From a virus, in IMG/VR virus record IMGVR_UViG_3300023179_000001, positions 1-64,000 of that record: DNA of 64,000 bases. One strand, given 5' to 3'. The notes under the pieces were generated by a model, which saw only the letters and a list, made by a program, of their open reading frames with translations, did not search any database and had not been told where the DNA came from. The number at the start of each line of letters is the position of its first letter. Position 1 is the stretch's first letter. Shown one piece after another: positions 1-64,000 of this stretch. Both the position numbers and the translations under genes were made by a program.

Positions 1-126
1 CGACATCCATTCGACCTTCAAGACCTGTGATATCTGCTTCTGCGACATCCATTCGACCTTCAAGACCTGTGATATCTGCTTCTGCGACATCCATTCGACC
101 TTCAAGACCTGTGATATCTGCTTCTG
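1..126. repeat. 42-bp tandem repeat, 3 exact copies visible (coding, 14-aa unit)
   Basis: cgacatccattcgaccttcaagacctgtgatatctgcttctg at 1, 43 and 85; may continue beyond the window. Confidence 0.95.
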
Positions 127-631
127 CAACATCCAGATCGGATTGAAGTCCAGTAATCACCCCAGACAAATAACTATCTGCGCTTTGTCGTGCAAATGTC
201 TCGCCTGTGACGGCTCCTGAAAGATAATCGATCTCGCCTTCGGCAGTTGATAAACCTCCACTTAAAGAACCTATTTGTCCTGCGACTGTTTGGGCAAAGT
301 TTGCATCGCCAGAAAGAGCGTCTGCCAATTCTTTTAAGGTATCTAAAACTTCAGGAGCAGAGTTTACTAAAGCAGCCACCTCTTGATCCGTATATGCCTT
401 AGCATCATATAGAGCCTTGGCAACGCTGCCTGCGACTCCAGTGGATCCTTCGAGGACATCTAATCGCACATCTAGTCCCGAAACCTCTGAATTTAGAGAT
501 CCTTGCAATCCGGTAATTGCTCCGCTTAAAGCATTAACGCTACCGGAAACCGCGTTTCGTGCTCTTTCGTTAGTGAAAAACAAATTCCGCTGGCCTTCAA
601 CCAGCACATCCGTATTTTTAATAAAAGCCAT
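1..631 (-). CDS. Tail fibre protein (runs off the left edge; absent from the ORF track)
   Basis: ATG at 631 with AAGGA RBS; manual translation MAFIKNTDVLVEGQRNLFFTNERAR...ALVNSAPEVLDTLKELADALSGDANFA (phage fibre motif), then 14-aa coiled-coil repeats AEADITGLEGRMDV. Confidence 0.85.
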   Translation of the reverse strand, partial: MAFIKNTDVLVEGQRNLFFTNERARNAVSGSVNALSGAITGLQGSLNSEVSGLDVRLDVLEGSTGVAGSVAKALYDAKAYTDQEVAALVNSAPEVLDTLKELADALSGDANFAQTVAGQIGSLSGGLSTAEGEIDYLSGAVTGETFARQSADSYLSGVITGLQSDLDVAEADITGLEGRMDVAEADITGLEGRMDVAEADITGLEGRMDV

Positions 632-647
632 TTTGTTTCCTTTTTTG

Positions 648-1031
648 TTAAATAATTGACCAGAAAGAGCCTCTGGAGATGCATTTAATAGCCTCTCTAG
701 GGGCAACTAGCTGGAATTCGGATTCTCCATCGATTAAAGCACCATTGCCTTCGATGGTTACAGGATTGATTACGGCTTGGCCCACTTCGTCCTTTATGCA
801 GAACTCTTGTCCGACTTCGACTGTTGCTATGTCTGGTAGTGTAACCGTGATTGGCCCTGCCGATGAATCAACGCCCACATAATAATCGGCAGAATCTAAT
901 AAAACATTAACGGCCACTGATCTTGCATTTACAACAACCTTGCCGCCAAGCTCCGTGAAGGTAGAAAACAGGTCAACACCTCGTTTAAACTTTCCTGTTT
1001 CTTCTTCTACTAAAAGGACTTTTAGAGCCAT
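648..1031 (-). CDS. Small tail fibre/baseplate-associated protein
   Basis: Beta-rich DYYVGVDSSAGPITVTLP...IKDEVGQA...TIEGNGALIDG pattern typical of phage fibre proteins; position among fibre genes. Confidence 0.6.
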   Translation of the reverse strand: MALKVLLVEEETGKFKRGVDLFSTFTELGGKVVVNARSVAVNVLLDSADYYVGVDSSAGPITVTLPDIATVEVGQEFCIKDEVGQAVINPVTIEGNGALIDGESEFQLVAPREAIKCISRGSFWSII

Positions 1032-1051
1032 TGTAATCCCATTCTAACCAT

Positions 1052-2242
1052 TTAATATTCAAACTCAAATTTGGGTTCAAACAACAAATCGGTACTGTTT
1101 AAAGCTACTCCGACACAATAAACGGCATCGTTTTCATTATAGGTAATATCTTCATACAGAGCCACATCTCCATCGGAGTTTAAATAGTATTTCTTTCCAG
1201 GCGTTAAACCAGAAAGAACAACCACGGCCCCGCACTTGCCAATCACATCTCCTTCGGCTTCATCAACTATTGCTTCAGCAGTAATTCCAATTTTTTTATC
1301 CCACAATCCAGAATCCTTAGATGCTACCTCTATCAACCCAGATTCTTCAAACGATACAACCTTTTTAACTGCGATGGTTAAGCCAGTCTCATTTGTCTTT
1401 CTGACTGTATAGTTAACCTCAAGTTGATTGCTAGTATTTACCCGAACACTCTTAGAATCGGTTAAAACATTATATTCTCCACCGCTTAATTCTAGCGCAT
1501 CACCTGCACTAGGAGCAGAGGAGGCCAAGTCTACAACGCTTTGAACGGTAACTCTTTTTAAGTTACCCGAATCAGATTCGTCCCTAATTAAAAGGTAGTC
1601 TGCACCAACGGGTGCAACGGTAGACAAAGTGCCAAGATCTGACTTTATTTTATTCTGTACCCTGGTGTCAGTGTAATAAAGCCCTGCGCCTTCGGCGACT
1701 TCGGTGGTTGTTAGAACCACAGCACCAATAAGACCATTTACCGATTGAACGGATGGGCTGGTGTCTAGCTTTTCCCAAACTTTACTTTGATTTAAGATTA
1801 CATAATCCCCAACTGAATAGCTGGCACTCCCAGAACCAAGATCCCTACTGCCAGCAGTCCCGACACGGTAGACGCTACCAATGCTGCTATCAGTGTTGCC
1901 AGAACCGTCTGCCAAGGCCGGACTATTCGTGTTTGCATCCCAAACCCCCTCATAAGACATCAGCTTATCAGGAAGCTGCGCCTCAATTATTTTTGATGAA
2001 CTATTAAGTGTTGCAATTCCATTTGCTGCGCCTAGCTGATCATATCTAAGTGCGTGTCCATTTGCAGTGGGAGCCGCAATATTGGTGAGCTTTTTATTTC
2101 CAAAATCAAATGTTCCATTTGTCTCTTTTACTTCGAGAACAGAAGAACCCACTCGAACAGAAAGAAAATCAACTGTTTGAGCGTTAGAGGCTTTCTTTTT
2201 TTCTCTACCCGCCTCAATAACTAATAAATCAAGATTCGCCAT
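1052..2242 (-). CDS. Fibre/structural protein with C-terminal DUF2190/cement-like domain
   Basis: GAANGIATLNSSSKI, YEGVWDANTNSPAL, VQSVNGLIGAVVL and EGAGLYYTDTRV fibre motifs. Confidence 0.7.
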   Translation of the reverse strand: MANLDLLVIEAGREKKKASNAQTVDFLSVRVGSSVLEVKETNGTFDFGNKKLTNIAAPTANGHALRYDQLGAANGIATLNSSSKIIEAQLPDKLMSYEGVWDANTNSPALADGSGNTDSSIGSVYRVGTAGSRDLGSGSASYSVGDYVILNQSKVWEKLDTSPSVQSVNGLIGAVVLTTTEVAEGAGLYYTDTRVQNKIKSDLGTLSTVAPVGADYLLIRDESDSGNLKRVTVQSVVDLASSAPSAGDALELSGGEYNVLTDSKSVRVNTSNQLEVNYTVRKTNETGLTIAVKKVVSFEESGLIEVASKDSGLWDKKIGITAEAIVDEAEGDVIGKCGAVVVLSGLTPGKKYYLNSDGDVALYEDITYNENDAVYCVGVALNSTDLLFEPKFEFEY

Positions 2243-2249
2243 ATATCCC

Positions 2250-2807
2250 TTATGGTCTAACCACTATTTCTGGAAAAATAATCAAGTCAGTAGCAGAAGC
2301 ACTTGCGATTGCAGCAGCGCAGTCTGAGACACCGATTTTAATTATTGAATCATCATTCCCAGTGAAAGCCGCTGGGTTATTTGTATAACCTGCTGACTCA
2401 GAGAGATAAATTTCTTCTCCAGGTGCATACCCCAATCCAATAAGAGCATTCTCAATGTTTGCTCCAAACAACAAAACAGGAATAATATCTCCGTTCACAG
2501 CAGCAGTATCTAAAGAGATTCCCACAACACTTTGTCCAGAGGCAGCATCAGAATCGGCTTGTTGAATTTTACCATCTGCTCTTTTTGAAACTGGCTTTTT
2601 CAAAGAGATTGGACCATTTGCCACCATGCGCTTAATAAACAGGTTTGTTGCAGCAGATTGAGTGACTTCTTCAACTATTCCATTTATGTTTTTGATACTT
2701 AAAACATTGCCGTTATCGGCATCTAAAAAGATAGATCCCAAAGGAGCAGATAAAGCACTCATTGGGTTCATCATAAAGAAATTTGCTTTTACTCCTATAT
2801 TCATCAA
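2250..2807 (-). CDS. Structural protein, DUF2190/cement-like domain
   Basis: VVGISLDTAAVNGDII...GYAPGEEIYLS; similar to the C-terminus of 1052..2242. Confidence 0.5.
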   Translation of the reverse strand: MMNIGVKANFFMMNPMSALSAPLGSIFLDADNGNVLSIKNINGIVEEVTQSAATNLFIKRMVANGPISLKKPVSKRADGKIQQADSDAASGQSVVGISLDTAAVNGDIIPVLLFGANIENALIGLGYAPGEEIYLSESAGYTNNPAAFTGNDDSIIKIGVSDCAAAIASASATDLIIFPEIVVRP

Positions 2808-2812
2808 ATCTC

Positions 2813-4465
2813 CTAAATTGGTGTGATAGTGAAAACACCAGAAATCATTTCGATTTTATAGACCTGAGCACTGTTTGTATCCTTTAAATACAAAGCTCCC
2901 CACGCCTTAGTCTCTTGTCCTAAAGTTTTATTTCCATTTACGAATGGAGCAGGATTTACAACGATGTTTTCTAAATCAACCGAAGCTCCAAGCCCACCAC
3001 CTGCACCAGTTCTTTCTTGTCTAATGGTGACAATCGCATTTTCTGCAACGGTGTATGAAAACTCAATTTCCTGAATGGTGTTTTTAATGAAATCAGCGTT
3101 ATTTAAAACACCATCTTGAGCCTGAATCTGCTTTTGGCCGTTTACATAAACCTGAATATCAGGAATGGCGTTTGAAGCTGAAAACTCAATATTAGTAGTT
3201 GTAAAAACAGATTGTCCACCAACTCCCACTGTGAAGTTTTCTTCTTGGGCAGCGTTTGACTGAATTACGTTCAATGCAGCATCTAGCTTTGATATTGCAG
3301 TTGGGTAATTATCTGTAACTAAAAAGTTTGTTACTGAAGTGTATTCTTGATAGGAATTTTCTGCCAAAATCCCAAGTCTTACTCTTAGGTCTTGAGGCAA
3401 ATCGGTTCCAATCGTGCCAGTTTCTCCAGAGCTTAACTCTGGAATATCCATCATCCCGTAAACCGTAGATCCTCGTCTAAAGAAAAGAACCTGAATCCCT
3501 GGTTCCCATCCTGCTGAGTCTGGGGAGATAGGCACATTCTGAAGATCGGTCTTTTTAACAGTCAAAGAACTAGGAGGAGCCCCTTCTGGGATAGCCACAT
3601 AAAGAGCCTGACCATCTAAAATTTGGATTGTAGCTGGCTCGATTACATAGATATGAGGTCTATCTGCCATCTCAATCTTAATCTGAGATGTCCAAGCGAT
3701 ATTGTTAGCTCCGTTTACTCCCTCGAACCCGACAGTGCCGTTCGAGTAGAAAAACATATTCTGATATTCTTTTATCTCTTTCGCAGAGCCCCAAGGCTTT
3801 GAATACCAAGTCGAAGTACCCTTTGCCTCTTTCAATGCAGTGGTGATGGCATCGTAGGCAGATTTGAGACTATCTATGGTTCTATCTGTTCTGGTAGTCC
3901 CAAAGTTCCAATCTGATTCTAGTTCAAACAAAATCTTTCTTTGATCAACGATTGAGGCTATTGCTCCACCAGCCGTGGTTACGATTGCAAGCGGTAGCTT
4001 GTCTGCATCGCCTGTGAAACCAACCACGTTAGAAACAAGCACTGGAGCCTGTTCTTTCACGGTCATTATATTTTGAGAGAACTCTTCGCCAACTCCACCG
4101 TTTGCCGACGTGTCCCATACGGCCACGGTATCTTCTGCACACAAATCATCAACGATTTTTACTTCAACGTAGTTTGTGGCATTGTCAGCTAAATTTAAGG
4201 TGATCAATTCAGATCCTTGAACCCTGTCCACGATTCCATTGAAACCAGTTCGTTCAGATGCGAATAGGAAAGAGCCCGAAGTGTTGTTAACCCTAATCTG
4301 AAGACCACCATTGTTTTCCACAACCCAGTTTTTTAAAATTCTGTTCTGTGGTGAGAAAAAAGATTTATTGTAGTTATAAAATTCTTGAGAGATGAACTGA
4401 CTCATCGACTCGTGTTGAGGCAAGTCGTATCGTTGATCAGCTACGAATCGTTGTACCTTCTGCAC
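2813..4465 (-). CDS. Baseplate/fibre-attachment structural protein
   Basis: 550 aa, beta-rich, follows the baseplate wedge genes; IQVYVNGQKQ...IEFSYTVAENAIVTI module; GTG start with GGGGG RBS. Confidence 0.55.
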   Translation of the reverse strand: MQKVQRFVADQRYDLPQHESMSQFISQEFYNYNKSFFSPQNRILKNWVVENNGGLQIRVNNTSGSFLFASERTGFNGIVDRVQGSELITLNLADNATNYVEVKIVDDLCAEDTVAVWDTSANGGVGEEFSQNIMTVKEQAPVLVSNVVGFTGDADKLPLAIVTTAGGAIASIVDQRKILFELESDWNFGTTRTDRTIDSLKSAYDAITTALKEAKGTSTWYSKPWGSAKEIKEYQNMFFYSNGTVGFEGVNGANNIAWTSQIKIEMADRPHIYVIEPATIQILDGQALYVAIPEGAPPSSLTVKKTDLQNVPISPDSAGWEPGIQVLFFRRGSTVYGMMDIPELSSGETGTIGTDLPQDLRVRLGILAENSYQEYTSVTNFLVTDNYPTAISKLDAALNVIQSNAAQEENFTVGVGGQSVFTTTNIEFSASNAIPDIQVYVNGQKQIQAQDGVLNNADFIKNTIQEIEFSYTVAENAIVTIRQERTGAGGGLGASVDLENIVVNPAPFVNGNKTLGQETKAWGALYLKDTNSAQVYKIEMISGVFTITPI

Positions 4466-4497
4466 TTAAACCCCCAACCAATCTAATTTGGATAACA

Positions 4498-5625
4498 TCA
4501 ACATTCTGGTTCCTTGATAATCCATCTAATTTTAACGCCCGATGCCGTTATTGATTCACAAATTTCTTGAGCTAACATTCTTGCAGCAGTCACCCCTACC
4601 AAGTAAACCGAATAATCATACCCGTTAACCCTAGGTTTAGAATAAGGCTTTATGATTACGTTTACCAGTTCACCTATCGAATGATCATACAAAAAGTTGT
4701 AGCTACTGTCTAAAAGAAGCGTAGTGTTATTTGGCCTTCCGAAGTATTCGATGCCCTCTTCTTCTGTTTTATAGCCAAAATTAAAAATCAACTTGCCTGG
4801 AGCATCTGGAATCGCAGAGGCATCTTCTAATTGCAAAGTCGGATAAACGCTACCAGCCACAATGTTTTGGTTTAAAACCCCACGCTGCTTTGTGACAGTG
4901 AAATCTCTGTTTAAATCTGGAATAAAAGAACCAGGATAGTTTACCACGTTTGAGATAACAAATCTTTGGCCAGATTGGATAGCTGATATGTCGAACGCTG
5001 CGGCAAACTGAATCGAAACTCCTGTGCTGCCTTCTGAGTTTGATAAAACAGGATAGCTATAATGATTTTGGTTAAAATCAGAAAACTTTAGCTCATCCTC
5101 TTTCAAAATCTTGGTGTCACCATCCAAGTTTACTGTGATGGACTTGGTGATATTGTCCACATCAACTACTACGCCCGAATAGTTTTTAAAGTGTTGAGAG
5201 CCTCTTAAGATTCTTCTTAGGTATGGCACAGAGCTTGGAATCTGAATAACTATTTCGTTTGGATTGATTTCGGAAATCACAACTTTTGGATTGTTTGCAT
5301 TGAAAAATACATCCAAAACCTTTTTCAAAGTCGTCTTTACCTGTTTTGGATAAAAGCTAAGGAGGGGAATAAGCTGCCTAAACTGTTCATCAAGGATATT
5401 AAAAGTAGAAGGTCTAAACACCCCTACGTTTGATCCCAGTGCATCTAGGAATTGAAGTCTCGCAAACTTTACGAATATCTGTTCTTTGGCGTTTTGGACA
5501 CTCTCAACGATCAGATCATCTTCTGAAGCCCAAGCGTATAGAAGACCACGCACCATTGGGTTTAAATCTGGACTGTAAAGAGAAGGTATGTACCTGCTCA
5601 TTTTTTCCAATTTGGTGAGTGCCAT
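4498..5625 (-). CDS. Baseplate wedge protein (P2 gpI/T4 gp7-like)
   Basis: FLDALGSNVGVFRP...DEQFRQLI motif; C-terminal ITASGVKIRW; directly downstream of baseplate J. Confidence 0.7.
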   Translation of the reverse strand: MALTKLEKMSRYIPSLYSPDLNPMVRGLLYAWASEDDLIVESVQNAKEQIFVKFARLQFLDALGSNVGVFRPSTFNILDEQFRQLIPLLSFYPKQVKTTLKKVLDVFFNANNPKVVISEINPNEIVIQIPSSVPYLRRILRGSQHFKNYSGVVVDVDNITKSITVNLDGDTKILKEDELKFSDFNQNHYSYPVLSNSEGSTGVSIQFAAAFDISAIQSGQRFVISNVVNYPGSFIPDLNRDFTVTKQRGVLNQNIVAGSVYPTLQLEDASAIPDAPGKLIFNFGYKTEEEGIEYFGRPNNTTLLLDSSYNFLYDHSIGELVNVIIKPYSKPRVNGYDYSVYLVGVTAARMLAQEICESITASGVKIRWIIKEPEC

Positions 5626-5627
5626 CT

Positions 5628-8600
5628 TTATCCTACAATAATATTTGAATCGTTTACCCTAGCCAGTTCGTTATCTGCCACTGCCACGTTTGCCGAAGGT
5701 ACAGTTACCTTCACATCCGCAACGCCCGAAACGCCTTTTACAGCTACAACGATATTACTTAAAACCACGTCCTCTCCCACGCCAAGCTGATTGACGTAGG
5801 CTGATACAGCAGATTTCACATCGTTTGTTAGAGAGCCAAGAGAAACGCCCTCGTTTACTCTGACAGTTAATTCAACCCTAATTGGGAGCGACACTGGCTC
5901 GGCTACTTCAACTTGAACCCCTGCGGCCCTAACGCCTGGGTAGGTTTCTTCATCATCAGATCTACCGTCCACCGTCCATTGCACAATTTGAGCAAGACCC
6001 GTGTAGTGCCTATAGCCATCAACGCCTAAATAAACGGTAGTTGGGAATTGAAGAACAGAGTTTGCACTACCACCTGTAACTTCAATCGCTGCGCTTTCGC
6101 CTAAGTTTTTAGATGCAATCTGTATTTTCGTTCCACCAGAAGATGTTTTTACCTCTGTTCTAACGCTTAAAGATGTAATCTTTTTATTATTCCACAAAGC
6201 GACAAGTGCTTTGGCAGTTTTGGGTAGAATTTGATAGCTCTGTCCCACTTGAGGAGACTGTGGGAAAGCAGATCCTACTGTGATGGTATTTGTGATTGAG
6301 TTATAAGCCGAAATTGGTCTTCTCACTCCTGAGACTGGGCCTGTGGTCACTAGAATCTCATACTCATTATTTAAGTCCGAATCAGATGTAAAAATGGTAT
6401 TTAAAGCAGAATCTACAATCGTGGTTATATCAGTGCCAATGGCAGTTGTTCCGCTTTTAAAGCATGGCACAATCAAATTGTTTGCAGAATTCTTATCAAC
6501 CACAACTATCACTTCACCACTACCAGGCAAAGTAAACGGCTGCGATGTCGATTCGACAGAAGGAATGTGTGACACCAAAGATTCAACCAAGTGGGTTGGA
6601 AACTGTAAAACAGAATTTGCACTACCACCTGTAACCTTCAATGTGCCTGTGAATTTGTTTACGTCGATTCTAATTCTTTGGTTGTATAGACTTACTGTGG
6701 CCCCATTTAAAGATTTTTCAAGTCTAGCCAAAACTTCAGAAATTAGTGCAGTGCCAGGTGCAGTGAAATCACTTGGCTCAAATGTAACTGTCTGTGGAAC
6801 CCCATCTATTTCTAAAGTGAGAGTTTCTCCACCGACAAGGCCGTAGGGGGCGAGAGAAGAAACGATATAGGCTCTAGTGTCTGGCATCCCAAGAGTTACC
6901 TGATCGCCTACTTGTAGGGTGTTTTCCAACTCAATCTGTCCAATGAATCTATTGATAGTGTAATCTTTGTTTTGGCCTACTTTTTCTGATTCAGAAAAGC
7001 CCAGCATTTGATTTGCAGTACAAATCTTAATGGTACTTTCAACTGGATTTGTAGCAATCGCTCCAGTTCTGGTGATTCTCACCCAATACTGAGTTGTCGA
7101 ATTTACAGTTGTGGGAACCCAATTTCTAGGTGCTTTAAATAAAACGAATCCGCTTTGAGTAAACCCTTCTGTGCCATCGGTAACGCCAATCTTGGCCCAA
7201 GAGATTCCATTCCAGTATTCAAAATCAAACTCCATCGGTACATCTGCTGTAACTGCTAAGTTAAAGTAAATGCTTTCAAATAAGACATTGGTGTGACCCA
7301 AGTACAAAGAAGAGCCGATTGAAGAAAATAGGGTGATGTTTGATAATCCTGTTTTGATTGGCGACAGGATATTTGTATATGCAACGCCCGCTTTTATGAA
7401 TGCTGCATCAAAGTTTTCAACAATCCTGATTTTAGAATTTTCACTTTTTAGGGTGTTTGAAGAGACTGTGACTCTGGATTCGTTTGATGTTGCAGTGGCG
7501 GTCAAACCAAAAGCAGAATTATTTATAACAGAGACAACCTCATCTGCTGATGCTGATGCTGCGTTTGCGAAATCGTTTACTGTGAAAAAGACTGAGTTTG
7601 GGACAGATCCTTTACCATCCACAACAAATACCAAGTTATGATCTTGCAGAGAGAAATCATAACCTGCTGAGTTTTGGCACTCTAGGCTTGCGGTAATCCC
7701 GTCTTTGCTAAGAAGTGTAACTGCGTTATTTCTTCTTAGGTATAGCTTGGTTGTGTATTTTTGATCTGTGGGGAAAGCCAATTCTGCGTTCGCAGTCCCA
7801 CCCGTGACTCTAATTTGCTCATCTATATTTGATCTGGAAAAGATTTTTACCTTTTTCCCATCTGATGAAATTCTAGCTTCAAAAAGAGCGGCTACTTTAT
7901 TGATTTTAGCTAAAACTTCCTGAGCAGTAGCTTCGCCTGGAGTTTCAAAGTCCGTTGACAGGAATTGCACTGTTTCTACTTTTCCACCTACTTCAACAAA
8001 CAGATCCTCACCGCCTGAAATATCAAATGGCTCTTGGTTTTGAGTTTCTACAAAGGCTTTTACGATTGGATAGTTCGCAATATAAAGAAACTTTTCTCCA
8101 CCTGTGGCGTTGGCGACAATCTCTTCATACCCAACCGATTGAAAGGTGGGCACAAAACCAGTTCCATCATCAATAAATAGCTTTACTACATCAGCAGGAA
8201 TGGTGGGCTCAATGATAGATGCAGAAACGACACGCTTGTTTTCTAATTCAGACACAAGCCCGACAGTGCCATTGATAATAGACTTGCCAGTACCCCTTGA
8301 AAGAGATTGGATGGTGTCTTTAATTCTGTCTCGTAGCTCTTGATCAGTTTCTTCATCTTTCCCATTTGTCACCCTCGATGGATTTGTCACCGTTGCAGTT
8401 GAAAAAGGCAAAGAATTGAATTGGCTGATTGAACCGACTGGTACGTTGCTGCCAGAGCCGCCTTCCAGTGCTGTGACTGTTACTCCAGTTACATAGGGCT
8501 CACCATTTAAAATGGTAGCATCAGCATCTAACGAAAACTCAATTTGTGGATTGATGTCAGAAGATGGTACAAAAACAACCGTACCAGCAGGGATGAGCCT

Positions 8601-9146
8601 GTCCCCACCTTGAGCCAAAATAATTGTTTCATCAGTGCCATGATCATTTGCCAGAGCAGCAGATAGATTAAAAGTGTAATAGCTCGTGTTGTCCGTGATA
8701 GACGAATAGGCCACTGTTTCTACGTTGGGAGTGTTTCTCCCAATTACGATTGAACCCGAAGCAGGAAATCCAACAGCAGATGAGGCGTTGACTGACACAG
8801 ATCCGACCACTGGGCCTGGTAATCCTGAAAAAACCGTGGTTGAAACTTTGGTGACAGAAGAATCGCCAATAGTAACCTTAGTAGAAGCGGTTTCTCCAGT
8901 GCGTCTCGTTAGGCCATATTCTTCTGCTCTATTATCTAAATCCGTGTTGCTAATTGAATCAAGAGAGTAGCCTCTGATGATTTCAAGCATCTGAAAATAT
9001 TGTTCATCATCTTCTTGAGCCGCAGCTTCCAACATTGTAGTTAGAACGGAGCCGTAGTTCACATCGGTAATGGGAGTGACAGATATGATCCTTGCGACCA
9101 TATCACCCATGATCTGCGGAAATAAACGTGGTACAAACTGGGACAT
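5628..9146 (-). CDS. Baseplate J-like wedge protein, long, with internal repeats
   Basis: DVNYGSVLTTMLEA, DLDNRAEEYGLTR, NGKDEETDQELRDRI, YVNQLGVGEDVVLS. Confidence 0.88.
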   Translation of the reverse strand: MSQFVPRLFPQIMGDMVARIISVTPITDVNYGSVLTTMLEAAAQEDDEQYFQMLEIIRGYSLDSISNTDLDNRAEEYGLTRRTGETASTKVTIGDSSVTKVSTTVFSGLPGPVVGSVSVNASSAVGFPASGSIVIGRNTPNVETVAYSSITDNTSYYTFNLSAALANDHGTDETIILAQGGDRLIPAGTVVFVPSSDINPQIEFSLDADATILNGEPYVTGVTVTALEGGSGSNVPVGSISQFNSLPFSTATVTNPSRVTNGKDEETDQELRDRIKDTIQSLSRGTGKSIINGTVGLVSELENKRVVSASIIEPTIPADVVKLFIDDGTGFVPTFQSVGYEEIVANATGGEKFLYIANYPIVKAFVETQNQEPFDISGGEDLFVEVGGKVETVQFLSTDFETPGEATAQEVLAKINKVAALFEARISSDGKKVKIFSRSNIDEQIRVTGGTANAELAFPTDQKYTTKLYLRRNNAVTLLSKDGITASLECQNSAGYDFSLQDHNLVFVVDGKGSVPNSVFFTVNDFANAASASADEVVSVINNSAFGLTATATSNESRVTVSSNTLKSENSKIRIVENFDAAFIKAGVAYTNILSPIKTGLSNITLFSSIGSSLYLGHTNVLFESIYFNLAVTADVPMEFDFEYWNGISWAKIGVTDGTEGFTQSGFVLFKAPRNWVPTTVNSTTQYWVRITRTGAIATNPVESTIKICTANQMLGFSESEKVGQNKDYTINRFIGQIELENTLQVGDQVTLGMPDTRAYIVSSLAPYGLVGGETLTLEIDGVPQTVTFEPSDFTAPGTALISEVLARLEKSLNGATVSLYNQRIRIDVNKFTGTLKVTGGSANSVLQFPTHLVESLVSHIPSVESTSQPFTLPGSGEVIVVVDKNSANNLIVPCFKSGTTAIGTDITTIVDSALNTIFTSDSDLNNEYEILVTTGPVSGVRRPISAYNSITNTITVGSAFPQSPQVGQSYQILPKTAKALVALWNNKKITSLSVRTEVKTSSGGTKIQIASKNLGESAAIEVTGGSANSVLQFPTTVYLGVDGYRHYTGLAQIVQWTVDGRSDDEETYPGVRAAGVQVEVAEPVSLPIRVELTVRVNEGVSLGSLTNDVKSAVSAYVNQLGVGEDVVLSNIVVAVKGVSGVADVKVTVPSANVAVADNELARVNDSNIIVG

Positions 9147-9158
9147 TCTAATTTTCTC

Positions 9159-11027
9159 CTAAACTGCGATTTCCAAAGGTACAGGTTCTTTTAAATTACG
9201 AATTTTTACAATCATATTGATCAAAGTAGTGTTGCCTTCTTCTTTTACGTCCAAATATGGCACCGAATCAATCCTTGGATCTTGGCCTAGTGTGCTTACT
9301 ATTTTATTTCTAATTTCTCCAACATTCTTCACTTTTCTACCAATTTCTAATCCAACTCCTATTTCTGGGTGTCTTTTTAATGATCCAGGCTCAAGTCCCA
9401 GTTTAATTAAAATTGCTTGAGCAATATTATCAATACCTGCGTATAAATCAAAATCACCAAAATTTGCGAATACCAAATCATTATTTTCATCAATTCTTAG
9501 ATCAACGCCAAGGTTCTTTTCGCTTTGAGTTAAAAACTTAGTTATTTCGTATTCTATGTTTTGAGCTACCCCAGTGCCGTTCAACGATGGGGATGACTGT
9601 GGAATTAAAATCTTATCCCCTGGTTTTAAAACACCTGAGCCCCCAGTGGCCGAAATGTATGGCGGCTTGAGGTTGTTTAATAAAACAATTTCTCTAAACT
9701 TATCTGGATCTCCAAGCTCTCGTGCTGCAAGAGTTTGAACTGTGTCTTTTCCATCTATTAGGGCCACTTTTGTAGATGACGGTCTGTTCAAAACCAAATC
9801 ACCAGTTGTTGTAGTGATTGTTCCATCATCTGCTACCAATCTTTTTTGAAAGATTGCCTCAACACTGGTTGATTTTGAATCTGGATCTTCAACAAAAAGA
9901 GCTTTGTTTTGTAATATTATAAGAAGGCCACGTTTGGCAGAAGCTATCGCATTTAAAACTTTAAGCTCTTGATAGGTAGGTGTTCTTGAAACTGTCGATT
10001 TCAAAGTGGAAACCCTGCCCGTTGCGGCATTGTATTTGGAAATATCAACGCCAAAAACTTCATTTAAGTTTGCTTCTAGCGATGCAAGTTCGGTGTGTAG
10101 TTGAGACGTATATCGTCTTGTGATTCCGAATGGGCCAAGCAATGCCTCCTTGCCGCCTTTAATAGCCACGAGCGCAGCATTGATGTTTCTCAAGGGCTCT
10201 AAAATCGTATTGACCACGTTTCTTTCGGTTCTTCTAATCAATCCAATAGAACCATTGATGATTTGAGTGGCATAGCTAATCAAGTCAAAAGCCGAGTCTA
10301 TTGCGTCCAATAGAGATGCAAGCCAGTTTTTTACAACGGGCTTTATTTCTGCCATCCCTATGCCCTTCATCGCTATCTGATATTCATATAGGAATGGCTT
10401 TGAAGCAGAACGCTTCATTGTAAACTTTTGAGGTTCTACATAGATGTGCTCATTGTCCTTGTAGTTTTTAAATATTAGTCTTAGTTCCCCATTTTGATTG
10501 TCCGAACCATCTAATCTTTTCGCTTCGACATAAGCTCTGAAATACGATCTTAATTCATGAAATTCTTTAAACCCAGAATGTCCACCAGCCATCACTGGAG
10601 CACCTGAATTTTTTTTAGCTCCACCTTCTTTTCTTAGCGGAGAAACACCAGTGACACCCTGAATAACAATGTCTTTTATGGTGACACCTTGATGCTCCAC
10701 AACAACGCCACGGAATGTTGGAGTAACCTGAATTGCGAAAACTTCGTCCTGACTTAATTCTTGAGGATTGATTTGGAGCTTAAACTCTCTCCAATCTTTT
10801 TCATCTTTTGTAGATCCATCTGCGTTTACTCGAACTACTTTAAAAGCATAACCTTTAGAAGAGTTCCATTCTCCTTTGTCGTAATTACCCAAATCGTTTG
10901 TGATTTTAGATAATTTTTGTCCACCAGGCTCATTGGGATATGTTTTTGGGGGATTCGATCCAAGGAGAGAATTTATTGCACCGACAAGATCTTCAGAAAC
11001 GGTATTTATTAACTGGCCGATGCCCAT
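9159..11027 (-). CDS. Baseplate protein: tube-initiator-like N-terminus, LysM-like domain, gp25/gpW-like C-terminus
   Basis: LQINPQELS; DTVQTLAARELGDPDKFREIVLLNNL...LKPGDKILIP (LysM-like); NIAQAILIKL...GSLKRHPEIG...QDPRI (gp25-like). Confidence 0.7.
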   Translation of the reverse strand: MGIGQLINTVSEDLVGAINSLLGSNPPKTYPNEPGGQKLSKITNDLGNYDKGEWNSSKGYAFKVVRVNADGSTKDEKDWREFKLQINPQELSQDEVFAIQVTPTFRGVVVEHQGVTIKDIVIQGVTGVSPLRKEGGAKKNSGAPVMAGGHSGFKEFHELRSYFRAYVEAKRLDGSDNQNGELRLIFKNYKDNEHIYVEPQKFTMKRSASKPFLYEYQIAMKGIGMAEIKPVVKNWLASLLDAIDSAFDLISYATQIINGSIGLIRRTERNVVNTILEPLRNINAALVAIKGGKEALLGPFGITRRYTSQLHTELASLEANLNEVFGVDISKYNAATGRVSTLKSTVSRTPTYQELKVLNAIASAKRGLLIILQNKALFVEDPDSKSTSVEAIFQKRLVADDGTITTTTGDLVLNRPSSTKVALIDGKDTVQTLAARELGDPDKFREIVLLNNLKPPYISATGGSGVLKPGDKILIPQSSPSLNGTGVAQNIEYEITKFLTQSEKNLGVDLRIDENNDLVFANFGDFDLYAGIDNIAQAILIKLGLEPGSLKRHPEIGVGLEIGRKVKNVGEIRNKIVSTLGQDPRIDSVPYLDVKEEGNTTLINMIVKIRNLKEPVPLEIAV

Positions 11028-11084
11028 TGGTTCCTCTAAAAGCCAAAAGTTGTACTGTTCAACTTTTCAATCTAACTGCCATCC

Positions 11085-11111
11085 TTATCGGATACACTTT
11101 ATATTTGTTTA
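11085..11111 (-). promoter_or_regulatory. Sigma28-type promoter candidate TAAA-N15-TCCGATAA
   Basis: Minus strand reads TAAA caaatataaagtgta TCCGATAA, upstream of the baseplate genes. Confidence 0.55.
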
Positions 11112-12547
11112 ACTATTCTAGCCGATTCTGCTGCTTTGTAATCCGAAGATACTGTGACATCCAAGGTCAAAGTGCTTCCAAAAATGCTTGCGATATTTAC
11201 ATCTATAACTGGCTGCGTCGAACTCATCACTTTCGCTGGGCCAGCAGTTAGTCCAGTGGAATCTGTGACTGTGATTTGATTGGTGCCATTTGCATTGGCT
11301 CCAAGTGCTTTGACGGTAAAAGCAGCAGAGTCCCTGTCTACTTGATTTTGAAAACTAACAATCATGTTTGTAAATAGAGCGATTCCCAAATCTGAGTTGT
11401 AGTAGGATCTAAGAGTCCCACCGCCCTTATTTAAACGCACGTCAAGGCTGCTGAAGAGATTAAAATAGTTCCCATCGCCAGAGTATGTCCCATCTGGATT
11501 CTGTGTAATAGAGCCAAGCCTCGTCGTTATTTGAGTCGCTCTGGCAGGGATCTCGGTCAATCTGGTGCTAAGTAGAGTTTCTATTTCTGACAAATTATTT
11601 CCAAACCTGCTAGTAGATCCAGTCTGAGGATAGCCTTGCCACGTTGCAACACTAGAAATCCTAGTATCAAGAGTAGTCTTTGTTGCTGTTATTTCTGCGG
11701 CTTCTGCTCCTGTCGCATCATTGGCAAGTAAAGCCACCTTTTGAGCATCAAGGGCAGTTTTAACTAGACCAACTTTTGTGTCAATATCACCCTCTAAAGC
11801 CAAAAGTAATGCGGTCTCCCCCGCATTAGATCCTGATCCGCTATTTCGTTGGGAGAGTGTAAAACCAGAAAATGAGTTTTTAACTGTGGCTCCTATTGCG
11901 ATTCCTGCGTAACTACTGCTAGAAAATATAATGCTAACTTGCATGGGCGTACCCGTGAGAGGTACTGCGACTCCGATAGATGTAATTGTCCCGTAAAGAA
12001 AGTTCGATCCACTCGTAAATAAAACCTTATCTCCTACGGCAAACCCAACGGCAGAGGTAACGCTTACGGTATCTGTTGTAAAAGCCCCTTTTGTAGTTGT
12101 AGTAGCAGAGCCACTGCTAAACCCACTTTTCATTAGAGAGATTGCATCATTCGCTACAGGAATCGCATCGTTTTCATTATTGGCATAAGTGCCAACTGGC
12201 TCTCCTTCATTTGATGCGTGTTTCTTGGGTTGAAAATTAACCCACACAGGGGCGGCCATCGGAAAATGAATATTCCCATCTGCGAGTTGTCCAGATGATT
12301 GAATGTTGGCTGTATCGTAATTTGTTTTAGAAACACCGTTTAGGTTTTTTAGCTCTGTATGATACTGAGAAATGATATTAAGCCAGTTGTTTGTGTAAAC
12401 CGCATTGGTGTTATCTGTGGCTAGGTACTGAGCCTTCTGTGCAATTAGATTGGCTTTATCTGCCTCTAAAGATGCAATCGTGGTTGGAGCGTCTAAAATC
12501 TTCTGAGTTAGCTCTTTAATTTGATCGTTTGTAAAAGTCAGAGCCAT
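11099..12547 (-). CDS. Virion structural protein (baseplate/tail tip)
   Basis: 482 aa, A/S/T/G-rich, between the spike and baseplate genes. Confidence 0.55.
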   Translation of the reverse strand: MALTFTNDQIKELTQKILDAPTTIASLEADKANLIAQKAQYLATDNTNAVYTNNWLNIISQYHTELKNLNGVSKTNYDTANIQSSGQLADGNIHFPMAAPVWVNFQPKKHASNEGEPVGTYANNENDAIPVANDAISLMKSGFSSGSATTTTKGAFTTDTVSVTSAVGFAVGDKVLFTSGSNFLYGTITSIGVAVPLTGTPMQVSIIFSSSSYAGIAIGATVKNSFSGFTLSQRNSGSGSNAGETALLLALEGDIDTKVGLVKTALDAQKVALLANDATGAEAAEITATKTTLDTRISSVATWQGYPQTGSTSRFGNNLSEIETLLSTRLTEIPARATQITTRLGSITQNPDGTYSGDGNYFNLFSSLDVRLNKGGGTLRSYYNSDLGIALFTNMIVSFQNQVDRDSAAFTVKALGANANGTNQITVTDSTGLTAGPAKVMSSTQPVIDVNIASIFGSTLTLDVTVSSDYKAAESARIVKQI

Positions 12548-13572
12548 TATGCACTTTTTACCTTTGGAGATCCCTGTACTATCTGGGCGACTATTGGAGC
12601 ACCAAGATTCCCAGTGCCGATAACCATGTCCCCCAAGCGTGCTACTGGAGGCCCACCGCCCCCCAAATTTACAGCAGATCCATCAACCTTGGTTAATGAT
12701 CCACCACTCCCTACGGTGGTTCCCCCAGATCCCTCAAACTTAGCTTGTCCACTAGCAGAGACAGTGGCATTTCCACTGACATTTACTGTGGCATTTCCAG
12801 CTACAGTAACCTCAACTGCTCCACTTTTCATTTCTATTTTATTAGTAAACTTATCTTCTACGACAATCCCAGCATCACTCAAAATAACTTTGTTATCCTG
12901 AGCATAGGCTTCTAGCTTTTTATCTTTCTTGGTGAGCTTCATCCTCAAATCTGAGGTGCCAGAAGTGCCGTGAGTGTTGATTTCAATGTCCCCGTTTCCA
13001 GCGATATTGATTTGGGAATCTACTGCATCTTGATTTTCAATCTTTCCATCTGGGGCTTTTCTGCCAACTTGTTTTAGGCTTAGATTTGAGTCTTTATCAA
13101 TTCTGATTTCAACGCCATTAAATTCTTCTACTGAGAACCTGCCATCCGATTCTTTGCTTTTCTTATACTTTGGATGTTGCGGATGCTCTGAGGCCCCTAA
13201 AATAATTGGAATGTCTCCATTCCCTTCAAGAAACATTACATAAACAAATTCACCGTCCAAATCATTATCAAAAACAGATTGGTTTATTTTACCTTTTTGA
13301 GAATGTTCTACGTTTTTATAGATACGTTCTTGGTAGTTGTAGATTGCTCCACCCTTTCTTAAATCAACTGCATTTGGGTAGAGTTGTCCTTTTACTTTTA
13401 CAACGTATTCAACTCTTTCATTGGTAATGTTTTCTTTGGATTCTGGATAAACAACTTTGTAGACCATTCCCTTATACAAACCAAACATGGAATAGTGACC
13501 ACCACTAGATCTTCTTTTAGAAACTGGGATTCCAGAAGGAATCACGCTGCCATCTGGCTTGTATTTAGCCAT
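12547..13572 (-). CDS. Central baseplate spike (gpV/gp5-like) with PAAR-like tip
   Basis: OB-fold-like N-terminus (VYVMFLEGNGDIPIILG), beta-helix repeats VTVAGNATVNVSGNATV, C-terminal PVARLGD...IVQGSPKV. Confidence 0.75.
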   Translation of the reverse strand: MAKYKPDGSVIPSGIPVSKRRSSGGHYSMFGLYKGMVYKVVYPESKENITNERVEYVVKVKGQLYPNAVDLRKGGAIYNYQERIYKNVEHSQKGKINQSVFDNDLDGEFVYVMFLEGNGDIPIILGASEHPQHPKYKKSKESDGRFSVEEFNGVEIRIDKDSNLSLKQVGRKAPDGKIENQDAVDSQINIAGNGDIEINTHGTSGTSDLRMKLTKKDKKLEAYAQDNKVILSDAGIVVEDKFTNKIEMKSGAVEVTVAGNATVNVSGNATVSASGQAKFEGSGGTTVGSGGSLTKVDGSAVNLGGGGPPVARLGDMVIGTGNLGAPIVAQIVQGSPKVKSA

Positions 13573-15214
13573 CTTTCGTTACCTTTGTTTGAGCCAAGTA
13601 AACTGGTGGTAGTTCATCATCATCAGATCCAAAATCTCTGTCAGACAGATCGATAAAGATATTTCCATCCTTGGGCCTGAAAAATTGTCCATGGGTTACG
13701 GTGAAAATTGTTCTCCATGTACCAGGGAATGTCCAAGTGTGCTCATAACCTTCGATGTAATAAACTTTCTTTTTACCATTTTCTTTTGTTGGCAAAACCA
13801 CAAGTGCTTTTCCTAATTGAGCATGAAGGACACCAGTGCACTCAATAGTTCCATTGTCGTAAAGATGATTGGCATAGTTCATATCATAAGTTTGAACCAT
13901 AAAAGCCTTAAACAAATCAATCTGAGAATATGCAGCCAAATTTTTAAATGGCTTATCAAATTCTATCAATTTCTGAAAACGCCTTAGCCCGTGCCTTGTA
14001 ATAGATTCTCTAGAAAAAAATGGATTTCCAATACCTTCTTTTGTGGTCAACAAGTTTGAATAAATGGATTTTGTATAATCCATTGCATTGTTGCTTACCA
14101 AAAGAAACATATTCAACCTTGAATGATCATCTCTCCCAAGGTCTTCATAAATAATTTCAGATTGAGAAATCTCTATTCCATTTTTTCCAAGATCTTGAAG
14201 GCTTTGATACTTATTATTTAAAATTGGCAATATTTTGTCTTTTTCTTTTCCAAACTGAGATGTTTTGTCTTTTCCAACATCAAAAAAAGGCGTGTTGTAC
14301 GGTCTTGGATGCAAAGATATTGTTGGTTTGGCATTGCCAGCTTCATCCCTATACTCATCAACAATCAAAGAATTAACTAAATCATTAGAACAATTTTTTA
14401 AGTTTTCCCACAGATTTGCATTGTCTCCCAAAGACAACATCCCTCTTACTTTAAATCCTGGTAAATCTGGTTCTATCTCTTTGTTTAAAATACTATCAAA
14501 ATAACGCCTAACCGATCCGTCGGCTGGGGTTCCAAACAATTCGAGACATCCAAGCGGCATACGCCACTGATCTAAAGGAGATGTTTTTTGCTTATCAAAC
14601 TGAGCACCACTACCTAAAAAAACTTTTAAAACCTTTTCAACTTGTTCTGTTGGACTTCCAATTATTTCAAGACCAGCAGTTCTAACAACAACATCTAAAA
14701 CTTGTTGTTGGTTAATATAAGGATCAAACCACAAATCAGTTTCTTCAAAAACTTTTCCGAAATTTCTTCCAGACACCCTGTATCTTAATTCTGTCTTGTC
14801 TGTATCTTCGTTTTTAGAAAGCGTCCTAGACACTCTGTCTATATTGCCAAACAAAACCAAATTTTTTTGTTTTGGCATATGATATGTGCCAACTGGACTT
14901 TGAGATGAAGAATAAAGATAAATTGCAATCCAATCGCCTGGAGACAAAACCTGTTTCCAGTTTTCAGTAGGCATCAAAGAGATTTCAAAAGAAGCAGATG
15001 GTCTATCGACAGATTTTGATATTTTTACAGACAAGATTGGTGTTTCTATCCAACCCTCTCTTGTTTCATAAGCGTCTTTGTGCTCATCTCTAACATTTGA
15101 CGCAACTCCAAAGTTTTGTCTTTCCCAATGCCAATAATAAATTCTGGCAAACGATGTTTTTGATGCTATTTCTCTTTTAGAGAGTGTTGCACCAACCTTA
15201 GAAAGCTCTGCCAT
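13565..15214 (-). CDS. Baseplate hub protein (gp27/Mu gp44-like)
   Basis: ISKSVDRPSASFEISL, LFGNIDRVSR, RVSGRNFGKVF, YYIEGYEHTW; between tape measure and spike. Confidence 0.7.
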   Translation of the reverse strand: MAELSKVGATLSKREIASKTSFARIYYWHWERQNFGVASNVRDEHKDAYETREGWIETPILSVKISKSVDRPSASFEISLMPTENWKQVLSPGDWIAIYLYSSSQSPVGTYHMPKQKNLVLFGNIDRVSRTLSKNEDTDKTELRYRVSGRNFGKVFEETDLWFDPYINQQQVLDVVVRTAGLEIIGSPTEQVEKVLKVFLGSGAQFDKQKTSPLDQWRMPLGCLELFGTPADGSVRRYFDSILNKEIEPDLPGFKVRGMLSLGDNANLWENLKNCSNDLVNSLIVDEYRDEAGNAKPTISLHPRPYNTPFFDVGKDKTSQFGKEKDKILPILNNKYQSLQDLGKNGIEISQSEIIYEDLGRDDHSRLNMFLLVSNNAMDYTKSIYSNLLTTKEGIGNPFFSRESITRHGLRRFQKLIEFDKPFKNLAAYSQIDLFKAFMVQTYDMNYANHLYDNGTIECTGVLHAQLGKALVVLPTKENGKKKVYYIEGYEHTWTFPGTWRTIFTVTHGQFFRPKDGNIFIDLSDRDFGSDDDELPPVYLAQTKVTKDG

Positions 15215-17634
15215 CAGTACCCCACTCCTGCTTTTGTACTACCATTTAAAATTTCTGCAAAACTGGGATACCTTGAACTCATAGAAGATGATGATGAAGT
15301 TGAATTCAAAGATCTTAAAATATCTGTGAGTCTTTTAATTGCTTCCGTGTTGTCTCCGACCGCAGAAGTATTTTCTGGATCGTTGGTATTTGTTTTTGGC
15401 GTAGGAGGGGGCGTAGGAGCATAGTAAGGAGGAATTGCATATCTTGATGCAAAGTCTCTTTCTGGTGAAAATTGAGTACCAGGAGATCTTGGAACAGGCG
15501 TACTATTTAAAAATTCCGTTCCAAAAGAAGACGGCCTAGTAATACCTGTCGATATTGCTGCATCTGGAGACAGGCTAGATGTCCTTGGTGAAAATTGAGT
15601 GTCAGTAGAGTTTGGAACTGGCGTTCCATCTGGTAAAAACTTCTCTGCTCCGAAGGAAGCTGCTGAAAGGGCTCCAGAAATTAGTGTGCCTGGGCCTGGG
15701 AACAGTCCAGCCACTCCTGCTCCAACGGATGTGCTCATTACTGCCAAGTCTTTTGCTGTTATTTCTTCTCCGTTTTGATATTTTTCAATCACATCATAAA
15801 CATCTTTTGCTGCCAAAGCGATTCCAAGACCAGGAACAAGTTTGCCAGCATTTTTGCCTAGCATTTTCCCTGCTCCCATTGCACCTTTACCCAATAACTT
15901 ACCTGCTCCCATTGCACCTTTGCCAATGGTATTGCCTGCTTTCATTGCACCTTTACCAATAGTCTTACCCATTTCCAATCCACCATTGCCTAAAGATCCC
16001 GCTATGGAAACCGCAGTAAGGGCGGTAAGTGCTGCCGTTGCTGCCACTGCCGTTTTACCGAACGTGGCTAGATTGTCGGAAGATATATTAAGGCTTTCGT
16101 CAAACTTTACAACCACACCACTAATGTCTTTAGCCATCTTGTCCATGGCGTATTCAATTTTGGCCCCAGTTTTTGTTACTCGACCATCGAATGTGTCAAA
16201 AGTACTTTTTATTTTGTCTTCTGGATTCATGTTCGACTTGCGAATTTCATCCATACTCTTTTTAGAAATCTTCCCACCGCCCGACACATAGTCTCTCAAT
16301 ACAGCATCCGCACCCAATGGGTTGAGACTAAATCTTTGCATTATCTCATTTAAAACTGCTCCCAACTCTGCTGGGCTTCCCTTTTCCTTGTCTATCCCTA
16401 AAGTTTGGAACATTTGCTCGATTTCTTTTGAGACTATATCGCTACCACTAAGAGACAACATTTGAGCAAGCTCTGGACTACCGCCATACTTTTTATTTGA
16501 ATAAAACTCCATCCTAGCTTTTCGTTCTTCGGGCTTTTCATTTTCTCTGCCCAAAGATCCAAACAACTGCATTTGTCTTCTTACTTCAACGGCTGCTGGA
16601 CTTGCACCAGGAACCAAACTCAAAAGAGCCCTTGATGCTTGAGCTTGTTGAAATCTATCATTCCCAGAAAAAGAAGAATTAAATCCTTTAGCCGCTTCTA
16701 ATATCTTTGACGGATCGTTTTGAAAATTTGGCATTGATGCCAATACACCAGCGAACCCCTGCAATGAACTATTATCAATGTTCACGCCTTGAGCTAACTG
16801 AGAAATACCATCGCTCATTGTTGCTAAAAACTCTCCAATCACTGAGTTTTTTAACCCTGCTGCTGTGGCTATTCCTATGGTTTGGGCAAACGCTTTTTGT
16901 TGATCTTGAACACCAGCCCTTCTAGCAGTGCCCATGAAATTACCCTGCTCTTGAGCAGATATTCCATAAGCCCTTTCAGCCGATTCTCCTAATCCCAAAC
17001 CTTTGTTTTGTTCTTCAATCGAAAGATCTTTTCCAGAAGCTCTGGCTATTTCTAAAAGCCTTTGTCTTCTTTCTTCTGATGTAAAACCAAGATTTGATCT
17101 TTCTTCTGTAACGGCACCGCCAACAAAAGGGGCAATGGCATTTCTTTCTTGAGAGATGCCACGTTGACGCTGAAACAACGAACCCACACCAACAGTTAGC
17201 CCAATCGCTCCTGCGGCTCCTGCTATCATGTTTACGCCACGGCCAGCCTTTGAACCGAATGGAGAAAAATTCTCCATTTTGTCAAAAATGGCAGAAAGAC
17301 CAGATTTTTTTTCTAAAGATTTTTGAGTCGTTTCTATTTCTTTTAATTTGCGAATGTATTTGTCTAAAAGCTTCAGAGCCAAATCAACCTTGGCAGAATC
17401 GATCAACTCCGACTCAGGCATGGACTCGATTGATTTTTTAATTCTATTTATTCGACTTTGGACTTGTTCTTCGGCCTTTTTTAAATCTTCTGAAATCCTT
17501 TTTGATATAAACGCAGTGGATTTTGGATCTATCTTTTCTGATCCGATGGCACGGATGGACGCTTTTACTTTTTCTATATCTTTTCTAAAATCTGCCGTTT
17601 CAGCAGTAATTTTAATTCTAGCTTGTCGTGCCAT
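15214..17634 (-). CDS. Tape measure protein
   Basis: 806 aa, A/G-rich helical; RIKITAETADFRK N-terminus; 11-aa GKGAMGAGKLL repeats; follows the chaperones. Confidence 0.85.
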   Translation of the reverse strand: MARQARIKITAETADFRKDIEKVKASIRAIGSEKIDPKSTAFISKRISEDLKKAEEQVQSRINRIKKSIESMPESELIDSAKVDLALKLLDKYIRKLKEIETTQKSLEKKSGLSAIFDKMENFSPFGSKAGRGVNMIAGAAGAIGLTVGVGSLFQRQRGISQERNAIAPFVGGAVTEERSNLGFTSEERRQRLLEIARASGKDLSIEEQNKGLGLGESAERAYGISAQEQGNFMGTARRAGVQDQQKAFAQTIGIATAAGLKNSVIGEFLATMSDGISQLAQGVNIDNSSLQGFAGVLASMPNFQNDPSKILEAAKGFNSSFSGNDRFQQAQASRALLSLVPGASPAAVEVRRQMQLFGSLGRENEKPEERKARMEFYSNKKYGGSPELAQMLSLSGSDIVSKEIEQMFQTLGIDKEKGSPAELGAVLNEIMQRFSLNPLGADAVLRDYVSGGGKISKKSMDEIRKSNMNPEDKIKSTFDTFDGRVTKTGAKIEYAMDKMAKDISGVVVKFDESLNISSDNLATFGKTAVAATAALTALTAVSIAGSLGNGGLEMGKTIGKGAMKAGNTIGKGAMGAGKLLGKGAMGAGKMLGKNAGKLVPGLGIALAAKDVYDVIEKYQNGEEITAKDLAVMSTSVGAGVAGLFPGPGTLISGALSAASFGAEKFLPDGTPVPNSTDTQFSPRTSSLSPDAAISTGITRPSSFGTEFLNSTPVPRSPGTQFSPERDFASRYAIPPYYAPTPPPTPKTNTNDPENTSAVGDNTEAIKRLTDILRSLNSTSSSSSMSSRYPSFAEILNGSTKAGVGY

Positions 17635-18149
17635 TAGAATACGTCCTCAAATTCATCTTCACTTACAAAAGAAGATTTCTGCACCGTTGGCTTAATCTTG
17701 TCTTTGCCAAGGTTGGCTATAATCTCTTCTTCTTCGGCTTTGGTTAGCTCTCGATCATCCTTCCATTTAGAGAGATCAAACGTATTTCTTTCAAAAAACT
17801 TCTTATTTTTAAGTTTAAGCTCTTTTTCATACTCAGCCGAGACTTTTTCTTCTTGGACTTCATACTGAGGATTGAGGGAGGCTTGTCGAATAGAATCCAT
17901 GAGCTTTTCAGCTTCTTGGGGATTCCGTTCGTAGTAGTCCTCCAGCATCTCTATCCTAATCTCTTCGGCTGTATAGTCCATTATCGGTTTAGGAGGAGTC
18001 TTGTACTTCCTCATCATAAACCTAACCAATGCACGATTTGGATCTTGGAGATTACTAATAGCTATAAGATGTAAATTCAGATCAGGTAGATGCTGAGACA
18101 GCCGACTCTGAATCTGTCTTTTTTGTATCGACATCTTGTGGGTTTCCAC
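17634..18149 (-). CDS. Tail assembly chaperone, downstream (T-like) part; start uncertain
   Basis: Overlaps the upstream chaperone in the +1 frame; stop abuts the tape measure start. Confidence 0.65.
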   Translation of the reverse strand: METHKMSIQKRQIQSRLSQHLPDLNLHLIAISNLQDPNRALVRFMMRKYKTPPKPIMDYTAEEIRIEMLEDYYERNPQEAEKLMDSIRQASLNPQYEVQEEKVSAEYEKELKLKNKKFFERNTFDLSKWKDDRELTKAEEEEIIANLGKDKIKPTVQKSSFVSEDEFEDVF

Positions 18150-18495
18150 TCAAAAGTTTGTTTCTGAATTCTTCTTCAAAATCAGCACACTTTTTGTAGA
18201 TATGTTCGATCACGTTTCTATCCCAGATGTTTCCACCAAAATCGGCAGCTTTCCACCAATCTGGAAACTCTTTTAGAGTCCATCTAAGATGAGAAATCAT
18301 GATATTGAAATCGTCTATGAGTGGATCAACCGTTCGTAGGTCGCCTGAGAGTCTGGCTCTCATAGCTTCGATAAGTGATCGTTCACTTAGAGTAGGTCTT
18401 CGGTAAAGAAAGGTTCCAGTCCAAGGAATCCCAGTTTCTTCACCGACAACACTGATGTCGAAACGATATTCCATCTTTGGCATCTTATAGGTCAT
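18082..18495 (-). CDS. Tail assembly chaperone (G-like)
   Basis: Between tube and tape measure; GTFLYRRPTL...LKEFPDWW; AGGAG RBS. Confidence 0.75.
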   Translation of the reverse strand: MTYKMPKMEYRFDISVVGEETGIPWTGTFLYRRPTLSERSLIEAMRARLSGDLRTVDPLIDDFNIMISHLRWTLKEFPDWWKAADFGGNIWDRNVIEHIYKKCADFEEEFRNKLLSGNPQDVDTKKTDSESAVSAST

Positions 18496-18527
18496 TCAAA
18501 TATCTCCTTGTTCAATCTAACAATTAT

Positions 18528-18547
18528 GGGGGAGTTTTACCTCCCCC
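18528..18547 (-). terminator. Stem-loop after the tail tube gene
   Basis: GGGGGAG-gtaaaa-CTCCCCC; weak U tract. Confidence 0.55.
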
Positions 18548-18562
18548 GAAAATGCCTAGGGA

Positions 18563-18976
18563 TTATTGTCCAGCTTCGTCTGAGGACTTAATACCCTTGA
18601 AGTTCCAGCTTTCGCTCATCACGCCTCTAGCATCGACCGAGGTTTGTCTGGATTCTAGTTTTACACCTTCCATGAGAAGGATAACCGCTCCAGAGACTCT
18701 ATCGACCACTTCAGCCGTCAAAACTCCTTGAGTTAAGATTTGGCCGAGTCGTGGCATGATTCCAAGCTGCTTAACGCTTTCATTAGCTACTCGAAACGAT
18801 TGGCAGGACAGGTCAACCCTGTACCCAACCTCTGCGTATTCGAGTACTTCCAACTTATCAAGCACGTTAACTTCTTCTAATTGGATATTTTCGTTAAAGG
18901 TAACGCTTGATGCGTAGGCTACTTGAACCCCATTTAATCGGAAAATCGCTTTCGCTCCTGTCATTACTTGGCTCAT
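18563..18976 (-). CDS. Tail tube protein
   Basis: 137 aa directly after the sheath; GAKAIFRLNGVQVAYASSV. Confidence 0.85.
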   Translation of the reverse strand: MSQVMTGAKAIFRLNGVQVAYASSVTFNENIQLEEVNVLDKLEVLEYAEVGYRVDLSCQSFRVANESVKQLGIMPRLGQILTQGVLTAEVVDRVSGAVILLMEGVKLESRQTSVDARGVMSESWNFKGIKSSDEAGQ

Positions 18977-18989
18977 CGATCATCCCTCC

Positions 18990-21113
18990 TTATGCACTTT
19001 GCCGAATATCAGCTAAGTAGATAGTCGGCAGAATGAAGTCGATTCCCTGTACGGGTGTGATCGACACGTTAATTAAAGCAGTGCTACCTTCAAGAGCCAC
19101 TGAAAGATTCTTGTAGCCCAAGCCTTTGTTCAAATCGTCCCCAACAATAATATCTGCGGAGAGATAAGCGGTCATTCTGGCTTTGATGAAGTTTGCGATA
19201 GCTTCTGCACTTCCACTCTTTGCCTTGGTTCCAGTGAACACTAGGTCTAAGTTGTAGCGCATATCGTATGCAACATAACCTGCGGCTTGAACCACAGATT
19301 CTCTGTTGAATACAAAGCTAGGATCGATTCCATAGGTTGTGTTACCAACCACGCAACGATAGCCCCCTGTATCCAAAGGCTCGGCAATAGTAACACCAGC
19401 TTCGATAAGCTCTTGATAATCACGACGAGGATCGAAATCGCCAAGTGGCGATCTGATGTCGTTTGCATTAAGCACTTTAGAAGTAAGTGGTTCACCAACT
19501 TCGGCACCTGCTCGCATACCTGCTAGAATACAGGCTAGAGCCCACGGATCTTTCCACTCTAGTTCTGATTGCTTATTAAGCACTCTCACATCTTGTCCAA
19601 CCATTTGAACATAGCCAGAGTTGATGGTTCGAGCAGCTTGTTTTAAAGCATCTTTTGAACCCTTGTAGCTCGCAAAGCAGCTTCTTTCGGAGCGTCCTAC
19701 GGTTGACCATCCCCATGCTGCGTGTGATGCAGCAAGAGCATTTACTGAATCAATGCTGACTGCGCCTGAATCTTCAGAGATTAGAGGCACAACAATAGTG
19801 ATTCTTTCTTGTTTTAAAGCTTCAAAAGCATCTGCCCAATCGCTATTCGCAGCAGTGCCGTCCGTTGCACCAGAAAGGAATGTTGGCGTTGCCAATGTAG
19901 CAAGCGAACCATAAACATTTTGTTTTCTGGTAGCCATAACCATTGTCGAGAAGATGCTTAGATATTCGCAAATATCTAAAACATCTGCTCTTAAAGGAGC
20001 AGCCACAGACGAAATTGAAAGATTTTCATAATAATCTAATTCATCTGCATTTCGTTGCTTGTTTGCACCTACGACCGTGACTTCGTATTTGGCACCTGCG
20101 CTCATCATATCTGCAAGGCTTTGAAGGGTGTGTTTATTTTTCCCTTCTTCATCTTGAAGAACGATGTCGAGATTGTCTCCTGCGGCTCCAGTGACCGTGG
20201 TGGTTAGTTTTAACTGCCCACCAGACACCTTCAACGACAGTTTGGCCTCTGTGCCAGCACCGACGTATTTGACTCGAAGTTGGTCTTCTCCACCCAATTC
20301 AGGGCTGACTTCGGAAAGAGCACCCTTTTTAACTTCAAATACTCTTGAACCCTTTTGACCACGATCTTCACCAGTCAATCCTACGATGGTATCGAGAGTT
20401 GACGATGCTTCGTTTACCCAAAGCGAACCATAATCCAATTTGGCTACAGCAGCATCGACTTCGACTTTAACTTTTCCATCAACGACTGAAGCTACGACTG
20501 GCTTGCTTGGAGCCCATTTTGTAGCATCATTCATGTTGGCGACTAGAGTTTCAGCAGTTTCAGCAACACCACTCAACGAGCAAGTGTATGTGTACTGAGT
20601 GCCACTGACTCTAACCACTAAAGTTTTTGCTCCACCTGACACGTTGTATGGGCCATCAACTGTTCCAACGATTGCAGCAGCTTCATCTGCCTTTTCGCCT
20701 TCTGAAACAGTGAGGTTGATTACGTTTTCATCCGAACCCCAGTTCTTCGACTTAACGTCAACCATATCAACATCGGCAGCACTTTTAAGTGCCAACGATG
20801 CCTGAGTGCTTCCATTTACTTTGTAAACAACGATGGTACTTGCACCATTTACAATTCGAGGATCTCTCGATGGATTGGCTAATAGCTCTAGCGCATCAGC
20901 GATTGGCCCCTCCTTGTATCGTGCTTTCGCAGCTTGAATACCTGGGCCACTCAAAATATCAAGAGTACGAGGCTCGCCTCCTACGGCTTCCCCAATAACC
21001 CCAACGACTCCTACTGATTGCAGTGGAAATCCTGTGAGATTCTCAACTACGATTTTTGAATATGCACCAGGCTTGATGATTGTTGCGCCATTAAATGTTC
21101 TTTTTATAGCCAT
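18990..21113 (-). CDS. Tail sheath protein
   Basis: FNGATIIKPGAYS, GVIGEAVGGEP, LAGMRAGAEVGEPLTSK, ITPVQGIDFI; Twort/SPO1-like sheath pattern. Confidence 0.93.
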   Translation of the reverse strand: MAIKRTFNGATIIKPGAYSKIVVENLTGFPLQSVGVVGVIGEAVGGEPRTLDILSGPGIQAAKARYKEGPIADALELLANPSRDPRIVNGASTIVVYKVNGSTQASLALKSAADVDMVDVKSKNWGSDENVINLTVSEGEKADEAAAIVGTVDGPYNVSGGAKTLVVRVSGTQYTYTCSLSGVAETAETLVANMNDATKWAPSKPVVASVVDGKVKVEVDAAVAKLDYGSLWVNEASSTLDTIVGLTGEDRGQKGSRVFEVKKGALSEVSPELGGEDQLRVKYVGAGTEAKLSLKVSGGQLKLTTTVTGAAGDNLDIVLQDEEGKNKHTLQSLADMMSAGAKYEVTVVGANKQRNADELDYYENLSISSVAAPLRADVLDICEYLSIFSTMVMATRKQNVYGSLATLATPTFLSGATDGTAANSDWADAFEALKQERITIVVPLISEDSGAVSIDSVNALAASHAAWGWSTVGRSERSCFASYKGSKDALKQAARTINSGYVQMVGQDVRVLNKQSELEWKDPWALACILAGMRAGAEVGEPLTSKVLNANDIRSPLGDFDPRRDYQELIEAGVTIAEPLDTGGYRCVVGNTTYGIDPSFVFNRESVVQAAGYVAYDMRYNLDLVFTGTKAKSGSAEAIANFIKARMTAYLSADIIVGDDLNKGLGYKNLSVALEGSTALINVSITPVQGIDFILPTIYLADIRQSA

Positions 21114-21128
21114 GTTTCATCTCCCCTT

Positions 21129-21437
21129 TTAAAAATCCTTAAAAATTTCGTCCCACTGCTTTAAAGTGGCCAATCTAATTGTTTTCGCCTTCGGATAAGC
21201 TAACATGGCCTTATGTCGCCAAATGTCGATTTTCCGAATCCTTGCGTACACCTCAAAGGACACGCCTTCTGCCTTCTTATCGGTGATAAAGCCAAGTTTT
21301 TTCAGAGATGCTTCTTTTTGTTTTTCTGGCATCTTGGATTGTAAGATCTCTTCGGCTTTGGCTTCAATATCTAATACTTTAATCGAACCACGCTCAGTAG
21401 TCTTTCTCTTTTTTTCCTGTTGGATTTCTTCTTCCAT
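21129..21437 (-). CDS. Hypothetical protein (pre-sheath)
   Basis: GGGAGG RBS, tight packing. Confidence 0.7.
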   Translation of the reverse strand: MEEEIQQEKKRKTTERGSIKVLDIEAKAEEILQSKMPEKQKEASLKKLGFITDKKAEGVSFEVYARIRKIDIWRHKAMLAYPKAKTIRLATLKQWDEIFKDF

Positions 21438-21439
21438 TA

Positions 21440-22300
21440 TTATCCTCCCGTTTTAATATCTGATAGTTCAATCCCATAAGTAATTCCAGAGACAGAACCA
21501 CCACCCGAAGTACCTGGATCAACACCAGAAGCTCCTGGGTCAACACCAGAAGCACTTGGATCTGTACCGCCCGAATCTGGGCTCAGATTGCTCGATCCTG
21601 GGCCTTTAATTTGAATACCAAGAAACTGATCAACAATCGGAGCTTCACCTTGATCAAACGATGCCCATGAGAACACCGAAAAATTTATGAATCGAGAGAA
21701 GATATTTTCTGGCAGATACTCATTTAGCCTTGAAATATCGGTAGCTCGAAATGTCGAGAGGTGCATACCTCTTTGCTCTAATTGAGGCTTAAACACATTC
21801 AGAATATAAATTATAAAGTAATAAAGGTACTTTGTAAGGTCTGGAGTTGTAATATTGTGAATTCCTATCTGAATATTATCAATAATAGGTGAATATCCCA
21901 CTCCACTGCGAGCCTCTACTTCGCCTTGCTGAGTCAAAATATCGACTGTTTTTTGGAAATCCGAGAGACCTGTTCGCTCTATCATTTCCGCACCGTCTAA
22001 TAATTGAATTGAAATACAGGGCACCGTTTGATCAATCAAAGACCAATGCTGGATAACTCTGATGTCGTACTTTTTCATGTACGATGCGATTTCATTTATC
22101 TTTGACGCACCATACTTAGTATCGAGCCAGGGAGATACGAGATGTCCAAACACTTTATTTGGAGCATCATTGTCTGTTCTAAACCATTCAAGACCTGCAC
22201 GAATAACCGTTTCTAAAAGGAAATCGACAGGCCATACGCCATAGCGAAGTGGCTGTTCATTATTTGGAGCAGGATACTGAGTTGGCAAAGAGTAAAACAT
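21440..22300 (-). CDS. Tail terminator/neck protein
   Basis: Position after the head-tail genes; VPCISIQL; C-terminal SGVDPGA repeats. Confidence 0.6.
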   Translation of the reverse strand: MFYSLPTQYPAPNNEQPLRYGVWPVDFLLETVIRAGLEWFRTDNDAPNKVFGHLVSPWLDTKYGASKINEIASYMKKYDIRVIQHWSLIDQTVPCISIQLLDGAEMIERTGLSDFQKTVDILTQQGEVEARSGVGYSPIIDNIQIGIHNITTPDLTKYLYYFIIYILNVFKPQLEQRGMHLSTFRATDISRLNEYLPENIFSRFINFSVFSWASFDQGEAPIVDQFLGIQIKGPGSSNLSPDSGGTDPSASGVDPGASGVDPGTSGGGSVSGITYGIELSDIKTGG

Positions 22301-23097
22301 TACTCATCTCCCATGATCAAAACGACATCAATAATTTTATCCATTTGTTGATCAACCCAAGTTTCAACCATTGGTAAAATGTTTGCTCCATCCAAACCTG
22401 GATGAATCCAAGCCTCTGGTTTGCTCTTTGTTGAAATAGTCCTAAAGGTCATAAGCTGAGAACTGCCACTGGGCAATCCGCTTCGAGTCACGCCTTGCGT
22501 GGCTTTTTGGTATCTTGTCAGACCTTCCAAATAACCATGAACAGGAGATTTGGCTGGAATTCTTTTTACTGCACCTTCTTTAACCTTGCCAGACGCAGTT
22601 CTAACCATTTTATTGAGCCCGTAATCTCTTACGGCTCTTTTTAAATACATTTTTAAATTATCGGTCTTAGCTTTTCCTGTATAAGCAAACCGTGAATTGC
22701 CCACAGAATGTCTGAATGGGATTGTAGCGTATTTGCTACCATCCTTTGCGGTTTTGGCTTTTTTACCACCCAACCACCCTGGGCGAATCTCTTTCATGTC
22801 AAAAGATTCCATTCCAAACTCAAAGTTGTTTGGCATTTTCCCAACCAACTGAATTTCAAAAACATCAGATCCAGAGGATGCAGAATAAGATTTAAAACTT
22901 TCTGCCTGTCTCAACCCATTAATATATATTTCCCTAGATGTGCGTAGCTTTCTTTGAGCAGACTGAATCCAATAGTTTTGAGCAGCAACGGCAAGATTTC
23001 CGACTGCTGCCTTAAAAGATTCAATTACCGTATAGTCTAGTGAGGAGATGTTTACACCCATCTCTTCTAGTTTTGCTTTTAAAGATATATTAGCCAT
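22300..23097 (-). CDS. Neck/tail-completion protein
   Basis: KYATIPFRH and LMTFRTISTKSKPEAWIHPG motifs, as in herelle-like neck proteins. Confidence 0.7.
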   Translation of the reverse strand: MANISLKAKLEEMGVNISSLDYTVIESFKAAVGNLAVAAQNYWIQSAQRKLRTSREIYINGLRQAESFKSYSASSGSDVFEIQLVGKMPNNFEFGMESFDMKEIRPGWLGGKKAKTAKDGSKYATIPFRHSVGNSRFAYTGKAKTDNLKMYLKRAVRDYGLNKMVRTASGKVKEGAVKRIPAKSPVHGYLEGLTRYQKATQGVTRSGLPSGSSQLMTFRTISTKSKPEAWIHPGLDGANILPMVETWVDQQMDKIIDVVLIMGDE

Positions 23098-23872
23098 CGT
23101 TCCCCTCTACCCTTAACGGCAGATTGGCCCCCGAACCTTTAGCGATATAGTCCCAACGTATAAGAGCCTGTTGTGGCAAATTCACTGGGGTTTTAGCTGG
23201 CTTTCTGAAAGACGTGTAATAATAACGGTTTTCGTGCATCATTTCGATAACACGGAATGTCGGAAGTATTGGATAGGTCAAAGAGTAAAGCGAGCCTGTC
23301 GCTGGTCTATTTAATCCTAACCATCTAATTCTTTTATCACCATCCAACCTAAAATCTTGATTTACATAGTAGCGTTTATTGTCCGAATCAAGGCAATAGA
23401 AAGGCGTGTCACAGGATGATGCTGCATTATACCTAATGCGATCAAAGTCTCCTCCCGACTCTCTCTTGATAAGCTGATTGTAAACAGAGGAAAAATCTAG
23501 GACTTCGATTTTATACCAGTAGTAAAGTCGAATTCCTTGTCTCACGGTTAACTGGGCATCTTTCATATCAAAGATGCCTCTGACATCAAACTTTTTATCT
23601 AAGTTGATAGATTGAATAACCGCCCAATCTTCTACTGATTGATCGCACAGGTCTATTACTTCATCCCCAAAACAGATTGGGCAATCAAGACTGTGATTGG
23701 TGTCTTCAAGGCTAGTTTTATTAGGACAAACCATTGAAGGAGTGATTCTGACATAAGTCCCCTGAGCTTCAATAATACTTTCAAACTCTTCTGGTACTAG
23801 ATCAACTCGCCCAGGCTTTGAAATAGCCTTGGAGTATTTATTTGACGAAGCGGGTTTGATCTTAAAAGACAT
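23090..23872 (-). CDS. Head-closure/neck protein
   Basis: FESIIEAQG...MVCP...DCPICFG; herelle-like synteny. Confidence 0.7.
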   Translation of the reverse strand: MSFKIKPASSNKYSKAISKPGRVDLVPEEFESIIEAQGTYVRITPSMVCPNKTSLEDTNHSLDCPICFGDEVIDLCDQSVEDWAVIQSINLDKKFDVRGIFDMKDAQLTVRQGIRLYYWYKIEVLDFSSVYNQLIKRESGGDFDRIRYNAASSCDTPFYCLDSDNKRYYVNQDFRLDGDKRIRWLGLNRPATGSLYSLTYPILPTFRVIEMMHENRYYYTSFRKPAKTPVNLPQQALIRWDYIAKGSGANLPLRVEGNDG

Positions 23873-23873
23873 T

Positions 23874-24650
23874 TTAAGCTACCACCATTGGCAAGCCCAT
23901 ATAGCTTCGTCTTAGATTGGTCATCGCATGATCAATTTGCTTTTGGTACTGAATGATTCTCGCACCATAACCTGCGTTCGTAGCAGATGCCGTAGTTCCA
24001 ATAGACTGCGACAAGCCGTCAATCGAGATAGATTTGTTAGCAATACCAGCACCAGCGATCAAATCCCCTGCGATATTGAGTGGCCCCATCGCAGCTTTCA
24101 TCCCAATAATTTCTTTCATGGACACTGGAATTTGGCCTTTTTCAAAACCAGCCTTGTATTTTACTTTCCAAATAGAGGGCACGTTCTGAAGTCCTGAATA
24201 GAACAACGGCAAAAAGCTACCGCCTTGGGATAGCAGAATAGATGAGAAAGTTCCCTGAGTTGGAACCAACTGGGCCGACGCTCCTGTGCTTTCGACTCTG
24301 TACCAGCTTGGATCAAACTTTAAAACCTGAGTGGCTAGAGGAAATCGAACTTCAACCGATTCGACGCTTTGAACTGGGTATCTGAACAGTTTGATAAAAC
24401 CGTAGCTGATATAATCATTGATATAGTAATCGTGAGTTTCTTCTATGTCTTGAGCACAAAGCAAAAGACCGCCAATTTCTTGCTGCATCCAGTCTTGTGC
24501 TGACAAAATATAAAACTCGATGAGTTTGTCTGACATCTCGTTGCCGTTGTCATCGGTCAAATCGACACCGAATAGAAATAGCTCTTTTAACTCATCGACT
24601 GAAATTACTAGCTTACTGGAGTACGGCCTTTTATTGTAAGCATCTGTCAT
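23874..24650 (-). CDS. Head-tail adaptor
   Basis: LFGVDL, GDLIAGAGIANKSISIDGLSQSIGTTASATNAGYGARI, typical of herelle-like adaptors. Confidence 0.82.
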   Translation of the reverse strand: MTDAYNKRPYSSKLVISVDELKELFLFGVDLTDDNGNEMSDKLIEFYILSAQDWMQQEIGGLLLCAQDIEETHDYYINDYISYGFIKLFRYPVQSVESVEVRFPLATQVLKFDPSWYRVESTGASAQLVPTQGTFSSILLSQGGSFLPLFYSGLQNVPSIWKVKYKAGFEKGQIPVSMKEIIGMKAAMGPLNIAGDLIAGAGIANKSISIDGLSQSIGTTASATNAGYGARIIQYQKQIDHAMTNLRRSYMGLPMVVA

Positions 24651-24660
24651 TTTGACTCCA

Positions 24661-25020
24661 CTAGCACAACTCTGTGCTTAATCTTCTAACACCGCCAACC
24701 ACTAGGGCGATTGTTTTGGCTCCATTTGAAGAAGTGATCTCTACAACGATAGGCCCATCAATCATCATTTGAGTTTGGACTTCTGTTAGATCAACATAAA
24801 TTTTTCCAACATATCTGTTTTGAACCTGCACTGCTGGTGATGACGTAGAACTTAAAACAATATCGCTAGGCGAAGCTGGGATGGTAATTTCAACATCATC
24901 GTCCACGTCTAATTCCATTGGCTCTTTGCAGCCTGTGGCTGTGTTAAGCCTGTTGATCTGGATAGATAGACGTTTAGATTCGCCTGGGTAAAACTCAAAA
25001 AGTTTAGAATAACAACTCAC
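24661..25020 (-). CDS. Small Ig-like/beta-sandwich structural protein
   Basis: GKIYVDLTEVQTQMM; GGAGG RBS, GTG start. Confidence 0.5.
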   Translation of the reverse strand: MSCYSKLFEFYPGESKRLSIQINRLNTATGCKEPMELDVDDDVEITIPASPSDIVLSSTSSPAVQVQNRYVGKIYVDLTEVQTQMMIDGPIVVEITSSNGAKTIALVVGGVRRLSTELC

Positions 25021-25100
25021 ACTACCTCCGCTTCTAAGGTGCTAGGTACAAATGTGGTAGCCTCTAATGTTCCTGTTTCAATCACTATTGCTTCAAGCAT
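25017..25100 (-). CDS. 27-aa micro-ORF MLEAIVIETGTLEATTFVPSTLEAEVV
   Basis: AAGGA RBS; fills the gap exactly; GTGA overlap with the next start. Confidence 0.55.
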   Translation of the reverse strand: MLEAIVIETGTLEATTFVPSTLEAEVV

Positions 25101-25111
25101 AATTTTTCCTT

Positions 25112-25396
25112 TTAGTAGCCAGATCCGCTTTTCAACAAAGGCAACAATACAAACACAAACACATAAGCCAGATCAATCGTAGCTTTTCGCAACGATTCAA
25201 ATTCATTGCAAACAGATCGATGAAATGCCAACTGCAATTCATCGGCTTTGCTTTTCGGAATGTCGAAATAAAACTTAGCCTTTCCAGCTTTGATTTTTTC
25301 GACTTTTACAATTTTATTTGCACCTGCCTCTGTGGTTTGAAGGTAGGTGGCAAACAAGTAATTCACTGTCCAAAAATACTTGGAATCATCACTCAT
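25112..25396 (-). CDS. Hypothetical protein (DUF5659-like)
   Basis: TVNYLFATYL...KAKFYFD pattern; coupled to the upstream gene. Confidence 0.5.
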   Translation of the reverse strand: MSDDSKYFWTVNYLFATYLQTTEAGANKIVKVEKIKAGKAKFYFDIPKSKADELQLAFHRSVCNEFESLRKATIDLAYVFVFVLLPLLKSGSGY

Positions 25397-25779
25397 AAAA
25401 CCTCAACGGCTTGGATGATGCCTCCTGTGCTAACTCTAATAAATGAAAGAGTGTCCCAATCTTTTGTTTCAACGACGATAGCAGAGTTGGCAGGTAAATA
25501 AACATCACCAGCTACGGCTGTACTAGCCCCTTCGCTTAGTCTGATATAGGTGTCAACCGAAGCCACTACCCTATAAGCTTTGTTTCTTAAAAGAGTAAGT
25601 GATGCCGATGATGCCCCGACTGTGCCTTGGATTGGACTGATGCTCTTTGTTGCATCTGAAGGATCTTTGGCCAAGGTCAGTGGCCCTTGAATAGTTTTTT
25701 TAGCTCTGGATGGGTGAGAGTGCTCTGAATAATCTACTTCACCTTTTCCACCAAATTGATCTTTCCATTCAATCGTCAT
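25393..25779 (-). CDS. Hypothetical, possible head decoration protein
   Basis: GGAGG RBS; YRVVASVDTYIRL...DVYLPANSA beta-rich. Confidence 0.5.
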   Translation of the reverse strand: MTIEWKDQFGGKGEVDYSEHSHPSRAKKTIQGPLTLAKDPSDATKSISPIQGTVGASSASLTLLRNKAYRVVASVDTYIRLSEGASTAVAGDVYLPANSAIVVETKDWDTLSFIRVSTGGIIQAVEVL

Positions 25780-26059
25780 TTTTTCGCCTCCATCGTCTAC
25801 GAGGCTCCGTTGTTGTCGTAGTCGTAGTGGTTGTCGTTACTTCTGCGGCCTTGGTTTCTGTGACTGGTGCAGTTGTAACGGTATCTGTTTTAGTTTTTGT
25901 TGTTCTAGTTTTTTTGGTTTCAGCTACTCGAAACCCTGATGATAAGAAAATCTCGACTAAATCTTGAGGGACATCAATTAGGCCATCTTGATCTGTGGAT
26001 ATTTCACCATTTCCAAGAGTGAACTTGGTGTTCGTAACTTTTTCGTTAATTAAAAGCAT
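25769..26059 (-). CDS. Thr-rich small protein after the major capsid gene
   Basis: AGGAG RBS; poly-Thr tract and basic C-terminus. Confidence 0.65.
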   Translation of the reverse strand: MLLINEKVTNTKFTLGNGEISTDQDGLIDVPQDLVEIFLSSGFRVAETKKTRTTKTKTDTVTTAPVTETKAAEVTTTTTTTTTTEPRRRWRRKNDD

Positions 26060-26094
26060 CCAAAACTCCTTTCAACCTAACTTAATAACTGTGA

Positions 26095-26118
26095 GAGCCT
26101 CCCCCGAAGAGAAGGCTC
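26095..26118 (-). terminator. C(UUCG)G-capped stem-loop after the major capsid gene
   Basis: GAGCCTTCTC-TTCG-GGGGAGGCTC; weak U tract, so possibly a leaky terminator or mRNA stabiliser. Confidence 0.7.
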
Positions 26119-26135
26119 CCCAATTTTGGATTACA

Positions 26136-27593
26136 TTATCCCAACGCTGGCTGTTTCAATCTGCCAATGTTCTTAATCTTTACCCAACCACGAGGTCGGA
26201 AAAGAATAGGAGTATTGTAGTACAACTGCATCCATCGGATGCTCGATGCTACGGTAGCTAGAGGGAATTTGAGCATCGGAGAAAGCTCACGAAGAGCTAA
26301 AACCGACTCATCCATCTGTCCGATATAAGCAACGCCCGCTCCTGGGAGGGTTTCGTTACCATCGAGTACGTTGGTTGTTGCACCAGCAGATGCGACTTCA
26401 GCCACAAGGTATTTTTTACCAGCAACACCGTCTTCAAGACGTGTGCGGTAAACTCTGTACCCTTGGGTTAAATCGTTACCTGATACGCTGCCACGAGTTA
26501 CGACGATCTTCACTTCTGAGTTTACGCTCGTCACAACTGCGTTAGCCGATCCTGCGGTAGCTGCCGATTCTCCCGAACGAGAGATTGCGGTTACTTCGTA
26601 TGCGTAGGTGCCATGCTCACCAGCTTGGAATCCACGGCTTGTGGACTTAGCTTGAACTGACACAACTGCGCTTGCAGGTGCGGTTGGTGCCATTGCATTG
26701 TCGGCTGCTGCTGGAGCAGTTTCGTCGACACGCAAGAACACGTCTGGACGAAGTTCTACAGTTCCACCAGGGGTTTTTACTTTGTCAGCAACAAAGCCAA
26801 CCATTGCATCAGCAGGAGTTACAGGAATTCCATAACGTCCTTTGCTGAAGAAGGCTTTGCTGAAATCGCTATGGGCCGTGAAAGGCAAATAGCAATGGGT
26901 TGGATACATATAGTTATCCAACAGAATTCTTGCGACTTCTGTGAAAACAGATTCGCTAAGAACATCGCCACGAAGATCAACAACGTGTTCTTCGGACACA
27001 GCAGGACGGCCATCACCAGCAGTGCTGGCATCGGCAATTCCTAGAGCGTGTTGACGATCAAGACCGTCAAAGCTTTCGGAGATGATGCTGCTGTTACCTT
27101 TGAACAGAGATTCTTCCATTCGTTGAAGCATCCATTTAGCTCCGTTTTTGGTTTCGAGAGCTACTACGTTTCCGTGAGCAGGTCGAACCAAGAGCATTGG
27201 ATGAGTGATTTCACGGGTTGTCCCCATGAATTTCACGAAGGCTGCCTTACGTTGATATTTGCTATCTTCGGTTCTAGGCAATCCACCTTCTTGAATAAAG
27301 AATCCACCACGTCCACCATAACTGGACAGTAGGTTGTACTCTTCAACAGTGTTGTATGCTTTTGTTTTTGGAATATCGTTATAAAGAACGATATTTTTTT
27401 CCATGAAGGACACGATTTTCAAAGTAGCATCTAAAGATTCTACTCGAAGTGCGCCTCCGTTTGATTGAGCAGCAGGATCGCTTGCGTATCCAGCACTCAG
27501 GGCTTTATTTAATTCAGCTACGGTCGTCTGATCGGAAACTCCGAACCCGTCCCCGTGGCCTTCGAATTGCTTAGGATCAAGTGTAGGTATCAT
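26136..27593 (-). CDS. Major capsid protein (SPO1/Twort-like)
   Basis: LNKALSAGY...GGALRVESLD, YNDIPKTKAYNTVEEY, LRELSPMLKFPLA, WVKIKNIG. Confidence 0.95.
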   Translation of the reverse strand: MIPTLDPKQFEGHGDGFGVSDQTTVAELNKALSAGYASDPAAQSNGGALRVESLDATLKIVSFMEKNIVLYNDIPKTKAYNTVEEYNLLSSYGGRGGFFIQEGGLPRTEDSKYQRKAAFVKFMGTTREITHPMLLVRPAHGNVVALETKNGAKWMLQRMEESLFKGNSSIISESFDGLDRQHALGIADASTAGDGRPAVSEEHVVDLRGDVLSESVFTEVARILLDNYMYPTHCYLPFTAHSDFSKAFFSKGRYGIPVTPADAMVGFVADKVKTPGGTVELRPDVFLRVDETAPAAADNAMAPTAPASAVVSVQAKSTSRGFQAGEHGTYAYEVTAISRSGESAATAGSANAVVTSVNSEVKIVVTRGSVSGNDLTQGYRVYRTRLEDGVAGKKYLVAEVASAGATTNVLDGNETLPGAGVAYIGQMDESVLALRELSPMLKFPLATVASSIRWMQLYYNTPILFRPRGWVKIKNIGRLKQPALG

Positions 27594-27603
27594 TTAGTCC
27601 TCC

Positions 27604-28434
27604 CTAGTTTAGCTTTTCTTTTAGTTTTGTTACCAATTCTGGACGGATGTAGCTTTGGGATTCAAAGCCAATCACATCGAGGTCGGTAGCATCACCAGAT
27701 TTTACCAACTCGCATAAGGCATCAGAAATTTGAGCCTTAGCCACGATTGGGTTATCAGACAAACTCTTGAAAACTTTTTCTTGAGTTTCTTCTAATCCTG
27801 AAGAGAATTCACGATCAGCAGGAGCAGCATCAGACTTAGCCACTGTTTCGCTCTTTTCAGTGCGAGCAGGTGCTTTGCTGACAACCCCGATGCGTTCGCA
27901 GATTGCTTTCAAGACGATTCCAACTTTGGCTTGTGATTCTTGAATTTCGGCAATGCCGTTTTCAAGAGTCTCAAGGCGACCTTTAGTGACTTCATTGGTG
28001 GATGACAATTCCTTTGCCAATCCATCAACTGCTTCACTGGTATGGTCAACCAAAGATTTTAAGAACTCAGACACATCAATCTTAGTCTGGATTTCTTCTG
28101 GAAGATCCTCAGAGAAAGATTTTTTAGCCTTTTTGTAAGACTTTTTCTCTTCTTTCTCTTCTTCTTTTTCTTCCATCATTTCGGGCATAGCTTTCTTGGC
28201 TTTTTTAGCCTTTTCAGCTTCTTCACCCTCTTCATCTTCAGCCATTTCTTCGCCTTCTTCTGCTTTTTTACAAGCAGCAGCTTTTTTGGCTTTAGCGGCA
28301 TCAGACATCTTTTCCTTTACAGGATTTCCCATGTCTGCGCCTTCTGGCTGATCAAGGTCTTGTTCTGAGGCTTTTACAACCTCTAAAGAATTAAGAGCCT
28401 TTTCGACATCTTCTTTAGTGATAGTCGTTTCCAT
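27604..28434 (-). CDS. Capsid scaffolding protein
   Basis: E/K/A-rich coiled coil with many KA/KS sites, between protease and capsid; start moved to the ATG with AAGGAG RBS. Confidence 0.75.
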   Translation of the reverse strand: METTITKEDVEKALNSLEVVKASEQDLDQPEGADMGNPVKEKMSDAAKAKKAAACKKAEEGEEMAEDEEGEEAEKAKKAKKAMPEMMEEKEEEKEEKKSYKKAKKSFSEDLPEEIQTKIDVSEFLKSLVDHTSEAVDGLAKELSSTNEVTKGRLETLENGIAEIQESQAKVGIVLKAICERIGVVSKAPARTEKSETVAKSDAAPADREFSSGLEETQEKVFKSLSDNPIVAKAQISDALCELVKSGDATDLDVIGFESQSYIRPELVTKLKEKLN

Positions 28435-28448
28435 TTCGACTCCTTTCA

Positions 28449-28664
28449 TCACAGTTTAAGTTCAATATCTTTAAGGTTTTCAACCAAAGATCCATAATCT
28501 TCGGCATCAACACCTTCGTCTGCGTCCAACTTTGCGGTGAGATCTCTCAAGGCTTGAGCGATTTCATCGAGCTTGGACATCACTGCTGCCATCTGCTTCG
28601 CTGGGGCATCATGTAAAACCTTCTGCCCTAGTTCGGCTTCAGACAATCTTCCTAGTTTTGTCAT
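28449..28664 (-). CDS. Small head-module protein
   Basis: AGGAGG RBS; LTAKLDADEGV motif. Confidence 0.65.
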   Translation of the reverse strand: MTKLGRLSEAELGQKVLHDAPAKQMAAVMSKLDEIAQALRDLTAKLDADEGVDAEDYGSLVENLKDIELKL

Positions 28665-29476
28665 GTTGCCTCCTTTTTAATAAAAAGTTTTGAAACGAGT
28701 AGCGCAGCGATCTCGTCAGAGAAGTCTGGCCTTCTTTCCAAAACAAACTCCATTGATTTTAGAAGATCGTTAAATTTTAACGCATCCTCTAAAGCCTTTT
28801 TCATCGCCTTCTTTCTCTCATCCATTACCTTCTTGGCTTTGGAATCAAGAGACTCTGTGCGAAGAGCACCACCGCCACTCTGCGTTGCAGGTGATACGCT
28901 ATAACCTGCTGCCATTGCTTTTTCTGCGATGTCTGGCTCTGAGAAAGATTTGCTTAAAAGCTCCCAAGAGCAATCTGTGTTCACAGGGCAGTTGGTGATA
29001 GCAACATTTCTGATTTTAGCTTTTTCGATTGTTTTATCTTCTCTGCGAATTACTTTGCCTTCGATAGAGAAGCCTAATTTTCTGTTTGGAACTGTAGAAA
29101 GTGCTTTAGCAAGTTCCCAAATAGCATCTGCTCTTGAGGTTCCTTTTAAAATATATCCTTCGCAAGTCCAACCTGCCACTCCTTTAAGCTTTGGGCTCCA
29201 TTCGTGAAGAGAAGCGTGGTACTCAGCTTTTTCTGGATAACCAACAATAGCTGATGTGGCTTGTGAGTGATTGTCGTTAAAATGTCCGTGGGTAAGGAAT
29301 TCGTCGAAATCAAGGCCATCTGCTTTTACGATTTCGCCTTGTCGATCTTTGCGGCTGGTGGACATGATTCCAGAGATTTTTCTGGAATTGTGGGCATCTT
29401 CTGATTTTTCAATAAAAGCGACTTCGCTCAACCAAACACGGAAATCGTTTTCACCAATGAAGAAATTTCTATCCAT
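28661..29476 (-). CDS. Prohead maturation protease
   Basis: GIMSTSRKDRQGE, FNDNH, LGFSIEG, VAITNCPVN (HK97/herpes-type His and Ser motifs). Confidence 0.92.
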   Translation of the reverse strand: MDRNFFIGENDFRVWLSEVAFIEKSEDAHNSRKISGIMSTSRKDRQGEIVKADGLDFDEFLTHGHFNDNHSQATSAIVGYPEKAEYHASLHEWSPKLKGVAGWTCEGYILKGTSRADAIWELAKALSTVPNRKLGFSIEGKVIRREDKTIEKAKIRNVAITNCPVNTDCSWELLSKSFSEPDIAEKAMAAGYSVSPATQSGGGALRTESLDSKAKKVMDERKKAMKKALEDALKFNDLLKSMEFVLERRPDFSDEIAALLVSKLFIKKEAT

Positions 29477-29542
29477 AGACCCTCATTGCCTCTACTCCGT
29501 CAATCTTGAGTCTATGGGCGATTCTTATAAGATGTTACACGA

Positions 29543-29570
29543 TAATCGGAAAATAATACAATATACTTTA
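29543..29570 (-). promoter_or_regulatory. Sigma28-type promoter candidate TAAAGTAT-N12-TCCGATTA
   Basis: In the 125-bp gap upstream of protease-scaffold-capsid. Confidence 0.5.
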
Positions 29571-29601
29571 GTGCTACTTGTTAAATCCTACAACGCAATG
29601 T

Positions 29602-29835
29602 TTAATGATTATTAGAAACCGATTTTTCTTTTTTTGGTGCTACTTCGTAAACAAAACTTGATTGAATTGATTTTAATAGCTCAGTGCTGATTCCAACATC
29701 TTTCCCACAGGATTTGCAAACCGCATACATCCCGTTCTTGTCCCAATAGATAAGCTTCATACGAAACTTAGCCTGAGATTCGTATGATTTAATCATGTTG
29801 GATTGGCAATATGGACAATCTAAGTTCTTCATCAA
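29602..29835 (-). CDS. Small zinc-ribbon protein
   Basis: CPYC...CKSC. Confidence 0.7.
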   Translation of the reverse strand: MMKNLDCPYCQSNMIKSYESQAKFRMKLIYWDKNGMYAVCKSCGKDVGISTELLKSIQSSFVYEVAPKKEKSVSNNH

Positions 29836-31832
29836 ACACTCTTTTTTAACATTTTAATTTTTTCAATCAATTTTGATTTTTGTAACGCCAATCCCCTTTT
29901 ACCAAGGTAGGCTGGCGCATCTAAATCCACAACCAATGAAAAAGATTTTTTAGCTGGCTTCTTTTGTTCTTCAATCGCTGCGTCAATAAATGGAACCAAA
30001 GCGACTGGATCGATAATCTTGTTTGCCAATAATTGACTCATACCCTTATCGAGCGATTTGAAAATTTCTTCATGAGTAAGGCCAACTTCTGATAATTTTG
30101 ACTTTGGAATATCAATCAACTGGCTATCACCCCTCATTTGAACATATTTTCTAAGAGCAGCTTTGGCTATTCCTTCTTGATATTCTGCCTGAGAGCCGAG
30201 GTTTAAGCTCTGATCTTGGTTGAACCTTGCAGCTTGGGTTTGATAAGGATCTTTATCTCCAGATTTTTTAACGATGTAATTCCATGCTGGCATCAGATGA
30301 ATGGGCATCCATCCAGGTGGATACGCTGGCTTTCCATCTGCTTTCTTTACTGATGCGTCAAAAACTTCTTTTGGCACTGCGGTTCTGGTTGTACCAGCCC
30401 ATTCAGGTTTTTCACCGCCCTGCTCTGACCAACTTTTCAAATCTCCCCAAGTAGGCATTGGGGGAGGAGCAGAAGGATTTGCTTGATGCCAAGAATCTTT
30501 TACAAAAGGTTTTAGCCTAGCATATTGCTTTGCTGCATAACCTCTTTTAAATCTCTCAACTTCAATGTCTATTGGTTCGTTTCTAATAATCTCATCTAGA
30601 CCTACGAAAGTGCCTCTTTCAAATTCTTCAGAAATATTAGAAAGCCCCTGAACTCTTCTGCCAGAAATTTCTTTATATTTTTGTAGAATTGTCTCTTCAT
30701 TTAAGGTCGATCCAGCTTGTTCAATCGCCTGTAAAAGATGTTCTACAATTTGTTTTCTTGCTGGCTTTACATCGTTTTTGATTCTGGAAAATATTTCTTT
30801 GGCTCTTGCCAGATAAGCATTATTGCCAGAAGCCTGAGCCTCAACCATTCTGGTGACTGGGGCATCTGCTTGAACAAAATCTTCATTTGGCTGGGCCTGA
30901 GCTAACGCAGTATGAGAACGGGATCTTGGCCTTGATTCTTGTCGGATTATATCAGCCGCTTGTTGTGCTCTTTGTCTTGAAGCTTCGGCCACTGGTGCCG
31001 AAGTGGGCTCGGCTTGTGCTTGTGGAGATGTTAAATCTATTCCAAGCTCTTTTAGTTGTCTTAAAATGTCCTGCTCTTCGGATTGAGCTTGTGGCTGGGC
31101 TTGCGGCTGTGGCTCTGGCCGTGTCGCAGAAAGAATGGGAGTCGAAGATTCTGTTATTTTTCCAGCGTCTTTAAATTCTTTAAATGCTTGTTTTGCAGCT
31201 TCGTCGGCATCCACTCCACTCATATAGATTTCTTTTGCCCGTTGCGACAAAGGATTTGTTTGAAGGATGCTGATCTGATGCCCGTTCAGCTTTTGTTGCA
31301 AAACCGACTCTATGGTTCTTTTAATTCTTGAATTAAAAACACGCTCTGTTGTTGCTGCTGCTGGTGCTGGTGTTGCTGCTGCTGGTCTAGCGGCTCTTGT
31401 TCTTCTGGCAGGTCTAGCAGGAGCAGGTACACTGGGAGCAGGGGCGCTGGACTCTTCTTTGGACTGTTCTTCTACGGTATGAGCAGTTTGAATTTCATGC
31501 TCATCAAATTGATGGCCTCTTCTATGAGCATTATTGAAAATGTGCTTATTGTGAGTTTGGTCAAGATCTTCTCTGGACACACCAGCATGGGCAAGCATTT
31601 CGCCTCTGGTCATCTGATGATGCCCTTTAGCCTTAGCCTGAATCAATCGGGTCAAATGCTCAATCTTTGCCTGTAAGTGCGTTTGAGGAGATGCAGGATC
31701 ATCAGAAGATACAAGCCTTCCGTCTGGAAGCTTGTACCAATATTTATAATTGCCTGGGCTGCCTGTTCTCTTGATGTACTTGTGAGATCTTGCTTTAAAC
31801 AAGTCTGAATCAATTTCCAAAATTTCTTTCAT
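29832..31832 (-). CDS. Putative internal head/ejection protein
   Basis: N-terminal SDLFKARSHKYIKR motif shared with the 1895-aa protein; A/P-rich linkers; C-terminal KKSFSLVV. Confidence 0.6.
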   Translation of the reverse strand: MKEILEIDSDLFKARSHKYIKRTGSPGNYKYWYKLPDGRLVSSDDPASPQTHLQAKIEHLTRLIQAKAKGHHQMTRGEMLAHAGVSREDLDQTHNKHIFNNAHRRGHQFDEHEIQTAHTVEEQSKEESSAPAPSVPAPARPARRTRAARPAAATPAPAAATTERVFNSRIKRTIESVLQQKLNGHQISILQTNPLSQRAKEIYMSGVDADEAAKQAFKEFKDAGKITESSTPILSATRPEPQPQAQPQAQSEEQDILRQLKELGIDLTSPQAQAEPTSAPVAEASRQRAQQAADIIRQESRPRSRSHTALAQAQPNEDFVQADAPVTRMVEAQASGNNAYLARAKEIFSRIKNDVKPARKQIVEHLLQAIEQAGSTLNEETILQKYKEISGRRVQGLSNISEEFERGTFVGLDEIIRNEPIDIEVERFKRGYAAKQYARLKPFVKDSWHQANPSAPPPMPTWGDLKSWSEQGGEKPEWAGTTRTAVPKEVFDASVKKADGKPAYPPGWMPIHLMPAWNYIVKKSGDKDPYQTQAARFNQDQSLNLGSQAEYQEGIAKAALRKYVQMRGDSQLIDIPKSKLSEVGLTHEEIFKSLDKGMSQLLANKIIDPVALVPFIDAAIEEQKKPAKKSFSLVVDLDAPAYLGKRGLALQKSKLIEKIKMLKKSV

Positions 31833-31838
31833 ACACCC

Positions 31839-32753
31839 TCAATATTCAAAAACGTGGTCGCAACAATCTATATCGGAACCTAGACTTTTTCTTAAACCAG
31901 TTATTTTAGCTTGTTTCCCTGTATATGATAACTCTGCCTCACCGTCATCGTTAATAACAAAATCATATCCTTTAGGAATAAACATAAGCTGGCACTGGCA
32001 ATAAGGATGCAGTGGGCCAATCGTAGGAAGCCAATTTGCTACTTTTCTGCCGTAATTATTATCTGCTAAATCCGACAATCTGAAAACCTTTGGAGTTACT
32101 CTGTCTGATTTCATGTACGCAGCGAAACAGTGTTTGCATCCATCTGGATTAGGTCTTTTATAAACCAAAGCATCTCTGCCATGGGTTTCTCTGATTTCAT
32201 TAGCGATTCCGTTTTGGATTGCAGAAGTGACTTCGGTGGATGCGACTCGGTGCCAATCTCTGTTTCTATCGTCTATCGCATCAAACAATGCGGTCTTTAA
32301 TTCTGACACTGTTTTTCTCTGAGCTATTGATGTTGCGACCTGCTCTTGGACGGCCCTCACTGCGCTCATGCTTGATCTGGCTACGGCTCCTCGGACATCA
32401 CGCACCATATCATCTGACAATCCTTGAATGTACTGTCCTGCGTGTTCTTTGGCCCATCGGATAGCCTGTTCTTCAACACGAGTGGTTGGAAGCATCTTAG
32501 ATGCTCGTTTCAGAATTTCGTCAAACGGGATACCTCTGGCTTCATTTCGTTTAAACAAAGCAACGATTTTCCCAAGAGTATAAGAATCCCCAACCATATT
32601 TCTGGTATTTTGTCTTAGAAGTCCTGCGGCTTTTAATGCTCGAATCTCTGCATCCGACAGGGCTTGTGATCCCAAGGCTTCAAACGTAAATGAACTGAAT
32701 CTGCGACGTATGATGTCTTCAATCTGTTTTAGCTGCTCTTTTGTCAGCATCAA
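31839..32753 (-). CDS. Head morphogenesis protein (MuF/SPP1 gp7 family)
   Basis: RDWHRVASTEV, GCKHC, PLHPYCQC. Confidence 0.85.
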   Translation of the reverse strand: MMLTKEQLKQIEDIIRRRFSSFTFEALGSQALSDAEIRALKAAGLLRQNTRNMVGDSYTLGKIVALFKRNEARGIPFDEILKRASKMLPTTRVEEQAIRWAKEHAGQYIQGLSDDMVRDVRGAVARSSMSAVRAVQEQVATSIAQRKTVSELKTALFDAIDDRNRDWHRVASTEVTSAIQNGIANEIRETHGRDALVYKRPNPDGCKHCFAAYMKSDRVTPKVFRLSDLADNNYGRKVANWLPTIGPLHPYCQCQLMFIPKGYDFVINDDGEAELSYTGKQAKITGLRKSLGSDIDCCDHVFEY

Positions 32754-32914
32754 TCTTCACTTTCACCATTCATTTTTTTTAAGAATTTGGCAAAATCTGG
32801 ATCGTTCTGTTCAAAAAACTCATTAGCCATTTCTTCAAACTCATCCTGAAACATAGGATGGCTTTCGATTGGATCTTCATCAATGTGACTTGGTTTTTGT
32901 TTTTCATCGCTCAT
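32750..32914 (-). CDS. 54-aa acidic protein (absent from the ORF track)
   Basis: MSDEKQKPSHIDEDPIESHPMFQDEFEEMANEFFEQNDPDFAKFLKKMNGESED; AAGGA RBS; TGATG coupling to MuF. Confidence 0.75.
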   Translation of the reverse strand: MSDEKQKPSHIDEDPIESHPMFQDEFEEMANEFFEQNDPDFAKFLKKMNGESED

Positions 32915-32922
32915 AAAAATCC

Positions 32923-35900
32923 TTAAAACGGTTGTGGCTGAGGCTGCGCTTGAGTTGTTGGTTGTTGTAACTCTCTTCTAGCATTTAACAAAGAATTTTT
33001 CATAGCTCTTGTAATAGGTGCATTTGCCAAAAAATATTCAAAGTTAGGCTGAGTCATACCCAAAACAGATCGAACCCTACGCTTAGACATTACAATTCTT
33101 CTTTCACCTCTTCTCCACCAACTGATAGCTCTTTGTGCATGAGCCACTGCCGCCTGTTGATCTGGTGGAAGCTGTGGGGTTGGGGCTGGGGGAGGCTCAA
33201 CTCGTCGTGAACCAGATGCAGCCTGTCCCATCACATTGGAATATTCAGGCCCAAAGACCTTTGCTGCGGCTTCTTTCAATTCTACAAACTTCTCTGCAAA
33301 ACGAGATGCTATAGAATCTCTGTTTGAATCCCAGATTCCACGCCAACCCTTGCCCAACATAAACTTTTTACCCAAGTGAACCAACATTCGATAAGACTTT
33401 CCTTCGCTTATTTCTTGCTCTGTAAGCGGATACTCGCCTTCTACGCCATTTAAAGATTTGGTTGTTATTTGCTGATGAGAAAGTGGCATCCTTTCTTCTG
33501 AAGTAAAAATGTACTTTTTACCATTTGAAAACGCAGAAAAATGACAAGGCTCTTTAAACAGAGCAAGCTCGCTGGGTGTTAAACTTATTCCATAAGTAGA
33601 TAAAAAGTTTTTAAAAGAGTTTCTGTAGCCTGTAGCGTCAGAGTCGTGTTCAAAAGAAAAGCCCTGATTCGCCCATGTGTATCCACCCACATTTAAAGCA
33701 GCCGTAACCGTAACCGTTCCACCGTTCGGTTGTGCCTTCATCAACTTTCTTTGACCAACATTTATTAAATTCCCCAGTCTGGCTCCGTTTCTATGGGTTG
33801 TGTTAACCTTCAAATAATCATTGTGAATGTGTGGCCTTCCACCTCTACGATTCCAAGATCTTCGCCATTCGTTTGTAATTACTTCTCCGTTTTCTGTTTT
33901 GGCTTCGAGATCAAACCACAAACTACCTTCTGAGAACTGCAATCCTATAATTTTTACAGTTATTCCCTGAGCAGAAAAATCATAAGGCCAATCCTCTTTT
34001 CTCAGAGATCTGCCAAAAATAGATCTAATGCTTGCGTCCAATTCCCTAACCTGTTCTGCATTTAATCTAGTTCTTGAAATTTTAGAAATAAAATGAGCCA
34101 TAGAACCATGAAGCTCTGCTAGTGCTATTCGCTCTTGTTTTTTTCTTTCTTTTTCTTCTCTTTCTATTCTTTCTAGATGTTCTTGTATTTTTGGAACTTC
34201 AAAGTTATCGCCCGTTCTAGCTTGTAACAGGGCCGTTGAATAACCTGTAGGTAGCTGGTTGGCCTCTTCAAGTGCCTTTACCGCAGAAGTAAATCCAAGA
34301 TTGCCGTAGCCTCTGGCATCTCTGGCTAGGCTGTTTTGGTGTGTCAATCCCGAATGGATATTGTCCACTACCTTCATTTGTTCATGCAGCTTTTCTAAAA
34401 CACCCTTTATTGAATTGGCAGACTCTAATTGAGACATTACAGAATCAAGAGTAACTCCAGCAGAATTCAATCTTTTAAACTGCTCTGTATGTCTGTAGGT
34501 GGGGTTATCAAGATAACCAAAAATCTTTTCATTTAAAGATTGTTTTATATGTTTAATAAATTGGGCTTTCTTTTCTGGAGATTCAAAAGGCTTTTCAGAT
34601 TGATCTTGTGGCGGTGGTGGAGGAATTTCTGGTTGTAAATCTTCTTCTTGGAGAATTGGTATCCCCATGTTTTCCAGCGTTTCTTTAGCTCGCTTCCCAG
34701 ATTCCGTGTCGGCAAACCCTGTTGCAAGTCTCTGGAGTAAGTCTATCTTTTCGTGTGGGACTTCTTCCATTTCATCTATTATTTGCCTTGCCCTTGCGTT
34801 GCCCATCTCAGCCAATTTTTTAATTTTATTGAAAGCATTTTCGTCTATGGTTTTGGGCTTTTGACTTGGCTCATGATAAATATAGATCCAACGGCTTCCT
34901 CTACGATATTTCCGCAGATACTTGTGGGTTCTGGCCTTGAACAAATCCGAAGGAATAAAAAAGATTTCGTTTTTGTTAAGAATAGAATCAATTACAAAAA
35001 CAGCATCGCTTTTATGAAAAGACGCACGAATGTCGTCTAATGAAACTGGCTTTTCCATCCACTCTCTTTCCTCTTTGGTTAGCTGTTTTCCTTCGTTCAT
35101 TTTTCTATTTAATTCATATTTCTTTTTTACAATTTCTGACAAATTCACATCCCAATCGCTGTTTTGAGCGGTAATCCAGTAAACATTTACGTTGTTTCTT
35201 TGTCCAACACGATGGGCTCTGTCTTCTGCTTGTCTGACATCTGCCGCAGTCCAAGGCAGATCGTTAAAAACCACTTTGTCTGCTCGTGTTAAAGTCGCTC
35301 CTACTGCTAGGGATTGTCTTGTAGAAACAAAAACCCTTTTAGTTGAAGTTTCGTTTTGAAACTCCTCTTTAGCCTTTTCTCTGGCATCATCTGACATTTG
35401 ACCATGATGCAATATAGCGACATCTCCAAGCTCTTCTTTTAGCTTTTTGGCAGCATCTAGCGATTCTGTAAAAACCAAAACATTTGAATCAGAAGAGTCT
35501 ATAACTTCTTGCACAAAGTCTTTTGTGGCAGAGGTTTTTGCTATTGCTGCGACAACCCTGGCCGCACTCATTTCTCCGATGTCGGTTGGCAATCGAGGCA
35601 TACCCGAAACTGGTACTTCGGCAATTTGGGTTGTTTTTTCTGGTAAATCAGTAAGCACTTTCTTTTTCTGTCTAGCCAGATAAACACCGTTCTTTTTAAG
35701 CTTATTCCAAACCCCACCAATAGTTCCAAACTTCAAACCAAACCTAGAAAACAAGCCAGGTCTAATAATTTCTATTTGAGTATGAAGCTCCTCTTTTTTG
35801 TTTTTGATTGCCGTACCAGATAAAAGCATCTTGTGGGCAAACATGGGAGCCATCTCTGAAATCAGTTTTGTTGCTTTGGCTTTTGGATTTTTTATTCGAT

Positions 35901-38610
35901 GCGACTCATCAACAATAATAGCATCAAACCCAGCCGCTTCAATGGCTGGTCTAAACTTTTCTAAGGATTCGTAATTAACGGTAGCGATATTTACGTTTCT
36001 TAAATCAGGTGCTCCGTGTTTTAAATCTGCTGCGATTAGCTCTTTGGATTTGTTTTGAAAGTGTCCTGGGAAAAACTTTTCGGCCTCTTTAATCCAAGTC
36101 CTTCTGACAACCTTGGGACAAACAACCAAAACACGTTTGTTTTTACTTGCAACGAAAGCAAGAGATTGAAGCGTTTTTCCAAGCCCCATCTCATCGCCAA
36201 TCAGAGCATTACCATCGGCTGCTTCTAAAAATCTGACCGCCTCGTTTTGGTAGGGGAATAGTTTAAATTGGGGATCGAGCTTTTCAGAAACATGAGGAAT
36301 AGGCTTTCTTAGCTCTGCCTGTCTTTCTTCTTCTCTTCTGACCGCCTCATCAAAGCCTTCTGTGACCACTTCCCAATCTGGGAATCTTTCTTTGATTTTT
36401 TGAACGGCCTCTTGAGCCAGTTCTATTTCATAGGTTTCACGAGACTTTTCTGTGGGATTGTATTCCATGATCCCACTGATTTCCCCACCCCTGTTGGAGA
36501 AAAAGTTTACTAGCTTTGAATCGTATGGATGATAAAAACTTATCTTGTTGTCTGAGGATACCCTCACCCTCACAACCTTGCTGCTATCTCTGCCTTCGGA
36601 CTCTGGCAGTGGATCTGGTATGTGACTTAAAGATACTCCAAGTTCGCCCAAGCGTTGCTGATACTTTTCCCAATCAAATGTTTTTTCAACATCTCTTGGA
36701 ATTACCCAAACGAAATTACCATTTTCGTCGTTTCCACCCTTGAGCCTCATATCTCTATGAAGTTGGACATACTTCTCAAAATTATTTCTATTTAGTCTGC
36801 CATCAGACTTGAGAGGTAATTGAATAGTTTTGTAGGTACGATGCCTTTCTGGGACAACCATGTGAATGGTCGGATCTGAAAGCCCAGTATGCTCGTACTC
36901 TTCTTCTCCAAAATGTTGTGTCAACTGCCTTTTGTATTTTTTTAAGATGTTTCTAACTAAATTAAGAGATTGCGTCTGTATCTCTGGAGGCTGAAGCTTA
37001 ATTCTATCAAAAACGACCTTCCATCTTTGCTTGTCTAGCTTATTAAAACCAATTTCATTTAACTCTCTTGCATCGTCTTTGGAATTTAGGTGCTCACCCA
37101 TATCCAACAACTGCTCCATGCTATCATTGTCGCCATAGCGATGCGCTTCTTTTCCGTCCCTATTGTAGACGTAAACGGTTCTGCTCCCTTTTTGGTATTT
37201 CCTAATATAAAGATGATTTGGTCTGTCGGCCTTCTGCAAATACTCAAAATAGGTTGGATAATGAGCTTCAACTTCAAAGATAATTGATTTCTTAGTGTCC
37301 GAGTCCCAGCCTTCTGGTTGATACTCTGAAAAAACTTTTAAGAATTCTTTTTTGGACTCTGAATAGCCCATGGGCATTTGGCCTTTGTGCTTACTAGACA
37401 TTTGTTTAACAAACTTGTCTGCGTCTTCAAAGGAATCAAACTCTTTGATTTCAAGGTTAACTTTCTTTGGAGATCTAACAACAACAAAGTGCTTAATCTT
37501 ACCTTTTTCCTTTGTTTCAAAGCTTTCAAAGTTTTTCTTTTGTGCTCTCTCTTCTTTGGAGATTTTAGAGAAATCTTTTTTATTAAGCCGTTCTATGTCT
37601 TTCCAAGGAAATTTAATTCCATTGTCAGTTAGAATCTTTGGCTCTTTGGGTCTTTTTTCTGGTGAGTCCTGCTCTCCGGTGTCCAGCCCGTACAAATAAG
37701 CAGATAGTTCTGTAAGATATTGCGAAACTTCTTGGTTTCTTGGCTTCCCGTCCTCGCCCTTTCCAAACTCCTTAGCAAGCTCTTTGCTTGGCTTATAAAT
37801 AGTGTCGTGGGTAAAACCAGAAAATACCTGCTGCCTGTGTGTTTTGATTTGAAGTTCTGAAATCTTGCCAGAACTGGTTTTAAAAAGAACATGAATAGCC
37901 CTGTAGCCATCGGGCCTTGGCTTAGATGAAGAATCTTCTATCTCTACAATCTGAAAACTTTTTTTCATGTGCTCAAGAACCGATTTCTGATTTTCTATTG
38001 AATCAGATAGCGAGCGAGCACCAATAACATCGGTAGCTGTATTTAAAGATCTTTCTTTCAATCTGCCGTGCATCTTCTCATGCAGGGACAGTTTGTCTTT
38101 TAAACGATTTCCAAAATGCGATGCACCTGCCGCTTTTAGGGCAAAGCCCAGACCTTGTAATTCAACGTAATCGGGTTTGAACTTCTCAATAAAAAGTTCA
38201 ACATCTTTGACGCTGGTTTCTTTCCCAGGTTTTACAAAGCCTTCGTTTTCTGGTGGTGGAGGGCCAAGTCCGTTAGAAGGTCTGCCGTAATCTGCTGGTG
38301 TACCGCCCTCTTTTAAATGCTCTTCTCTTTTCTTGTGCTCTTCGGATGCTGTGGATTCTAGCTTGGCAGATAAAGCTTGTTCTATCTTTTTGATTTTTTC
38401 TTCAAAGTTTATCTTTTTTGTGGGCCTCTTTTGGCTCTGCTTTTCGTTTGTATTTTTTTTGCCAGTTGAGATGGGTCGCCAATCGCCTTCGGCAATTTTC
38501 TTATATCGCTGACCATTCCACTCGTGGACTGTGCCTATGGGTAAGCTGGCCTTTAGAATTAAATCTAAATCAAAGGATTTTACCCTTTTTTCTGTGATAA
38601 AAAAATTCAT
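32923..38610 (-). CDS. 1895-aa polyvalent protein: RelA/SpoT synthetase + HARP-SNF2 helicase + GNAT-like domain
   Basis: RLKDKLSLHEK, DVIGAR, GYRAIH, ELQIKT, HDTIYK (aa ~165-275); GDEMGLGKT, DESH, LSGT, QAEDRAHRVGQ (SNF2); GGYTWANQGFSF (GNAT-like, less certain). Confidence 0.85.
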   Translation of the reverse strand: MNFFITEKRVKSFDLDLILKASLPIGTVHEWNGQRYKKIAEGDWRPISTGKKNTNEKQSQKRPTKKINFEEKIKKIEQALSAKLESTASEEHKKREEHLKEGGTPADYGRPSNGLGPPPPENEGFVKPGKETSVKDVELFIEKFKPDYVELQGLGFALKAAGASHFGNRLKDKLSLHEKMHGRLKERSLNTATDVIGARSLSDSIENQKSVLEHMKKSFQIVEIEDSSSKPRPDGYRAIHVLFKTSSGKISELQIKTHRQQVFSGFTHDTIYKPSKELAKEFGKGEDGKPRNQEVSQYLTELSAYLYGLDTGEQDSPEKRPKEPKILTDNGIKFPWKDIERLNKKDFSKISKEERAQKKNFESFETKEKGKIKHFVVVRSPKKVNLEIKEFDSFEDADKFVKQMSSKHKGQMPMGYSESKKEFLKVFSEYQPEGWDSDTKKSIIFEVEAHYPTYFEYLQKADRPNHLYIRKYQKGSRTVYVYNRDGKEAHRYGDNDSMEQLLDMGEHLNSKDDARELNEIGFNKLDKQRWKVVFDRIKLQPPEIQTQSLNLVRNILKKYKRQLTQHFGEEEYEHTGLSDPTIHMVVPERHRTYKTIQLPLKSDGRLNRNNFEKYVQLHRDMRLKGGNDENGNFVWVIPRDVEKTFDWEKYQQRLGELGVSLSHIPDPLPESEGRDSSKVVRVRVSSDNKISFYHPYDSKLVNFFSNRGGEISGIMEYNPTEKSRETYEIELAQEAVQKIKERFPDWEVVTEGFDEAVRREEERQAELRKPIPHVSEKLDPQFKLFPYQNEAVRFLEAADGNALIGDEMGLGKTLQSLAFVASKNKRVLVVCPKVVRRTWIKEAEKFFPGHFQNKSKELIAADLKHGAPDLRNVNIATVNYESLEKFRPAIEAAGFDAIIVDESHRIKNPKAKATKLISEMAPMFAHKMLLSGTAIKNKKEELHTQIEIIRPGLFSRFGLKFGTIGGVWNKLKKNGVYLARQKKKVLTDLPEKTTQIAEVPVSGMPRLPTDIGEMSAARVVAAIAKTSATKDFVQEVIDSSDSNVLVFTESLDAAKKLKEELGDVAILHHGQMSDDAREKAKEEFQNETSTKRVFVSTRQSLAVGATLTRADKVVFNDLPWTAADVRQAEDRAHRVGQRNNVNVYWITAQNSDWDVNLSEIVKKKYELNRKMNEGKQLTKEEREWMEKPVSLDDIRASFHKSDAVFVIDSILNKNEIFFIPSDLFKARTHKYLRKYRRGSRWIYIYHEPSQKPKTIDENAFNKIKKLAEMGNARARQIIDEMEEVPHEKIDLLQRLATGFADTESGKRAKETLENMGIPILQEEDLQPEIPPPPPQDQSEKPFESPEKKAQFIKHIKQSLNEKIFGYLDNPTYRHTEQFKRLNSAGVTLDSVMSQLESANSIKGVLEKLHEQMKVVDNIHSGLTHQNSLARDARGYGNLGFTSAVKALEEANQLPTGYSTALLQARTGDNFEVPKIQEHLERIEREEKERKKQERIALAELHGSMAHFISKISRTRLNAEQVRELDASIRSIFGRSLRKEDWPYDFSAQGITVKIIGLQFSEGSLWFDLEAKTENGEVITNEWRRSWNRRGGRPHIHNDYLKVNTTHRNGARLGNLINVGQRKLMKAQPNGGTVTVTAALNVGGYTWANQGFSFEHDSDATGYRNSFKNFLSTYGISLTPSELALFKEPCHFSAFSNGKKYIFTSEERMPLSHQQITTKSLNGVEGEYPLTEQEISEGKSYRMLVHLGKKFMLGKGWRGIWDSNRDSIASRFAEKFVELKEAAAKVFGPEYSNVMGQAASGSRRVEPPPAPTPQLPPDQQAAVAHAQRAISWWRRGERRIVMSKRRVRSVLGMTQPNFEYFLANAPITRAMKNSLLNARRELQQPTTQAQPQPQPF

Positions 38611-38849
38611 ATATCTTTAATAATTTCAGATATTTCTACCTTGATTTCATCAAGCATTTTCTTAAATCTTTTATCCCAATACTCCATGATTTCGTGTTGT
38701 GCTTTAAAATAGGGAGGTCGTTCTTGACCAAAGATCTTCTGGCCCTTGACTCTGACCTCAACATCCAACTTGTCCTTGGCTAAAGCTTTAATTAGCTCTT
38801 CTCGTTTGGCATCTAGTTCGTCCTTCGTGCCCTCGATGGTAAGCCTCAT
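38607..38849 (-). CDS. Hypothetical protein
   Basis: GAGG RBS; ATGA overlaps at both ends. Confidence 0.7.
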   Translation of the reverse strand: MRLTIEGTKDELDAKREELIKALAKDKLDVEVRVKGQKIFGQERPPYFKAQHEIMEYWDKRFKKMLDEIKVEISEIIKDI

Positions 38850-40615
38850 AGCTTTATTTCCTCAAAAAAACGGGCACTTTGACTCTTTTGAGTCTGACCT
38901 TTGGCTTGAGATTCTAGCTTATCTAACTCGGCTTGCAGTTCTTCAACGCTCATGTTCTCGTAGTCTGGCTCTTGCGTGTCGCCCTGAGCTTGAACTTCTG
39001 GATTGTCCCCAGATGACATTCCTGGTTGTCCTGCTAGCTGCCCTAGTGGTGTCAAACCGTCTTGTCCCATCGCCCCTTCTGGCTGCGGCATCTGACTTTG
39101 AATAAAGTTGATAAGCGAAGAATCTAAAACCACGTCGCCTGGGTTTTTGATTTTCTCAAAATCAGGCAAAGGCTTCATATCGTGCTCGGCTCTGATTTCA
39201 TTGATAGTCTTAAAGTTTTTGACCATCTGGACGCATTTATCTAAGTCGTCTTTTTCAGTAGAGGCATTTAAACCTACAAACTCCAGTTCAAAGTTTGGAT
39301 CAAGTCTCCAGATAATATAGTTGTTTAGCAAACTCTCAACGTGAGCGAGTAGCGGTCTTAGTCCTTTATCTTTTGAGTATTCTAATCTTTCACCTTGGTT
39401 TCCGCTTCCAAGACCGCCTGAGCCTGAGTTTTGTCCTGAGCCTTGCTTAGAAATATCAAAACCAATTTCGATAGGATCAATCATGAACACACCGCAGATG
39501 GTCTTGATACAGTATTCAAGCCACTTGCCGAATTCCATCTCTCTGTTGGTTGAGTGGAGAGATTGCCAATTCATTTTTCCATCTTTGCCAAGAGCCATGA
39601 TTGGGGTTCGCCAAGCGTTATTTACCCCAGTGACCTGTGCGTACCACTGTCTTCTAAACGCTTCTAATTGATCGGGTGGAACCATCCCCTCGAAAGTTAA
39701 AATCCCCTTTATTGAAGAGCCTTGAGAGAAGAATTTTCGGTTGTATGTTTCAGCGTTCATATGTGACGTGATAGTTGTCACAAGCATTTCAATTTCGCTA
39801 AATCCATAACCTAGAGCAGTCATATCTGTTCTAGGATTTCTCACTCCAAAAGCCATTTCCCATTCATCGTAAACGTGTCGTTTTACTCCGTTGATAACCT
39901 GGCAGAATTTAGGATGCTTTGGTTTAAACTCTTTAAAGTATTTATCTGCACCATAGTCGATTACGAATTGGGATTCTTTGGTGCTTTGGTTGTAGTCGAA
40001 TCTCTCAACCATTTCCTTTTTGTCTGGGATGATTCGTATAGTCGAAGCATCGACCGCAAGGAATGAATAGGGTTTACCATCGTTTCGGGGGACGATTTCA
40101 AAGTTGACCTGATCGAAGGTGAGACTGTCTCTAGTGATTTTTCTTAGGAAAGTCTCAAAATCATCACGCCTTTTCATCTCTGGAGTGTCCTCAAAGTTTT
40201 CTGGAACCCCACAGTTTTGAATGAACTGTTCTATTTCTTTGATGCGTTTTTCTTCGGCCTTGGACGGGCTTTTATCATCATCTCTAAGTTTGATTTTAAA
40301 ACCCAATGCGTATTTGTCTTTGGCTACTCGTTTGAATGTAGCGACCTGATTGGTTCGTGTCTGAATGATTGATGCGACAATAGGATCTGCGTATGTGATT
40401 TGTCGGCATTTGTCGTAGGAAAGGATTGAATACTTTTCTTTATATCCAAACGAGGTTTGGCCGTAGGCCAGTGGATCCACTAGGGACGATTTGGAATCGT
40501 AGGCTTGCCTGTCTGGAGTGAGAAGACCTGCCTTCATCAACTCATAGCGAATCGGTAGGATTTCCTCTTTTACAAACTCTACCGATTTGGTTAGTGCGTC
40601 TTTTACGATTCCCAT
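38846..40615 (-). CDS. Portal protein (herelle-like)
   Basis: IIQTRTNQV, RDSLTFDQVNFE, VRNPRTD..GYGFSEIE, FFSQG, DPIEIGF, SKDKGLRPLL, TINEIR. Confidence 0.95.
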   Translation of the reverse strand: MGIVKDALTKSVEFVKEEILPIRYELMKAGLLTPDRQAYDSKSSLVDPLAYGQTSFGYKEKYSILSYDKCRQITYADPIVASIIQTRTNQVATFKRVAKDKYALGFKIKLRDDDKSPSKAEEKRIKEIEQFIQNCGVPENFEDTPEMKRRDDFETFLRKITRDSLTFDQVNFEIVPRNDGKPYSFLAVDASTIRIIPDKKEMVERFDYNQSTKESQFVIDYGADKYFKEFKPKHPKFCQVINGVKRHVYDEWEMAFGVRNPRTDMTALGYGFSEIEMLVTTITSHMNAETYNRKFFSQGSSIKGILTFEGMVPPDQLEAFRRQWYAQVTGVNNAWRTPIMALGKDGKMNWQSLHSTNREMEFGKWLEYCIKTICGVFMIDPIEIGFDISKQGSGQNSGSGGLGSGNQGERLEYSKDKGLRPLLAHVESLLNNYIIWRLDPNFELEFVGLNASTEKDDLDKCVQMVKNFKTINEIRAEHDMKPLPDFEKIKNPGDVVLDSSLINFIQSQMPQPEGAMGQDGLTPLGQLAGQPGMSSGDNPEVQAQGDTQEPDYENMSVEELQAELDKLESQAKGQTQKSQSARFFEEIKL

Positions 40616-40634
40616 TTCAAACCCCTAGTTCAAT

Positions 40635-42227
40635 CTAACATTCTACAGTAACGCCTTGCGTGGCATCAATCACTACCGAGCCGTCGTTTTCTGCATCTGC
40701 TTGAGATTGCATCATCTCAATCAGGGCTGCATCTGTTTCTGAAGTAGCCTTGATAACCTCACCGTTCATTTTGAGTTGTGATTTGTTGTACTCGTTTTTA
40801 ACGGCTGGCTTAGACGGATCATCATACAGTGTGCCATTCTCATAGGCTTCTTTTACTTGCTCATCGAATCCTTTTTCGAGTGTTTTCCCAGTTGTGGTCT
40901 GCATCTCAACCGTTGCCTGTCCTGTTTGAACATAGGAATCAAGAGCCTTTTGATAGGCTTGATCTTGGTTTTGAACCGTTGCTTGTTGGATGGGATCAGC
41001 GTTTTGAGTCAATAACTCAGTGGCCTTATCTGCAAAGATATTCCCTGTCTTAGTTCCAAAGTTAAATACAATTCCACCTTTACCCATTGATCGAACAAAC
41101 TGATAGGGGACTTGAGGTCTTTGAACCGTATTCTCGTGAACTCTTTTCAGCTTTCTCACATCTGTTTGATCAGAAATCATTTCGATTAGTGAATCTAAAG
41201 ACTTATCAACTTTCTTTTTCTCTAGTTTCTCAGCGATTTTCTTATGCTGTTTCTCGTGAGCATCTAGTTTTTTATTTCCATCAAAATCAAATTTCTCGTC
41301 TTCTGCTTTCTTGGTGCAGGAACCTTCGCTATAAGGTTTTTTACCTGGGGTTGGTTTATAGCCTTCCCAGCAGCGACCTTCTTTCTCACCTTTATCTACT
41401 TCTTTTAATTCTTTTTTCTGCTCTTTAGCTTCTTTTTTATCGTCCTTTTTGGATGGGGATTCGAGTACACCCACTAGCTTTTTATGCTCTGCAACGAACT
41501 TCTCTTTAGGCATTTTTACTTCTGCTTTGGAGATTTCGTCTAGTGCTTTTAAAAGCAGTTCTTCTTTTGATAAAGAACGCTCGACTTCTTCGACCTGATG
41601 ATCAACATCGGCTAGAGGCATTTCTTTTCCGTGAAATTCTTCACCGTGTTGTTTATCTAGTTCTTCAATGCGTGGCTGCTTGCGTTTTTCTTGCTTGGGA
41701 GTCCGTAAAATCACCATCATCGTGGGAGTAGACAATTCAACTGAGCCTTTGTTGATTTGATCGTCTAGTCTGTCTCTGGATGATTTTTCCATGCCTTGAC
41801 GTGTAGGTAGGTGATTAGAAACTTTTTCTGTGTCGATTGTGGATTGCTCTGATTTTACGAGAGAAGGTGCGTCACCTACTGTAAATCCTAAAGATGATAG
41901 TTGATCCTTTTTCATATTAGCCTCTGACTTTTTAGCTGGTTTATTAGTAGGCCACAAATCCCTGCAAGCCCAATATCCAGGTTTTGTTTTATCTGTCTTT
42001 TCAGAACAGTTGTGTCGTGCTCTAAAATTCTTTTTAGCCCCCTCGGAGTAGTTATGCTTATAGTTCGTATCTCCGTAGTGAACTGTTTTTACATTTCCCG
42101 TCGAAGGATCTTTAACGTAGACCTTTTTCTTTTTCCCAGGTCTATCACTCTGCATGGGTTTATTGAGAGGCTTATCAGCCTTCTCAATAATTTCTTCTAA
42201 TAGTTCTTTAATCTTCATTAGTTTCAA
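40635..42227 (-). CDS. Putative internal head polyprotein
   Basis: VYVKDPSTGNVK...FRARHNC...YWAC and CWEGYK...SC mini-domains; repeated KS/KA sites. Confidence 0.6.
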   Translation of the reverse strand: MKLMKIKELLEEIIEKADKPLNKPMQSDRPGKKKKVYVKDPSTGNVKTVHYGDTNYKHNYSEGAKKNFRARHNCSEKTDKTKPGYWACRDLWPTNKPAKKSEANMKKDQLSSLGFTVGDAPSLVKSEQSTIDTEKVSNHLPTRQGMEKSSRDRLDDQINKGSVELSTPTMMVILRTPKQEKRKQPRIEELDKQHGEEFHGKEMPLADVDHQVEEVERSLSKEELLLKALDEISKAEVKMPKEKFVAEHKKLVGVLESPSKKDDKKEAKEQKKELKEVDKGEKEGRCWEGYKPTPGKKPYSEGSCTKKAEDEKFDFDGNKKLDAHEKQHKKIAEKLEKKKVDKSLDSLIEMISDQTDVRKLKRVHENTVQRPQVPYQFVRSMGKGGIVFNFGTKTGNIFADKATELLTQNADPIQQATVQNQDQAYQKALDSYVQTGQATVEMQTTTGKTLEKGFDEQVKEAYENGTLYDDPSKPAVKNEYNKSQLKMNGEVIKATSETDAALIEMMQSQADAENDGSVVIDATQGVTVEC

Positions 42228-42717
42228 TCCTAATATGAGTTATATCGATCTGCCCATACATATCGGTCAAACCCTTTTTAATTTTATTATTTAGCTCTTT
42301 TTCTGATTGAGCCCTGATGCTCTTCATCAACACTTGTTGCTCCGTCCCATCTTGTGTTGAAAAAGTGATTGAAGCATTGAATGTTTTTGTGGGCTCTTCT
42401 TTGTGCAGAATCTTATCTAAATTACCTTTTTGTAAATCGTTTGAAAGTTCTTTTAGACCTTTGGTGAGATGAACGTACTTGTCGTAAAAATCATCTGTGG
42501 TTCTATAACCTTCAACCGAGTGACCTCGGCTTTCCCAATAAGATGTTTCATAAGGAATGAATCCACCTTCGGGCATCCATTTATAGTGTTGAGCGAAAGG
42601 AGAATCGGGGCCGACCACCATGGGGTCTAAAGATATGGCTTTCTTTAGATCATTTTTCAGCCCCTTCTCTATCGTATCATCCAATAAAGCTGCTATCTCG
42701 TCCAGTTCCATTTTCAC
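42208..42717 (-). CDS. Hypothetical, possible head-associated protein
   Basis: IEKG, LKKA, LQKG, LMKS motifs; upstream of the portal cluster. Confidence 0.6.
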   Translation of the reverse strand: MKMELDEIAALLDDTIEKGLKNDLKKAISLDPMVVGPDSPFAQHYKWMPEGGFIPYETSYWESRGHSVEGYRTTDDFYDKYVHLTKGLKELSNDLQKGNLDKILHKEEPTKTFNASITFSTQDGTEQQVLMKSIRAQSEKELNNKIKKGLTDMYGQIDITHIRIETNED

Positions 42718-43366
42718 CGTCGTACTCCATTAAAGTAGGGATGCCTTCAACAAGTTCTATTTCGACATCGCATGAATCGCAATTAAAGTTTACCACGTTT
42801 TCGGATACACAGGTTTCTTCTAAACATTTTGGGCAAGCAAAAGCTACTAACTTAAATGATGCACCAAACCATTCGTGCACATCTGCTTTTATTTTTTTTA
42901 ATACCTGTGATGCCCAACTCTGAGAAAACCCAAACTCTTCGGCTATCTCTTTTAGGTTATAACCTTGGAGTCGCTTTGTGAGAATGAGTTTTTCGGTCTG
43001 AGTTAGTTTTGAATTGTTGATAAAGCTTGTCAAAGTAAGTTTTGATTCCATAGCTCTTTCGGTTGAGTATTTCTCTTCGATTTGAGAAAAATCAAAATCT
43101 ATGGATTGAATAGGTCTTTTGTTTTTTAGACGCTCTGAGCCGATAAGCTTTCTAACCTCATCAAGTACGGCTCCTCGGATGCGGTAGTTTGCGTAGGTTT
43201 TAAACTTTACACCACGACTAGGATCGAATCTGGTTAAGCACTGAGCATAGCCTTCAAACCCTGCGCTCATTAGTTCGTTTAAATCTAATTTATGTAATCT
43301 TTTCTCTTTGACGGTTCTAAGAACAACTATCTTAATCCACTGGACAATCCTGTTATCCATAGACAC
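42677..43366 (-). CDS. RNA polymerase sigma factor, FliA/WhiG (sigma28)-like, with C-terminal zinc ribbon
   Basis: ELMSAGFEG..RFDPSRGVKFKTYANYRIRGAVLDEVRK (region 2); YNLKEIAEEFGFSQSWASQV (region 4); CPKC..CDSC. Confidence 0.88.
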   Translation of the reverse strand: MSMDNRIVQWIKIVVLRTVKEKRLHKLDLNELMSAGFEGYAQCLTRFDPSRGVKFKTYANYRIRGAVLDEVRKLIGSERLKNKRPIQSIDFDFSQIEEKYSTERAMESKLTLTSFINNSKLTQTEKLILTKRLQGYNLKEIAEEFGFSQSWASQVLKKIKADVHEWFGASFKLVAFACPKCLEETCVSENVVNFNCDSCDVEIELVEGIPTLMEYDGENGTGRDSSFIG

Positions 43367-43383
43367 CTGATCAAAATTAGATA

Positions 43384-43401
43384 CACCGCAATCTTACGGT
43401 G
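43384..43401 (-). terminator. Hairpin between the csp and sigma genes
   Basis: CACCGUA-AGAU-UGCGGUG followed by UAUCUAAUUUU. Confidence 0.4.
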
Positions 43402-43411
43402 AATTGGGAGT

Positions 43412-43633
43412 TTATTCTTTGCTACGTTGGATTTTTGTGGCCTGTGGTTTCTGGGTGCCGCCTCTATCTGCCATTGCTGGTTCAAAAGAAACTGTCTCAC
43501 CTTCATCTAAAACTCTGAATTCTCCAAGAGGAGCTTCGATCTTAGAATAGTGAGCGAAGTAGTCCTTATTGTCCTCGCCCTTGATAAAGCCAAAACCCTT
43601 TTTTACGTCGAACCAAATTACTTTTCCCACCAT
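43412..43633 (-). CDS. Cold-shock domain protein
   Basis: GKVIWFDVKKGFGFI (RNP1), DYFAHYSKI (RNP2). Confidence 0.93.
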   Translation of the reverse strand: MVGKVIWFDVKKGFGFIKGEDNKDYFAHYSKIEAPLGEFRVLDEGETVSFEPAMADRGGTQKPQATKIQRSKE

Positions 43634-43676
43634 AGACTAAAATTCTAACTTAAAACTAGAAGCGCACAACTCTTAT

Positions 43677-44552
43677 TTAAGTGAAATCATCTTTTTTGAA
43701 ATAGATATTCCAAATATCCAACCAATCATCCACTTCAACAAAGCTGCATCCTAGCTTCGACACTTCGGGTCTTTCTTTATCAAATTTATTCTTTTCATCT
43801 CTTAAAATAATTTCGTCTGGAGTTAGAATTGTTCTACCCCAGTTTGCGACACTGACATTTCCTTCTGGAGCGCAGTGATGGATTTTTGAGCCTTCTTCAC
43901 TGAATAGGACATCAAGAGAGTTTGCGAGGGTAAAGGCAAGCCATCGGGTAGGTGTTGGAGTAACTAGATTCTGAGGTAGAGAGATAGGTCTTTTCTTGTT
44001 AGATATAATCTTTCCAGGGAATGTTCTCCAAGGCTTGTGGAACCCGTAAAGCGATCCCACTCGAATGATAGCTCTGTTAGGAATATTCGAGGTCAAAATT
44101 TTTATTTCCATCTCAAGCTTTTGTTTGGCGTATTCGGACTTGGGTGATGATGTATAACTTTCTGGATTTGATGGACTCTTCTCATCAGCGCAGTAATCTG
44201 TTGAAAAGAATATAATGCGTGTCGTTGCAGGTAAATCGTAGTTCAGAGTGATAGGGAGAGTTTGGTTTAGATATTTAGCAGTTTCGTGGGTGCTGGCTGT
44301 TGGTTTAGCTTCTTCTACTGAGCCGCCTCCAACTGCAATCCAGACGCAATCTGGTGCTAGGTCTCTAACCGTGTCGAAGGTGATTAGATCTTTGAAGTTT
44401 AGTCCTTCGGATCTGGATAAGAGAATTGCTCCGTTGCCGTTGGCTGATAGTTCGTGTTCTAAATCTTTCCCCAGGTTTCCTGCGCCCAAAATAACGTGCT
44501 TCATGTGTGCCCCAAGGTAAGCGTTTAGCTTTTCGATATTGATGAATCTCAT
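43677..44552 (-). CDS. RmlD-like NAD(P)-dependent sugar reductase (SDR)
   Basis: ILGAGNLG, FFSTDY, YAKQK, VTPTPT; start may be MKHVIL at 44504. Confidence 0.75.
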   Translation of the reverse strand: MRFINIEKLNAYLGAHMKHVILGAGNLGKDLEHELSANGNGAILLSRSEGLNFKDLITFDTVRDLAPDCVWIAVGGGSVEEAKPTASTHETAKYLNQTLPITLNYDLPATTRIIFFSTDYCADEKSPSNPESYTSSPKSEYAKQKLEMEIKILTSNIPNRAIIRVGSLYGFHKPWRTFPGKIISNKKRPISLPQNLVTPTPTRWLAFTLANSLDVLFSEEGSKIHHCAPEGNVSVANWGRTILTPDEIILRDEKNKFDKERPEVSKLGCSFVEVDDWLDIWNIYFKKDDFT

Positions 44553-44747
44553 TTAGCATTTTAATAGTTCTACAATCTTATCGAAAGTCTTTCGTTTTAT
44601 CTGAACCGCAGTGCTTCTTGCTTTTAGGTCTACGATGACCAAGACATCGTTGTTGTATAGCACTGCAACATTGTCGTTAATTTCTTTGAAATTGGTCAAC
44701 TCCTGATCTTTCTTTGAAATTTTCTTTTTGGACTTTTTATTTCTCAT
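44553..44747 (-). CDS. Hypothetical protein
   Basis: Coupled to the terminase stop codon. Confidence 0.6.
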   Translation of the reverse strand: MRNKKSKKKISKKDQELTNFKEINDNVAVLYNNDVLVIVDLKARSTAVQIKRKTFDKIVELLKC

Positions 44748-46225
44748 ACAAAATCAAAGCTGATTCCTGAGTTACGGGATGCTTCTACTGCGAGCCAAAG
44801 ACTCATAACCATGTCATCGTGAGAACCAAGTCCTTGGAGTTTCCCATCGACAAAGGTGAAGCATTTAAGCTCGTTTAATAGAAGATCGGTGATTTCCCTA
44901 TCTCTTTCAGTTTTCCTTGGGATTACAAATTTCCTGTTCTCAAATAAGATTTGAAGCGATGGTACGCCATCTTCCATCGAGTGTTTTCTTCTGGCAGTGG
45001 TTGTAAAGCCTTCAATGGGTAAATCAGTTCTTCTTACCATCTCGTCTCTAAAGACCTTTTGGAATGCGTTATCTTCAACATAGATGCGTTGAGGCTTGTA
45101 TAAGTGATACACGTTGTTCACTTCTCTTAATTGATCTGTGAGGGACATCCCTTTCTTTCTTCTTATGTCTAATAGCCACTTATTTCCTGAGTTATCGACC
45201 CCTAGTGTCGTTATTACTGTGTAGTCGGCACCAACGGATGACGAGATTGCTAAATCCACTCCCGTAAAGACCTGAAGCTCTGCTCTATCTGATTTGGTGA
45301 GTTGGTTTGGCATCTCATACTCAAAATCGAAACAGGGCTGTAAAATCTTTTCAGGAAATAGGGATGAATCATCTGAGATGGGGGTGACTAGGTATTCACG
45401 TCCGAACCTAGTTGAACCCACTTCCTGCTTTCTTTTGAGCAGGGTTTCAAGACTATAGCGAGTAGGCCAGAGTGCTTTATTATTTCGGATAGCTGGGAAT
45501 TCAGCGAATTTATACGCTTGGTTGTGTCGTAGTTCTGAGTATAGGTCTTTTTGATGCAGTGGAGTGCCAACGACAACTAGCTGCCCATGAGGGATTAACA
45601 TAGGCGTAATAGCTGAGAAAAAATAATCAATCTGTCTCTGTCTCGTGACCTCAGAAAACATCGTTTCATCGTTTAGAATATCATCGCATACGATAAAAGC
45701 AGGATGGGCTCCACGAGTCGATTGCCCATAACCCCTGGCCCTGATTCTGACACCGTTTGAGCATCTAATCTCTGTTTTATTGTTCCACGATTCTTTAGCT
45801 GCTGGAATGAGCCACTGAAGCTTTTCGTTGGATTCAATCTCCATCTTAACGAATTCAAGAAGTTTAATTGCCTGTTCTGTGGTGTTTGAAAAGATGTAAC
45901 CCACTGAAAACTTAGGCATTGATCTAAAGTCCGTTCCCTGTGGCATGGGTGGAACCCAGTTGTAGTAGGCTCTCCAGATAATAAAAGCTAGGGAGAAAAA
46001 ATAGGATTTCCCATGATCTCGTGAAGCTAAGATGGCGAGTTTTTTATGCTTTGCTACCAGTGCTGACCATTCTCGGTGGTGATCTGCTATCTCCGCTCCC
46101 AAGATGTCTTCAGCAAACGTCGCCAGGTCTGCTCGTCTTAGCACATCATCAGACAAGAGATTGCCAATGAGATTCATTCTCTCATCTAGTGGCAGATCAA
46201 TCAGTGATTTCTGTGCAGTTAGCAT
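44744..46225 (-). CDS. terL: Terminase large subunit
   Basis: Walker A ASRDHGKS, Walker B IVCDD, VGTP, nuclease GVDLA and HDDMVMS. Confidence 0.95.
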   Translation of the reverse strand: MLTAQKSLIDLPLDERMNLIGNLLSDDVLRRADLATFAEDILGAEIADHHREWSALVAKHKKLAILASRDHGKSYFFSLAFIIWRAYYNWVPPMPQGTDFRSMPKFSVGYIFSNTTEQAIKLLEFVKMEIESNEKLQWLIPAAKESWNNKTEIRCSNGVRIRARGYGQSTRGAHPAFIVCDDILNDETMFSEVTRQRQIDYFFSAITPMLIPHGQLVVVGTPLHQKDLYSELRHNQAYKFAEFPAIRNNKALWPTRYSLETLLKRKQEVGSTRFGREYLVTPISDDSSLFPEKILQPCFDFEYEMPNQLTKSDRAELQVFTGVDLAISSSVGADYTVITTLGVDNSGNKWLLDIRRKKGMSLTDQLREVNNVYHLYKPQRIYVEDNAFQKVFRDEMVRRTDLPIEGFTTTARRKHSMEDGVPSLQILFENRKFVIPRKTERDREITDLLLNELKCFTFVDGKLQGLGSHDDMVMSLWLAVEASRNSGISFDFV

Positions 46226-46695
46226 TGAGATATTGTAACTCCCTGTGGCAAATGCTTTGGATTTGGATTGATTCGATAAAAAATCAAAGCAGATCCAAAA
46301 GGCACTCCATTCCTCATCGGATTATTCTTATCTAAATAATTAACCCGCTTGCGAATGATGTGAACTTTGGCGTGCGGGAGAATCCACTTCTGCCAGGTGT
46401 CAGTTTCCATGTTTGAGGCTTTATAAATCGCAATGATTTGGTTTTTGGATTGGGCTGCTTTTTGAAAAAACTGATTAGCTTTAGAAAAAGGGGGATTGAG
46501 CCAAGCTATTCCCTGAATTTCGTCCCAGTTCTGTTTGAGTGAATTATCAGCTTTCGTGAAACATTGCTTTGCTTTAGCGTTTTCTTTTGTGGCCGCAAGA
46601 TCAAAGGAGAGGGGATAGAAGAGTTTGATTCTAGTTATCAACTCCTGTGGTGTTTCCCACTCATCGCTTTTTGAACCCTTATAGATTGAAAGCAT
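46219..46695 (-). CDS. Phage Dam-family N6-adenine DNA methyltransferase
   Basis: SDEWETPQ, FDLAA, WLNPPFS. Confidence 0.85.
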   Translation of the reverse strand: MLSIYKGSKSDEWETPQELITRIKLFYPLSFDLAATKENAKAKQCFTKADNSLKQNWDEIQGIAWLNPPFSKANQFFQKAAQSKNQIIAIYKASNMETDTWQKWILPHAKVHIIRKRVNYLDKNNPMRNGVPFGSALIFYRINPNPKHLPQGVTISQC

Positions 46696-46700
46696 TTTAA

Positions 46701-48113
46701 TTAAGCCTTATCCTGAATGGGTGTCTTGATGCTGAAAGCCTTTTTCAACTTCTCTCGCTTGGCTTCTTTCTTTTCATTGATTTGATCAAGTAGCTTTTTG
46801 GTTTGAGTGATTCTGGCTTTACAGATTTCAAAGTATTCAGCTTCTTTTTCAATTCCAATAAATCCAAAGCCTTCTTTGAGGGATGCGACACCAGTTGTTC
46901 CTGAGCCCATGAACGGGTCTAAAACAATGCCGTTCGATGGAGTGATTAGCCGTGTCAAGTAGCGCATGAGTTTGATGGGCTTTACGGTTGGATGGTGATT
47001 GCCAGCCCTCTCTCGGCCATCATGATCTGGAAATTTTCCTGATAAATCAGGGCTATTTGGCCTTGCATCGCTGCGTTTTTTTAGTTGAGTGAAAGTATCC
47101 AAACCAGCATTTCTTTCGCCTGATGATATTTTAGCGCAGTAAAAAAAGCGTGATGCTCCAGTTGGCAAATCGGGCTGATAATATCTAGGCTTCCCAAGAG
47201 TGCTTCCAGCTTTGCCAAACACTTTGTTTTCTACTCGTGGCTGACCAGTTAATTCGCCAGTTTTACATGGGCCACTTTGATCATTTAATAATTTCACTGC
47301 ACATTCATCGGTGCATTGATCTTCTTTACACTCTGCATCGTGCGATAAAACTAGGTTTGAGGGAAATCGGCCTTGAGTCGCCTGAATATACGGGGCTCGA
47401 TTTGAAGTCTTGTAGCCAGAAGGAGAATTGTAGTCAGTTTTGTTTATTCCCCTTCCAGCTTGTAGCTTCTCTTCTGTCCCAATTCTACTCCCATCAATAT
47501 TTATTCCCCCTGTCCCATGCTTCAATACATTTAATGCGACACTTTTTTCTTCAATGGGCTTTCGGATTAAAAACCAGAATTCGACTGCGGGCTTTAGTGC
47601 TGTACCCCATCCATCCCACTGCTTTGCTTCATCTGTAGCTGGAGCGGTAATGTCCATTGTTGTTTTGCCCTGAGCCCACGGCCTTTCCCATCCTTCATTG
47701 CACTTTGTTGCACTGGGTGTTTTTTTAATTGTTAAAACAATTTCTCTTTCCGATCCCTGCATTTTATCTATAGCTTTTGAAATATCTAAAGACTTCGGGA
47801 AGCCTTGCCCGAATAAATGAGAAACCACGTCCCTCACTTCAAAGCCAGAATTCTCAAGAGCCATCCCCGTCCAATGCGAAGTCCTTGGAATAGCCCACAC
47901 AAGCCCATGGGCTCCTGGTTTTAAAACACGCCTACATTCTTTCATCACTTTACTTAACCATAAGATCCAAAGATCCCTGTGGCCTTTATCTTCATCCCAC
48001 CCTTTACCCATAAAAGCTATTCCTGCTGGCGGATCTGACACCAGGGAATCCACTGAATTATCTGGAAGTGATTTTAGAACCTGTAGGCAATCGCCTTTAA
48101 GTAGCTTTATCAT
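46701..48113 (-). CDS. N6/N4 DNA methyltransferase (beta class)
   Basis: GDCLQVL, SDPPA, HPTVKP, LDPFMGSGTT. Confidence 0.9.
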   Translation of the reverse strand: MIKLLKGDCLQVLKSLPDNSVDSLVSDPPAGIAFMGKGWDEDKGHRDLWILWLSKVMKECRRVLKPGAHGLVWAIPRTSHWTGMALENSGFEVRDVVSHLFGQGFPKSLDISKAIDKMQGSEREIVLTIKKTPSATKCNEGWERPWAQGKTTMDITAPATDEAKQWDGWGTALKPAVEFWFLIRKPIEEKSVALNVLKHGTGGINIDGSRIGTEEKLQAGRGINKTDYNSPSGYKTSNRAPYIQATQGRFPSNLVLSHDAECKEDQCTDECAVKLLNDQSGPCKTGELTGQPRVENKVFGKAGSTLGKPRYYQPDLPTGASRFFYCAKISSGERNAGLDTFTQLKKRSDARPNSPDLSGKFPDHDGRERAGNHHPTVKPIKLMRYLTRLITPSNGIVLDPFMGSGTTGVASLKEGFGFIGIEKEAEYFEICKARITQTKKLLDQINEKKEAKREKLKKAFSIKTPIQDKA

Positions 48114-49008
48114 TACTTTCCTCTGAAGTTGTTGATTCTAAAGACTTTTTTTCTCTTCTATAGTTTATAAATTCTAAGATTTGATCGTATGATAGCTGCT
48201 GGGCAAGCTGCTCAACATGGGTGACACCTGGATTGCCTGGCTGCTGAATATTGATTTGCAGGTTGTTCTGTATAACCTGCTCGCTCTTCATCTGGTTAAT
48301 CTTTTCAATCAGTTGGGCCATCCCACTTTCATCGTTTGGAAGTCCCATCGCCCTTCTATAAATCTGTTGAGCTTTCTCAATCGCTGTTGCCAAGTTCATG
48401 ATGTCAGAACTTCGTAGTGGCAATACGGTTCTCTTTACGTTGCCGTCCTTGTCTGTCTTTACTATTTCGATGCTGCCGTTTGATAGCATTTCGATTGCAC
48501 GAGCTAATGCTATATTGGCTCCACTGATATGACGCTCTTGATTCTCTGCGATTAAATCGACCTGTCTCTTTACTAAATCGCTAGTAATCCCATCTAACAA
48601 TTTTTCTCTTTCAGCATCCCACTCAGGCTTAGGAGCATGAACCATGATTTGATTGTATTGCTTATGTGAAAGACCTCGAACATTGATTAGATAATCTCTG
48701 ATTGATGTTGATGAATACTTCGTTGCCCATTCCACTTTCAATAAATGCGTTGCCCAGCCAGTTAAATCCTGACCACCTATTTCTAACAGCGATTCCTTCG
48801 TAACCACTTTATCTGCGGAAATATCTAAAACAGCGTGCATTGGTTTATCTGCTTCAGTGTATTCCACTTGCACTGGCTCGCTTGTTTCAACTATCATTTC
48901 TTCAGGCACTTCATCTGCGATACGAAACGCATCTAAAATTCTTTTTTCTTTTTCTTCTTTGTTCTTTTTAGCGATGCCCTGTATTTTTTTCTTGTCTCTA
49001 TGTGTCAT
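48097..49008 (-). CDS. Probable terminase small subunit
   Basis: Helical protein upstream of terL (two MTases between); start moved to ATG 49008; positional inference. Confidence 0.5.
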   Translation of the reverse strand: MTHRDKKKIQGIAKKNKEEKEKRILDAFRIADEVPEEMIVETSEPVQVEYTEADKPMHAVLDISADKVVTKESLLEIGGQDLTGWATHLLKVEWATKYSSTSIRDYLINVRGLSHKQYNQIMVHAPKPEWDAEREKLLDGITSDLVKRQVDLIAENQERHISGANIALARAIEMLSNGSIEIVKTDKDGNVKRTVLPLRSSDIMNLATAIEKAQQIYRRAMGLPNDESGMAQLIEKINQMKSEQVIQNNLQINIQQPGNPGVTHVEQLAQQLSYDQILEFINYRREKKSLESTTSEESNDKAT

Positions 49009-49065
49009 AATATGATTGAGTATGAAATGATAATACCACTGATTTTTCTGATTTTTCACCTAATT

Positions 49066-49092
49066 TAAGCGAGTGATTTGATTCACCGATAA
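49066..49092 (+). promoter_or_regulatory. Sigma28-type promoter candidate TAAG-N15-ACCGATAA
   Basis: Directly upstream of the AGGAG RBS of the only plus-strand gene. Confidence 0.55.
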
Positions 49093-49110
49093 AGTAGTAG
49101 GAGAACAGGC

Positions 49111-49311
49111 ATGAGAATAAATCTAAAAAGCACCGATGAAATTGAAAGGTTTGAAACTGAAGTAAGCTTTAAGTCAGAGCAATGGGAAGATGTATGCGAT
49201 AGGTTTTTAAGTTTCTTACAAGGTTGTGGCTACAATCTGAAAGGTGAAGATTTGGCTAATTACTTTAGTGAGCAGTATCTTTTTTCTCGTGGGAAGAGCT
49301 TAGAAGAGTAA
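49111..49311 (+). CDS. Small conserved-type phage protein; only credible plus-strand gene
   Basis: AGGAG RBS; FLSFLQGCGY motif; occupies a gap with no minus-strand ORF. Confidence 0.75.
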   Translation: MRINLKSTDEIERFETEVSFKSEQWEDVCDRFLSFLQGCGYNLKGEDLANYFSEQYLFSRGKSLEE

Positions 49312-49566
49312 TCAATCAATCCACTCTGTCTCATCAATTTTGGTTTCAATTAACGCATCAAGTTGTTTTTGATCTTGGTCTGAAAGCTGAACATCGCTGA
49401 GCATCTCTGTCCTAACATCATCCAATAGCCATGCTCCTACTCCTCTATTCCCATCTGCGTCTGAGCCGTAGCTAGGATCGTAAACGCAAAGGACTTCGAT
49501 GCTTACAGGGATTTTTTGGTTTGATAGTTCAAAAATGAACTCTTTTTTGGTTTGGATTCTTTTCAT
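49312..49566 (-). CDS. Hypothetical protein
   Basis: YDPSYGSDADGNRG; start moved to the ATG with GGAG RBS. Confidence 0.65.
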   Translation of the reverse strand: MKRIQTKKEFIFELSNQKIPVSIEVLCVYDPSYGSDADGNRGVGAWLLDDVRTEMLSDVQLSDQDQKQLDALIETKIDETEWID

Positions 49567-49571
49567 AAAGT

Positions 49572-49862
49572 CTAATCTCCTCTTTGCTTGGAAACCTTTT
49601 CCCACGCCAATTCTGCCGCATTGCCGAACTGTTTTTTGTATTCAAAGAACTGTTCTACTTTTGTAAATTTGTGGATGACTTTGTAACATCTATCGCAAAC
49701 GCAGATTGCATGATCATCCCAGCCTAGAGTATCAGTCAAAGGGTGCCCCTTGGGATCGACCCCAGCACTCTTTCCACAGCAATAGCATGGATTAACCAAT
49801 CCATACCTGCCCTTGCTTCTATATTCTTTGTCTTGTCGGACTCTTTGTTTTCTGGTTCTCAT
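49572..49862 (-). CDS. Cys-rich hypothetical protein
   Basis: CYCC...CDRC. Confidence 0.65.
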   Translation of the reverse strand: MRTRKQRVRQDKEYRSKGRYGLVNPCYCCGKSAGVDPKGHPLTDTLGWDDHAICVCDRCYKVIHKFTKVEQFFEYKKQFGNAAELAWEKVSKQRGD

Positions 49863-49921
49863 TTTGGAAATTCCTATATTGAATACTTACTGCTACCAGT
49901 TCTCAATCGCTGAATAGTTAC

Positions 49922-50425
49922 TTATGCCGATTCTTTTTCGATAGCCAGTTTGAGCTTATTTTCTAAACTCTGTAGGTAATTCACTTCAGCTTCATTTCCG
50001 GCCTTAAAGTAAAAGGTTTTTTTATCTTTGGTAAAGTTGAGAAGTTTCTCCAGATCATAGATAGTCAGTTTTGTTTTACGATACAGTCTTTTTTTATCAT
50101 TTGAACCGTCCTTTCTTACGAATCTTAGGAAATTGAGCATTCTTTTAATTTCTTCAATGGGGGTTTTTACACTGTTTCTTTTATTGAGTCCGATTAGAAT
50201 ACCGTTTCCTAAGAAGGGCTGGTGCGCTCCTTTGACTAGGAAACCTGATTCATAACCCTTAAAGAGTCCCTCTTCATCGCAGAAGAATGTATCTCCATTA
50301 TTGAGTTGGTGAGCCGCCTCTATGTATCCACCTACTGCTTTTTGAGCAAACGATAGGGATTCGTGTTCTTGGATTTCGGCTTCTGTAACTTCGCAAGTTT
50401 CTGAGTTAATGAGATATACCTTCAT
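49922..50425 (-). CDS. DUF3846-like protein with C-terminal extension
   Basis: QKAVGGYIE...CDEEGLFK...GNGILIG. Confidence 0.65.
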   Translation of the reverse strand: MKVYLINSETCEVTEAEIQEHESLSFAQKAVGGYIEAAHQLNNGDTFFCDEEGLFKGYESGFLVKGAHQPFLGNGILIGLNKRNSVKTPIEEIKRMLNFLRFVRKDGSNDKKRLYRKTKLTIYDLEKLLNFTKDKKTFYFKAGNEAEVNYLQSLENKLKLAIEKESA

Positions 50426-50442
50426 TTGGGTTACTCCTTTAA

Positions 50443-50682
50443 TTAAATTGAATACTTATCAATAACCGCTTGGATTTCTTCTGTGAGTTTTTCGAGATCC
50501 ACATAAGAAACGGCAGCCTTTAGTTCAATTTCGATTTCCGTGTCCAGCAGTGGAGTGTCTGGGAATCTCTCAGCGATTGCCGTCCCTTTTAGATTGCGAG
50601 TTGTAATAGATACTTTGGCGTACTTTCGAGAGCATCCGATATTGTGATACCCCTCTGCAAAGCATTCGCTACATTTATTCAT
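50443..50682 (-). CDS. Hypothetical protein
   Basis: CSEC..H..C N-terminus; AAGGA RBS. Confidence 0.6.
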   Translation of the reverse strand: MNKCSECFAEGYHNIGCSRKYAKVSITTRNLKGTAIAERFPDTPLLDTEIEIELKAAVSYVDLEKLTEEIQAVIDKYSI

Positions 50683-50902
50683 GGGAGTTTTCCTTTGTCA
50701 CCTTATCTGCAAACTCTTCGTCGTAATCTCTTTCGTCCAAGGCTTCTGGATCATAGTTCAGCTTGGCTTGGAGTTGCCTTAATCGCTCGATATAACTTCT
50801 TTGAACTGAAATTCTCCACTGTGCGTCCTTAATTTCATCGCTTGCGGCTGACACGAGCATTTCAAAAGTGTTTGCCTTTTTTTGATCGTTTAAGTTTTTC
50901 AT
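50675..50902 (-). CDS. Hypothetical coiled-coil protein
   Basis: GAGG RBS; coupled to neighbours. Confidence 0.65.
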   Translation of the reverse strand: MKNLNDQKKANTFEMLVSAASDEIKDAQWRISVQRSYIERLRQLQAKLNYDPEALDERDYDEEFADKVTKENSHE

Positions 50903-51141
50903 CTTTGACCTCGGATTCTGCTAACGCATTCTAGGACTACTGAGGACAAAACCACGTTTTGATGAACAGTGCCCGAAAGAATCGCTTGTCTTTCGTTTTC
51001 GTATTTGGAGCCCTGAAAAAACGCAATCAACTCTTCTCGCATAACCTTAACCGCAATCTCCATATTGCTTTGATTGATTACACCAGACTGAGCCACTGCG
51101 ACCATCAACCCGTTTGCCAATTTTTTGATTTCTCGTTCCAT
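50899..51141 (-). CDS. Hypothetical early protein
   Basis: Start MEREIKK with GGAGG RBS just downstream of promoter P1. Confidence 0.7.
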   Translation of the reverse strand: MEREIKKLANGLMVAVAQSGVINQSNMEIAVKVMREELIAFFQGSKYENERQAILSGTVHQNVVLSSVVLECVSRIRGQR

Positions 51142-51170
51142 TTTTCCTCCAATCTCAATCCCACAATTAC

Positions 51171-51200
51171 ATAGTATCACAATGTAACACACTGCATCAA
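51171..51200 (-). promoter_or_regulatory. Early sigma70 promoter P1 with operator
   Basis: TTGATG-18-TACTAT, extended TG, spacer CAGTGTgttACATTG. Confidence 0.8.
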
Positions 51201-51208
51201 GGGATCAA

Positions 51209-51352
51209 TTATGAAGATTGTGAAGGTTTTTCTGCCTGAAGGAGAATGTGCCTGACATAGTTGGAAAGAGACCTATTCTGCTTATCCGCTTGTTTCTTGA
51301 GCTTTGCTAGAAGCTCTTTCTCTAGCCGCACATGAATGATTGTTGTTTTCAT
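51209..51352 (-). CDS. Ribbon-helix-helix (CopG/Arc-like) repressor, 47 aa (absent from the ORF track)
   Basis: MKTTIIHVRLEKELLAKLKKQADKQNRSLSNYVRHILLQAEKPSQSS; GAGGT RBS. Confidence 0.85.
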   Translation of the reverse strand: MKTTIIHVRLEKELLAKLKKQADKQNRSLSNYVRHILLQAEKPSQSS

Positions 51353-51361
51353 AACGACCTC

Positions 51362-51982
51362 TTAATGGTCAATCTCTTTGACCACTTTTTCTGTGTGTAC
51401 TTTTTGAGCAATAGCCCTAGCTTCACTTTGCTTTTTATATCGCATTAAACGCTCGCTAATCTTATCTTCAGTGAATTGGGTGGGGTACTCATCGCCAAGC
51501 TTTTCCACGACCTCATACCAGTCTGGAGTACCACTCTCTATTGAACTACTAGAACCTTCAACCGCCAAGATGACCTCTGCGGTGTTGGCATCAACTAATC
51601 GCAAAAATTGAACGCACTGTTTGGATAATCGCTGAGTGAATAGGCTTTGCTTCAGGTAGCAATCAACATGAGGGACTAAAATGGCTCCGACCCCGTATAA
51701 CTGTCCCCATTGAGCCCATTTCTGTTCATCCGAGAATCGGTCTGAATCATTGCGATGCTCCCTGTCCTGCTCCTTTTTAATCGCTGAAAAGCCATCTTTG
51801 CGGTCGATCACTGTCCACTTATCAGCTTTAACCAGAGCAGTTTGGAGCCTAACGTGTTGTGCCTCATCGACCTTATCGGGATCGACCATCAATCTCATGT
51901 TTTTATCGCTATAACGGGTTCTCACTTCGGTCGAACTACAAGCTGAGAGCAAAACCAAGCCTATTACAATAAAAGTGTTCAT
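51362..51982 (-). CDS. Lipoprotein, CsgG/penicillin-binding-activator-like fold
   Basis: Signal peptide and lipobox MNTFIVIGLVLLSAC; WTVIDRK..AIKKEQ...GQLYGVGAIL...LRLVDANTAEVI. Confidence 0.7.
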   Translation of the reverse strand: MNTFIVIGLVLLSACSSTEVRTRYSDKNMRLMVDPDKVDEAQHVRLQTALVKADKWTVIDRKDGFSAIKKEQDREHRNDSDRFSDEQKWAQWGQLYGVGAILVPHVDCYLKQSLFTQRLSKQCVQFLRLVDANTAEVILAVEGSSSSIESGTPDWYEVVEKLGDEYPTQFTEDKISERLMRYKKQSEARAIAQKVHTEKVVKEIDH

Positions 51983-51995
51983 ATGCACCTCCTTA

Positions 51996-52415
51996 TCACC
52001 AAGAAGCACGATAATAATAATCCATCCGTTTATCGAGGCTGGATATTATCTCGATAGTTTTCCTTAAATCTTCAAAGTAATACTCATCTACGTCCGTTGA
52101 ACCGAAAAAAAAGCCCTCTGTGGGCGGCAGTAGGGAAGCGTCTTTGGTTTTTAGTACCTTTTTACAAAGCGATTGTAGTTCAAGCAGCTTGCTATAAGGC
52201 ACATAATACTCTTTGCAATCGTCATTACCGTCTTGGACTTGATCGACGAACCATTTGTGAATCATATTCGCCTTTCTCCAATAGCCCACCTCTTCAACAA
52301 TGTATGAAACTTTTTCGACATCTACAGATTTTGATTTTTGTAGCAGCAATTTTAGCTCTAAATTGTCCGAATACTTAACATAGGTTCTTTTGTGTAAATA
52401 CATATCCAATCCCAT
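51996..52415 (-). CDS. Conserved phage hypothetical protein
   Basis: MGLDMYL...GYWRKANMIHKWF...LPPTEGFFFGS...YYRASW. Confidence 0.8.
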   Translation of the reverse strand: MGLDMYLHKRTYVKYSDNLELKLLLQKSKSVDVEKVSYIVEEVGYWRKANMIHKWFVDQVQDGNDDCKEYYVPYSKLLELQSLCKKVLKTKDASLLPPTEGFFFGSTDVDEYYFEDLRKTIEIISSLDKRMDYYYRASW

Positions 52416-52424
52416 AACGACCTC

Positions 52425-52727
52425 CTATAAGTGTGTATAAAGACCTGTAACCTCAGTAAAAATGATTTGAAGATCCTCTGCGTAAACGTCTTCAAACTTC
52501 TTAATTTCCTTTAAAATCCCTTTAGCGCAGTAGATGAAGGTCATTTCGTACAAGTCCTTCCCGTAGTTGTATTCGATTTTAATTAGGTTAATCCTGGTTG
52601 AATTGCGGCCTATTTTAAAGAACAGTCCCTTTTCTGAGCCCACAAAGTTTTTGGCTCCCGTCATCGCTATAAACCGATTACCGCCTAGTTGGGAAAGGAT
52701 TGTTTTGGCTATTGTTAAGTCACTCAT
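52425..52727 (-). CDS. Conserved phage early protein
   Basis: TILSQLGGNRFIAMTGAKNF...FTEVTGLYTHL; GGAGG RBS. Confidence 0.8.
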   Translation of the reverse strand: MSDLTIAKTILSQLGGNRFIAMTGAKNFVGSEKGLFFKIGRNSTRINLIKIEYNYGKDLYEMTFIYCAKGILKEIKKFEDVYAEDLQIIFTEVTGLYTHL

Positions 52728-52746
52728 ATTTCCTCCATCCAATTAC

Positions 52747-52776
52747 ATACTAACACAATGTAACACATTGCGTCAA
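52747..52776 (-). promoter_or_regulatory. Early sigma70 promoter P2 with perfect palindromic operator
   Basis: TTGACG-18-TAGTAT, extended TG, spacer CAATGTgttACATTG. Confidence 0.85.
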
Positions 52777-52816
52777 GGAGAATCAGTGAACGTAATTCAC
52801 TAATTGAATGATACTG

Positions 52817-53059
52817 CTATTTTCGGTGCAGGAGGGTGACTGTTTTGATTGTGCTTTTAAGAACGGTGTGAGAGTCGATGTTGGTGTAATCCGTTTCATC
52901 TGTGAGCCAGGAAGCCAAATAATAGGCATCCTTGTCTTCATTTATAATCTCTCCAATCGCTCGGCATACGACTGGTGGAACCATCCCACCTGTGGTGCAA
53001 ACATGATCTAGGAAAGTGATTTCAACCAAATTTCCTTTTTTTAACAAATTCTTTTTCAT
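52817..53059 (-). CDS. Hypothetical protein
   Basis: LVEITFLDH...AIGEII; coupled to the upstream gene. Confidence 0.65.
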   Translation of the reverse strand: MKKNLLKKGNLVEITFLDHVCTTGGMVPPVVCRAIGEIINEDKDAYYLASWLTDETDYTNIDSHTVLKSTIKTVTLLHRK

Positions 53060-53808
53060 GGTTGGTATACCGTATTGTTGAAGAAGGCCGAGTAAACCCC
53101 TTTACGCATTTGCAGTGACACCAACTGATGATAAAAAGTTCCGTTTTGTTTGTGATATGTGATTCCAAATCCGTGAGTCCAATCGCTAATGTCGAGTATG
53201 TACTCCGCAGCTTTTAGCTGATTGCCAAGCCAGCCGATGTTGAGGCCAACAAAATCATCTCCATGGGCATTTTGGATGTGATACTCCTGAATTTTGTGAG
53301 TGTGCCCAAAAATAACAGAGCTTCGAAATTTTTTAACCATCGCTGCTGCTGGGTTTTCTCCTGCCCTGGAACCATGGACACAAACTAGATTTCCAATTTT
53401 ATACATCCCCGACTGCCCGTAAGGGACATACAGAATGTCTTTTGGAAGGCCCATGATTTCTTCGTTCTTAAAGATTCCAGCAAGCTTCGGTGCGTGGTTT
53501 GCGATATAAGAAATTAAACGCCTTTCGTGATTTCCTTCGAGATAGACAACTTTTTTGTGAGGCACTGTACTCAACAAATCATCTAACGCTCCTCTTGCCT
53601 CAGACATTTCGTCTTTCCAAGTTTTCCAATCCATCATAGGGTCTTTAACGTGACGAGAGACCGAATAGTAGTCGAAAAAATCTCCGTGAATTATGACTTC
53701 TGATGGTTTCAGATCTTTGCCAATATCGAGAAGAATTTTCCAAGCTGCTTTATTGACAAACGGGTGGTGACAATCTGAAACGTGTAATACTCTTTTTAGA
53801 AGAGACAC
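53056..53808 (-). CDS. Calcineurin-like metallophosphoesterase
   Basis: SDCH, GDFFD, GNHE, HG, GHTH. Confidence 0.9.
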   Translation of the reverse strand: MSLLKRVLHVSDCHHPFVNKAAWKILLDIGKDLKPSEVIIHGDFFDYYSVSRHVKDPMMDWKTWKDEMSEARGALDDLLSTVPHKKVVYLEGNHERRLISYIANHAPKLAGIFKNEEIMGLPKDILYVPYGQSGMYKIGNLVCVHGSRAGENPAAAMVKKFRSSVIFGHTHKIQEYHIQNAHGDDFVGLNIGWLGNQLKAAEYILDISDWTHGFGITYHKQNGTFYHQLVSLQMRKGVYSAFFNNTVYQP

Positions 53809-53898
53809 ATTTTACTCCAGACTTTTGGTTGTTATAGTTTTTGATTTCCCCAAGAAACAAACAAATTGTACTGAAAGCGAACCAAAAAACGAGACACA

Positions 53899-54138
53899 CT
53901 ACGTCTTTTTACTTTTGGTTCTGGTTTCCAATCTCATTTTTTTAATAAGATCTGGAGGTGTTGCCATCGTATCTTGATAAATAAGAACCTGACACTCTCG
54001 ATCTTCTTTATCAACAAACTCAAATTTTACTGAAAAGTAGAACTTGTCCTCTCCCTTCGTAATCGTTACGAATTCAGGAGATTCTTTTTCGATATACTGC
54101 ATCAGCATATACAGATCAGCAGTTTTAATTTTTATCAT
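53899..54138 (-). CDS. Hypothetical protein
   Basis: GGGG RBS. Confidence 0.6.
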   Translation of the reverse strand: MIKIKTADLYMLMQYIEKESPEFVTITKGEDKFYFSVKFEFVDKEDRECQVLIYQDTMATPPDLIKKMRLETRTKSKKT

Positions 54139-54186
54139 TCAATTTCCCCAAGTTTGAACAATAAACTTGAACAATAGCCTTATCGG

Positions 54187-54297
54187 TTACTTCTTTTTCT
54201 TTCTAAGCAACCAAGCCGCAAGGCCAGTAACAGCACTGCCGACGGCAGCACCAACACCAAAAATTACCAAGGGGACAATCGCCAAATCACTCATCAT
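54187..54297 (-). CDS. 36-aa single-TM peptide (absent from the ORF track)
   Basis: MMSDLAIVPLVIFGVGAAVGSAVTGLAAWLLRKKKK; GGAG RBS. Confidence 0.7.
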   Translation of the reverse strand: MMSDLAIVPLVIFGVGAAVGSAVTGLAAWLLRKKKK

Positions 54298-54331
54298 GGG
54301 GTTCTCCAATAAGGTTGTACATATAACTTTG

Positions 54332-55048
54332 TCACACTATTTTGGTTTTCTCAATTCTCTCTTTCATCCAAGTACAATATTGTTTGCTTATGTCGCAGGT
54401 TATAAAATTGCGTCCCAATGCCTTTGCTACTGCGGCTGTTGTGCCACTACCACCAAACGGATCAAAGACCAAATCTCCTTTATTTGTGCAAGCATCTATA
54501 GCTCTGCCTGGTAAATCTATAGGGAATGGCGCAGGGTGTTTGGATTTCTGTACCGTAGATGCAGTCCACACTGATTTCACCGAAGTTGTGAAAAGGTTTT
54601 TATCTCCAAAAACCCAAATCATCTCGTGAAAATAAATAATTTTGTTTTTAGGGAAAGGAATAGCGTTTGGCTTATCCCAAACTATCTGACCAATAGCCTT
54701 CTTGGGATCAACTCCATAAGATCGCTCAAATTGCTTGGATGGAACATTCCAGAATACCAACCCAGACTTTTCACAAAGCAGTTGTAACCACTTCTCATAC
54801 GTTTCTTCGGGGACGAAAGCGTCGTCGTGATTGTCGTACTCTTTGTAACGAAAACGAAACTCACGGGGCAAATGACTTTTTGTAGGAGTTTCTGCGCTCA
54901 TCACTTTACCCACACCGTAAGGCGGTGACGTAAACGTAAGCCTTGGCCTACACTGCATCTTTTGAAGAACACCCTCTATCGAGCCATGAATGACGCAATT
55001 TAACTGGTGCCCATCCCACTCCTGTAAGCTAAAAATTGGGACATTCAT
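54332..55048 (-). CDS. DNA methyltransferase (N4-C/N6-A)
   Basis: TSPPY, HPAPFP, FDPFGGSGTT; start approximate. Confidence 0.88.
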   Translation of the reverse strand: MNVPIFSLQEWDGHQLNCVIHGSIEGVLQKMQCRPRLTFTSPPYGVGKVMSAETPTKSHLPREFRFRYKEYDNHDDAFVPEETYEKWLQLLCEKSGLVFWNVPSKQFERSYGVDPKKAIGQIVWDKPNAIPFPKNKIIYFHEMIWVFGDKNLFTTSVKSVWTASTVQKSKHPAPFPIDLPGRAIDACTNKGDLVFDPFGGSGTTAAVAKALGRNFITCDISKQYCTWMKERIEKTKIV

Positions 55049-55139
55049 TAGAAAAAGCAAACACAAATGCAGCCAAAAACAAAACCGTGGCGGCTAAAGT
55101 TAGAACCACCACGGTAGATAATTCCTCTTCACTCATCAT
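55029..55139 (-). CDS. 36-aa single-TM peptide (absent from the ORF track)
   Basis: MMSEEELSTVVVLTLAATVLFLAAFVFAFSNECPNF; GAGG RBS; ATGA coupling to the ParB gene. Confidence 0.55.
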   Translation of the reverse strand: MMSEEELSTVVVLTLAATVLFLAAFVFAFSNECPNF

Positions 55140-55927
55140 AAGTTAAGTTCCTCAAATCCTTCGTCTTCAATAACCGTGTCAATATCCGTGCTCTCGTCCA
55201 CTTGGGCCAGAAGCTTTTGGATCAGTCCTTGTTCTTCAACCTTTTCCATAAGCACAAATACTGCCTCAGAAAGATTGTCGCCAACTCTCCAGCTTTTGTT
55301 TAATCGCTTTGCCAATGGTGCTATCATGCTGTTGAAAGAATCAAAAACATCTCTGTTCAAAACAATAACCGCAGTAGATTCTTCACCCAATGCGGTCTTC
55401 AGTCTTTCCAAATCAACTGGTGCCGTTTCTAATTCTAAATCTTCGGTGACTCTTTCGGCCTCGATAATTGCGTTTTTTAAAAGAGTATCAACGTACTGTG
55501 GAGTAAATCCATAATCCGCAATCTGCTTTGTGGTGCAATCTTTCAAAGCTGTTCTTAGCTTTTCTTCAACCCAACTCGCATAAGTGTTGTTTGAATCGTA
55601 CAGAATAGCCCTTGCTTCCGCTTCGCTTACAGATTCGTACACAACTGGGAGAACACTTTTTTCTTTCCCATGATTAAATTCAAATCCCTCTTCAATTAGC
55701 TCTCTGACCGCAAGCAATCTGTGGTTTCCAGCAAGCACTGTATTGTGTTTTTTCTTGTTGGTTGATTTCCAAACCAGAATGGGTTGATAAAAGCCCTTGC
55801 TCCTAATGGACTCTTTCAACTGTTCCAATCTTTCCTTGGAAATAGTGCGTGGGTTTTCATCGTAAAACTTTAACGATCCCACACTTACATAATCAGATAC
55901 TTCGCAAAGAGTTACTTGAGTGCTCAT
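55136..55927 (-). CDS. ParB/Srx N-terminal domain protein
   Basis: ENPRTI, LKESIRSKGFYQPILV, LAGNHRLLA. Confidence 0.85.
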   Translation of the reverse strand: MSTQVTLCEVSDYVSVGSLKFYDENPRTISKERLEQLKESIRSKGFYQPILVWKSTNKKKHNTVLAGNHRLLAVRELIEEGFEFNHGKEKSVLPVVYESVSEAEARAILYDSNNTYASWVEEKLRTALKDCTTKQIADYGFTPQYVDTLLKNAIIEAERVTEDLELETAPVDLERLKTALGEESTAVIVLNRDVFDSFNSMIAPLAKRLNKSWRVGDNLSEAVFVLMEKVEEQGLIQKLLAQVDESTDIDTVIEDEGFEELNL

Positions 55928-56175
55928 ATTTCTACAATCTCCTTCTCGCCCTTGCCCTTGGCATCATGAATGGCAAGCATTTCTCCATCATTTAGCTGAA
56001 CTCTAATTACTAGCTGATTCGACTCATAGCCGATCTTAAAATCTGTCTCAGGCAAGTAATCCAAATTCTGCAAATGAATTTTATTCCCAGCACGATAGGC
56101 AACAACCAAACCGTTTTCTACATCTGGGGTTGATTCAATCTCTTTTAGTTTTCCAACCTGAAATAGCTTTTTCAT
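55924..56175 (-). CDS. Hypothetical protein
   Basis: Coupled ORF. Confidence 0.6.
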   Translation of the reverse strand: MKKLFQVGKLKEIESTPDVENGLVVAYRAGNKIHLQNLDYLPETDFKIGYESNQLVIRVQLNDGEMLAIHDAKGKGEKEIVEI

Positions 56176-56522
56176 TCGTGCTTTTTCCCATGAGTGTCTT
56201 GATCAAGTCCTCTATCCTTCATGTATTCAGCATCAGGTCTTTCAGACTTTTGAATGTTGTCTGTCTCTTCTGGATGCTGGAATAACAGGTCTTGTTGTTG
56301 TGGATCTGTGGTAACTGACTTTTCTTCTGTACCGTTCATTTCTTCTCCTTCGATATAGCCCAGGATCTCCATGGACTTGTGTAAAATCTTACACCCTCTC
56401 TCATAGATTTCATCCGATGATTCTTTAAAGAAATCGAGCTTGAAATCAACGTGATTCATGGTGTCAGTATCTTCAATTCTAATTCTAAAACTTCTTTTGG
56501 GTTCTAAAACATCTTCGTTCAT
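56172..56522 (-). CDS. Acidic hypothetical protein
   Basis: AGGAG RBS; coupled. Confidence 0.6.
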   Translation of the reverse strand: MNEDVLEPKRSFRIRIEDTDTMNHVDFKLDFFKESSDEIYERGCKILHKSMEILGYIEGEEMNGTEEKSVTTDPQQQDLLFQHPEETDNIQKSERPDAEYMKDRGLDQDTHGKKHE

Positions 56523-57052
56523 GCAGTCTCCTGTGGCAGATCAACTCTAGCCTTGGCTTTTAAAATATCTACTGAGAATTTAAGCTTGGTATCTTTTACT
56601 GTCGCTTCAAACTCTAGGTTTTTGGTTCCAACCTTTTTGCCTATCAACTCGTGCTCAAAGACAACCGTGTTTGAGCCAGCCCTTAAAACAAAGTTCTCAT
56701 CTGATATTTTATTTTCTGAGTTCGACACATCTGTTGCCGTGTAGTTAACCCACACGGTATCACCCAACTGGACTGTCTCTTCTTCTGTTTTTTTCCTGAG
56801 CCCAAGTTTTTCATCCATCCCAGTTTCAAAAACATCTGAAGTAAAGACATTGGCCTTCTCGCAAAGCTCTTTTAACGTGTCAATTTTGGCATCGTAAGAC
56901 TTTAGAACAATCAAAATTTGAGTTAATAACTTATGTTGAGATAATACCCTGCCATCGAGATCAGAGATTTTTTCCGATACATCTCTAACCTGTTGGTTTC
57001 TGTGTTGCAGAGCCTTATTCATCTCTGCGGTGCGTTTGCTTTTGCTGCTCAT
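56519..57052 (-). CDS. Coiled-coil protein with trigger-factor/FKBP-like C-terminal domain
   Basis: VQLGDTVWVNYTA...LRAGSNTVVFEHELIGKKVG...FSVDILK; start at GGAGG-ATG 57052. Confidence 0.6.
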   Translation of the reverse strand: MSSKSKRTAEMNKALQHRNQQVRDVSEKISDLDGRVLSQHKLLTQILIVLKSYDAKIDTLKELCEKANVFTSDVFETGMDEKLGLRKKTEEETVQLGDTVWVNYTATDVSNSENKISDENFVLRAGSNTVVFEHELIGKKVGTKNLEFEATVKDTKLKFSVDILKAKARVDLPQETA

Positions 57053-57443
57053 GTACTTCCTCCAGTTCTTCTTTAAAAGCGACCGCATCAATTACGGTCT
57101 GTGTGTTTTCAAAATAATTACTTCGATAGTATTCGGCTATCGCAGACAAGAAGTCCTCTTTGCATGGGTGAGAGGCTTTTTTATTCCCTGAGAAATAAAA
57201 AAGAATAGATCTCACCATTGGCAAATACTGAGTCTCATCCTTTACCATCTCCTGCCAATGCGGAGCCTTTTCTTTGTACTCATCTGCAAAGAACTCCAAA
57301 AACGATTTCTGATAAAACGACGGAATCTTCTCAAACAACTCTATTGTTTTTAGAAAATAAAAGTTTGCTTTTTCGTCATTCAATAAAGAAACAATTTTTG
57401 AAAGTGCTCTTTTAGCCAAAATCTTATCCGATGATGCTTGCAT
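57015..57443 (-). CDS. Hypothetical protein
   Basis: Helical ORF; start likely MQASS. Confidence 0.6.
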   Translation of the reverse strand: MQASSDKILAKRALSKIVSLLNDEKANFYFLKTIELFEKIPSFYQKSFLEFFADEYKEKAPHWQEMVKDETQYLPMVRSILFYFSGNKKASHPCKEDFLSAIAEYYRSNYFENTQTVIDAVAFKEELEEVHEQQKQTHRRDE

Positions 57444-57615
57444 GGCTGTGGCTCGTGTTCCTGCTTGCGATTGCTCCGACCGTTTCACGAGTGGCATCGA
57501 CTTTATCTTCGAGTGCCTCGATCTTGGTAGCCAAGTTTAAAAGAATCTCAACCGTTGCGGTCTTGATTTCTTCGACGCTATTCATTTCCTGAATTGCTAG
57601 TATTTGATCTTTCAT
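57424..57615 (-). CDS. Hypothetical coiled-coil protein
   Basis: Start MKDQIL with GGGGG RBS. Confidence 0.6.
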   Translation of the reverse strand: MKDQILAIQEMNSVEEIKTATVEILLNLATKIEALEDKVDATRETVGAIASRNTSHSHASIIG

Positions 57616-57935
57616 TTGTTCCCCCTGTCTATGTAAATCAAAACTTTCCAGTTCTCTGGTGTCACTTCTTTGCATCTACTTTCTGCCAGCCGTAACCAAA
57701 CCTTGTGAAGCTTCTCAAGCCGTTTGTGGTTTGCCCACCACTTTAAACTGACTGCTATAAAAACTCTATTAGTCGCAGAGTCCACTTTTATCTTTACTTT
57801 GTCAAAGGCTCTCGTAGTCGTAACCACTGCACCAAACATTAAAAACGTCACCTGTTCTGCCATCTCACTAGCAGAAGAAATTTCGGTAGAAATGTTATTC
57901 AACGAATCTCTCAAGTTTTCAGGATTAAAGTCCAT
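57612..57935 (-). CDS. Hypothetical protein
   Basis: Coupled ORF. Confidence 0.6.
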   Translation of the reverse strand: MDFNPENLRDSLNNISTEISSASEMAEQVTFLMFGAVVTTTRAFDKVKIKVDSATNRVFIAVSLKWWANHKRLEKLHKVWLRLAESRCKEVTPENWKVLIYIDRGNK

Positions 57936-58401
57936 GAATTCTATCCAAAAAAGTAGTCAAATTAAACCGCCCCTTAGTACCCTGGATAAACTCGTGGTTT
58001 ACAAGATCCTTGGCCTTGACGGTGTGCTCCAAAAAGTATGATCCCCACTGTTCCCAATCAAAAACAATCAACCTGTTCTCTCGTTTGAAAACGCCTTCTG
58101 GCTTGATTCGCACGTTAAGCAAAACAAAACTCTTAGCACCTGCTTTGACGGCCTCGGTTAGATGCAAAAACTGGGAGCCTCGAATCTGAGTTTTCCCAAA
58201 AGCTTGCCACTTTTTAATCTGCTTTAGTTCTAAAAGAACCGCTCGTCCGTTGACGCTGGCTATGATGTCGCAAGGCTTCTCTGCTGTGAATCTAGTCCTA
58301 GCCATCGTCCAACTCGTAGGATTATCTGGAATCTTGTAACACCACACGTTTAGCTCTCGAAGCGAGCGCATGATTTCACTAGCAAAAATTGACTCACGCA
58401 T
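57925..58401 (-). CDS. recU: Holliday junction resolvase, RecU-like (PD-(D/E)xK)
   Basis: ESIF, YKIPD, PCDII...LELKQ, QFLHL. Confidence 0.75.
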   Translation of the reverse strand: MRESIFASEIMRSLRELNVWCYKIPDNPTSWTMARTRFTAEKPCDIIASVNGRAVLLELKQIKKWQAFGKTQIRGSQFLHLTEAVKAGAKSFVLLNVRIKPEGVFKRENRLIVFDWEQWGSYFLEHTVKAKDLVNHEFIQGTKGRFNLTTFLDRIHGL

Positions 58402-60166
58402 GGTTCGCTATCCTCGAAATTCCGTGCTTTTTTTGAATAAGCATAGTGTTATCAAACATCCCCTTAAGACTTGCGTCGTGATCAATAACGTAAACCGCTT
58501 TGTCTCGGCCCAGTTGTTTTATGAGAGAAAAGAACTGCCTTCGCCCCTGATCGTCGAGATAGTTACTCTGCTCATCAAAAATAAGGAAATTGAAACTCGA
58601 TTCATAATATTCACTCATGATCTCTGCAAGTCCCATATCTACTGAGAGCGAAATTCTACGTTTCTCACCACCTGAGTAAGCGGCATAAGGAATAGATTGC
58701 CCATCTGTAATAATTGAACAATCAAATTTCTCTCTGATTTCTCCAGTTTTAAGCTTCTTCTGCGTGTCAAATGTAACAGCCACAGAACCCGACGTGAGCG
58801 TGTTGAGATATTTATTAGCTTTAGAAGTGAGACTTGAACAAATCAAATCGAATACAAAACTCTTGATCCCAGAGTCACCGAAAGCTTGAACCCAGAAAGA
58901 TACGAGAGGCAAATCATTCTTGGCTCTTTCAATCGAAGATTCAATCTGAGACATCTTATCCAATATCTTATTTTGACGCTCTTGCTCTTTAGCCTTCAAC
59001 TCCATTACTGGATTTTTGGAATTGGTTAACTCCTGAATTTCATTTTCCAGTGTCAGAATTTGACCTGCGGTGATTCCTCTTGCTGTTTGTTTCTCCTGAA
59101 CCGCAGCAATCTGGCTGCGGATCTGGATCATCTTTTCATCTAACTTTTCAATCTTCTCCTTGGCTCTTTCTTTTAGAGATTCCAAATCTTTCAGGAGCGC
59201 ATCCAGCTTTGCAGCTTCCTTTTCAACGTGCTGGTTTCTCCATTCAGTATCGTTAGGCCAAGGCTGGTTACAGGTAGGACAATTATCCCCAGTCTTTTTT
59301 CTGCTATTGATTTCTCGAATACTCATCTTGATTTCTAATATTTTAGAATCAATCGAATCGTACCTGTGCCTTGCCTCTGCCTTTTTAGTAGTACACTTGT
59401 CTTTTAGGATTTTAAGCAATGAAGTGTCCTCTACCACAATAGACTTTAACTTCTCATTGCAATCTACCAATCTTGAACCAAGCAGCTTTATCCTGTCTGC
59501 TCTCTCTAATTCCCATGCCTTTTCTTGATCTTCAAAGTGAGCGTCCAAGTCCTCAATCTGATGCGACCTGAGAATGTCCAAGTCTCTCTCTGATTTTTGA
59601 ATCTCTAGCTCTAACTCTTTTTGTTTGTCTTTGGCTTTTTGTTGATAACGCTCGTAATTGATTCGCATTATCTTAGATAGGATTTCTTTCTGAGCCTTGT
59701 TGCCAGAATCCACAAAGTTGAACGTATTACCCTGGGCAAACAACACAGTACAGGTAAACAGATCGTAATCCAAAGAAAACTCGCTGCAAATCCACTCTTC
59801 TGTCATCGAAATAGTGCCGTACTCGATGGTGTCTTCGTTCTTCTTTACAATGAGTCTGTCGCCAAACTCCTTGTGTTTCCTGTACCGTGAGATCGTATAG
59901 CGGTTTCCTAAATGATTGATTCCAAGAACCACTGAACAATTCTTTTTATTTCTTCTATTAACTACTTCGTCGGCTTTGAGACCTCTGGTTGTTTTCCCAA
60001 ACAAGGCCCAAGCAATACCATCAACGAAACTGCTTTTGCCACATCCATTCGATCCCCCTTCGTCGAGATTCTCTCCAGTAACTAAGATAGCTCCAGGTTG
60101 TACGGTATAACTTTGAGACTCCCCAAACGATAAGAAATTAGAAATGGTGATAGTCTTTAAATCCAT
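58394..60166 (-). CDS. sbcC: SbcC/Rad50 (gp46-like) ATPase
   Basis: NGCGKSS, CPTC hook, YSGGEKRR, IFDEQ, IDH. Confidence 0.95.
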   Translation of the reverse strand: MDLKTITISNFLSFGESQSYTVQPGAILVTGENLDEGGSNGCGKSSFVDGIAWALFGKTTRGLKADEVVNRRNKKNCSVVLGINHLGNRYTISRYRKHKEFGDRLIVKKNEDTIEYGTISMTEEWICSEFSLDYDLFTCTVLFAQGNTFNFVDSGNKAQKEILSKIMRINYERYQQKAKDKQKELELEIQKSERDLDILRSHQIEDLDAHFEDQEKAWELERADRIKLLGSRLVDCNEKLKSIVVEDTSLLKILKDKCTTKKAEARHRYDSIDSKILEIKMSIREINSRKKTGDNCPTCNQPWPNDTEWRNQHVEKEAAKLDALLKDLESLKERAKEKIEKLDEKMIQIRSQIAAVQEKQTARGITAGQILTLENEIQELTNSKNPVMELKAKEQERQNKILDKMSQIESSIERAKNDLPLVSFWVQAFGDSGIKSFVFDLICSSLTSKANKYLNTLTSGSVAVTFDTQKKLKTGEIREKFDCSIITDGQSIPYAAYSGGEKRRISLSVDMGLAEIMSEYYESSFNFLIFDEQSNYLDDQGRRQFFSLIKQLGRDKAVYVIDHDASLKGMFDNTMLIQKKHGISRIANHA

Positions 60167-60489
60167 TTTAACTCCAAACGCATCCTCACTGTGCCTCTGT
60201 ACTTTACCTTCTCTGTTTTTAAAATCTCTCGATACAGTGAGGCAATTTCCTTATCGCTTTTTGCATAGGCAAACCTGTTGGCCCACCTCTGCCTGAACTG
60301 TATTAAATCTTTTTCTGTTCTGGCCCTGTACCTAATCAACCCAAAACGTGAATTGATATAAAAACACTTATCTCTCTGTGACCACTTAAATTCAGGGATA
60401 ACGTGATGCTCTACAATCTGCTCTTTGATCTTAGTCTTTACCCAACTAGCAACACACCCTGATGCTTTGATTGCCCAATGCTCTTTCAT
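60157..60489 (-). CDS. Basic hypothetical protein
   Basis: Coupled ORF. Confidence 0.6.
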   Translation of the reverse strand: MKEHWAIKASGCVASWVKTKIKEQIVEHHVIPEFKWSQRDKCFYINSRFGLIRYRARTEKDLIQFRQRWANRFAYAKSDKEIASLYREILKTEKVKYRGTVRMRLELKWI

Positions 60490-60839
60490 TTTTCATTAAG
60501 CCTATCCTTGATTCTCTTAGCCTCTCCAGAAATCAAAGCCTCATTTACTACCCTCTCGCCAAACTTGTGCTTCACATCATCCAACTCTTTTTTCATAAAT
60601 CTTTCTCTGAAAGACTTTTGCATCCGTTCTATGTTGTGCTGATCTGTGTCTTTCCCAAACTTGGTCGAAGGAGCTTTTAGCCAGACTCGCTCCAACTCCG
60701 ATTCTTCGCAGCTAGGGCAGGTAAAAACTCCACTGGTAGCAGCAGTTCTCTGCTCTTCTGTGTCACATCCTCTTAAATCCACGCTTCGTTCTTCGTAGTA
60801 GTTACAGATAGGACAAAGTAAATCAATGAGCCGAATCAC
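60486..60839 (-). CDS. FmdB-like zinc-ribbon protein
   Basis: CPIC...CPSC..ELERV; GTG start with GGAGG RBS. Confidence 0.65.
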   Translation of the reverse strand: MIRLIDLLCPICNYYEERSVDLRGCDTEEQRTAATSGVFTCPSCEESELERVWLKAPSTKFGKDTDQHNIERMQKSFRERFMKKELDDVKHKFGERVVNEALISGEAKRIKDRLNEK

Positions 60840-61830
60840 AGAACTCCCTCCCCACATCTAAAAGTTTCTTTTTGTCTCCATTAAATCCAACAAACTCAAC
60901 GTATTTCTGCATCAATCCAGAGATGTTGTGCCTATCTTCTATCTTCAGTCGTGACGTAAACTTTTCTTCAACCTCACGCTCAAGCTTCAGGGAAGCTGCT
61001 GAAAGTTTTAAGTCTTCTTTCCTAAAAGATAGTGCGTGTTCGGAATCTCCCTTTACTTTTACTCTGACAAAATCTCTGTCTGTGTACTCACCTTCGCCCT
61101 TGATAACTCTTTTACCATTCTCATCCCAAGTGACTTCGACTTCGTAGTGCTTGGGAGTCCCAACGATCTCTTCAAACCAGATCTCTTTGCTTTCGGTATC
61201 GAACAAGAGCACCCCCTTGATCTGATCCATCTCTCCGAAATTTTGTTGAAAAGGCGAACCGATATAATGCAGGTTCCCGATGGAGTTTCTATGGTGATAA
61301 TGCCCTGAGAAAACCTGGTCAAAATCTGATAACCATTCAATCGGAATTCCGTCGGTATCAATGTTTGTATCATTTCTTTTAGCACCTTTTATCCCCCAAT
61401 GTACTACTGCGGTTTTGCACTTTTTCAACTTGCTGCTTTTCAAATACTTTTGAATCTCATCCGCTTTTAGATAAGGGAAAAAAGCAATGTCTGAGCAAAC
61501 CTTTGGCTTATCAACTACCATCCAACCAAACTTTTCAAAAACTTTCATGGGGTGAACCAGTCCTCCCCTGTCCTCTTGATCGTGATTTCCTACGATGATT
61601 ACTTGCTTTAACCCAGCTTCGTGCCACTCGATGAAACACTTAGACGCTACGTCGAGACAAGAAGTAGGAATCACACCTCTGGTATTGAAAGAGTCGCCTC
61701 CGTTGATTATCAAAACCTTGTTTGATTTTGACAACTGAACAGCCCTCTCTTTAACCCAATCCAAAACGTACTTACAGGTATCAAGTCGCTCTGGGCGTAA
61801 ATGCAAATCTGAATACATTAAAAGAATCAA
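60823..61830 (-). CDS. sbcD: SbcD/Mre11 (gp47-like) nuclease
   Basis: SDLH, GGDSF, GNHD, SGHYH, YIGSPFQQNFGE. Confidence 0.93.
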   Translation of the reverse strand: MILLMYSDLHLRPERLDTCKYVLDWVKERAVQLSKSNKVLIINGGDSFNTRGVIPTSCLDVASKCFIEWHEAGLKQVIIVGNHDQEDRGGLVHPMKVFEKFGWMVVDKPKVCSDIAFFPYLKADEIQKYLKSSKLKKCKTAVVHWGIKGAKRNDTNIDTDGIPIEWLSDFDQVFSGHYHHRNSIGNLHYIGSPFQQNFGEMDQIKGVLLFDTESKEIWFEEIVGTPKHYEVEVTWDENGKRVIKGEGEYTDRDFVRVKVKGDSEHALSFRKEDLKLSAASLKLEREVEEKFTSRLKIEDRHNISGLMQKYVEFVGFNGDKKKLLDVGREFCDSAH

Positions 61831-62129
61831 TGTACCATCCCATCATCTTCTTCTTTGTAGTTTGGTAACAAAGAAGTTTGCAATCTATCCAACGCAGCAT
61901 CGTCATGACAATGCTCAATAAAGCTAAACAACAACGCCTCAAGTGCTTCGACTCTTCTGGTAAAAACAGGAGTAATGTCAGCATCCCAAAACTTCATGTT
62001 GATAACCGAGTATCCCTCTGCCAAGAATGGATGATTGGTTTCATCAAAAGTTTTGACGATTTCTTTATACTTTTTATAAATAAACTCTGTCGCTGGACTC
62101 ATTTTCTTACTCGAATTCTTCTTCTTCAT
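61827..62129 (-). CDS. Hypothetical protein
   Basis: Coupled ORF. Confidence 0.55.
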   Translation of the reverse strand: MKKKNSSKKMSPATEFIYKKYKEIVKTFDETNHPFLAEGYSVINMKFWDADITPVFTRRVEALEALLFSFIEHCHDDAALDRLQTSLLPNYKEEDDGMVH

Positions 62130-63126
62130 CTAAATCCCCTGACACAATTTTTGTAGGCAAAGATAAAAAATCTGGAATCGGCTCCACCTGTCTGTCGAAC
62201 ACAAATCCCTTGGCATCTAAAACAAATTCACCAGACTGAAATGGAGTACCCACATGGTTTTTTACAGTTTCCATCTTGGTCTTGATTCCACACCACGGAT
62301 CGCCTGTTTTACCGCCCTGCGCTCTGACTTTCCCGATTTGAGTAAACTCCAGTCGAATGGCACTGTAATACTTTGGAGCATAGCCGCCCTTAGCTTGGGT
62401 TTTCTTTCCAAAGGTTACACCTATTTTCGTGGAGATTTGATTGCTCATCACAAAGGCGATTGCGTTATCTGCAATGAGCCCTTGCGTTCTTCTCATAAGA
62501 ACCGTGATTGCTGCGGCTTGATCGGCAGCGAAGTCCCCTCTACGTTCATCTAATTCTTTAGCACAAGGAGTAGCCCCAAGAGAATCCCATACCACCAAAG
62601 CTGGACGAGTCCCGATCTTTTTATTCTTCTTTTGAGCCGACTTAATACTTTGGACGACATCATGTAAATACTCTCCTACTTGTTCAATAGTTTTCGGGTG
62701 CCTGATTATAATTCGCCTAATATCAACTCCCATGTACTCGGCTCTCTTCAGGTCAAACTTTCGTTCGGACAAAAAGAGAAACACGATTCCACCTTGAAGC
62801 TGCATTTGGCGCATTACTTCACAGAGAAAGCTGGTTTTTCCTGCATCGGGCGGCCCGAAAACTTCTGTAATTAAACCACACGGAATTCCATCAGCACAGA
62901 GTACCTTTTGAAATTCTGGGTGTAGTTTAACCCAAGCTGTAGGACGCAAGGCAGAATCGCTGGTAGATTCTGGTACAAAAAGACCTTCACCATCTGAAAT
63001 GCGCTTGGCCTCTGCCACAACCGAGTCAAAGAAATCATCGTCGCTTACGGTTTTGGTTTCAACCACTGTCTCAGTAGCCTTTGGCTTATATCTTTTTCTT
63101 TCTTTGCCTGTGTTGGTAGTTACCAT
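62107..63126 (-). CDS. recA: RecA/UvsX-like recombinase
   Basis: GLITEVFGPPDAGKTS, VVWDSL, NQISTKIGVTFG, GGYAPKYYSAIRL, KNHVGTPF. Confidence 0.93.
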   Translation of the reverse strand: MVTTNTGKERKRYKPKATETVVETKTVSDDDFFDSVVAEAKRISDGEGLFVPESTSDSALRPTAWVKLHPEFQKVLCADGIPCGLITEVFGPPDAGKTSFLCEVMRQMQLQGGIVFLFLSERKFDLKRAEYMGVDIRRIIIRHPKTIEQVGEYLHDVVQSIKSAQKKNKKIGTRPALVVWDSLGATPCAKELDERRGDFAADQAAAITVLMRRTQGLIADNAIAFVMSNQISTKIGVTFGKKTQAKGGYAPKYYSAIRLEFTQIGKVRAQGGKTGDPWCGIKTKMETVKNHVGTPFQSGEFVLDAKGFVFDRQVEPIPDFLSLPTKIVSGDLDEEEEFE

Positions 63127-63344
63127 TTATCATCGCCCTCGTTTTCAAATCGAGATGGGATGTGTTCACGAACCTTTTTCTCCAGAGCAACATCAACAAA
63201 TTCTGCAATTCGTTTGAGTGCTTGCTCTGGAGTTTCTTCTGCTCTCACATCGCTCGACATTGACACATGGAAATCAGCAGATTCGTAATTTCCCATATTT
63301 ACTTTCATTCCTGCTGAATAACTGATTCTGTCCTGCTCCACCAA
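63120..63344 (-). CDS. Conserved phage hypothetical protein
   Basis: KVNMGNYESA motif; GGAGG RBS. Confidence 0.7.
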   Translation of the reverse strand: MVEQDRISYSAGMKVNMGNYESADFHVSMSSDVRAEETPEQALKRIAEFVDVALEKKVREHIPSRFENEGDDKW

Positions 63345-63350
63345 ATCCTC

Positions 63351-64000
63351 CTAAAAATCTAGATCGTCGTCATCGTCACCCAAGTCTTTGGATAAACGAG
63401 CGATTTCTTCATCCATATCCAGATCATCTTCTGTGGTTACAGGAGCCGCTTTTTTAGTAGCTGCTGCTCTGGCAGTTTCGGCTTTCGCCTTGGCAGTCAC
63501 AGTTGTTGTTTTGGCCGTAGCCTTGGTTGTTGTTTTTGTCTCTTCTTCATTCCACTCGTCTGTGCTCGTGTTGTCGAACTCTTCATCGGAGTCCCCATCA
63601 ACGAGTCCTAAAGCTTTCTTCATATCGTCAACGCCCGACTTGTCGTAGTATTTTTCGATAGGCTCCATATCCTCAATCATTGCCATCGCCTTAGCTGGCA
63701 CTTCGCTTTCGCTTGCTAGAGGAATGATTTGATATTCCACTGCCATGCGACCAGCTTTGGCTGGGTTTTTACCTTTGGTGAGTTTAAAATCTCGGCCTTC
63801 CTTTAGAGAAAACACGTTACCGAAATCTCCGAAGTAGCTCCACACCTGCTTATGAACCGTAGTGGGCATCATGTATGGTTGTACGCATTTTTGAGAATAG
63901 TTTAGAATATTCGCAATCGCCACTTTCCTTGGACGGTAAGCAAAAGCAGCTTCTTTCTTACCTTCTTTCAAAAGCTCATCGTACTTTTGACAGAATGGGC
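63351..64000 (-). CDS. Single-stranded DNA-binding protein (gp32-like); 5' end outside the window
   Basis: Frame open to the edge, (C)PFCQKY; EGRDFKLTK; acidic tail DDDDDLDF; next to recA. Confidence 0.8.
   Translation of the reverse strand, partial: PFCQKYDELLKEGKKEAAFAYRPRKVAIANILNYSQKCVQPYMMPTTVHKQVWSYFGDFGNVFSLKEGRDFKLTKGKNPAKAGRMAVEYQIIPLASESEVPAKAMAMIEDMEPIEKYYDKSGVDDMKKALGLVDGDSDEEFDNTSTDEWNEEETKTTTKATAKTTTVTAKAKAETARAAATKKAAPVTTEDDLDMDEEIARLSKDLGDDDDDLDF

Follow-up and report, generated by a model that had tools for sequence, protein, structure and literature searches.

A repeated linker-and-hairpin tag in a phage polyvalent protein and its probable role in loading enzymes into the capsid

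Polyvalent proteins are a published class of multidomain effectors of phage heads, for which packaging and then injection together with the DNA are predicted (Iyer, Burroughs, Anand, de Souza and Aravind 2017, PMC5512222). P1 DarB, a 250-kDa helicase-containing anti-restriction protein, is packaged in the head, and an N-terminal signal of no more than 30 residues suffices to load a reporter; N-terminal capsid-targeting signals are known for DarB and for T4 internal proteins (PMC9024508). Here we describe an uncultured 104-kb phage, with a capsid of the Herelleviridae type, in which a polyvalent protein of 1895 residues carries three copies of a tag. New are a linker that resembles a capsid site, a hairpin domain without database matches, module borders aligned with the tags, an array of 13 hairpin genes and a motif bias in the head module. 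The balance of evidence leans towards a system that loads enzymes into the capsid and releases them, in which we infer cleavage, packaging and ejection. That reading builds on what the sequences show: the domain make-up, a linker that is conserved and predicted to be disordered, its likeness to the capsid site, shuffling of modules at tag borders and recurrent use of the hairpin to label protein N-termini.

The window, the whole stretch of 64,000 nucleotides that was analysed, covers the head module, and all features located below lie on its minus strand. Cargo genes form an insertion between the portal and protease genes. The 1895-residue protein (p1895; 32923..38610) is encoded between portal and capsid genes, in a slot flanked by the portal gene (38846..40615; Pfam Phage_portal, 2e-21) and a gene for a 304-residue MuF-like head protein (31839..32753); relatives of 657–2300 residues fill the same slot. 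The MuF-like family assignment is putative: the protein is kept in relatives at 47–60% identity and bears a C..C ... HP.C.C motif, but it does not reach the threshold of the Pfam Phage_Mu_F model, and the unqualified name ‘MuF’ in the preliminary description is withdrawn. A hairpin-tagged protein of 666 residues (p666; 29832..31832) has orthologues between the MuF-like gene and the protease at 11 loci, and searches of Pfam and PHROG found no match and no known domain. The head module also encodes a 530-residue protein (40635..42227; N-terminal EIIEK16↓A, arrows marking candidate cuts) and a 169-residue protein (p169; 42208..42717), whose N-terminal domain bears variable cargo in relatives of 266–1035 residues that combine this common domain and the first tag of p1895 with RelA/SpoT or other parts.

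p1895 is a phage polyvalent protein, because RelA/SpoT, SNF2 and GNAT-like domains in one chain, together with a portal–capsid context, fit the published definition (PMC5512222). From the N-terminus, the order is tag A, RelA/SpoT-like domain, tag B, SNF2 helicase, tag C and GNAT-like module. The RelA/SpoT-like nucleotidyltransferase domain (aa 169–276; 37783..38106) matches Pfam RelA_SpoT (PF04607) at 6.3e-13 and 49.4 bits (cut-off 27), and the SNF2 helicase core (aa 782–1136; 35203..36267) matches SNF2-rel_dom (1.8e-25), ResIII and Helicase_C (3.1e-14), as well as phrog_62 DNA helicase (1.1e-77). The conserved C-terminal module is, by its predicted structure, GNAT-like and not a peptidase: an AlphaFold2 model of its core (aa ~1509–1780; 33271..34086; mean pLDDT 86.9) finds GNAT acetyltransferases as best Foldseek matches (E 2.8e-3, probability 0.85–0.99), and nearly all of the top 50 VIA-align matches are GNAT proteins (Z 6.7).

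Each tag joins a double-site linker to a hairpin that is strongly basic and aromatic. Tag A (aa 9–47; 38470..38586) consists of K11↓S, a spacer and LILK20↓A before a PIGTVHEW..YKK..GDWRPI hairpin; tag B (aa 439–482; 37165..37296) of TKK441↓S, a spacer, YLQK460↓A and DRPN before the hairpin HLYIRKYQKGSRTVYVY; and tag C (aa 1198–1315; 34666..35019) of FHK1200↓S, a spacer, DLFK1225↓A and RT before an HKY hairpin with a four-helix domain. p666 opens with MKEILEIDSDLFK13↓ARS followed by HKYIKRTGSPGNYKYWY (aa 1–33; 31734..31832), and residues 1215–1275 of p1895 align with its residues 3–69 at 34% identity. A further double site, AKK629↓SFSLVVDL ... LALQK652↓S, ends p666 (29835..29954), with K629-S kept in 12/12 orthologues and K652-[SAG] in 11/12. 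All of the signature strings quoted in the preliminary description are present, and its placement of the tags at domain boundaries agrees with both the Pfam coordinates and the module borders of relatives. Its claim that the three copies share one signature holds for the double-site linker but not for the hairpin of tag A, which is of another type (PIGTxHxY..G..YKK...GxW.P) and is conserved, with its linker, within p169-like carrier proteins of relatives. In the AlphaFold2 model of tag C the linker has a pLDDT of 45–56 and is predicted to be disordered, and the hairpin with its helices exceeds 90; no fold neighbours of this hairpin domain were found, nor did it match Pfam, PHROGs, PDB or BFVD.

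A phmmer search with p1895 aa 1195–1270 against 1.84 billion representatives returned 62 matches (17 with E<=1e-10), and 2–4 copies occur in many of the proteins; judged by their alignment, the tag copies are related beyond chance. This phage and all tag-bearing relatives are known from metagenomes only, and a tblastn search of 50,697 GenBank phage records with the tag found nothing. At domain boundaries of the relatives, the unit reads [K/R]-[S/A], a short hydrophobic spacer, D-L-x-K-[A/S/G], a variable stretch of 1–9 residues and HKY[IL]RKY..GxW.Y.Y. Among copies in other proteins, K-[A/S/G/T] stands no more than 14 residues upstream of the hairpin in 55/58 (26 A, 14 S, 13 G, 2 T), and a second [K/R]-[S/A] occurs further upstream in 45/58, most commonly across a 9-residue spacer. 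The linker lysine is invariant in both of our alignments (A1 and A2).

Related phages do exchange domains between conserved tags: NUDIX, SNF2, RelA/SpoT, LPD1 and GNAT-like modules vary, with borders that coincide exactly with the tags. The RelA/SpoT module (p1895 aa 3–454) is a separate gene or part of other fusions at loci L006, L007 and L018, the L018 protein ending three residues ahead of the K441 position, and the HLY hairpin variant of tag B opens proteins of L003 and P0006 just before their SNF2 domain. Separately encoded modules in relatives also start with the hairpin. Three p666 orthologues begin directly at M-R-[SG]-HKY, one residue off the predicted cut; as a point against the loading-and-release reading, the propeptide is thus dispensable for p666 function. 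In an unrelated phage record, 13 consecutive small genes, with cargo that includes PRTase and DUF3626 domains, each open with the hairpin. Against that reading, these genes have no linker ahead of the hairpin, which can therefore occur apart from the cut site; genes for replication and for the tail flank the array, and its record contains no head genes that would tie it to packaging. The sequence comparisons as a whole suggest that the hairpin resembles an N-terminal label that can be placed on different proteins.

The linker also resembles the capsid maturation site, a likeness of sequence that is restricted to P4–P1'. The major capsid protein (26136..27593; phrog_752, 2e-89; SPO1 Gp6.1, 9vel, E 2.7e-83) is ~40% identical to those of Bacillus Herelleviridae, and its propeptide (aa 1–30; 27504..27593) ends at ELNK30↓ALSAGY, which is conserved in 9/9 orthologues and aligns with DVVK24↓SFQTGY of a Staphylococcus phage capsid. 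Because the solved chain of that capsid (9row_B, 439 aa; full-length 5lii_P, 463 aa) begins at this serine, which the deposited chain length suggests is the true mature N-terminus, the cut probably falls after lysine (K↓A, K↓S) and not after ‘KA’, where it had first been placed. Against the likeness of linker and capsid site, that site is absent from the 45 best scores of a weight matrix built from the complete tag linker. The Herelleviridae-type head-maturation protease (28661..29476; phrog_1028, 9.2e-53; no match in Pfam or PDB sequences) contains a double site, LLSK176↓SFSEPDIAEK186↓A, and directly after it a repeat of the N-arm of the mature capsid protein (double site and repeat together, aa 172–217; 28826..28963), with 62% identity to capsid aa 30–61. 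Both lysines are conserved in 11/11 orthologues, the protease of the cultured Bacillus phage SP-10 has the same arrangement, and the double site is a candidate for self-cleavage. In the scaffold-like acidic/basic protein (27604..28452), encoded between protease and capsid, the K-[AS] sites at K27, K111, K132, K182, K200, K229 and K239 are 80–100% conserved among orthologues that are themselves merely 38–54% identical; in the portal, a candidate N-terminal site (YELMK28↓AGLL) keeps K28-A in all orthologues with an intact N-terminus.

More broadly, KS and KA sites had been thought to mark head proteins, which is true of an extended motif but not of the plain dipeptides. The latter are not enriched in head proteins (KA, 49 observed vs 37 expected; KS, 40 vs 35). 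They are enriched there once an aliphatic or aromatic residue is required at the second position before the lysine (44 observed vs 17.7 expected; rest of the genome, 109 vs 84.5). [LIV]-x-K-[AGS] falls within the first 32 residues of 8/9 head-module proteins vs 12/109 others, a motif defined after data inspection, so that its p-value is inflated; for SP-10 the figures are 4/4 vs 1/12. Across head proteins, a following Ala or Ser raises the conservation of a lysine only weakly relative to other lysines (p about 0.09). Of the sites listed in the other head proteins, orthologues keep only some, and many are chance occurrences.

We propose that p1895 is a multi-enzyme virion protein, a string of modules that would each open with a folded basic/aromatic hairpin domain behind a disordered linker with two short motifs (aliphatic P3, Lys P1, Ala/Ser/Gly P1'). 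Cargo proteins would enter the assembling prohead with the hairpin domain as a common handle. The prohead protease could then cut the tag linkers after lysine, as it would do in the propeptide of the capsid protein, in the scaffold, at the N-terminus of the portal and in its own tail, to yield three hairpin-led products: the RelA/SpoT-like enzyme (~48 kDa), the SNF2 helicase (~85 kDa) and an HKY-domain plus GNAT-like protein (~76 kDa). Once released, the enzymes would leave together with the DNA and work at an early stage in the next host. The cargo-loading interpretation of the preliminary description gains partial support from the module borders, the portable hairpin and the capsid-like disordered linker, and needed revision in the cut position, the first hairpin, the dipeptides and MuF.

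A serious but less probable alternative is that p1895 is never cut but enters the head and leaves it as a single chain of 215 kDa, like N4 vRNAP or P1 DarB. The tags would then combine a flexible linker with a small repeated domain that binds nucleic acid or protein, and the lysines and hydrophobic run would serve in binding or folding. Some large phage and plasmid cargo proteins, such as N4 vRNAP, are packaged or transferred full-length (PMC5512222), the basic, aromatic hairpin suits a domain that binds DNA or RNA, and both the capsid site missed by the tag-trained matrix and the lack of general dipeptide enrichment fit this reading. Yet the linker, though predicted to be disordered, has an invariant lysine followed by a small residue, with D-L at P4–P3, a pattern usual for short linear motifs that an enzyme recognizes. 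Moreover, two unrelated types of hairpin follow the double-site linker, which also occurs in the protease beside a capsid-like segment, and the modules occur as separate genes in relatives.

If the linkers are cut, a host protease or a peptidase hidden in p1895, instead of the prohead protease, could do so. The published account of the class has embedded metallopeptidases do the processing (PMC5512222), and p1895 aa 500–780 and 1316–1440 have no assigned fold. We nevertheless regard this as improbable: Pfam and PHROGs found no peptidase family in p1895 or eight relatives, the sole HExxH falls within the RelA/SpoT domain, the C-terminal module is GNAT-like in its predicted fold, and the linker shares its motif with the capsid and protease sites in this head module. 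It is similarly doubtful that these proteins are not virion cargo but enzymes of the producing cell, acting for example on phage DNA or host metabolism, with a head position that reflects only late co-expression and a hairpin for oligomerization or localization unrelated to capsids; the 13-gene array is consistent with this, but the portal/MuF-like/protease slot is conserved among relatives, aa 22–116 of the neighbouring 530-residue protein match phrog_220 ‘minor head protein and DNA pilot’ (5e-16), the N-terminal [LIV]xK[AGS] is common to capsid, scaffold and portal, and the domain set is typical of packaged polyvalent proteins (PMC5512222).

The proposed loading-and-release system has parallels with each of the described ones. 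Like published polyvalent proteins, p1895 combines unrelated enzymes in one chain (RelA/SpoT, SWI2/SNF2 and GNAT here; NUDIX and LPD1 in relatives), and its gene lies among late/virion genes, adjoining the MuF-like gene. By contrast, the published model has embedded zincin-like peptidases, and neither the double-Lys linker nor the HKY hairpin domain, for which there is no Pfam model, is described in PMC5512222. The darB gene likewise adjoins portal and prohead protease genes; however, DarB is a single 250-kDa virion protein with no cutting into separate enzymes reported in PMC9024508, its signal has no sequence similarity to the tag, and the P1 capsid matures by a cut after Glu (E120↓S121). 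In T4, internal proteins and Alt carry a capsid targeting sequence that the prohead protease gp21 cuts. Our proposal likewise has short N-terminal cargo segments removed by the capsid-trimming protease, and the motif geometry is the same, with an aliphatic P3 and a charged P1 (I/L-x-E, as cited in PMC12991175). Here, P1 is Lys instead of Glu, the paired sites are internal and would split a polyprotein into enzymes, and the likely handle is a folded domain retained by the product instead of a discarded 10-residue peptide. In the jumbo phages phiKZ and SPN3US, many head-internal proteins are cut by one T4-gp21-like protease at a short consensus, and propeptides are tied to head incorporation (PMC10052503, PMC7411985), but their cargo is encoded separately, whereas p1895 would deliver its enzymes as one repeat-tagged polyprotein.

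The recurring element of the 1895-aa protein p1895 (32923-38610, minus strand), a double-Lys linker followed by a basic, aromatic hairpin and here called the tag, is real. Every string quoted in the preliminary description is found in the sequence, and p1895 residues 1215-1275 align with residues 3-69 of the 666-aa head-module protein p666 at 34% identity. Judged by sequence comparison, the tag copies are homologous, beyond chance. A phmmer search of 1.84 billion representatives with p1895 residues 1195-1270 matched 62 proteins, 17 of them at E ≤ 1e-10 and many with two to four tag copies; P0034, P0048, P0050 and P0052 were rejected as tag proteins because their weak matches are due to low complexity. 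These phmmer values are unbiased, whereas a local tag HMM that included the window's own copies gave biased E-values for them. The plan of the tag was read from 58 lined-up copies from other proteins: [K/R]-[S/A], a hydrophobic spacer mostly of 9 residues (range 6-35), D-L-x-K whose next residue is A (26), S (14), G (13) or T (2), a stretch that varies between 1 and 9 residues, and HKY[IL]RKY..G.W.Y.YHE. Three copies of one signature had been claimed for p1895. All three do share the double-site linker, but the hairpin of the first, tag A (aa 9-47), differs (PIGTVHEW..YKK..GDWRPI), a variant kept in relatives. The spacer of tag B (aa 442-460; 37231-37287, minus strand) contains AHYPTYFEY; a relative, P0013, retains the flanking EGWDSETKK↓SIIFE (↓, candidate cut) and not AHYPTYFEY.

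Several unrelated enzymatic domains are combined in p1895. Residues 169-276 score above the gathering cut-off of the Pfam RelA_SpoT model (PF04607; 6.3e-13, 49.4 bits against a cut-off of 27), a profile match that assigns them to the RelA/SpoT nucleotidyltransferases, and residues 782-1136 match SNF2-rel_dom (1.8e-25) and Helicase_C in Pfam. The final 670 residues form a module found in every relative. The core of this module (aa ~1509-1780) has no Pfam match, is modelled by AlphaFold2 at a mean pLDDT of 86.9, and resembles GNAT acetyltransferases in Foldseek (E 2.8e-3, probability 0.85-0.99); VIA-align gives a Z of 6.7, below the caution line of 8, with an rmsd of 4.8 Å over 148 residues, and almost every one of its top 50 hits is GNAT. 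As a fold-level lead, the modelled core is GNAT-like and acetyltransferase activity is putative. Given this fold, the module was rejected as a self-processing peptidase, and p666 was rejected as its paralogue because the two are 14% identical and have the tag alone in common. No peptidase family was found in p1895 by Pfam or PHROGs, with two of its regions lacking an assigned fold, and its sole HExxH sits within RelA/SpoT. The gene lies between those for the portal and a MuF-like protein, upstream of protease, scaffold and capsid, in a slot order identical in at least ten related loci. Because disparate domains (RelA_SpoT, SNF2 plus Helicase_C, GNAT-like) in one polypeptide and a location among virion genes fit the definition of Iyer et al. 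2017, we regard p1895 as a polyvalent protein.

Every gene considered here is on the minus strand, and together these genes make up one head module; the window covers the first 64 kb of a virus record 103.9 kb long. In transcription order the module encodes the 169-aa p169; the 530-aa p530, whose residues 22-116 match phrog_220, 'minor head protein and DNA pilot'; the portal (Pfam, 2e-21); an 80-aa ORF; p1895; a small acidic ORF; the 304-aa MuF-like protein; p666; the head-maturation protease (phrog_1028, 9.2e-53); a scaffold-like protein; and the major capsid protein (phrog_752, 2e-89). The capsid protein is ~40% identical to capsids of SPO1-like Bacillus phages and matches SPO1 Gp6.1 in the PDB (E 2.7e-83); these similarities identify a Herelleviridae-type head module, with capsid and protease homologous to those of SPO1/Twort-like phages. 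Because the portal gene of a cultured relative, Bacillus phage SP-10, directly precedes that of the protease, the p1895, MuF-like and p666 genes can be read as a cargo insertion in such a module. For the 304-aa protein, the earlier MuF assignment weakens: it does not match the MuF/SPP1 gp7 model (Pfam PF04233; the best of 11 orthologues reaches E 0.35), although it does carry a C..C ... HP.C.C motif which, like its place in the module, is at most suggestive. The strongly acidic ORF of ~54 aa between the p1895 and MuF-like genes (about 32756-32917, minus strand) may act on the neighbouring enzyme module as chaperone or inhibitor; in ten related loci the same gap is filled by ORFs of 33-65 aa, of at least two sequence types. 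Immediately upstream of the head module, the ORF listing places a 229-aa protein (42677-43366, minus strand) whose features resemble region 4 of a sigma factor and whose C-terminus bears a CxxC...CxxC pair.

The capsid protein indicates where the tag might be cut. The preliminary description placed the cut after 'KA', but the capsid alignment moves it to after the Lys. The capsid segment ELNK30-ALSAGY, of the same type in nine orthologues, aligns with DVVK24-SFQTGY of a Staphylococcus phage capsid protein, of which chain 5lii_P is full-length (463 residues) and chain 9row_B (439 residues) starts at the Ser after K24. Because 9row_B begins at this aligned Ser, maturation of capsids in this family most likely involves a cut after Lys (K↓A, K↓S). 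The tag D-L-x-K↓[ASG] and the capsid E-L-N-K↓A agree at P4, P3, P1 and P1′, a likeness confined to P4-P1′ and to a capsid site placed by the start of 9row_B. As for a T4 CTS-type signal, the same motif is present on cargo (D-L-F-K↓A) and on the phage's own capsid (E-L-N-K↓A). In the protease, a conserved pair of candidate sites, LLSK176↓SFSEPDIAEK186↓A, precedes a copy of the mature capsid N-arm at 62% identity (capsid-like tail, aa 172-217; 28826-28963, minus strand). Since the SP-10 protease shares this K↓S...K↓A and tail arrangement, the tail seems to be a family-wide device by which the protease is anchored to the shell and later let go. In an AlphaFold2 model of p1895 residues 1190-1320, the entire linker has a pLDDT of 45-56 and is predicted to be disordered; the hairpin and the four helices after it form one domain with pLDDT >90. 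A proteomics paper on a Listeria phage makes no statement on cleavage. At the C-terminus of p666 (aa 627-666; 29835-29954, minus strand), a fully conserved KK↓SFSLVVDL is followed 23 residues further by a second K↓S; this double site looks like a tag linker without the downstream hairpin, and the segment may be a removable C-terminal tail.

The broader proposal that KS/KA sites mark head proteins survives in a narrower form. Plain KA and KS dipeptides are not enriched in head proteins, but those with a hydrophobic residue two before the Lys are (44 observed against 17.7 expected; 109 against 84.5 in the rest of the genome). Only some of the sites originally listed are kept in orthologues, and lysines before A or S are only weakly more conserved than other lysines (p about 0.09), so we rejected the idea that every KS or KA is a site. 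Within the first 32 residues, [LIV]-x-K-[AGS] occurs in 8/9 head-module proteins and 12/109 others, the latter including the 80-aa ORF inside the head module; the Fisher p of 1.4e-6 is limited by the choice of this motif after the data had been seen. A partly independent check of the bias comes from SP-10, where the motif lies near the N-terminus of the portal, protease, scaffold-position protein and capsid but in only 1 of 12 neighbouring proteins. A weight matrix trained on the tag linker was rejected as a general cleavage predictor, as its highest ranks go to the window's own tags and to protease K240, not to the capsid site.

Related phages exchange enzyme modules at the tags. An IMG/VR locus search with an alignment (A1) of NUDIX-tag-GNAT-like proteins returned 19 loci, whereas a single tag as query gave no confirmed locus. 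Eighteen belong to the clade of this phage, which is uncultured, with capsid identities of 69-79% where the locus includes the capsid gene. The clade keeps the gene order p169-like, p530-like, portal, polyvalent protein, MuF-like, p666-like, protease, scaffold and capsid. The polyvalent protein itself ranges from 657 to 2300 aa, with one to three tags and with NUDIX, LPD1, SNF2 or RelA/SpoT modules between them. For example, in loci L006, L007 and L018 the RelA/SpoT module (p1895 aa 3-454) stands as its own gene or belongs to a different fusion. The L018 version stops (...FSEYRPEGWEA) three residues short of the K441 position, and the L003 protein opens with tag B and runs on into SNF2. Likewise, three p666 orthologues start M-R-[SG]-HKY, a single residue away from the cut predicted to follow K13. 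In these alignments, module borders coincide with tags. The p169 slot upstream of the portal is, by the same comparison, a second variable cargo slot. The p169 protein (42208-42717, minus strand) is the short form of its family; in relatives, the N-terminal domain (~105 residues) is joined to differing partners, among them tag A plus a RelA/SpoT module. Longer members lie at L006:4693-6414, L018:2897-6004, L014:5529-6521 and L001:4635-6689.

A different phage record (L019-L021, IMGVR_UViG_3300005265_000001; 58% complete) has no homologue of the window's capsid or protease and carries the hairpin in another setting. There, 13 consecutive genes of 125-381 aa (22.4-39.3 kb), upstream of a tail-sheath gene, each begin with M, one to a few residues and then HKYLRKY.GKNGKW.YIYKE, with matches to PRTase and DUF3626 in two of the cargo parts. 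Because these hairpins have no upstream linker, hairpin and predicted cut site are separable parts. The hairpin domain has no Pfam or PHROGs match, nothing better than E 0.08 in Foldseek against PDB and BFVD, and no usable match in the ESM Atlas. Nor was anything relevant found for four tag segments in Pfam at E ≤ 10, for the tags or p666 in PHROGs, or by tblastn with tag C and the p666 N-terminus against 50,697 GenBank phage records. The hairpin motif strings were not found in the literature and the tag is not described in Iyer 2017; the linker rule and hairpin domain appear undescribed, the polyvalent class itself being already known.

We propose that cargo would enter the prohead with the hairpin domain as the likeliest handle, that the head protease would then cut after Lys within the linkers, and that separate enzymes, each keeping an N-terminal hairpin, would exit with the DNA. 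This retains the core of the preliminary description, a shared address and cleavage tag on polyproteins, while correcting the cut position, the first hairpin, the specificity of KS/KA and the MuF assignment. That p1895 is polyvalent virion cargo is very probable; cleavage of the linkers by the head protease is slightly favoured; and the hairpin as address is a tentative suggestion. Alternatively, the polyvalent protein could stay uncut, with the tags serving as binding domains. Some points count against loading and release: the whole-linker weight matrix misses the capsid site, the p666 propeptide is evidently dispensable because some orthologues lack it, and the L019 array record has no head genes. 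The predicted disorder of the linker and its likeness to the capsid site argue for cutting. A second, unlikely possibility is that another protease cleaves the linkers; the motif shared with the capsid points to the head protease. Finally, the enzymes could be late-expressed and not packaged, which their place among virion genes would also allow but which is unlikely. A further-reaching and less likely reading of loading followed by release is that the hairpin and the [LIV]-x-K↓[AGS] linker are a portable packaging and release code, shared by several unrelated uncultured lineages, with a single polyprotein in this clade and 13 individually tagged genes in another. If they were, the injected enzyme set could be read directly from phage sequence, and foreign proteins might be packaged in capsids by means of the tag.

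More broadly, injected proteins and the choice of what is packaged are, to our knowledge, understood for few model phages only (T4, P1, phiKZ-like and N4). Polyvalent proteins are the largest predicted class of injected effectors that we know of, and we are aware of no loading signal or processing rule for them beyond the role proposed for an embedded metallopeptidase. The present locus suggests a rule that can be tested on sequences: a linker, predicted to be disordered, whose Lys-specific motif recurs at the capsid maturation site, together with a small folded hairpin that each product would retain. If confirmed, this rule would make injected proteomes predictable in metagenomic phages, account for the exchange of enzyme modules between relatives and provide a handle to load reporter proteins into the capsids of laboratory phages. 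RelA/SpoT, SWI2/SNF2 and GNAT are among the domains listed for polyvalent proteins, for which packaging and injection were predicted and processing by embedded zincin-like peptidases was proposed (Iyer et al. 2017, PMC5512222). No such peptidase was found in p1895 by Pfam or PHROGs, an embedded zincin-like or other peptidase being a frequent but not obligatory feature of the class (Iyer et al. 2017, PMC5512222). The motif of the T4 gp21 protease, I/L-x-E (PMC12991175), and the motif of the tag and capsid described here are alike in geometry, with an aliphatic residue at P3 and a charged residue at P1.

Follow-up and report, generated by a model that had tools for sequence, protein, structure and literature searches.

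The window analysed here (64,000 nucleotides, positions 1 to 64,000 of the IMG/VR record IMGVR_UViG_3300023179_000001) comes from a complete 103.9-kb myovirus, an uncultured phage of ~104 kb, and carries on its minus strand a single open frame of 1,895 aa (P0001; 32923..38610). Pfam placed three domains in this ORF, RelA_SpoT (aa 169-276), SNF2-rel (787-1002) and Helicase_C (1033-1136); its C-terminal third gave a weak GNAT lead only, and no family was assigned to it in the domain search. The ORF is a three-module polyprotein, with the RelA/SpoT region as module 1 and not a separate gene. Module 2 contains an SNF2-family helicase core (aa 787-1136; 35203..36252, minus strand; SNF2-rel_dom E 1.8e-25 and Helicase_C E 3.1e-14 in Pfam, PHROG 62 DNA helicase E 1e-77). 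The gene order is large terminase, sigma-like factor, portal, 80-aa ORF, 1,895-aa ORF, MuF-like gene, 666-aa ORF, prohead protease, scaffold-like gene, major capsid protein and tail sheath, which bears out the head-module setting given in an earlier note on this DNA. The portal gene (38846..40615, minus strand; PHROG 12, E 1.1e-54) lies upstream of the ORF. Directly downstream, the MuF / SPP1 gp7-like head morphogenesis gene (31839..32753, minus strand) had no match in Pfam and PHROG searches and was recognised by an ESM Atlas feature search, in which 25 of the 30 nearest named clusters were Phage_Mu_F (score 0.95, 176-182 common features). The prohead protease (28661..29476, minus strand; PHROG 1028 head maturation protease, E 9e-53) is the candidate processing enzyme.

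Because it lies between the portal and the MuF-like gene of a myovirus and carries an SNF2 helicase, the 1,895-aa ORF is a phage polyvalent protein. According to Iyer 2017 (PMC5512222), phage-type polyvalent proteins include RelA/SpoT and SWI2/SNF2 domains and are predicted to be packaged. As in the proteins described there, at least two unrelated effector domains share one giant polypeptide (RelA_SpoT, SNF2/Helicase_C and a long C-terminal region) beside portal and MuF genes. The location among virion and packaging genes of a portal-terminase phage is likewise found in four related viral contigs (L005-L008), where the RelA module stands again among terminase, portal, protease and capsid genes. 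Unlike the polyvalent proteins described there, ours gave no metallopeptidase processing domain, common in that class, in our domain searches; between its modules stands instead a repeated tag of the K-S / LxKA / HKYIRKY type.

The enzymatic part of module 1 is a toxSYNTH-like RelA/SpoT pyrophosphokinase core (aa 130-312; 37675..38223, minus strand), defined by Pfam, PDB profile matches, AF2, VIA and hhalign. RelA_SpoT (PF04607) scored 49.4 bits against a cut-off of 27 (E 6.3e-13) and 54.4 bits in a six-frame search of the genome. The synthetase motifs all lie in one frame of the minus strand (R169-x-K171-xxx-S175-xxx-K179, D194-xx-G197-x-R199, G235-Y236, E252-x-Q254-I-x-T257 and H268-xxx-Y272-K273); G235, Y236, R237, H240, E252, Q254, T257 and K273 are unchanged across 22 family members, and the catalytic motifs are kept across ~30 clusters sharing a ~310-aa module. 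When the family profile was compared with the PDB, RelP (6.9e-14) and RelQ (1e-11) came before FaRel2 (6e-10) and CapRel (3e-5), RelA being matched as well, so that by these E values the core is closer in sequence to the housekeeping RelP/RelQ than to FaRel2 or CapRel. The AF2 model of the whole module (pTM 0.80, core and tail both with pLDDT >90) matched RelQ 5ded (Z 14.3 over 175 residues), RelP (Z 14.0) and Tas1 (Z 10.9) in VIA, and CapRel with Z 14.2 over 206 aligned residues (model 1-304 to chain 22-357). In addition, hhalign aligned the core with CapRelSJ46 (Prob 93%), pairing R169 with R79, R199 with R116 and Y236 with Y155. Sequence and model together support a catalytically intact-looking RelA/SpoT synthetase in the phage head module. 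The earlier note had placed this enzyme at 37225-38120, which spans aa 164-462 of the ORF; the conserved module is wider at its start and runs from ~aa 113 to ~aa 437. It opens with a PPPPEN..FVKPG motif (aa 113-129; 38224..38274, minus strand), in which N113, P117-P120 and F125-G129 are invariant in alignment A1. The core is followed by an anchor-like segment and a variable linker of low pLDDT (aa 313-372; 37495..37674, minus strand) with a conserved RP..P.IL..GI.FPW motif, whose FPW is kept in alignments A2 and A3.

The linker leads into a pZFD-like antitoxin domain (aa 373-437; 37300..37494, minus strand), which begins with KHFVVVRS (aa 373-380) and is predicted to have the topology strand-strand-helix-strand-helix (pLDDT ~90). 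In a Foldseek search with the whole module the top match was CapRel (7ztb_A, E 4.3e-11 over 334 columns). The tail alone gave nothing significant in Foldseek; compared by other means with 48,161 PDB chains, it ranked ATfaRel2 first (8pu3_A, Z 4.5, rmsd 1.8 Å, 55 of 74 residues) and CapRel 285-366 seventh (Z 3.8), every score in this comparison being low (Z <5). The aligned stretch of ATfaRel2 (chain 0-56) includes Y51xxY54, and its end-points set Y51 and Y54 opposite F427 and Y430 of our protein. In sequence, similarity of the tail to CapRel or ATfaRel2 was not detectable by hhalign and phmmer: its family profile against CapRel 236-373 reached E 0.2 and Prob 0.3%, and phmmer against the PDB returned no matches. 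We take the predicted models to support a pZFD-type domain as in CapRel and ATfaRel2, an assignment based only on rank, context and those models, and the small domain stands, as in CapRel, C-terminal to the synthetase. The full set of synthetase motifs claimed in the earlier note is present, with agreement from Pfam far above chance and from the fold; its proposal of a CapRel-like tail is also upheld in predicted structure, both by the comparison with CapRel that it had suggested and by the ranks of ATfaRel2 and the CapRel tail.

Near the end of this domain lies F427-S-E-Y430 (37321..37332, minus strand), which conservation and predicted contacts mark as the probable neutralisation motif, equivalent to YXXY. 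In alignment A3 its F and Y are conserved in at least 90% of sequences and its E is invariant, and in the AF2 models it forms a short helical turn. Prediction of the core and the tail as a complex, made with custom-built alignments, gave an ipSAE of 0.88 against 0.01 for the best of three controls (the mark for this score is reached by 58 of 80 solved complexes and by 2 of 110 mismatched pairs), a value for which model memory of the solved FaRel2:ATfaRel2 complex may be a source and which speaks for likeness and not for binding. The runs agreed in at least 93% of contacts, with a partner pLDDT of at least 89. The predicted interface comprises residues 165-172 (β1, with R169), 199-201 (R199) and 258-269 on the core side and 410-418 (β3) and 425-430 (FSEY) on the tail side, residues 425-430 being predicted to touch R199 and strand β1. 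In this regard, the FaRel2:ATfaRel2 pair is joined by a β1-β3 sheet extension with an aromatic residue inserted between two arginines (PMC11782079), and a like neutralisation has been proposed for CapRel (PMC9712102). In the model, the interface has the same geometry as that of this solved toxSAS-antitoxin pair as described in PMC11782079, and F427-x-E-Y430 is the positional equivalent of CapRel Y352-x-x-Y355. The aromatic-x-x-Tyr motif with which CapRel-type proteins block the adenine site, between two arginines, is therefore FSEY in the prediction, and not YPTYF.

Elsewhere the tail is encoded separately. In two viral contigs (L009 and L010), at loci where no head module is recognisable, the core ORF ends just behind the FPW region and is followed, through TAA-GAAA-ATG or an overlapping ATGA, by an ORF of 70-73 aa carrying FTEY, the version of the motif in split antitoxin genes; judged from the sequence, the tail of these relatives is a separate, translationally coupled small gene. 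The end-point of these core ORFs is shared by five more clusters, small tail-type proteins are called as genes in metagenomes, and where core and tail are split into two genes the linker is absent.

The earlier note had assigned the lock to another motif, YPTYF (aa 451-455, one residue off the numbering it implied; 37246-37260), proposing that it sits in the active site like the CapRel YXXY and that a cut at a putative K441|S442 site could activate the enzyme during head maturation; the prohead protease would be the agent of such a cut. Four of the five letters agree with CapRelSJ46 YPNYF (aa 352-356), and a K-S dipeptide does stand between the enzyme and the motif (K441-S442; 37285..37290, minus strand), where the ends of relatives and the recurrence of K-S suggest a module 1/module 2 junction or cleavage site. 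However, YPTYF is replaced by a different sequence in the 76%-identical homologue P0005 and is absent from all other homologues. Relatives that end 5-7 residues after FSEY never have this segment, and YPTYF lies 15-20 residues past the natural C-terminus of related proteins; by structural offsets it would also fall past the C-terminus of CapRel. In the model, residues 443-480 are unstructured (pLDDT <50) and undocked. Furthermore, the segment belongs to a tag (copy 2, aa 442-484; 37159..37287, minus strand) that opens the SNF2 module and aligns with tag copy 3 (aa 1201-1250), with the N-terminus of the 666-aa ORF and with the tags of P0002-P0005. Copy 1 (aa 10-47; 38470..38583, minus strand), formed by K-S, then h-D-L-h-K-A and then a basic/aromatic hairpin motif, opens the RelA module and precedes it in most homologues as well, and K-S with a hydrophobic stretch behind it is found again at module borders, in the scaffold-like protein, in the protease and in the 666-aa protein. 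On these grounds we rejected YPTYF as an autoinhibitory motif: the conserved FSEY holds that position, YPTYF is no part of the self-lock mechanism, and the proposal as a whole is very improbable. The claim that K441-S442 separates enzyme and YPTYF stands as far as the dipeptide goes, and cleavage there may occur; since FSEY is upstream of K441|S442, the cut would not remove the lock, and because it would leave the FSEY lock in place, head maturation as the on-switch loses its basis.

Our preferred reading, which we hold to be probable though far from secure, is that this first of three cargo modules is an intact RelA/SpoT pyrophosphokinase joined to a pZFD-type self-lock, with FSEY at the ATP site, and is made in the locked state. 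The tail would fold back on the enzyme and extend its central sheet along strand β1, so that the conserved turn F427-x-E-Y430 would come to lie at R169 and R199, the arginines that hold the adenine of the donor ATP. Because the tail would place the turn against these arginines, the enzyme would be synthesised self-locked and harmless while the phage still needs the translation of the cell for its late proteins. The polyprotein would then enter the procapsid by means of the tag at the start of each module, the prohead protease would cut the K|S junctions to give RelA, SNF2 and C-terminal pieces, and these would leave the virion together with the DNA and pass into the next host. There the lock would have to be released by some trigger, since the injected enzyme would otherwise stay locked. 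A packaged enzyme directed at the host would be in keeping with the known polyvalent-protein class (PMC5512222). As for the substrate, we lean slightly towards tRNA 3'-CCA ends, since translation-targeting toxSAS are reported to be neutralised by a pZFD domain that blocks the ATP site (PMC11782079); (p)ppApp or (p)ppGpp synthesis is possible.

Two other readings share the same enzyme. The module could be an ordinary small alarmone synthetase that reprograms the host by making (p)ppGpp, like RelQ and RelP, or (p)ppApp, like MuF-Apk2, with the tail as a targeting, oligomerisation or packaging domain rather than a lock. RelP and RelQ are indeed its best sequence matches, prophage MuF-linked RelA/SpoT toxins make (p)ppApp (PMC12226406), Iyer et al. 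proposed alarmone synthesis for polyvalent RelA/SpoT domains (PMC5512222), and the related polyproteins P0002, P0004 and L006 include fused NUDIX domains, which may hydrolyse nucleotides. Against it, the tail is predicted to dock over the site of the ATP donor in the geometry of a solved toxSAS-antitoxin pair, and in some relatives it is encoded by a small coupled gene downstream of the core, a classic toxin-antitoxin layout, so that we regard this explanation as unlikely, although the question of the substrate is independent of that of the lock. We give still less weight to a phage-borne defence module, held locked in the infected cell and fired when a protein of a competing phage binds the tail, to the exclusion of superinfecting phages. 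Its architecture would be that of fused CapRel, CapRelSJ46 is encoded by phage SJ46 and CapRel itself is prophage-encoded, and the bicistronic relatives outside head modules would agree with such a role. However, a defence gene would be expected to be separate and expressed early or in lysogeny, whereas this module is in frame within a late-region ORF between portal and MuF, bears tags common to other head-module proteins and repeats its terminase/portal/protease/capsid setting in the four related contigs.

The self-locked cargo enzyme that we favour can be set beside several known systems. It shares with CapRelSJ46 (7ZTB; Zhang et al. 2022, PMC9712102) the order of parts (core, anchor helices, a domain of a three-stranded sheet and helix, and an aromatic-x-x-Tyr turn near the C-terminus), a core in which two arginines coordinate ATP and the G-loop carries a tyrosine and, in prediction, the aromatic motif at the ATP site as in the closed state of CapRel. 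It differs in its motif (F-x-E-Y and not Y-x-x-Y), in a tail without sequence similarity and a core of weak similarity (E 3e-5), and in being a module of a late/head-region phage ORF, whereas CapRel is a free-standing single-gene anti-phage defence protein, set off by a protein of a foreign phage. The other close likeness is to FaRel2:ATfaRel2 (8PU3; Kurata et al. 2024, PMC11782079), which gave the best structural match of the tail and a solved complex with which the predicted interface agrees, and whose toxin-then-small-antitoxin gene pair is mirrored in L009 and L010. In contrast to that system, the antitoxin is here fused in cis, sequence similarity is not detectable and Z is only 4.5; the terminal element of ATfaRel2 is also circularly permuted relative to CapRel-type tails. 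Like the MuF toxin Apk2 (Paulet et al. 2025, PMC12226406), our protein is a RelA/SpoT-type pyrophosphokinase in a phage head-morphogenesis region and MuF-linked. In Apk2, the toxin is the C-terminal domain of MuF itself and is held in check by separate immunity proteins, whereas the enzyme is here the N-terminal module of another protein, with MuF as a separate downstream gene; a separate immunity gene was not identified here and immunity is presumed to act in cis.

RelA/SpoT toxins, pZFD antitoxins and phage polyvalent cargo proteins are each known, but separately. In this phage they appear to come together, an enzyme with a self-lock in the style of CapRel forming one module of a presumably head-packaged polyprotein, with relatives both fused and in two-gene toxin-antitoxin pairs. 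A RelA/SpoT module with its own antitoxin-type domain is not described in the available sections of Iyer 2017 (PMC5512222). If confirmed, this would provide a natural split, fused and embedded series for the evolution of cis and trans neutralisation in toxSAS, a concrete reason for a lock in cis, namely the protection of the phage's own late translation, and a connection, open to testing, between defence proteins that sense capsids and the head cargo of phages. The reassignment of the motif directs mutagenesis to F427 and Y430, away from YPTYF. A more speculative idea, which we rate as a long shot, is that the antitoxin-type tail also serves as the handle by which the cargo binds the capsid, contacting the interior of the phage's own capsid or scaffold, loading the module and holding it open or closed; bacterial CapRel-type defences that sense capsid proteins would then descend from phage head-cargo modules of this kind, or have contributed to them; in a variant of this idea, the delivered self-locked enzyme would be freed only by a specific host or rival-phage protein, as an injected triggerable toxSAS. 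Lastly, the position of the module and its fusion partners differ among the four related contigs, and the polyproteins of relatives add NUDIX and methylase-like pieces, a pattern of domain shuffling.

The RelA/SpoT finding lies in P0001, a single open reading frame of 1,895 aa (32923-38610, minus strand) from a virus recorded in IMG/VR as complete, with 103,921 bp and direct terminal repeats. In line with the synthetase described in the earlier note, Pfam placed RelA_SpoT at aa 169-276 (E 6.3e-13; 49.4 bits, above the cut-off of 27); it also placed an SNF2-related domain at aa 787-1002 (E 1.8e-25) and Helicase_C at aa 1033-1136, all on the minus strand; Pfam and NCBIfam gave nothing above threshold for aa 1-168, 290-780 and 1220-1895. 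Along the coding strand, P0001 is preceded by genes for the large terminase, a sigma-like factor, a 530-aa protein, the portal and an 80-aa ORF, and followed by those for a 304-aa protein, a 666-aa protein, the prohead protease, a scaffold-like protein, the major capsid protein and the tail sheath. The capsid protein shares ~40% identity with its counterparts in SPO1-like (Herelleviridae) phages. This capsid protein, the head-gene neighbours and the domain content indicate that the P0001 gene codes for a multi-enzyme protein within a myovirus head module. The 304-aa protein (31839-32753, minus strand) is MuF-like, since ESM Atlas matched it to Phage_Mu_F (SPP1 gp7) clusters (score 0.95; 25/30 nearest named clusters), and it has a C..C ... 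HP.C.C signature close to its C-terminus. The 80-aa ORF in the gap between portal and P0001 (38607-38849, minus strand) has a stop codon overlapping the P0001 start codon (ATGA) and matches no family; Pfam and PHROGs found nothing for it or for the MuF-like, 666-aa and scaffold-like ORFs. A tRNA gene search found none. Additionally, the P0001 C-terminal module (aa ~1500-1810; 32926-34110, minus strand), which has no family, falls nearest to Atlas clusters of unnamed bacterial proteins; in one of these clusters 20% of the members have Acetyltransf_1, a weak GNAT lead.

Every synthetase motif quoted from the sequence was present and in frame (R169/K171/S175/K179, D194/G197/R199, G235-Y236, E252/Q254/T257 and H268/Y272/K273), followed past the core by KHFVVVRS (373-380), FSEY (427-430), K441-S442 and YPTYF (451-455). 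A profile of 22 family members matched RelP (6.9e-14), RelQ (1e-11), RelA (3.6e-11), FaRel2 (5.5e-10) and CapRel (2.7e-5) in the PDB, in all cases confined to the catalytic core, and the synthetase of P0001 is thus shown or predicted by these tools to be intact. Megablast of the P0001 gene against 50,697 phage records gave no match, and the sole tblastn match of its RelA part in the phage collection was gene 6 of the thaumarchaeal Nitrososphaera provirus Pro-Nvie1 (L001:5813-6445; 29% identity over 160 residues), a RelA/SpoT-like domain comprising the core only. This gene, likewise, lies directly behind the portal gene.

Searched exhaustively with HMMER, 1.84 billion representatives yielded 396 matches, with ~30 clusters sharing a common module of ~310 residues that corresponds to P0001 aa ~125-437. 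In the alignments this module runs from a PPPPEN..FVKPG lead-in, just 5' of the synthetase core and invariant in four long homologues (38224-38274, minus strand), through the core, a long helix, a conserved RP..P.IL..GI.FPW segment and a variable linker to a small domain with the pattern K.F.VVR ... EF.SF..A..F ... P.GY..SK.EFL..FSEY, in which conservation is at least 90% for F427 and Y430 and complete for E429. Many relatives terminate a few residues past FSEY (after 5 in L005 and 7 in L006), and in ten representative proteins the C-terminus lies 163-186 residues past the ExQ motif, FSEY of P0001 being at +175-178. The C-termini just past FSEY therefore place the natural module boundary at about aa 435-441.

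The earlier note had described this tail as CapRel-like, which agrees with its architecture, predicted structure and predicted docking and fails for sequence homology to known antitoxins. The best PDB match of the whole-module AlphaFold model in Foldseek was CapRel, a fused toxSAS toxin-antitoxin (7ztb_A; E 4.3e-11 over 334 columns), with a high rmsd, as expected if domain orientation differs; VIA-align gave Z 14.3 over 175 residues for RelQ and Z 14.2 over 206 residues for CapRel (model 1-304, chain 22-357). A tail-only model (aa 318-445) folded as strand-strand-helix-strand-helix with pLDDT ~90. Foldseek found no match for it at E <= 0.001, and CapRel was outside its top 50. When the same model was compared with 48,161 representative chains by a search independent of Foldseek, rank 1 was 8pu3_A, the free antitoxin ATfaRel2 of the toxSAS FaRel2 (Z 4.5, rmsd 1.8 A, 55/74 residues, chain 0-56), and rank 7 was CapRel residues 285-366 (Z 3.8). 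These Z values are low and alone would mean little. To our knowledge, ATfaRel2 and CapRel are the only toxSAS-antitoxin folds in that library, and the presence of both among the top seven of the model's matches is unlikely to be chance. Furthermore, Y51/Y54 of ATfaRel2 and Y352/Y355 of CapRel fall opposite or within ~3 residues of F427/Y430, and in both our models (aa 130-480 and aa 318-445) FSEY forms a short helical turn behind the last helix, comparable to published descriptions of YXXY in its neutralising state (PMC9712102, PMC11782079). Hhalign of the tail against the CapRel tail was not significant and phmmer against the PDB gave chance matches only, so that homology of the tail to the CapRel or ATfaRel2 antitoxins is not demonstrable at the sequence level, and the analogy with CapRel holds for the architecture. 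The tail also gave consistent matches to Pfam DUF1033 below threshold, E 0.005-0.03, which may be a related small fold (37276-37515, minus strand; L005:6587-6826; L006:8685-8924).

Complex prediction of the core (aa 130-345) with the tail (aa 370-437) scored 0.88, against 0.01 for the best control, with at least 93% contact agreement between runs and partner pLDDT of at least 89; that mark was reached by 58/80 solved complexes and 2/110 mismatched pairs. The prediction used our own alignments, and docking was read from its contact list; the confident interface joins residues 165-172 (strand β1 with R169), 199-201 (R199) and 258-269 of the core to 410-418 (third strand) and 425-430 (FSEY) of the tail. 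This is the arrangement reported for FaRel2:ATfaRel2, where a β1-β3 sheet extension places aromatics between two adenine-coordinating arginines (PMC11782079), and the same sheet extension and aromatic insertion were proposed for CapRel (PMC9712102). Because such a complex has already been solved, the high score may reflect that known structure, and the prediction shows likeness, not binding. The tail is thus predicted, from these models, to act as a cis antitoxin-type domain that blocks the ATP donor site through FSEY.

The alternative lock, proposed in the earlier note, was YPTYF, whose likeness to YPNYF of CapRelSJ46 is real (numbering checked on the phage SJ46 CapRel sequence). P0005, a homologue with 76% identity, lacks the motif and has another string there, and all remaining homologues lack it as well; it lies past the relatives' natural C-terminus; in the AlphaFold model (aa 130-480; pTM 0.80) residues 443-480 have pLDDT <50 and are undocked; and its segment aligns with a recurrent module tag, of which Y454-F455 is the aromatic pair. 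As conservation, C-terminus, model and tag all speak against it, the likeness is coincidental, and YPTYF as a second, redundant lock was also rejected, being not conserved. The accompanying idea that a cut at K441|S442 switches the enzyme on has to be abandoned, because the FSEY lock would stay on the RelA piece (~aa 12-441).

The FSEY domain also occurs as a separate protein. Two other viral contigs have this layout, L009 (355 kb) and L010 (78 kb); in each, the synthetase ORF ends right behind the FPW region and the tail is the following ORF of 70-73 aa with FTEY, translationally coupled through TAA-GAAA-ATG in L009 and an overlapping ATGA in L010. Both pairs (L009:7626-8793; L010:7590-8851) apparently lie outside head modules; PHROGs was uninformative on their neighbours, giving an aminotransferase and a DNA ligase only. 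Five more clusters of tail-less synthetases stop at the same point, and comparable small proteins have been called as genes in metagenomes, with a word-index search for the 70-aa split antitoxin returning only three, near-identical. The family thus occurs both as a toxin-antitoxin-like gene pair, as in FaRel2:ATfaRel2, and in fused form, as in CapRel.

Proteins of 581-1,036 aa in L005, L006 and L007 carry the module at their C-terminus, and their genes have a sigma-like gene on one side and the portal on the other; in L008 the module comes before the genes for protease, scaffold and capsid. Fusion partners vary: SNF2 in P0001, a methylase-like piece in the L006 protein, and NUDIX in the homologues P0002 and P0004. 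Iyer et al. 2017 include RelA/SpoT and SWI2/SNF2 domains among those of phage-type polyvalent proteins, and predict packaging and delivery of such proteins (PMC5512222); the mosaic partners and portal/MuF neighbourhood match this type. MuF-fused RelA/SpoT toxins making (p)ppApp are already known (PMC12226406). NUDIX hydrolase domains adjoining or near the RelA/SpoT module (P0002, P0004; L006:12873-15998) could serve product turnover or immunity.

We infer that the lock would shield the phage's own late translation during protein synthesis, that the polyprotein would be loaded via its tags and that the prohead protease would cut it at K|S junctions. Since the RelA piece would keep its lock after cutting, some trigger would have to open it in the next host. 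As to substrate, tRNA CCA ends are mildly favoured, because ATP-site neutralisation has been coupled to translation-targeting toxSAS (PMC11782079).

The tag, a candidate capsid-address and cleavage signal, reads K-S, a hydrophobic run, h-D-L-h-K-A and then H-K-Y-h-R-K..G..W.Y.Y. Motif comparison located copies in P0001 at aa ~10-47 (38470-38583), aa 442-484 (37159-37287, containing YPTYF) and aa 1201-1250 (34861-35010), and the same tag at the N-terminus of the 666-aa protein (31713-31832), all on the minus strand, as well as in the homologues P0002-P0005. K-S-F-type sites occur in the scaffold-like protein, the protease, the C-terminus of the 666-aa ORF and the N-terminus of the portal, and in relatives GGPGSG linkers come after the same junctions. 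In addition, the prohead protease (28661-29476, minus strand) and the major capsid protein (26136-27593, minus strand) have a peptide in common: the C-terminal part of the former (..AAGYSVSPATQSGGGALRTESLD) repeats the N-terminal peptide of the latter (..SAGYASDPAAQSNGGALRVESLD), and PHROGs cross-matches the two.
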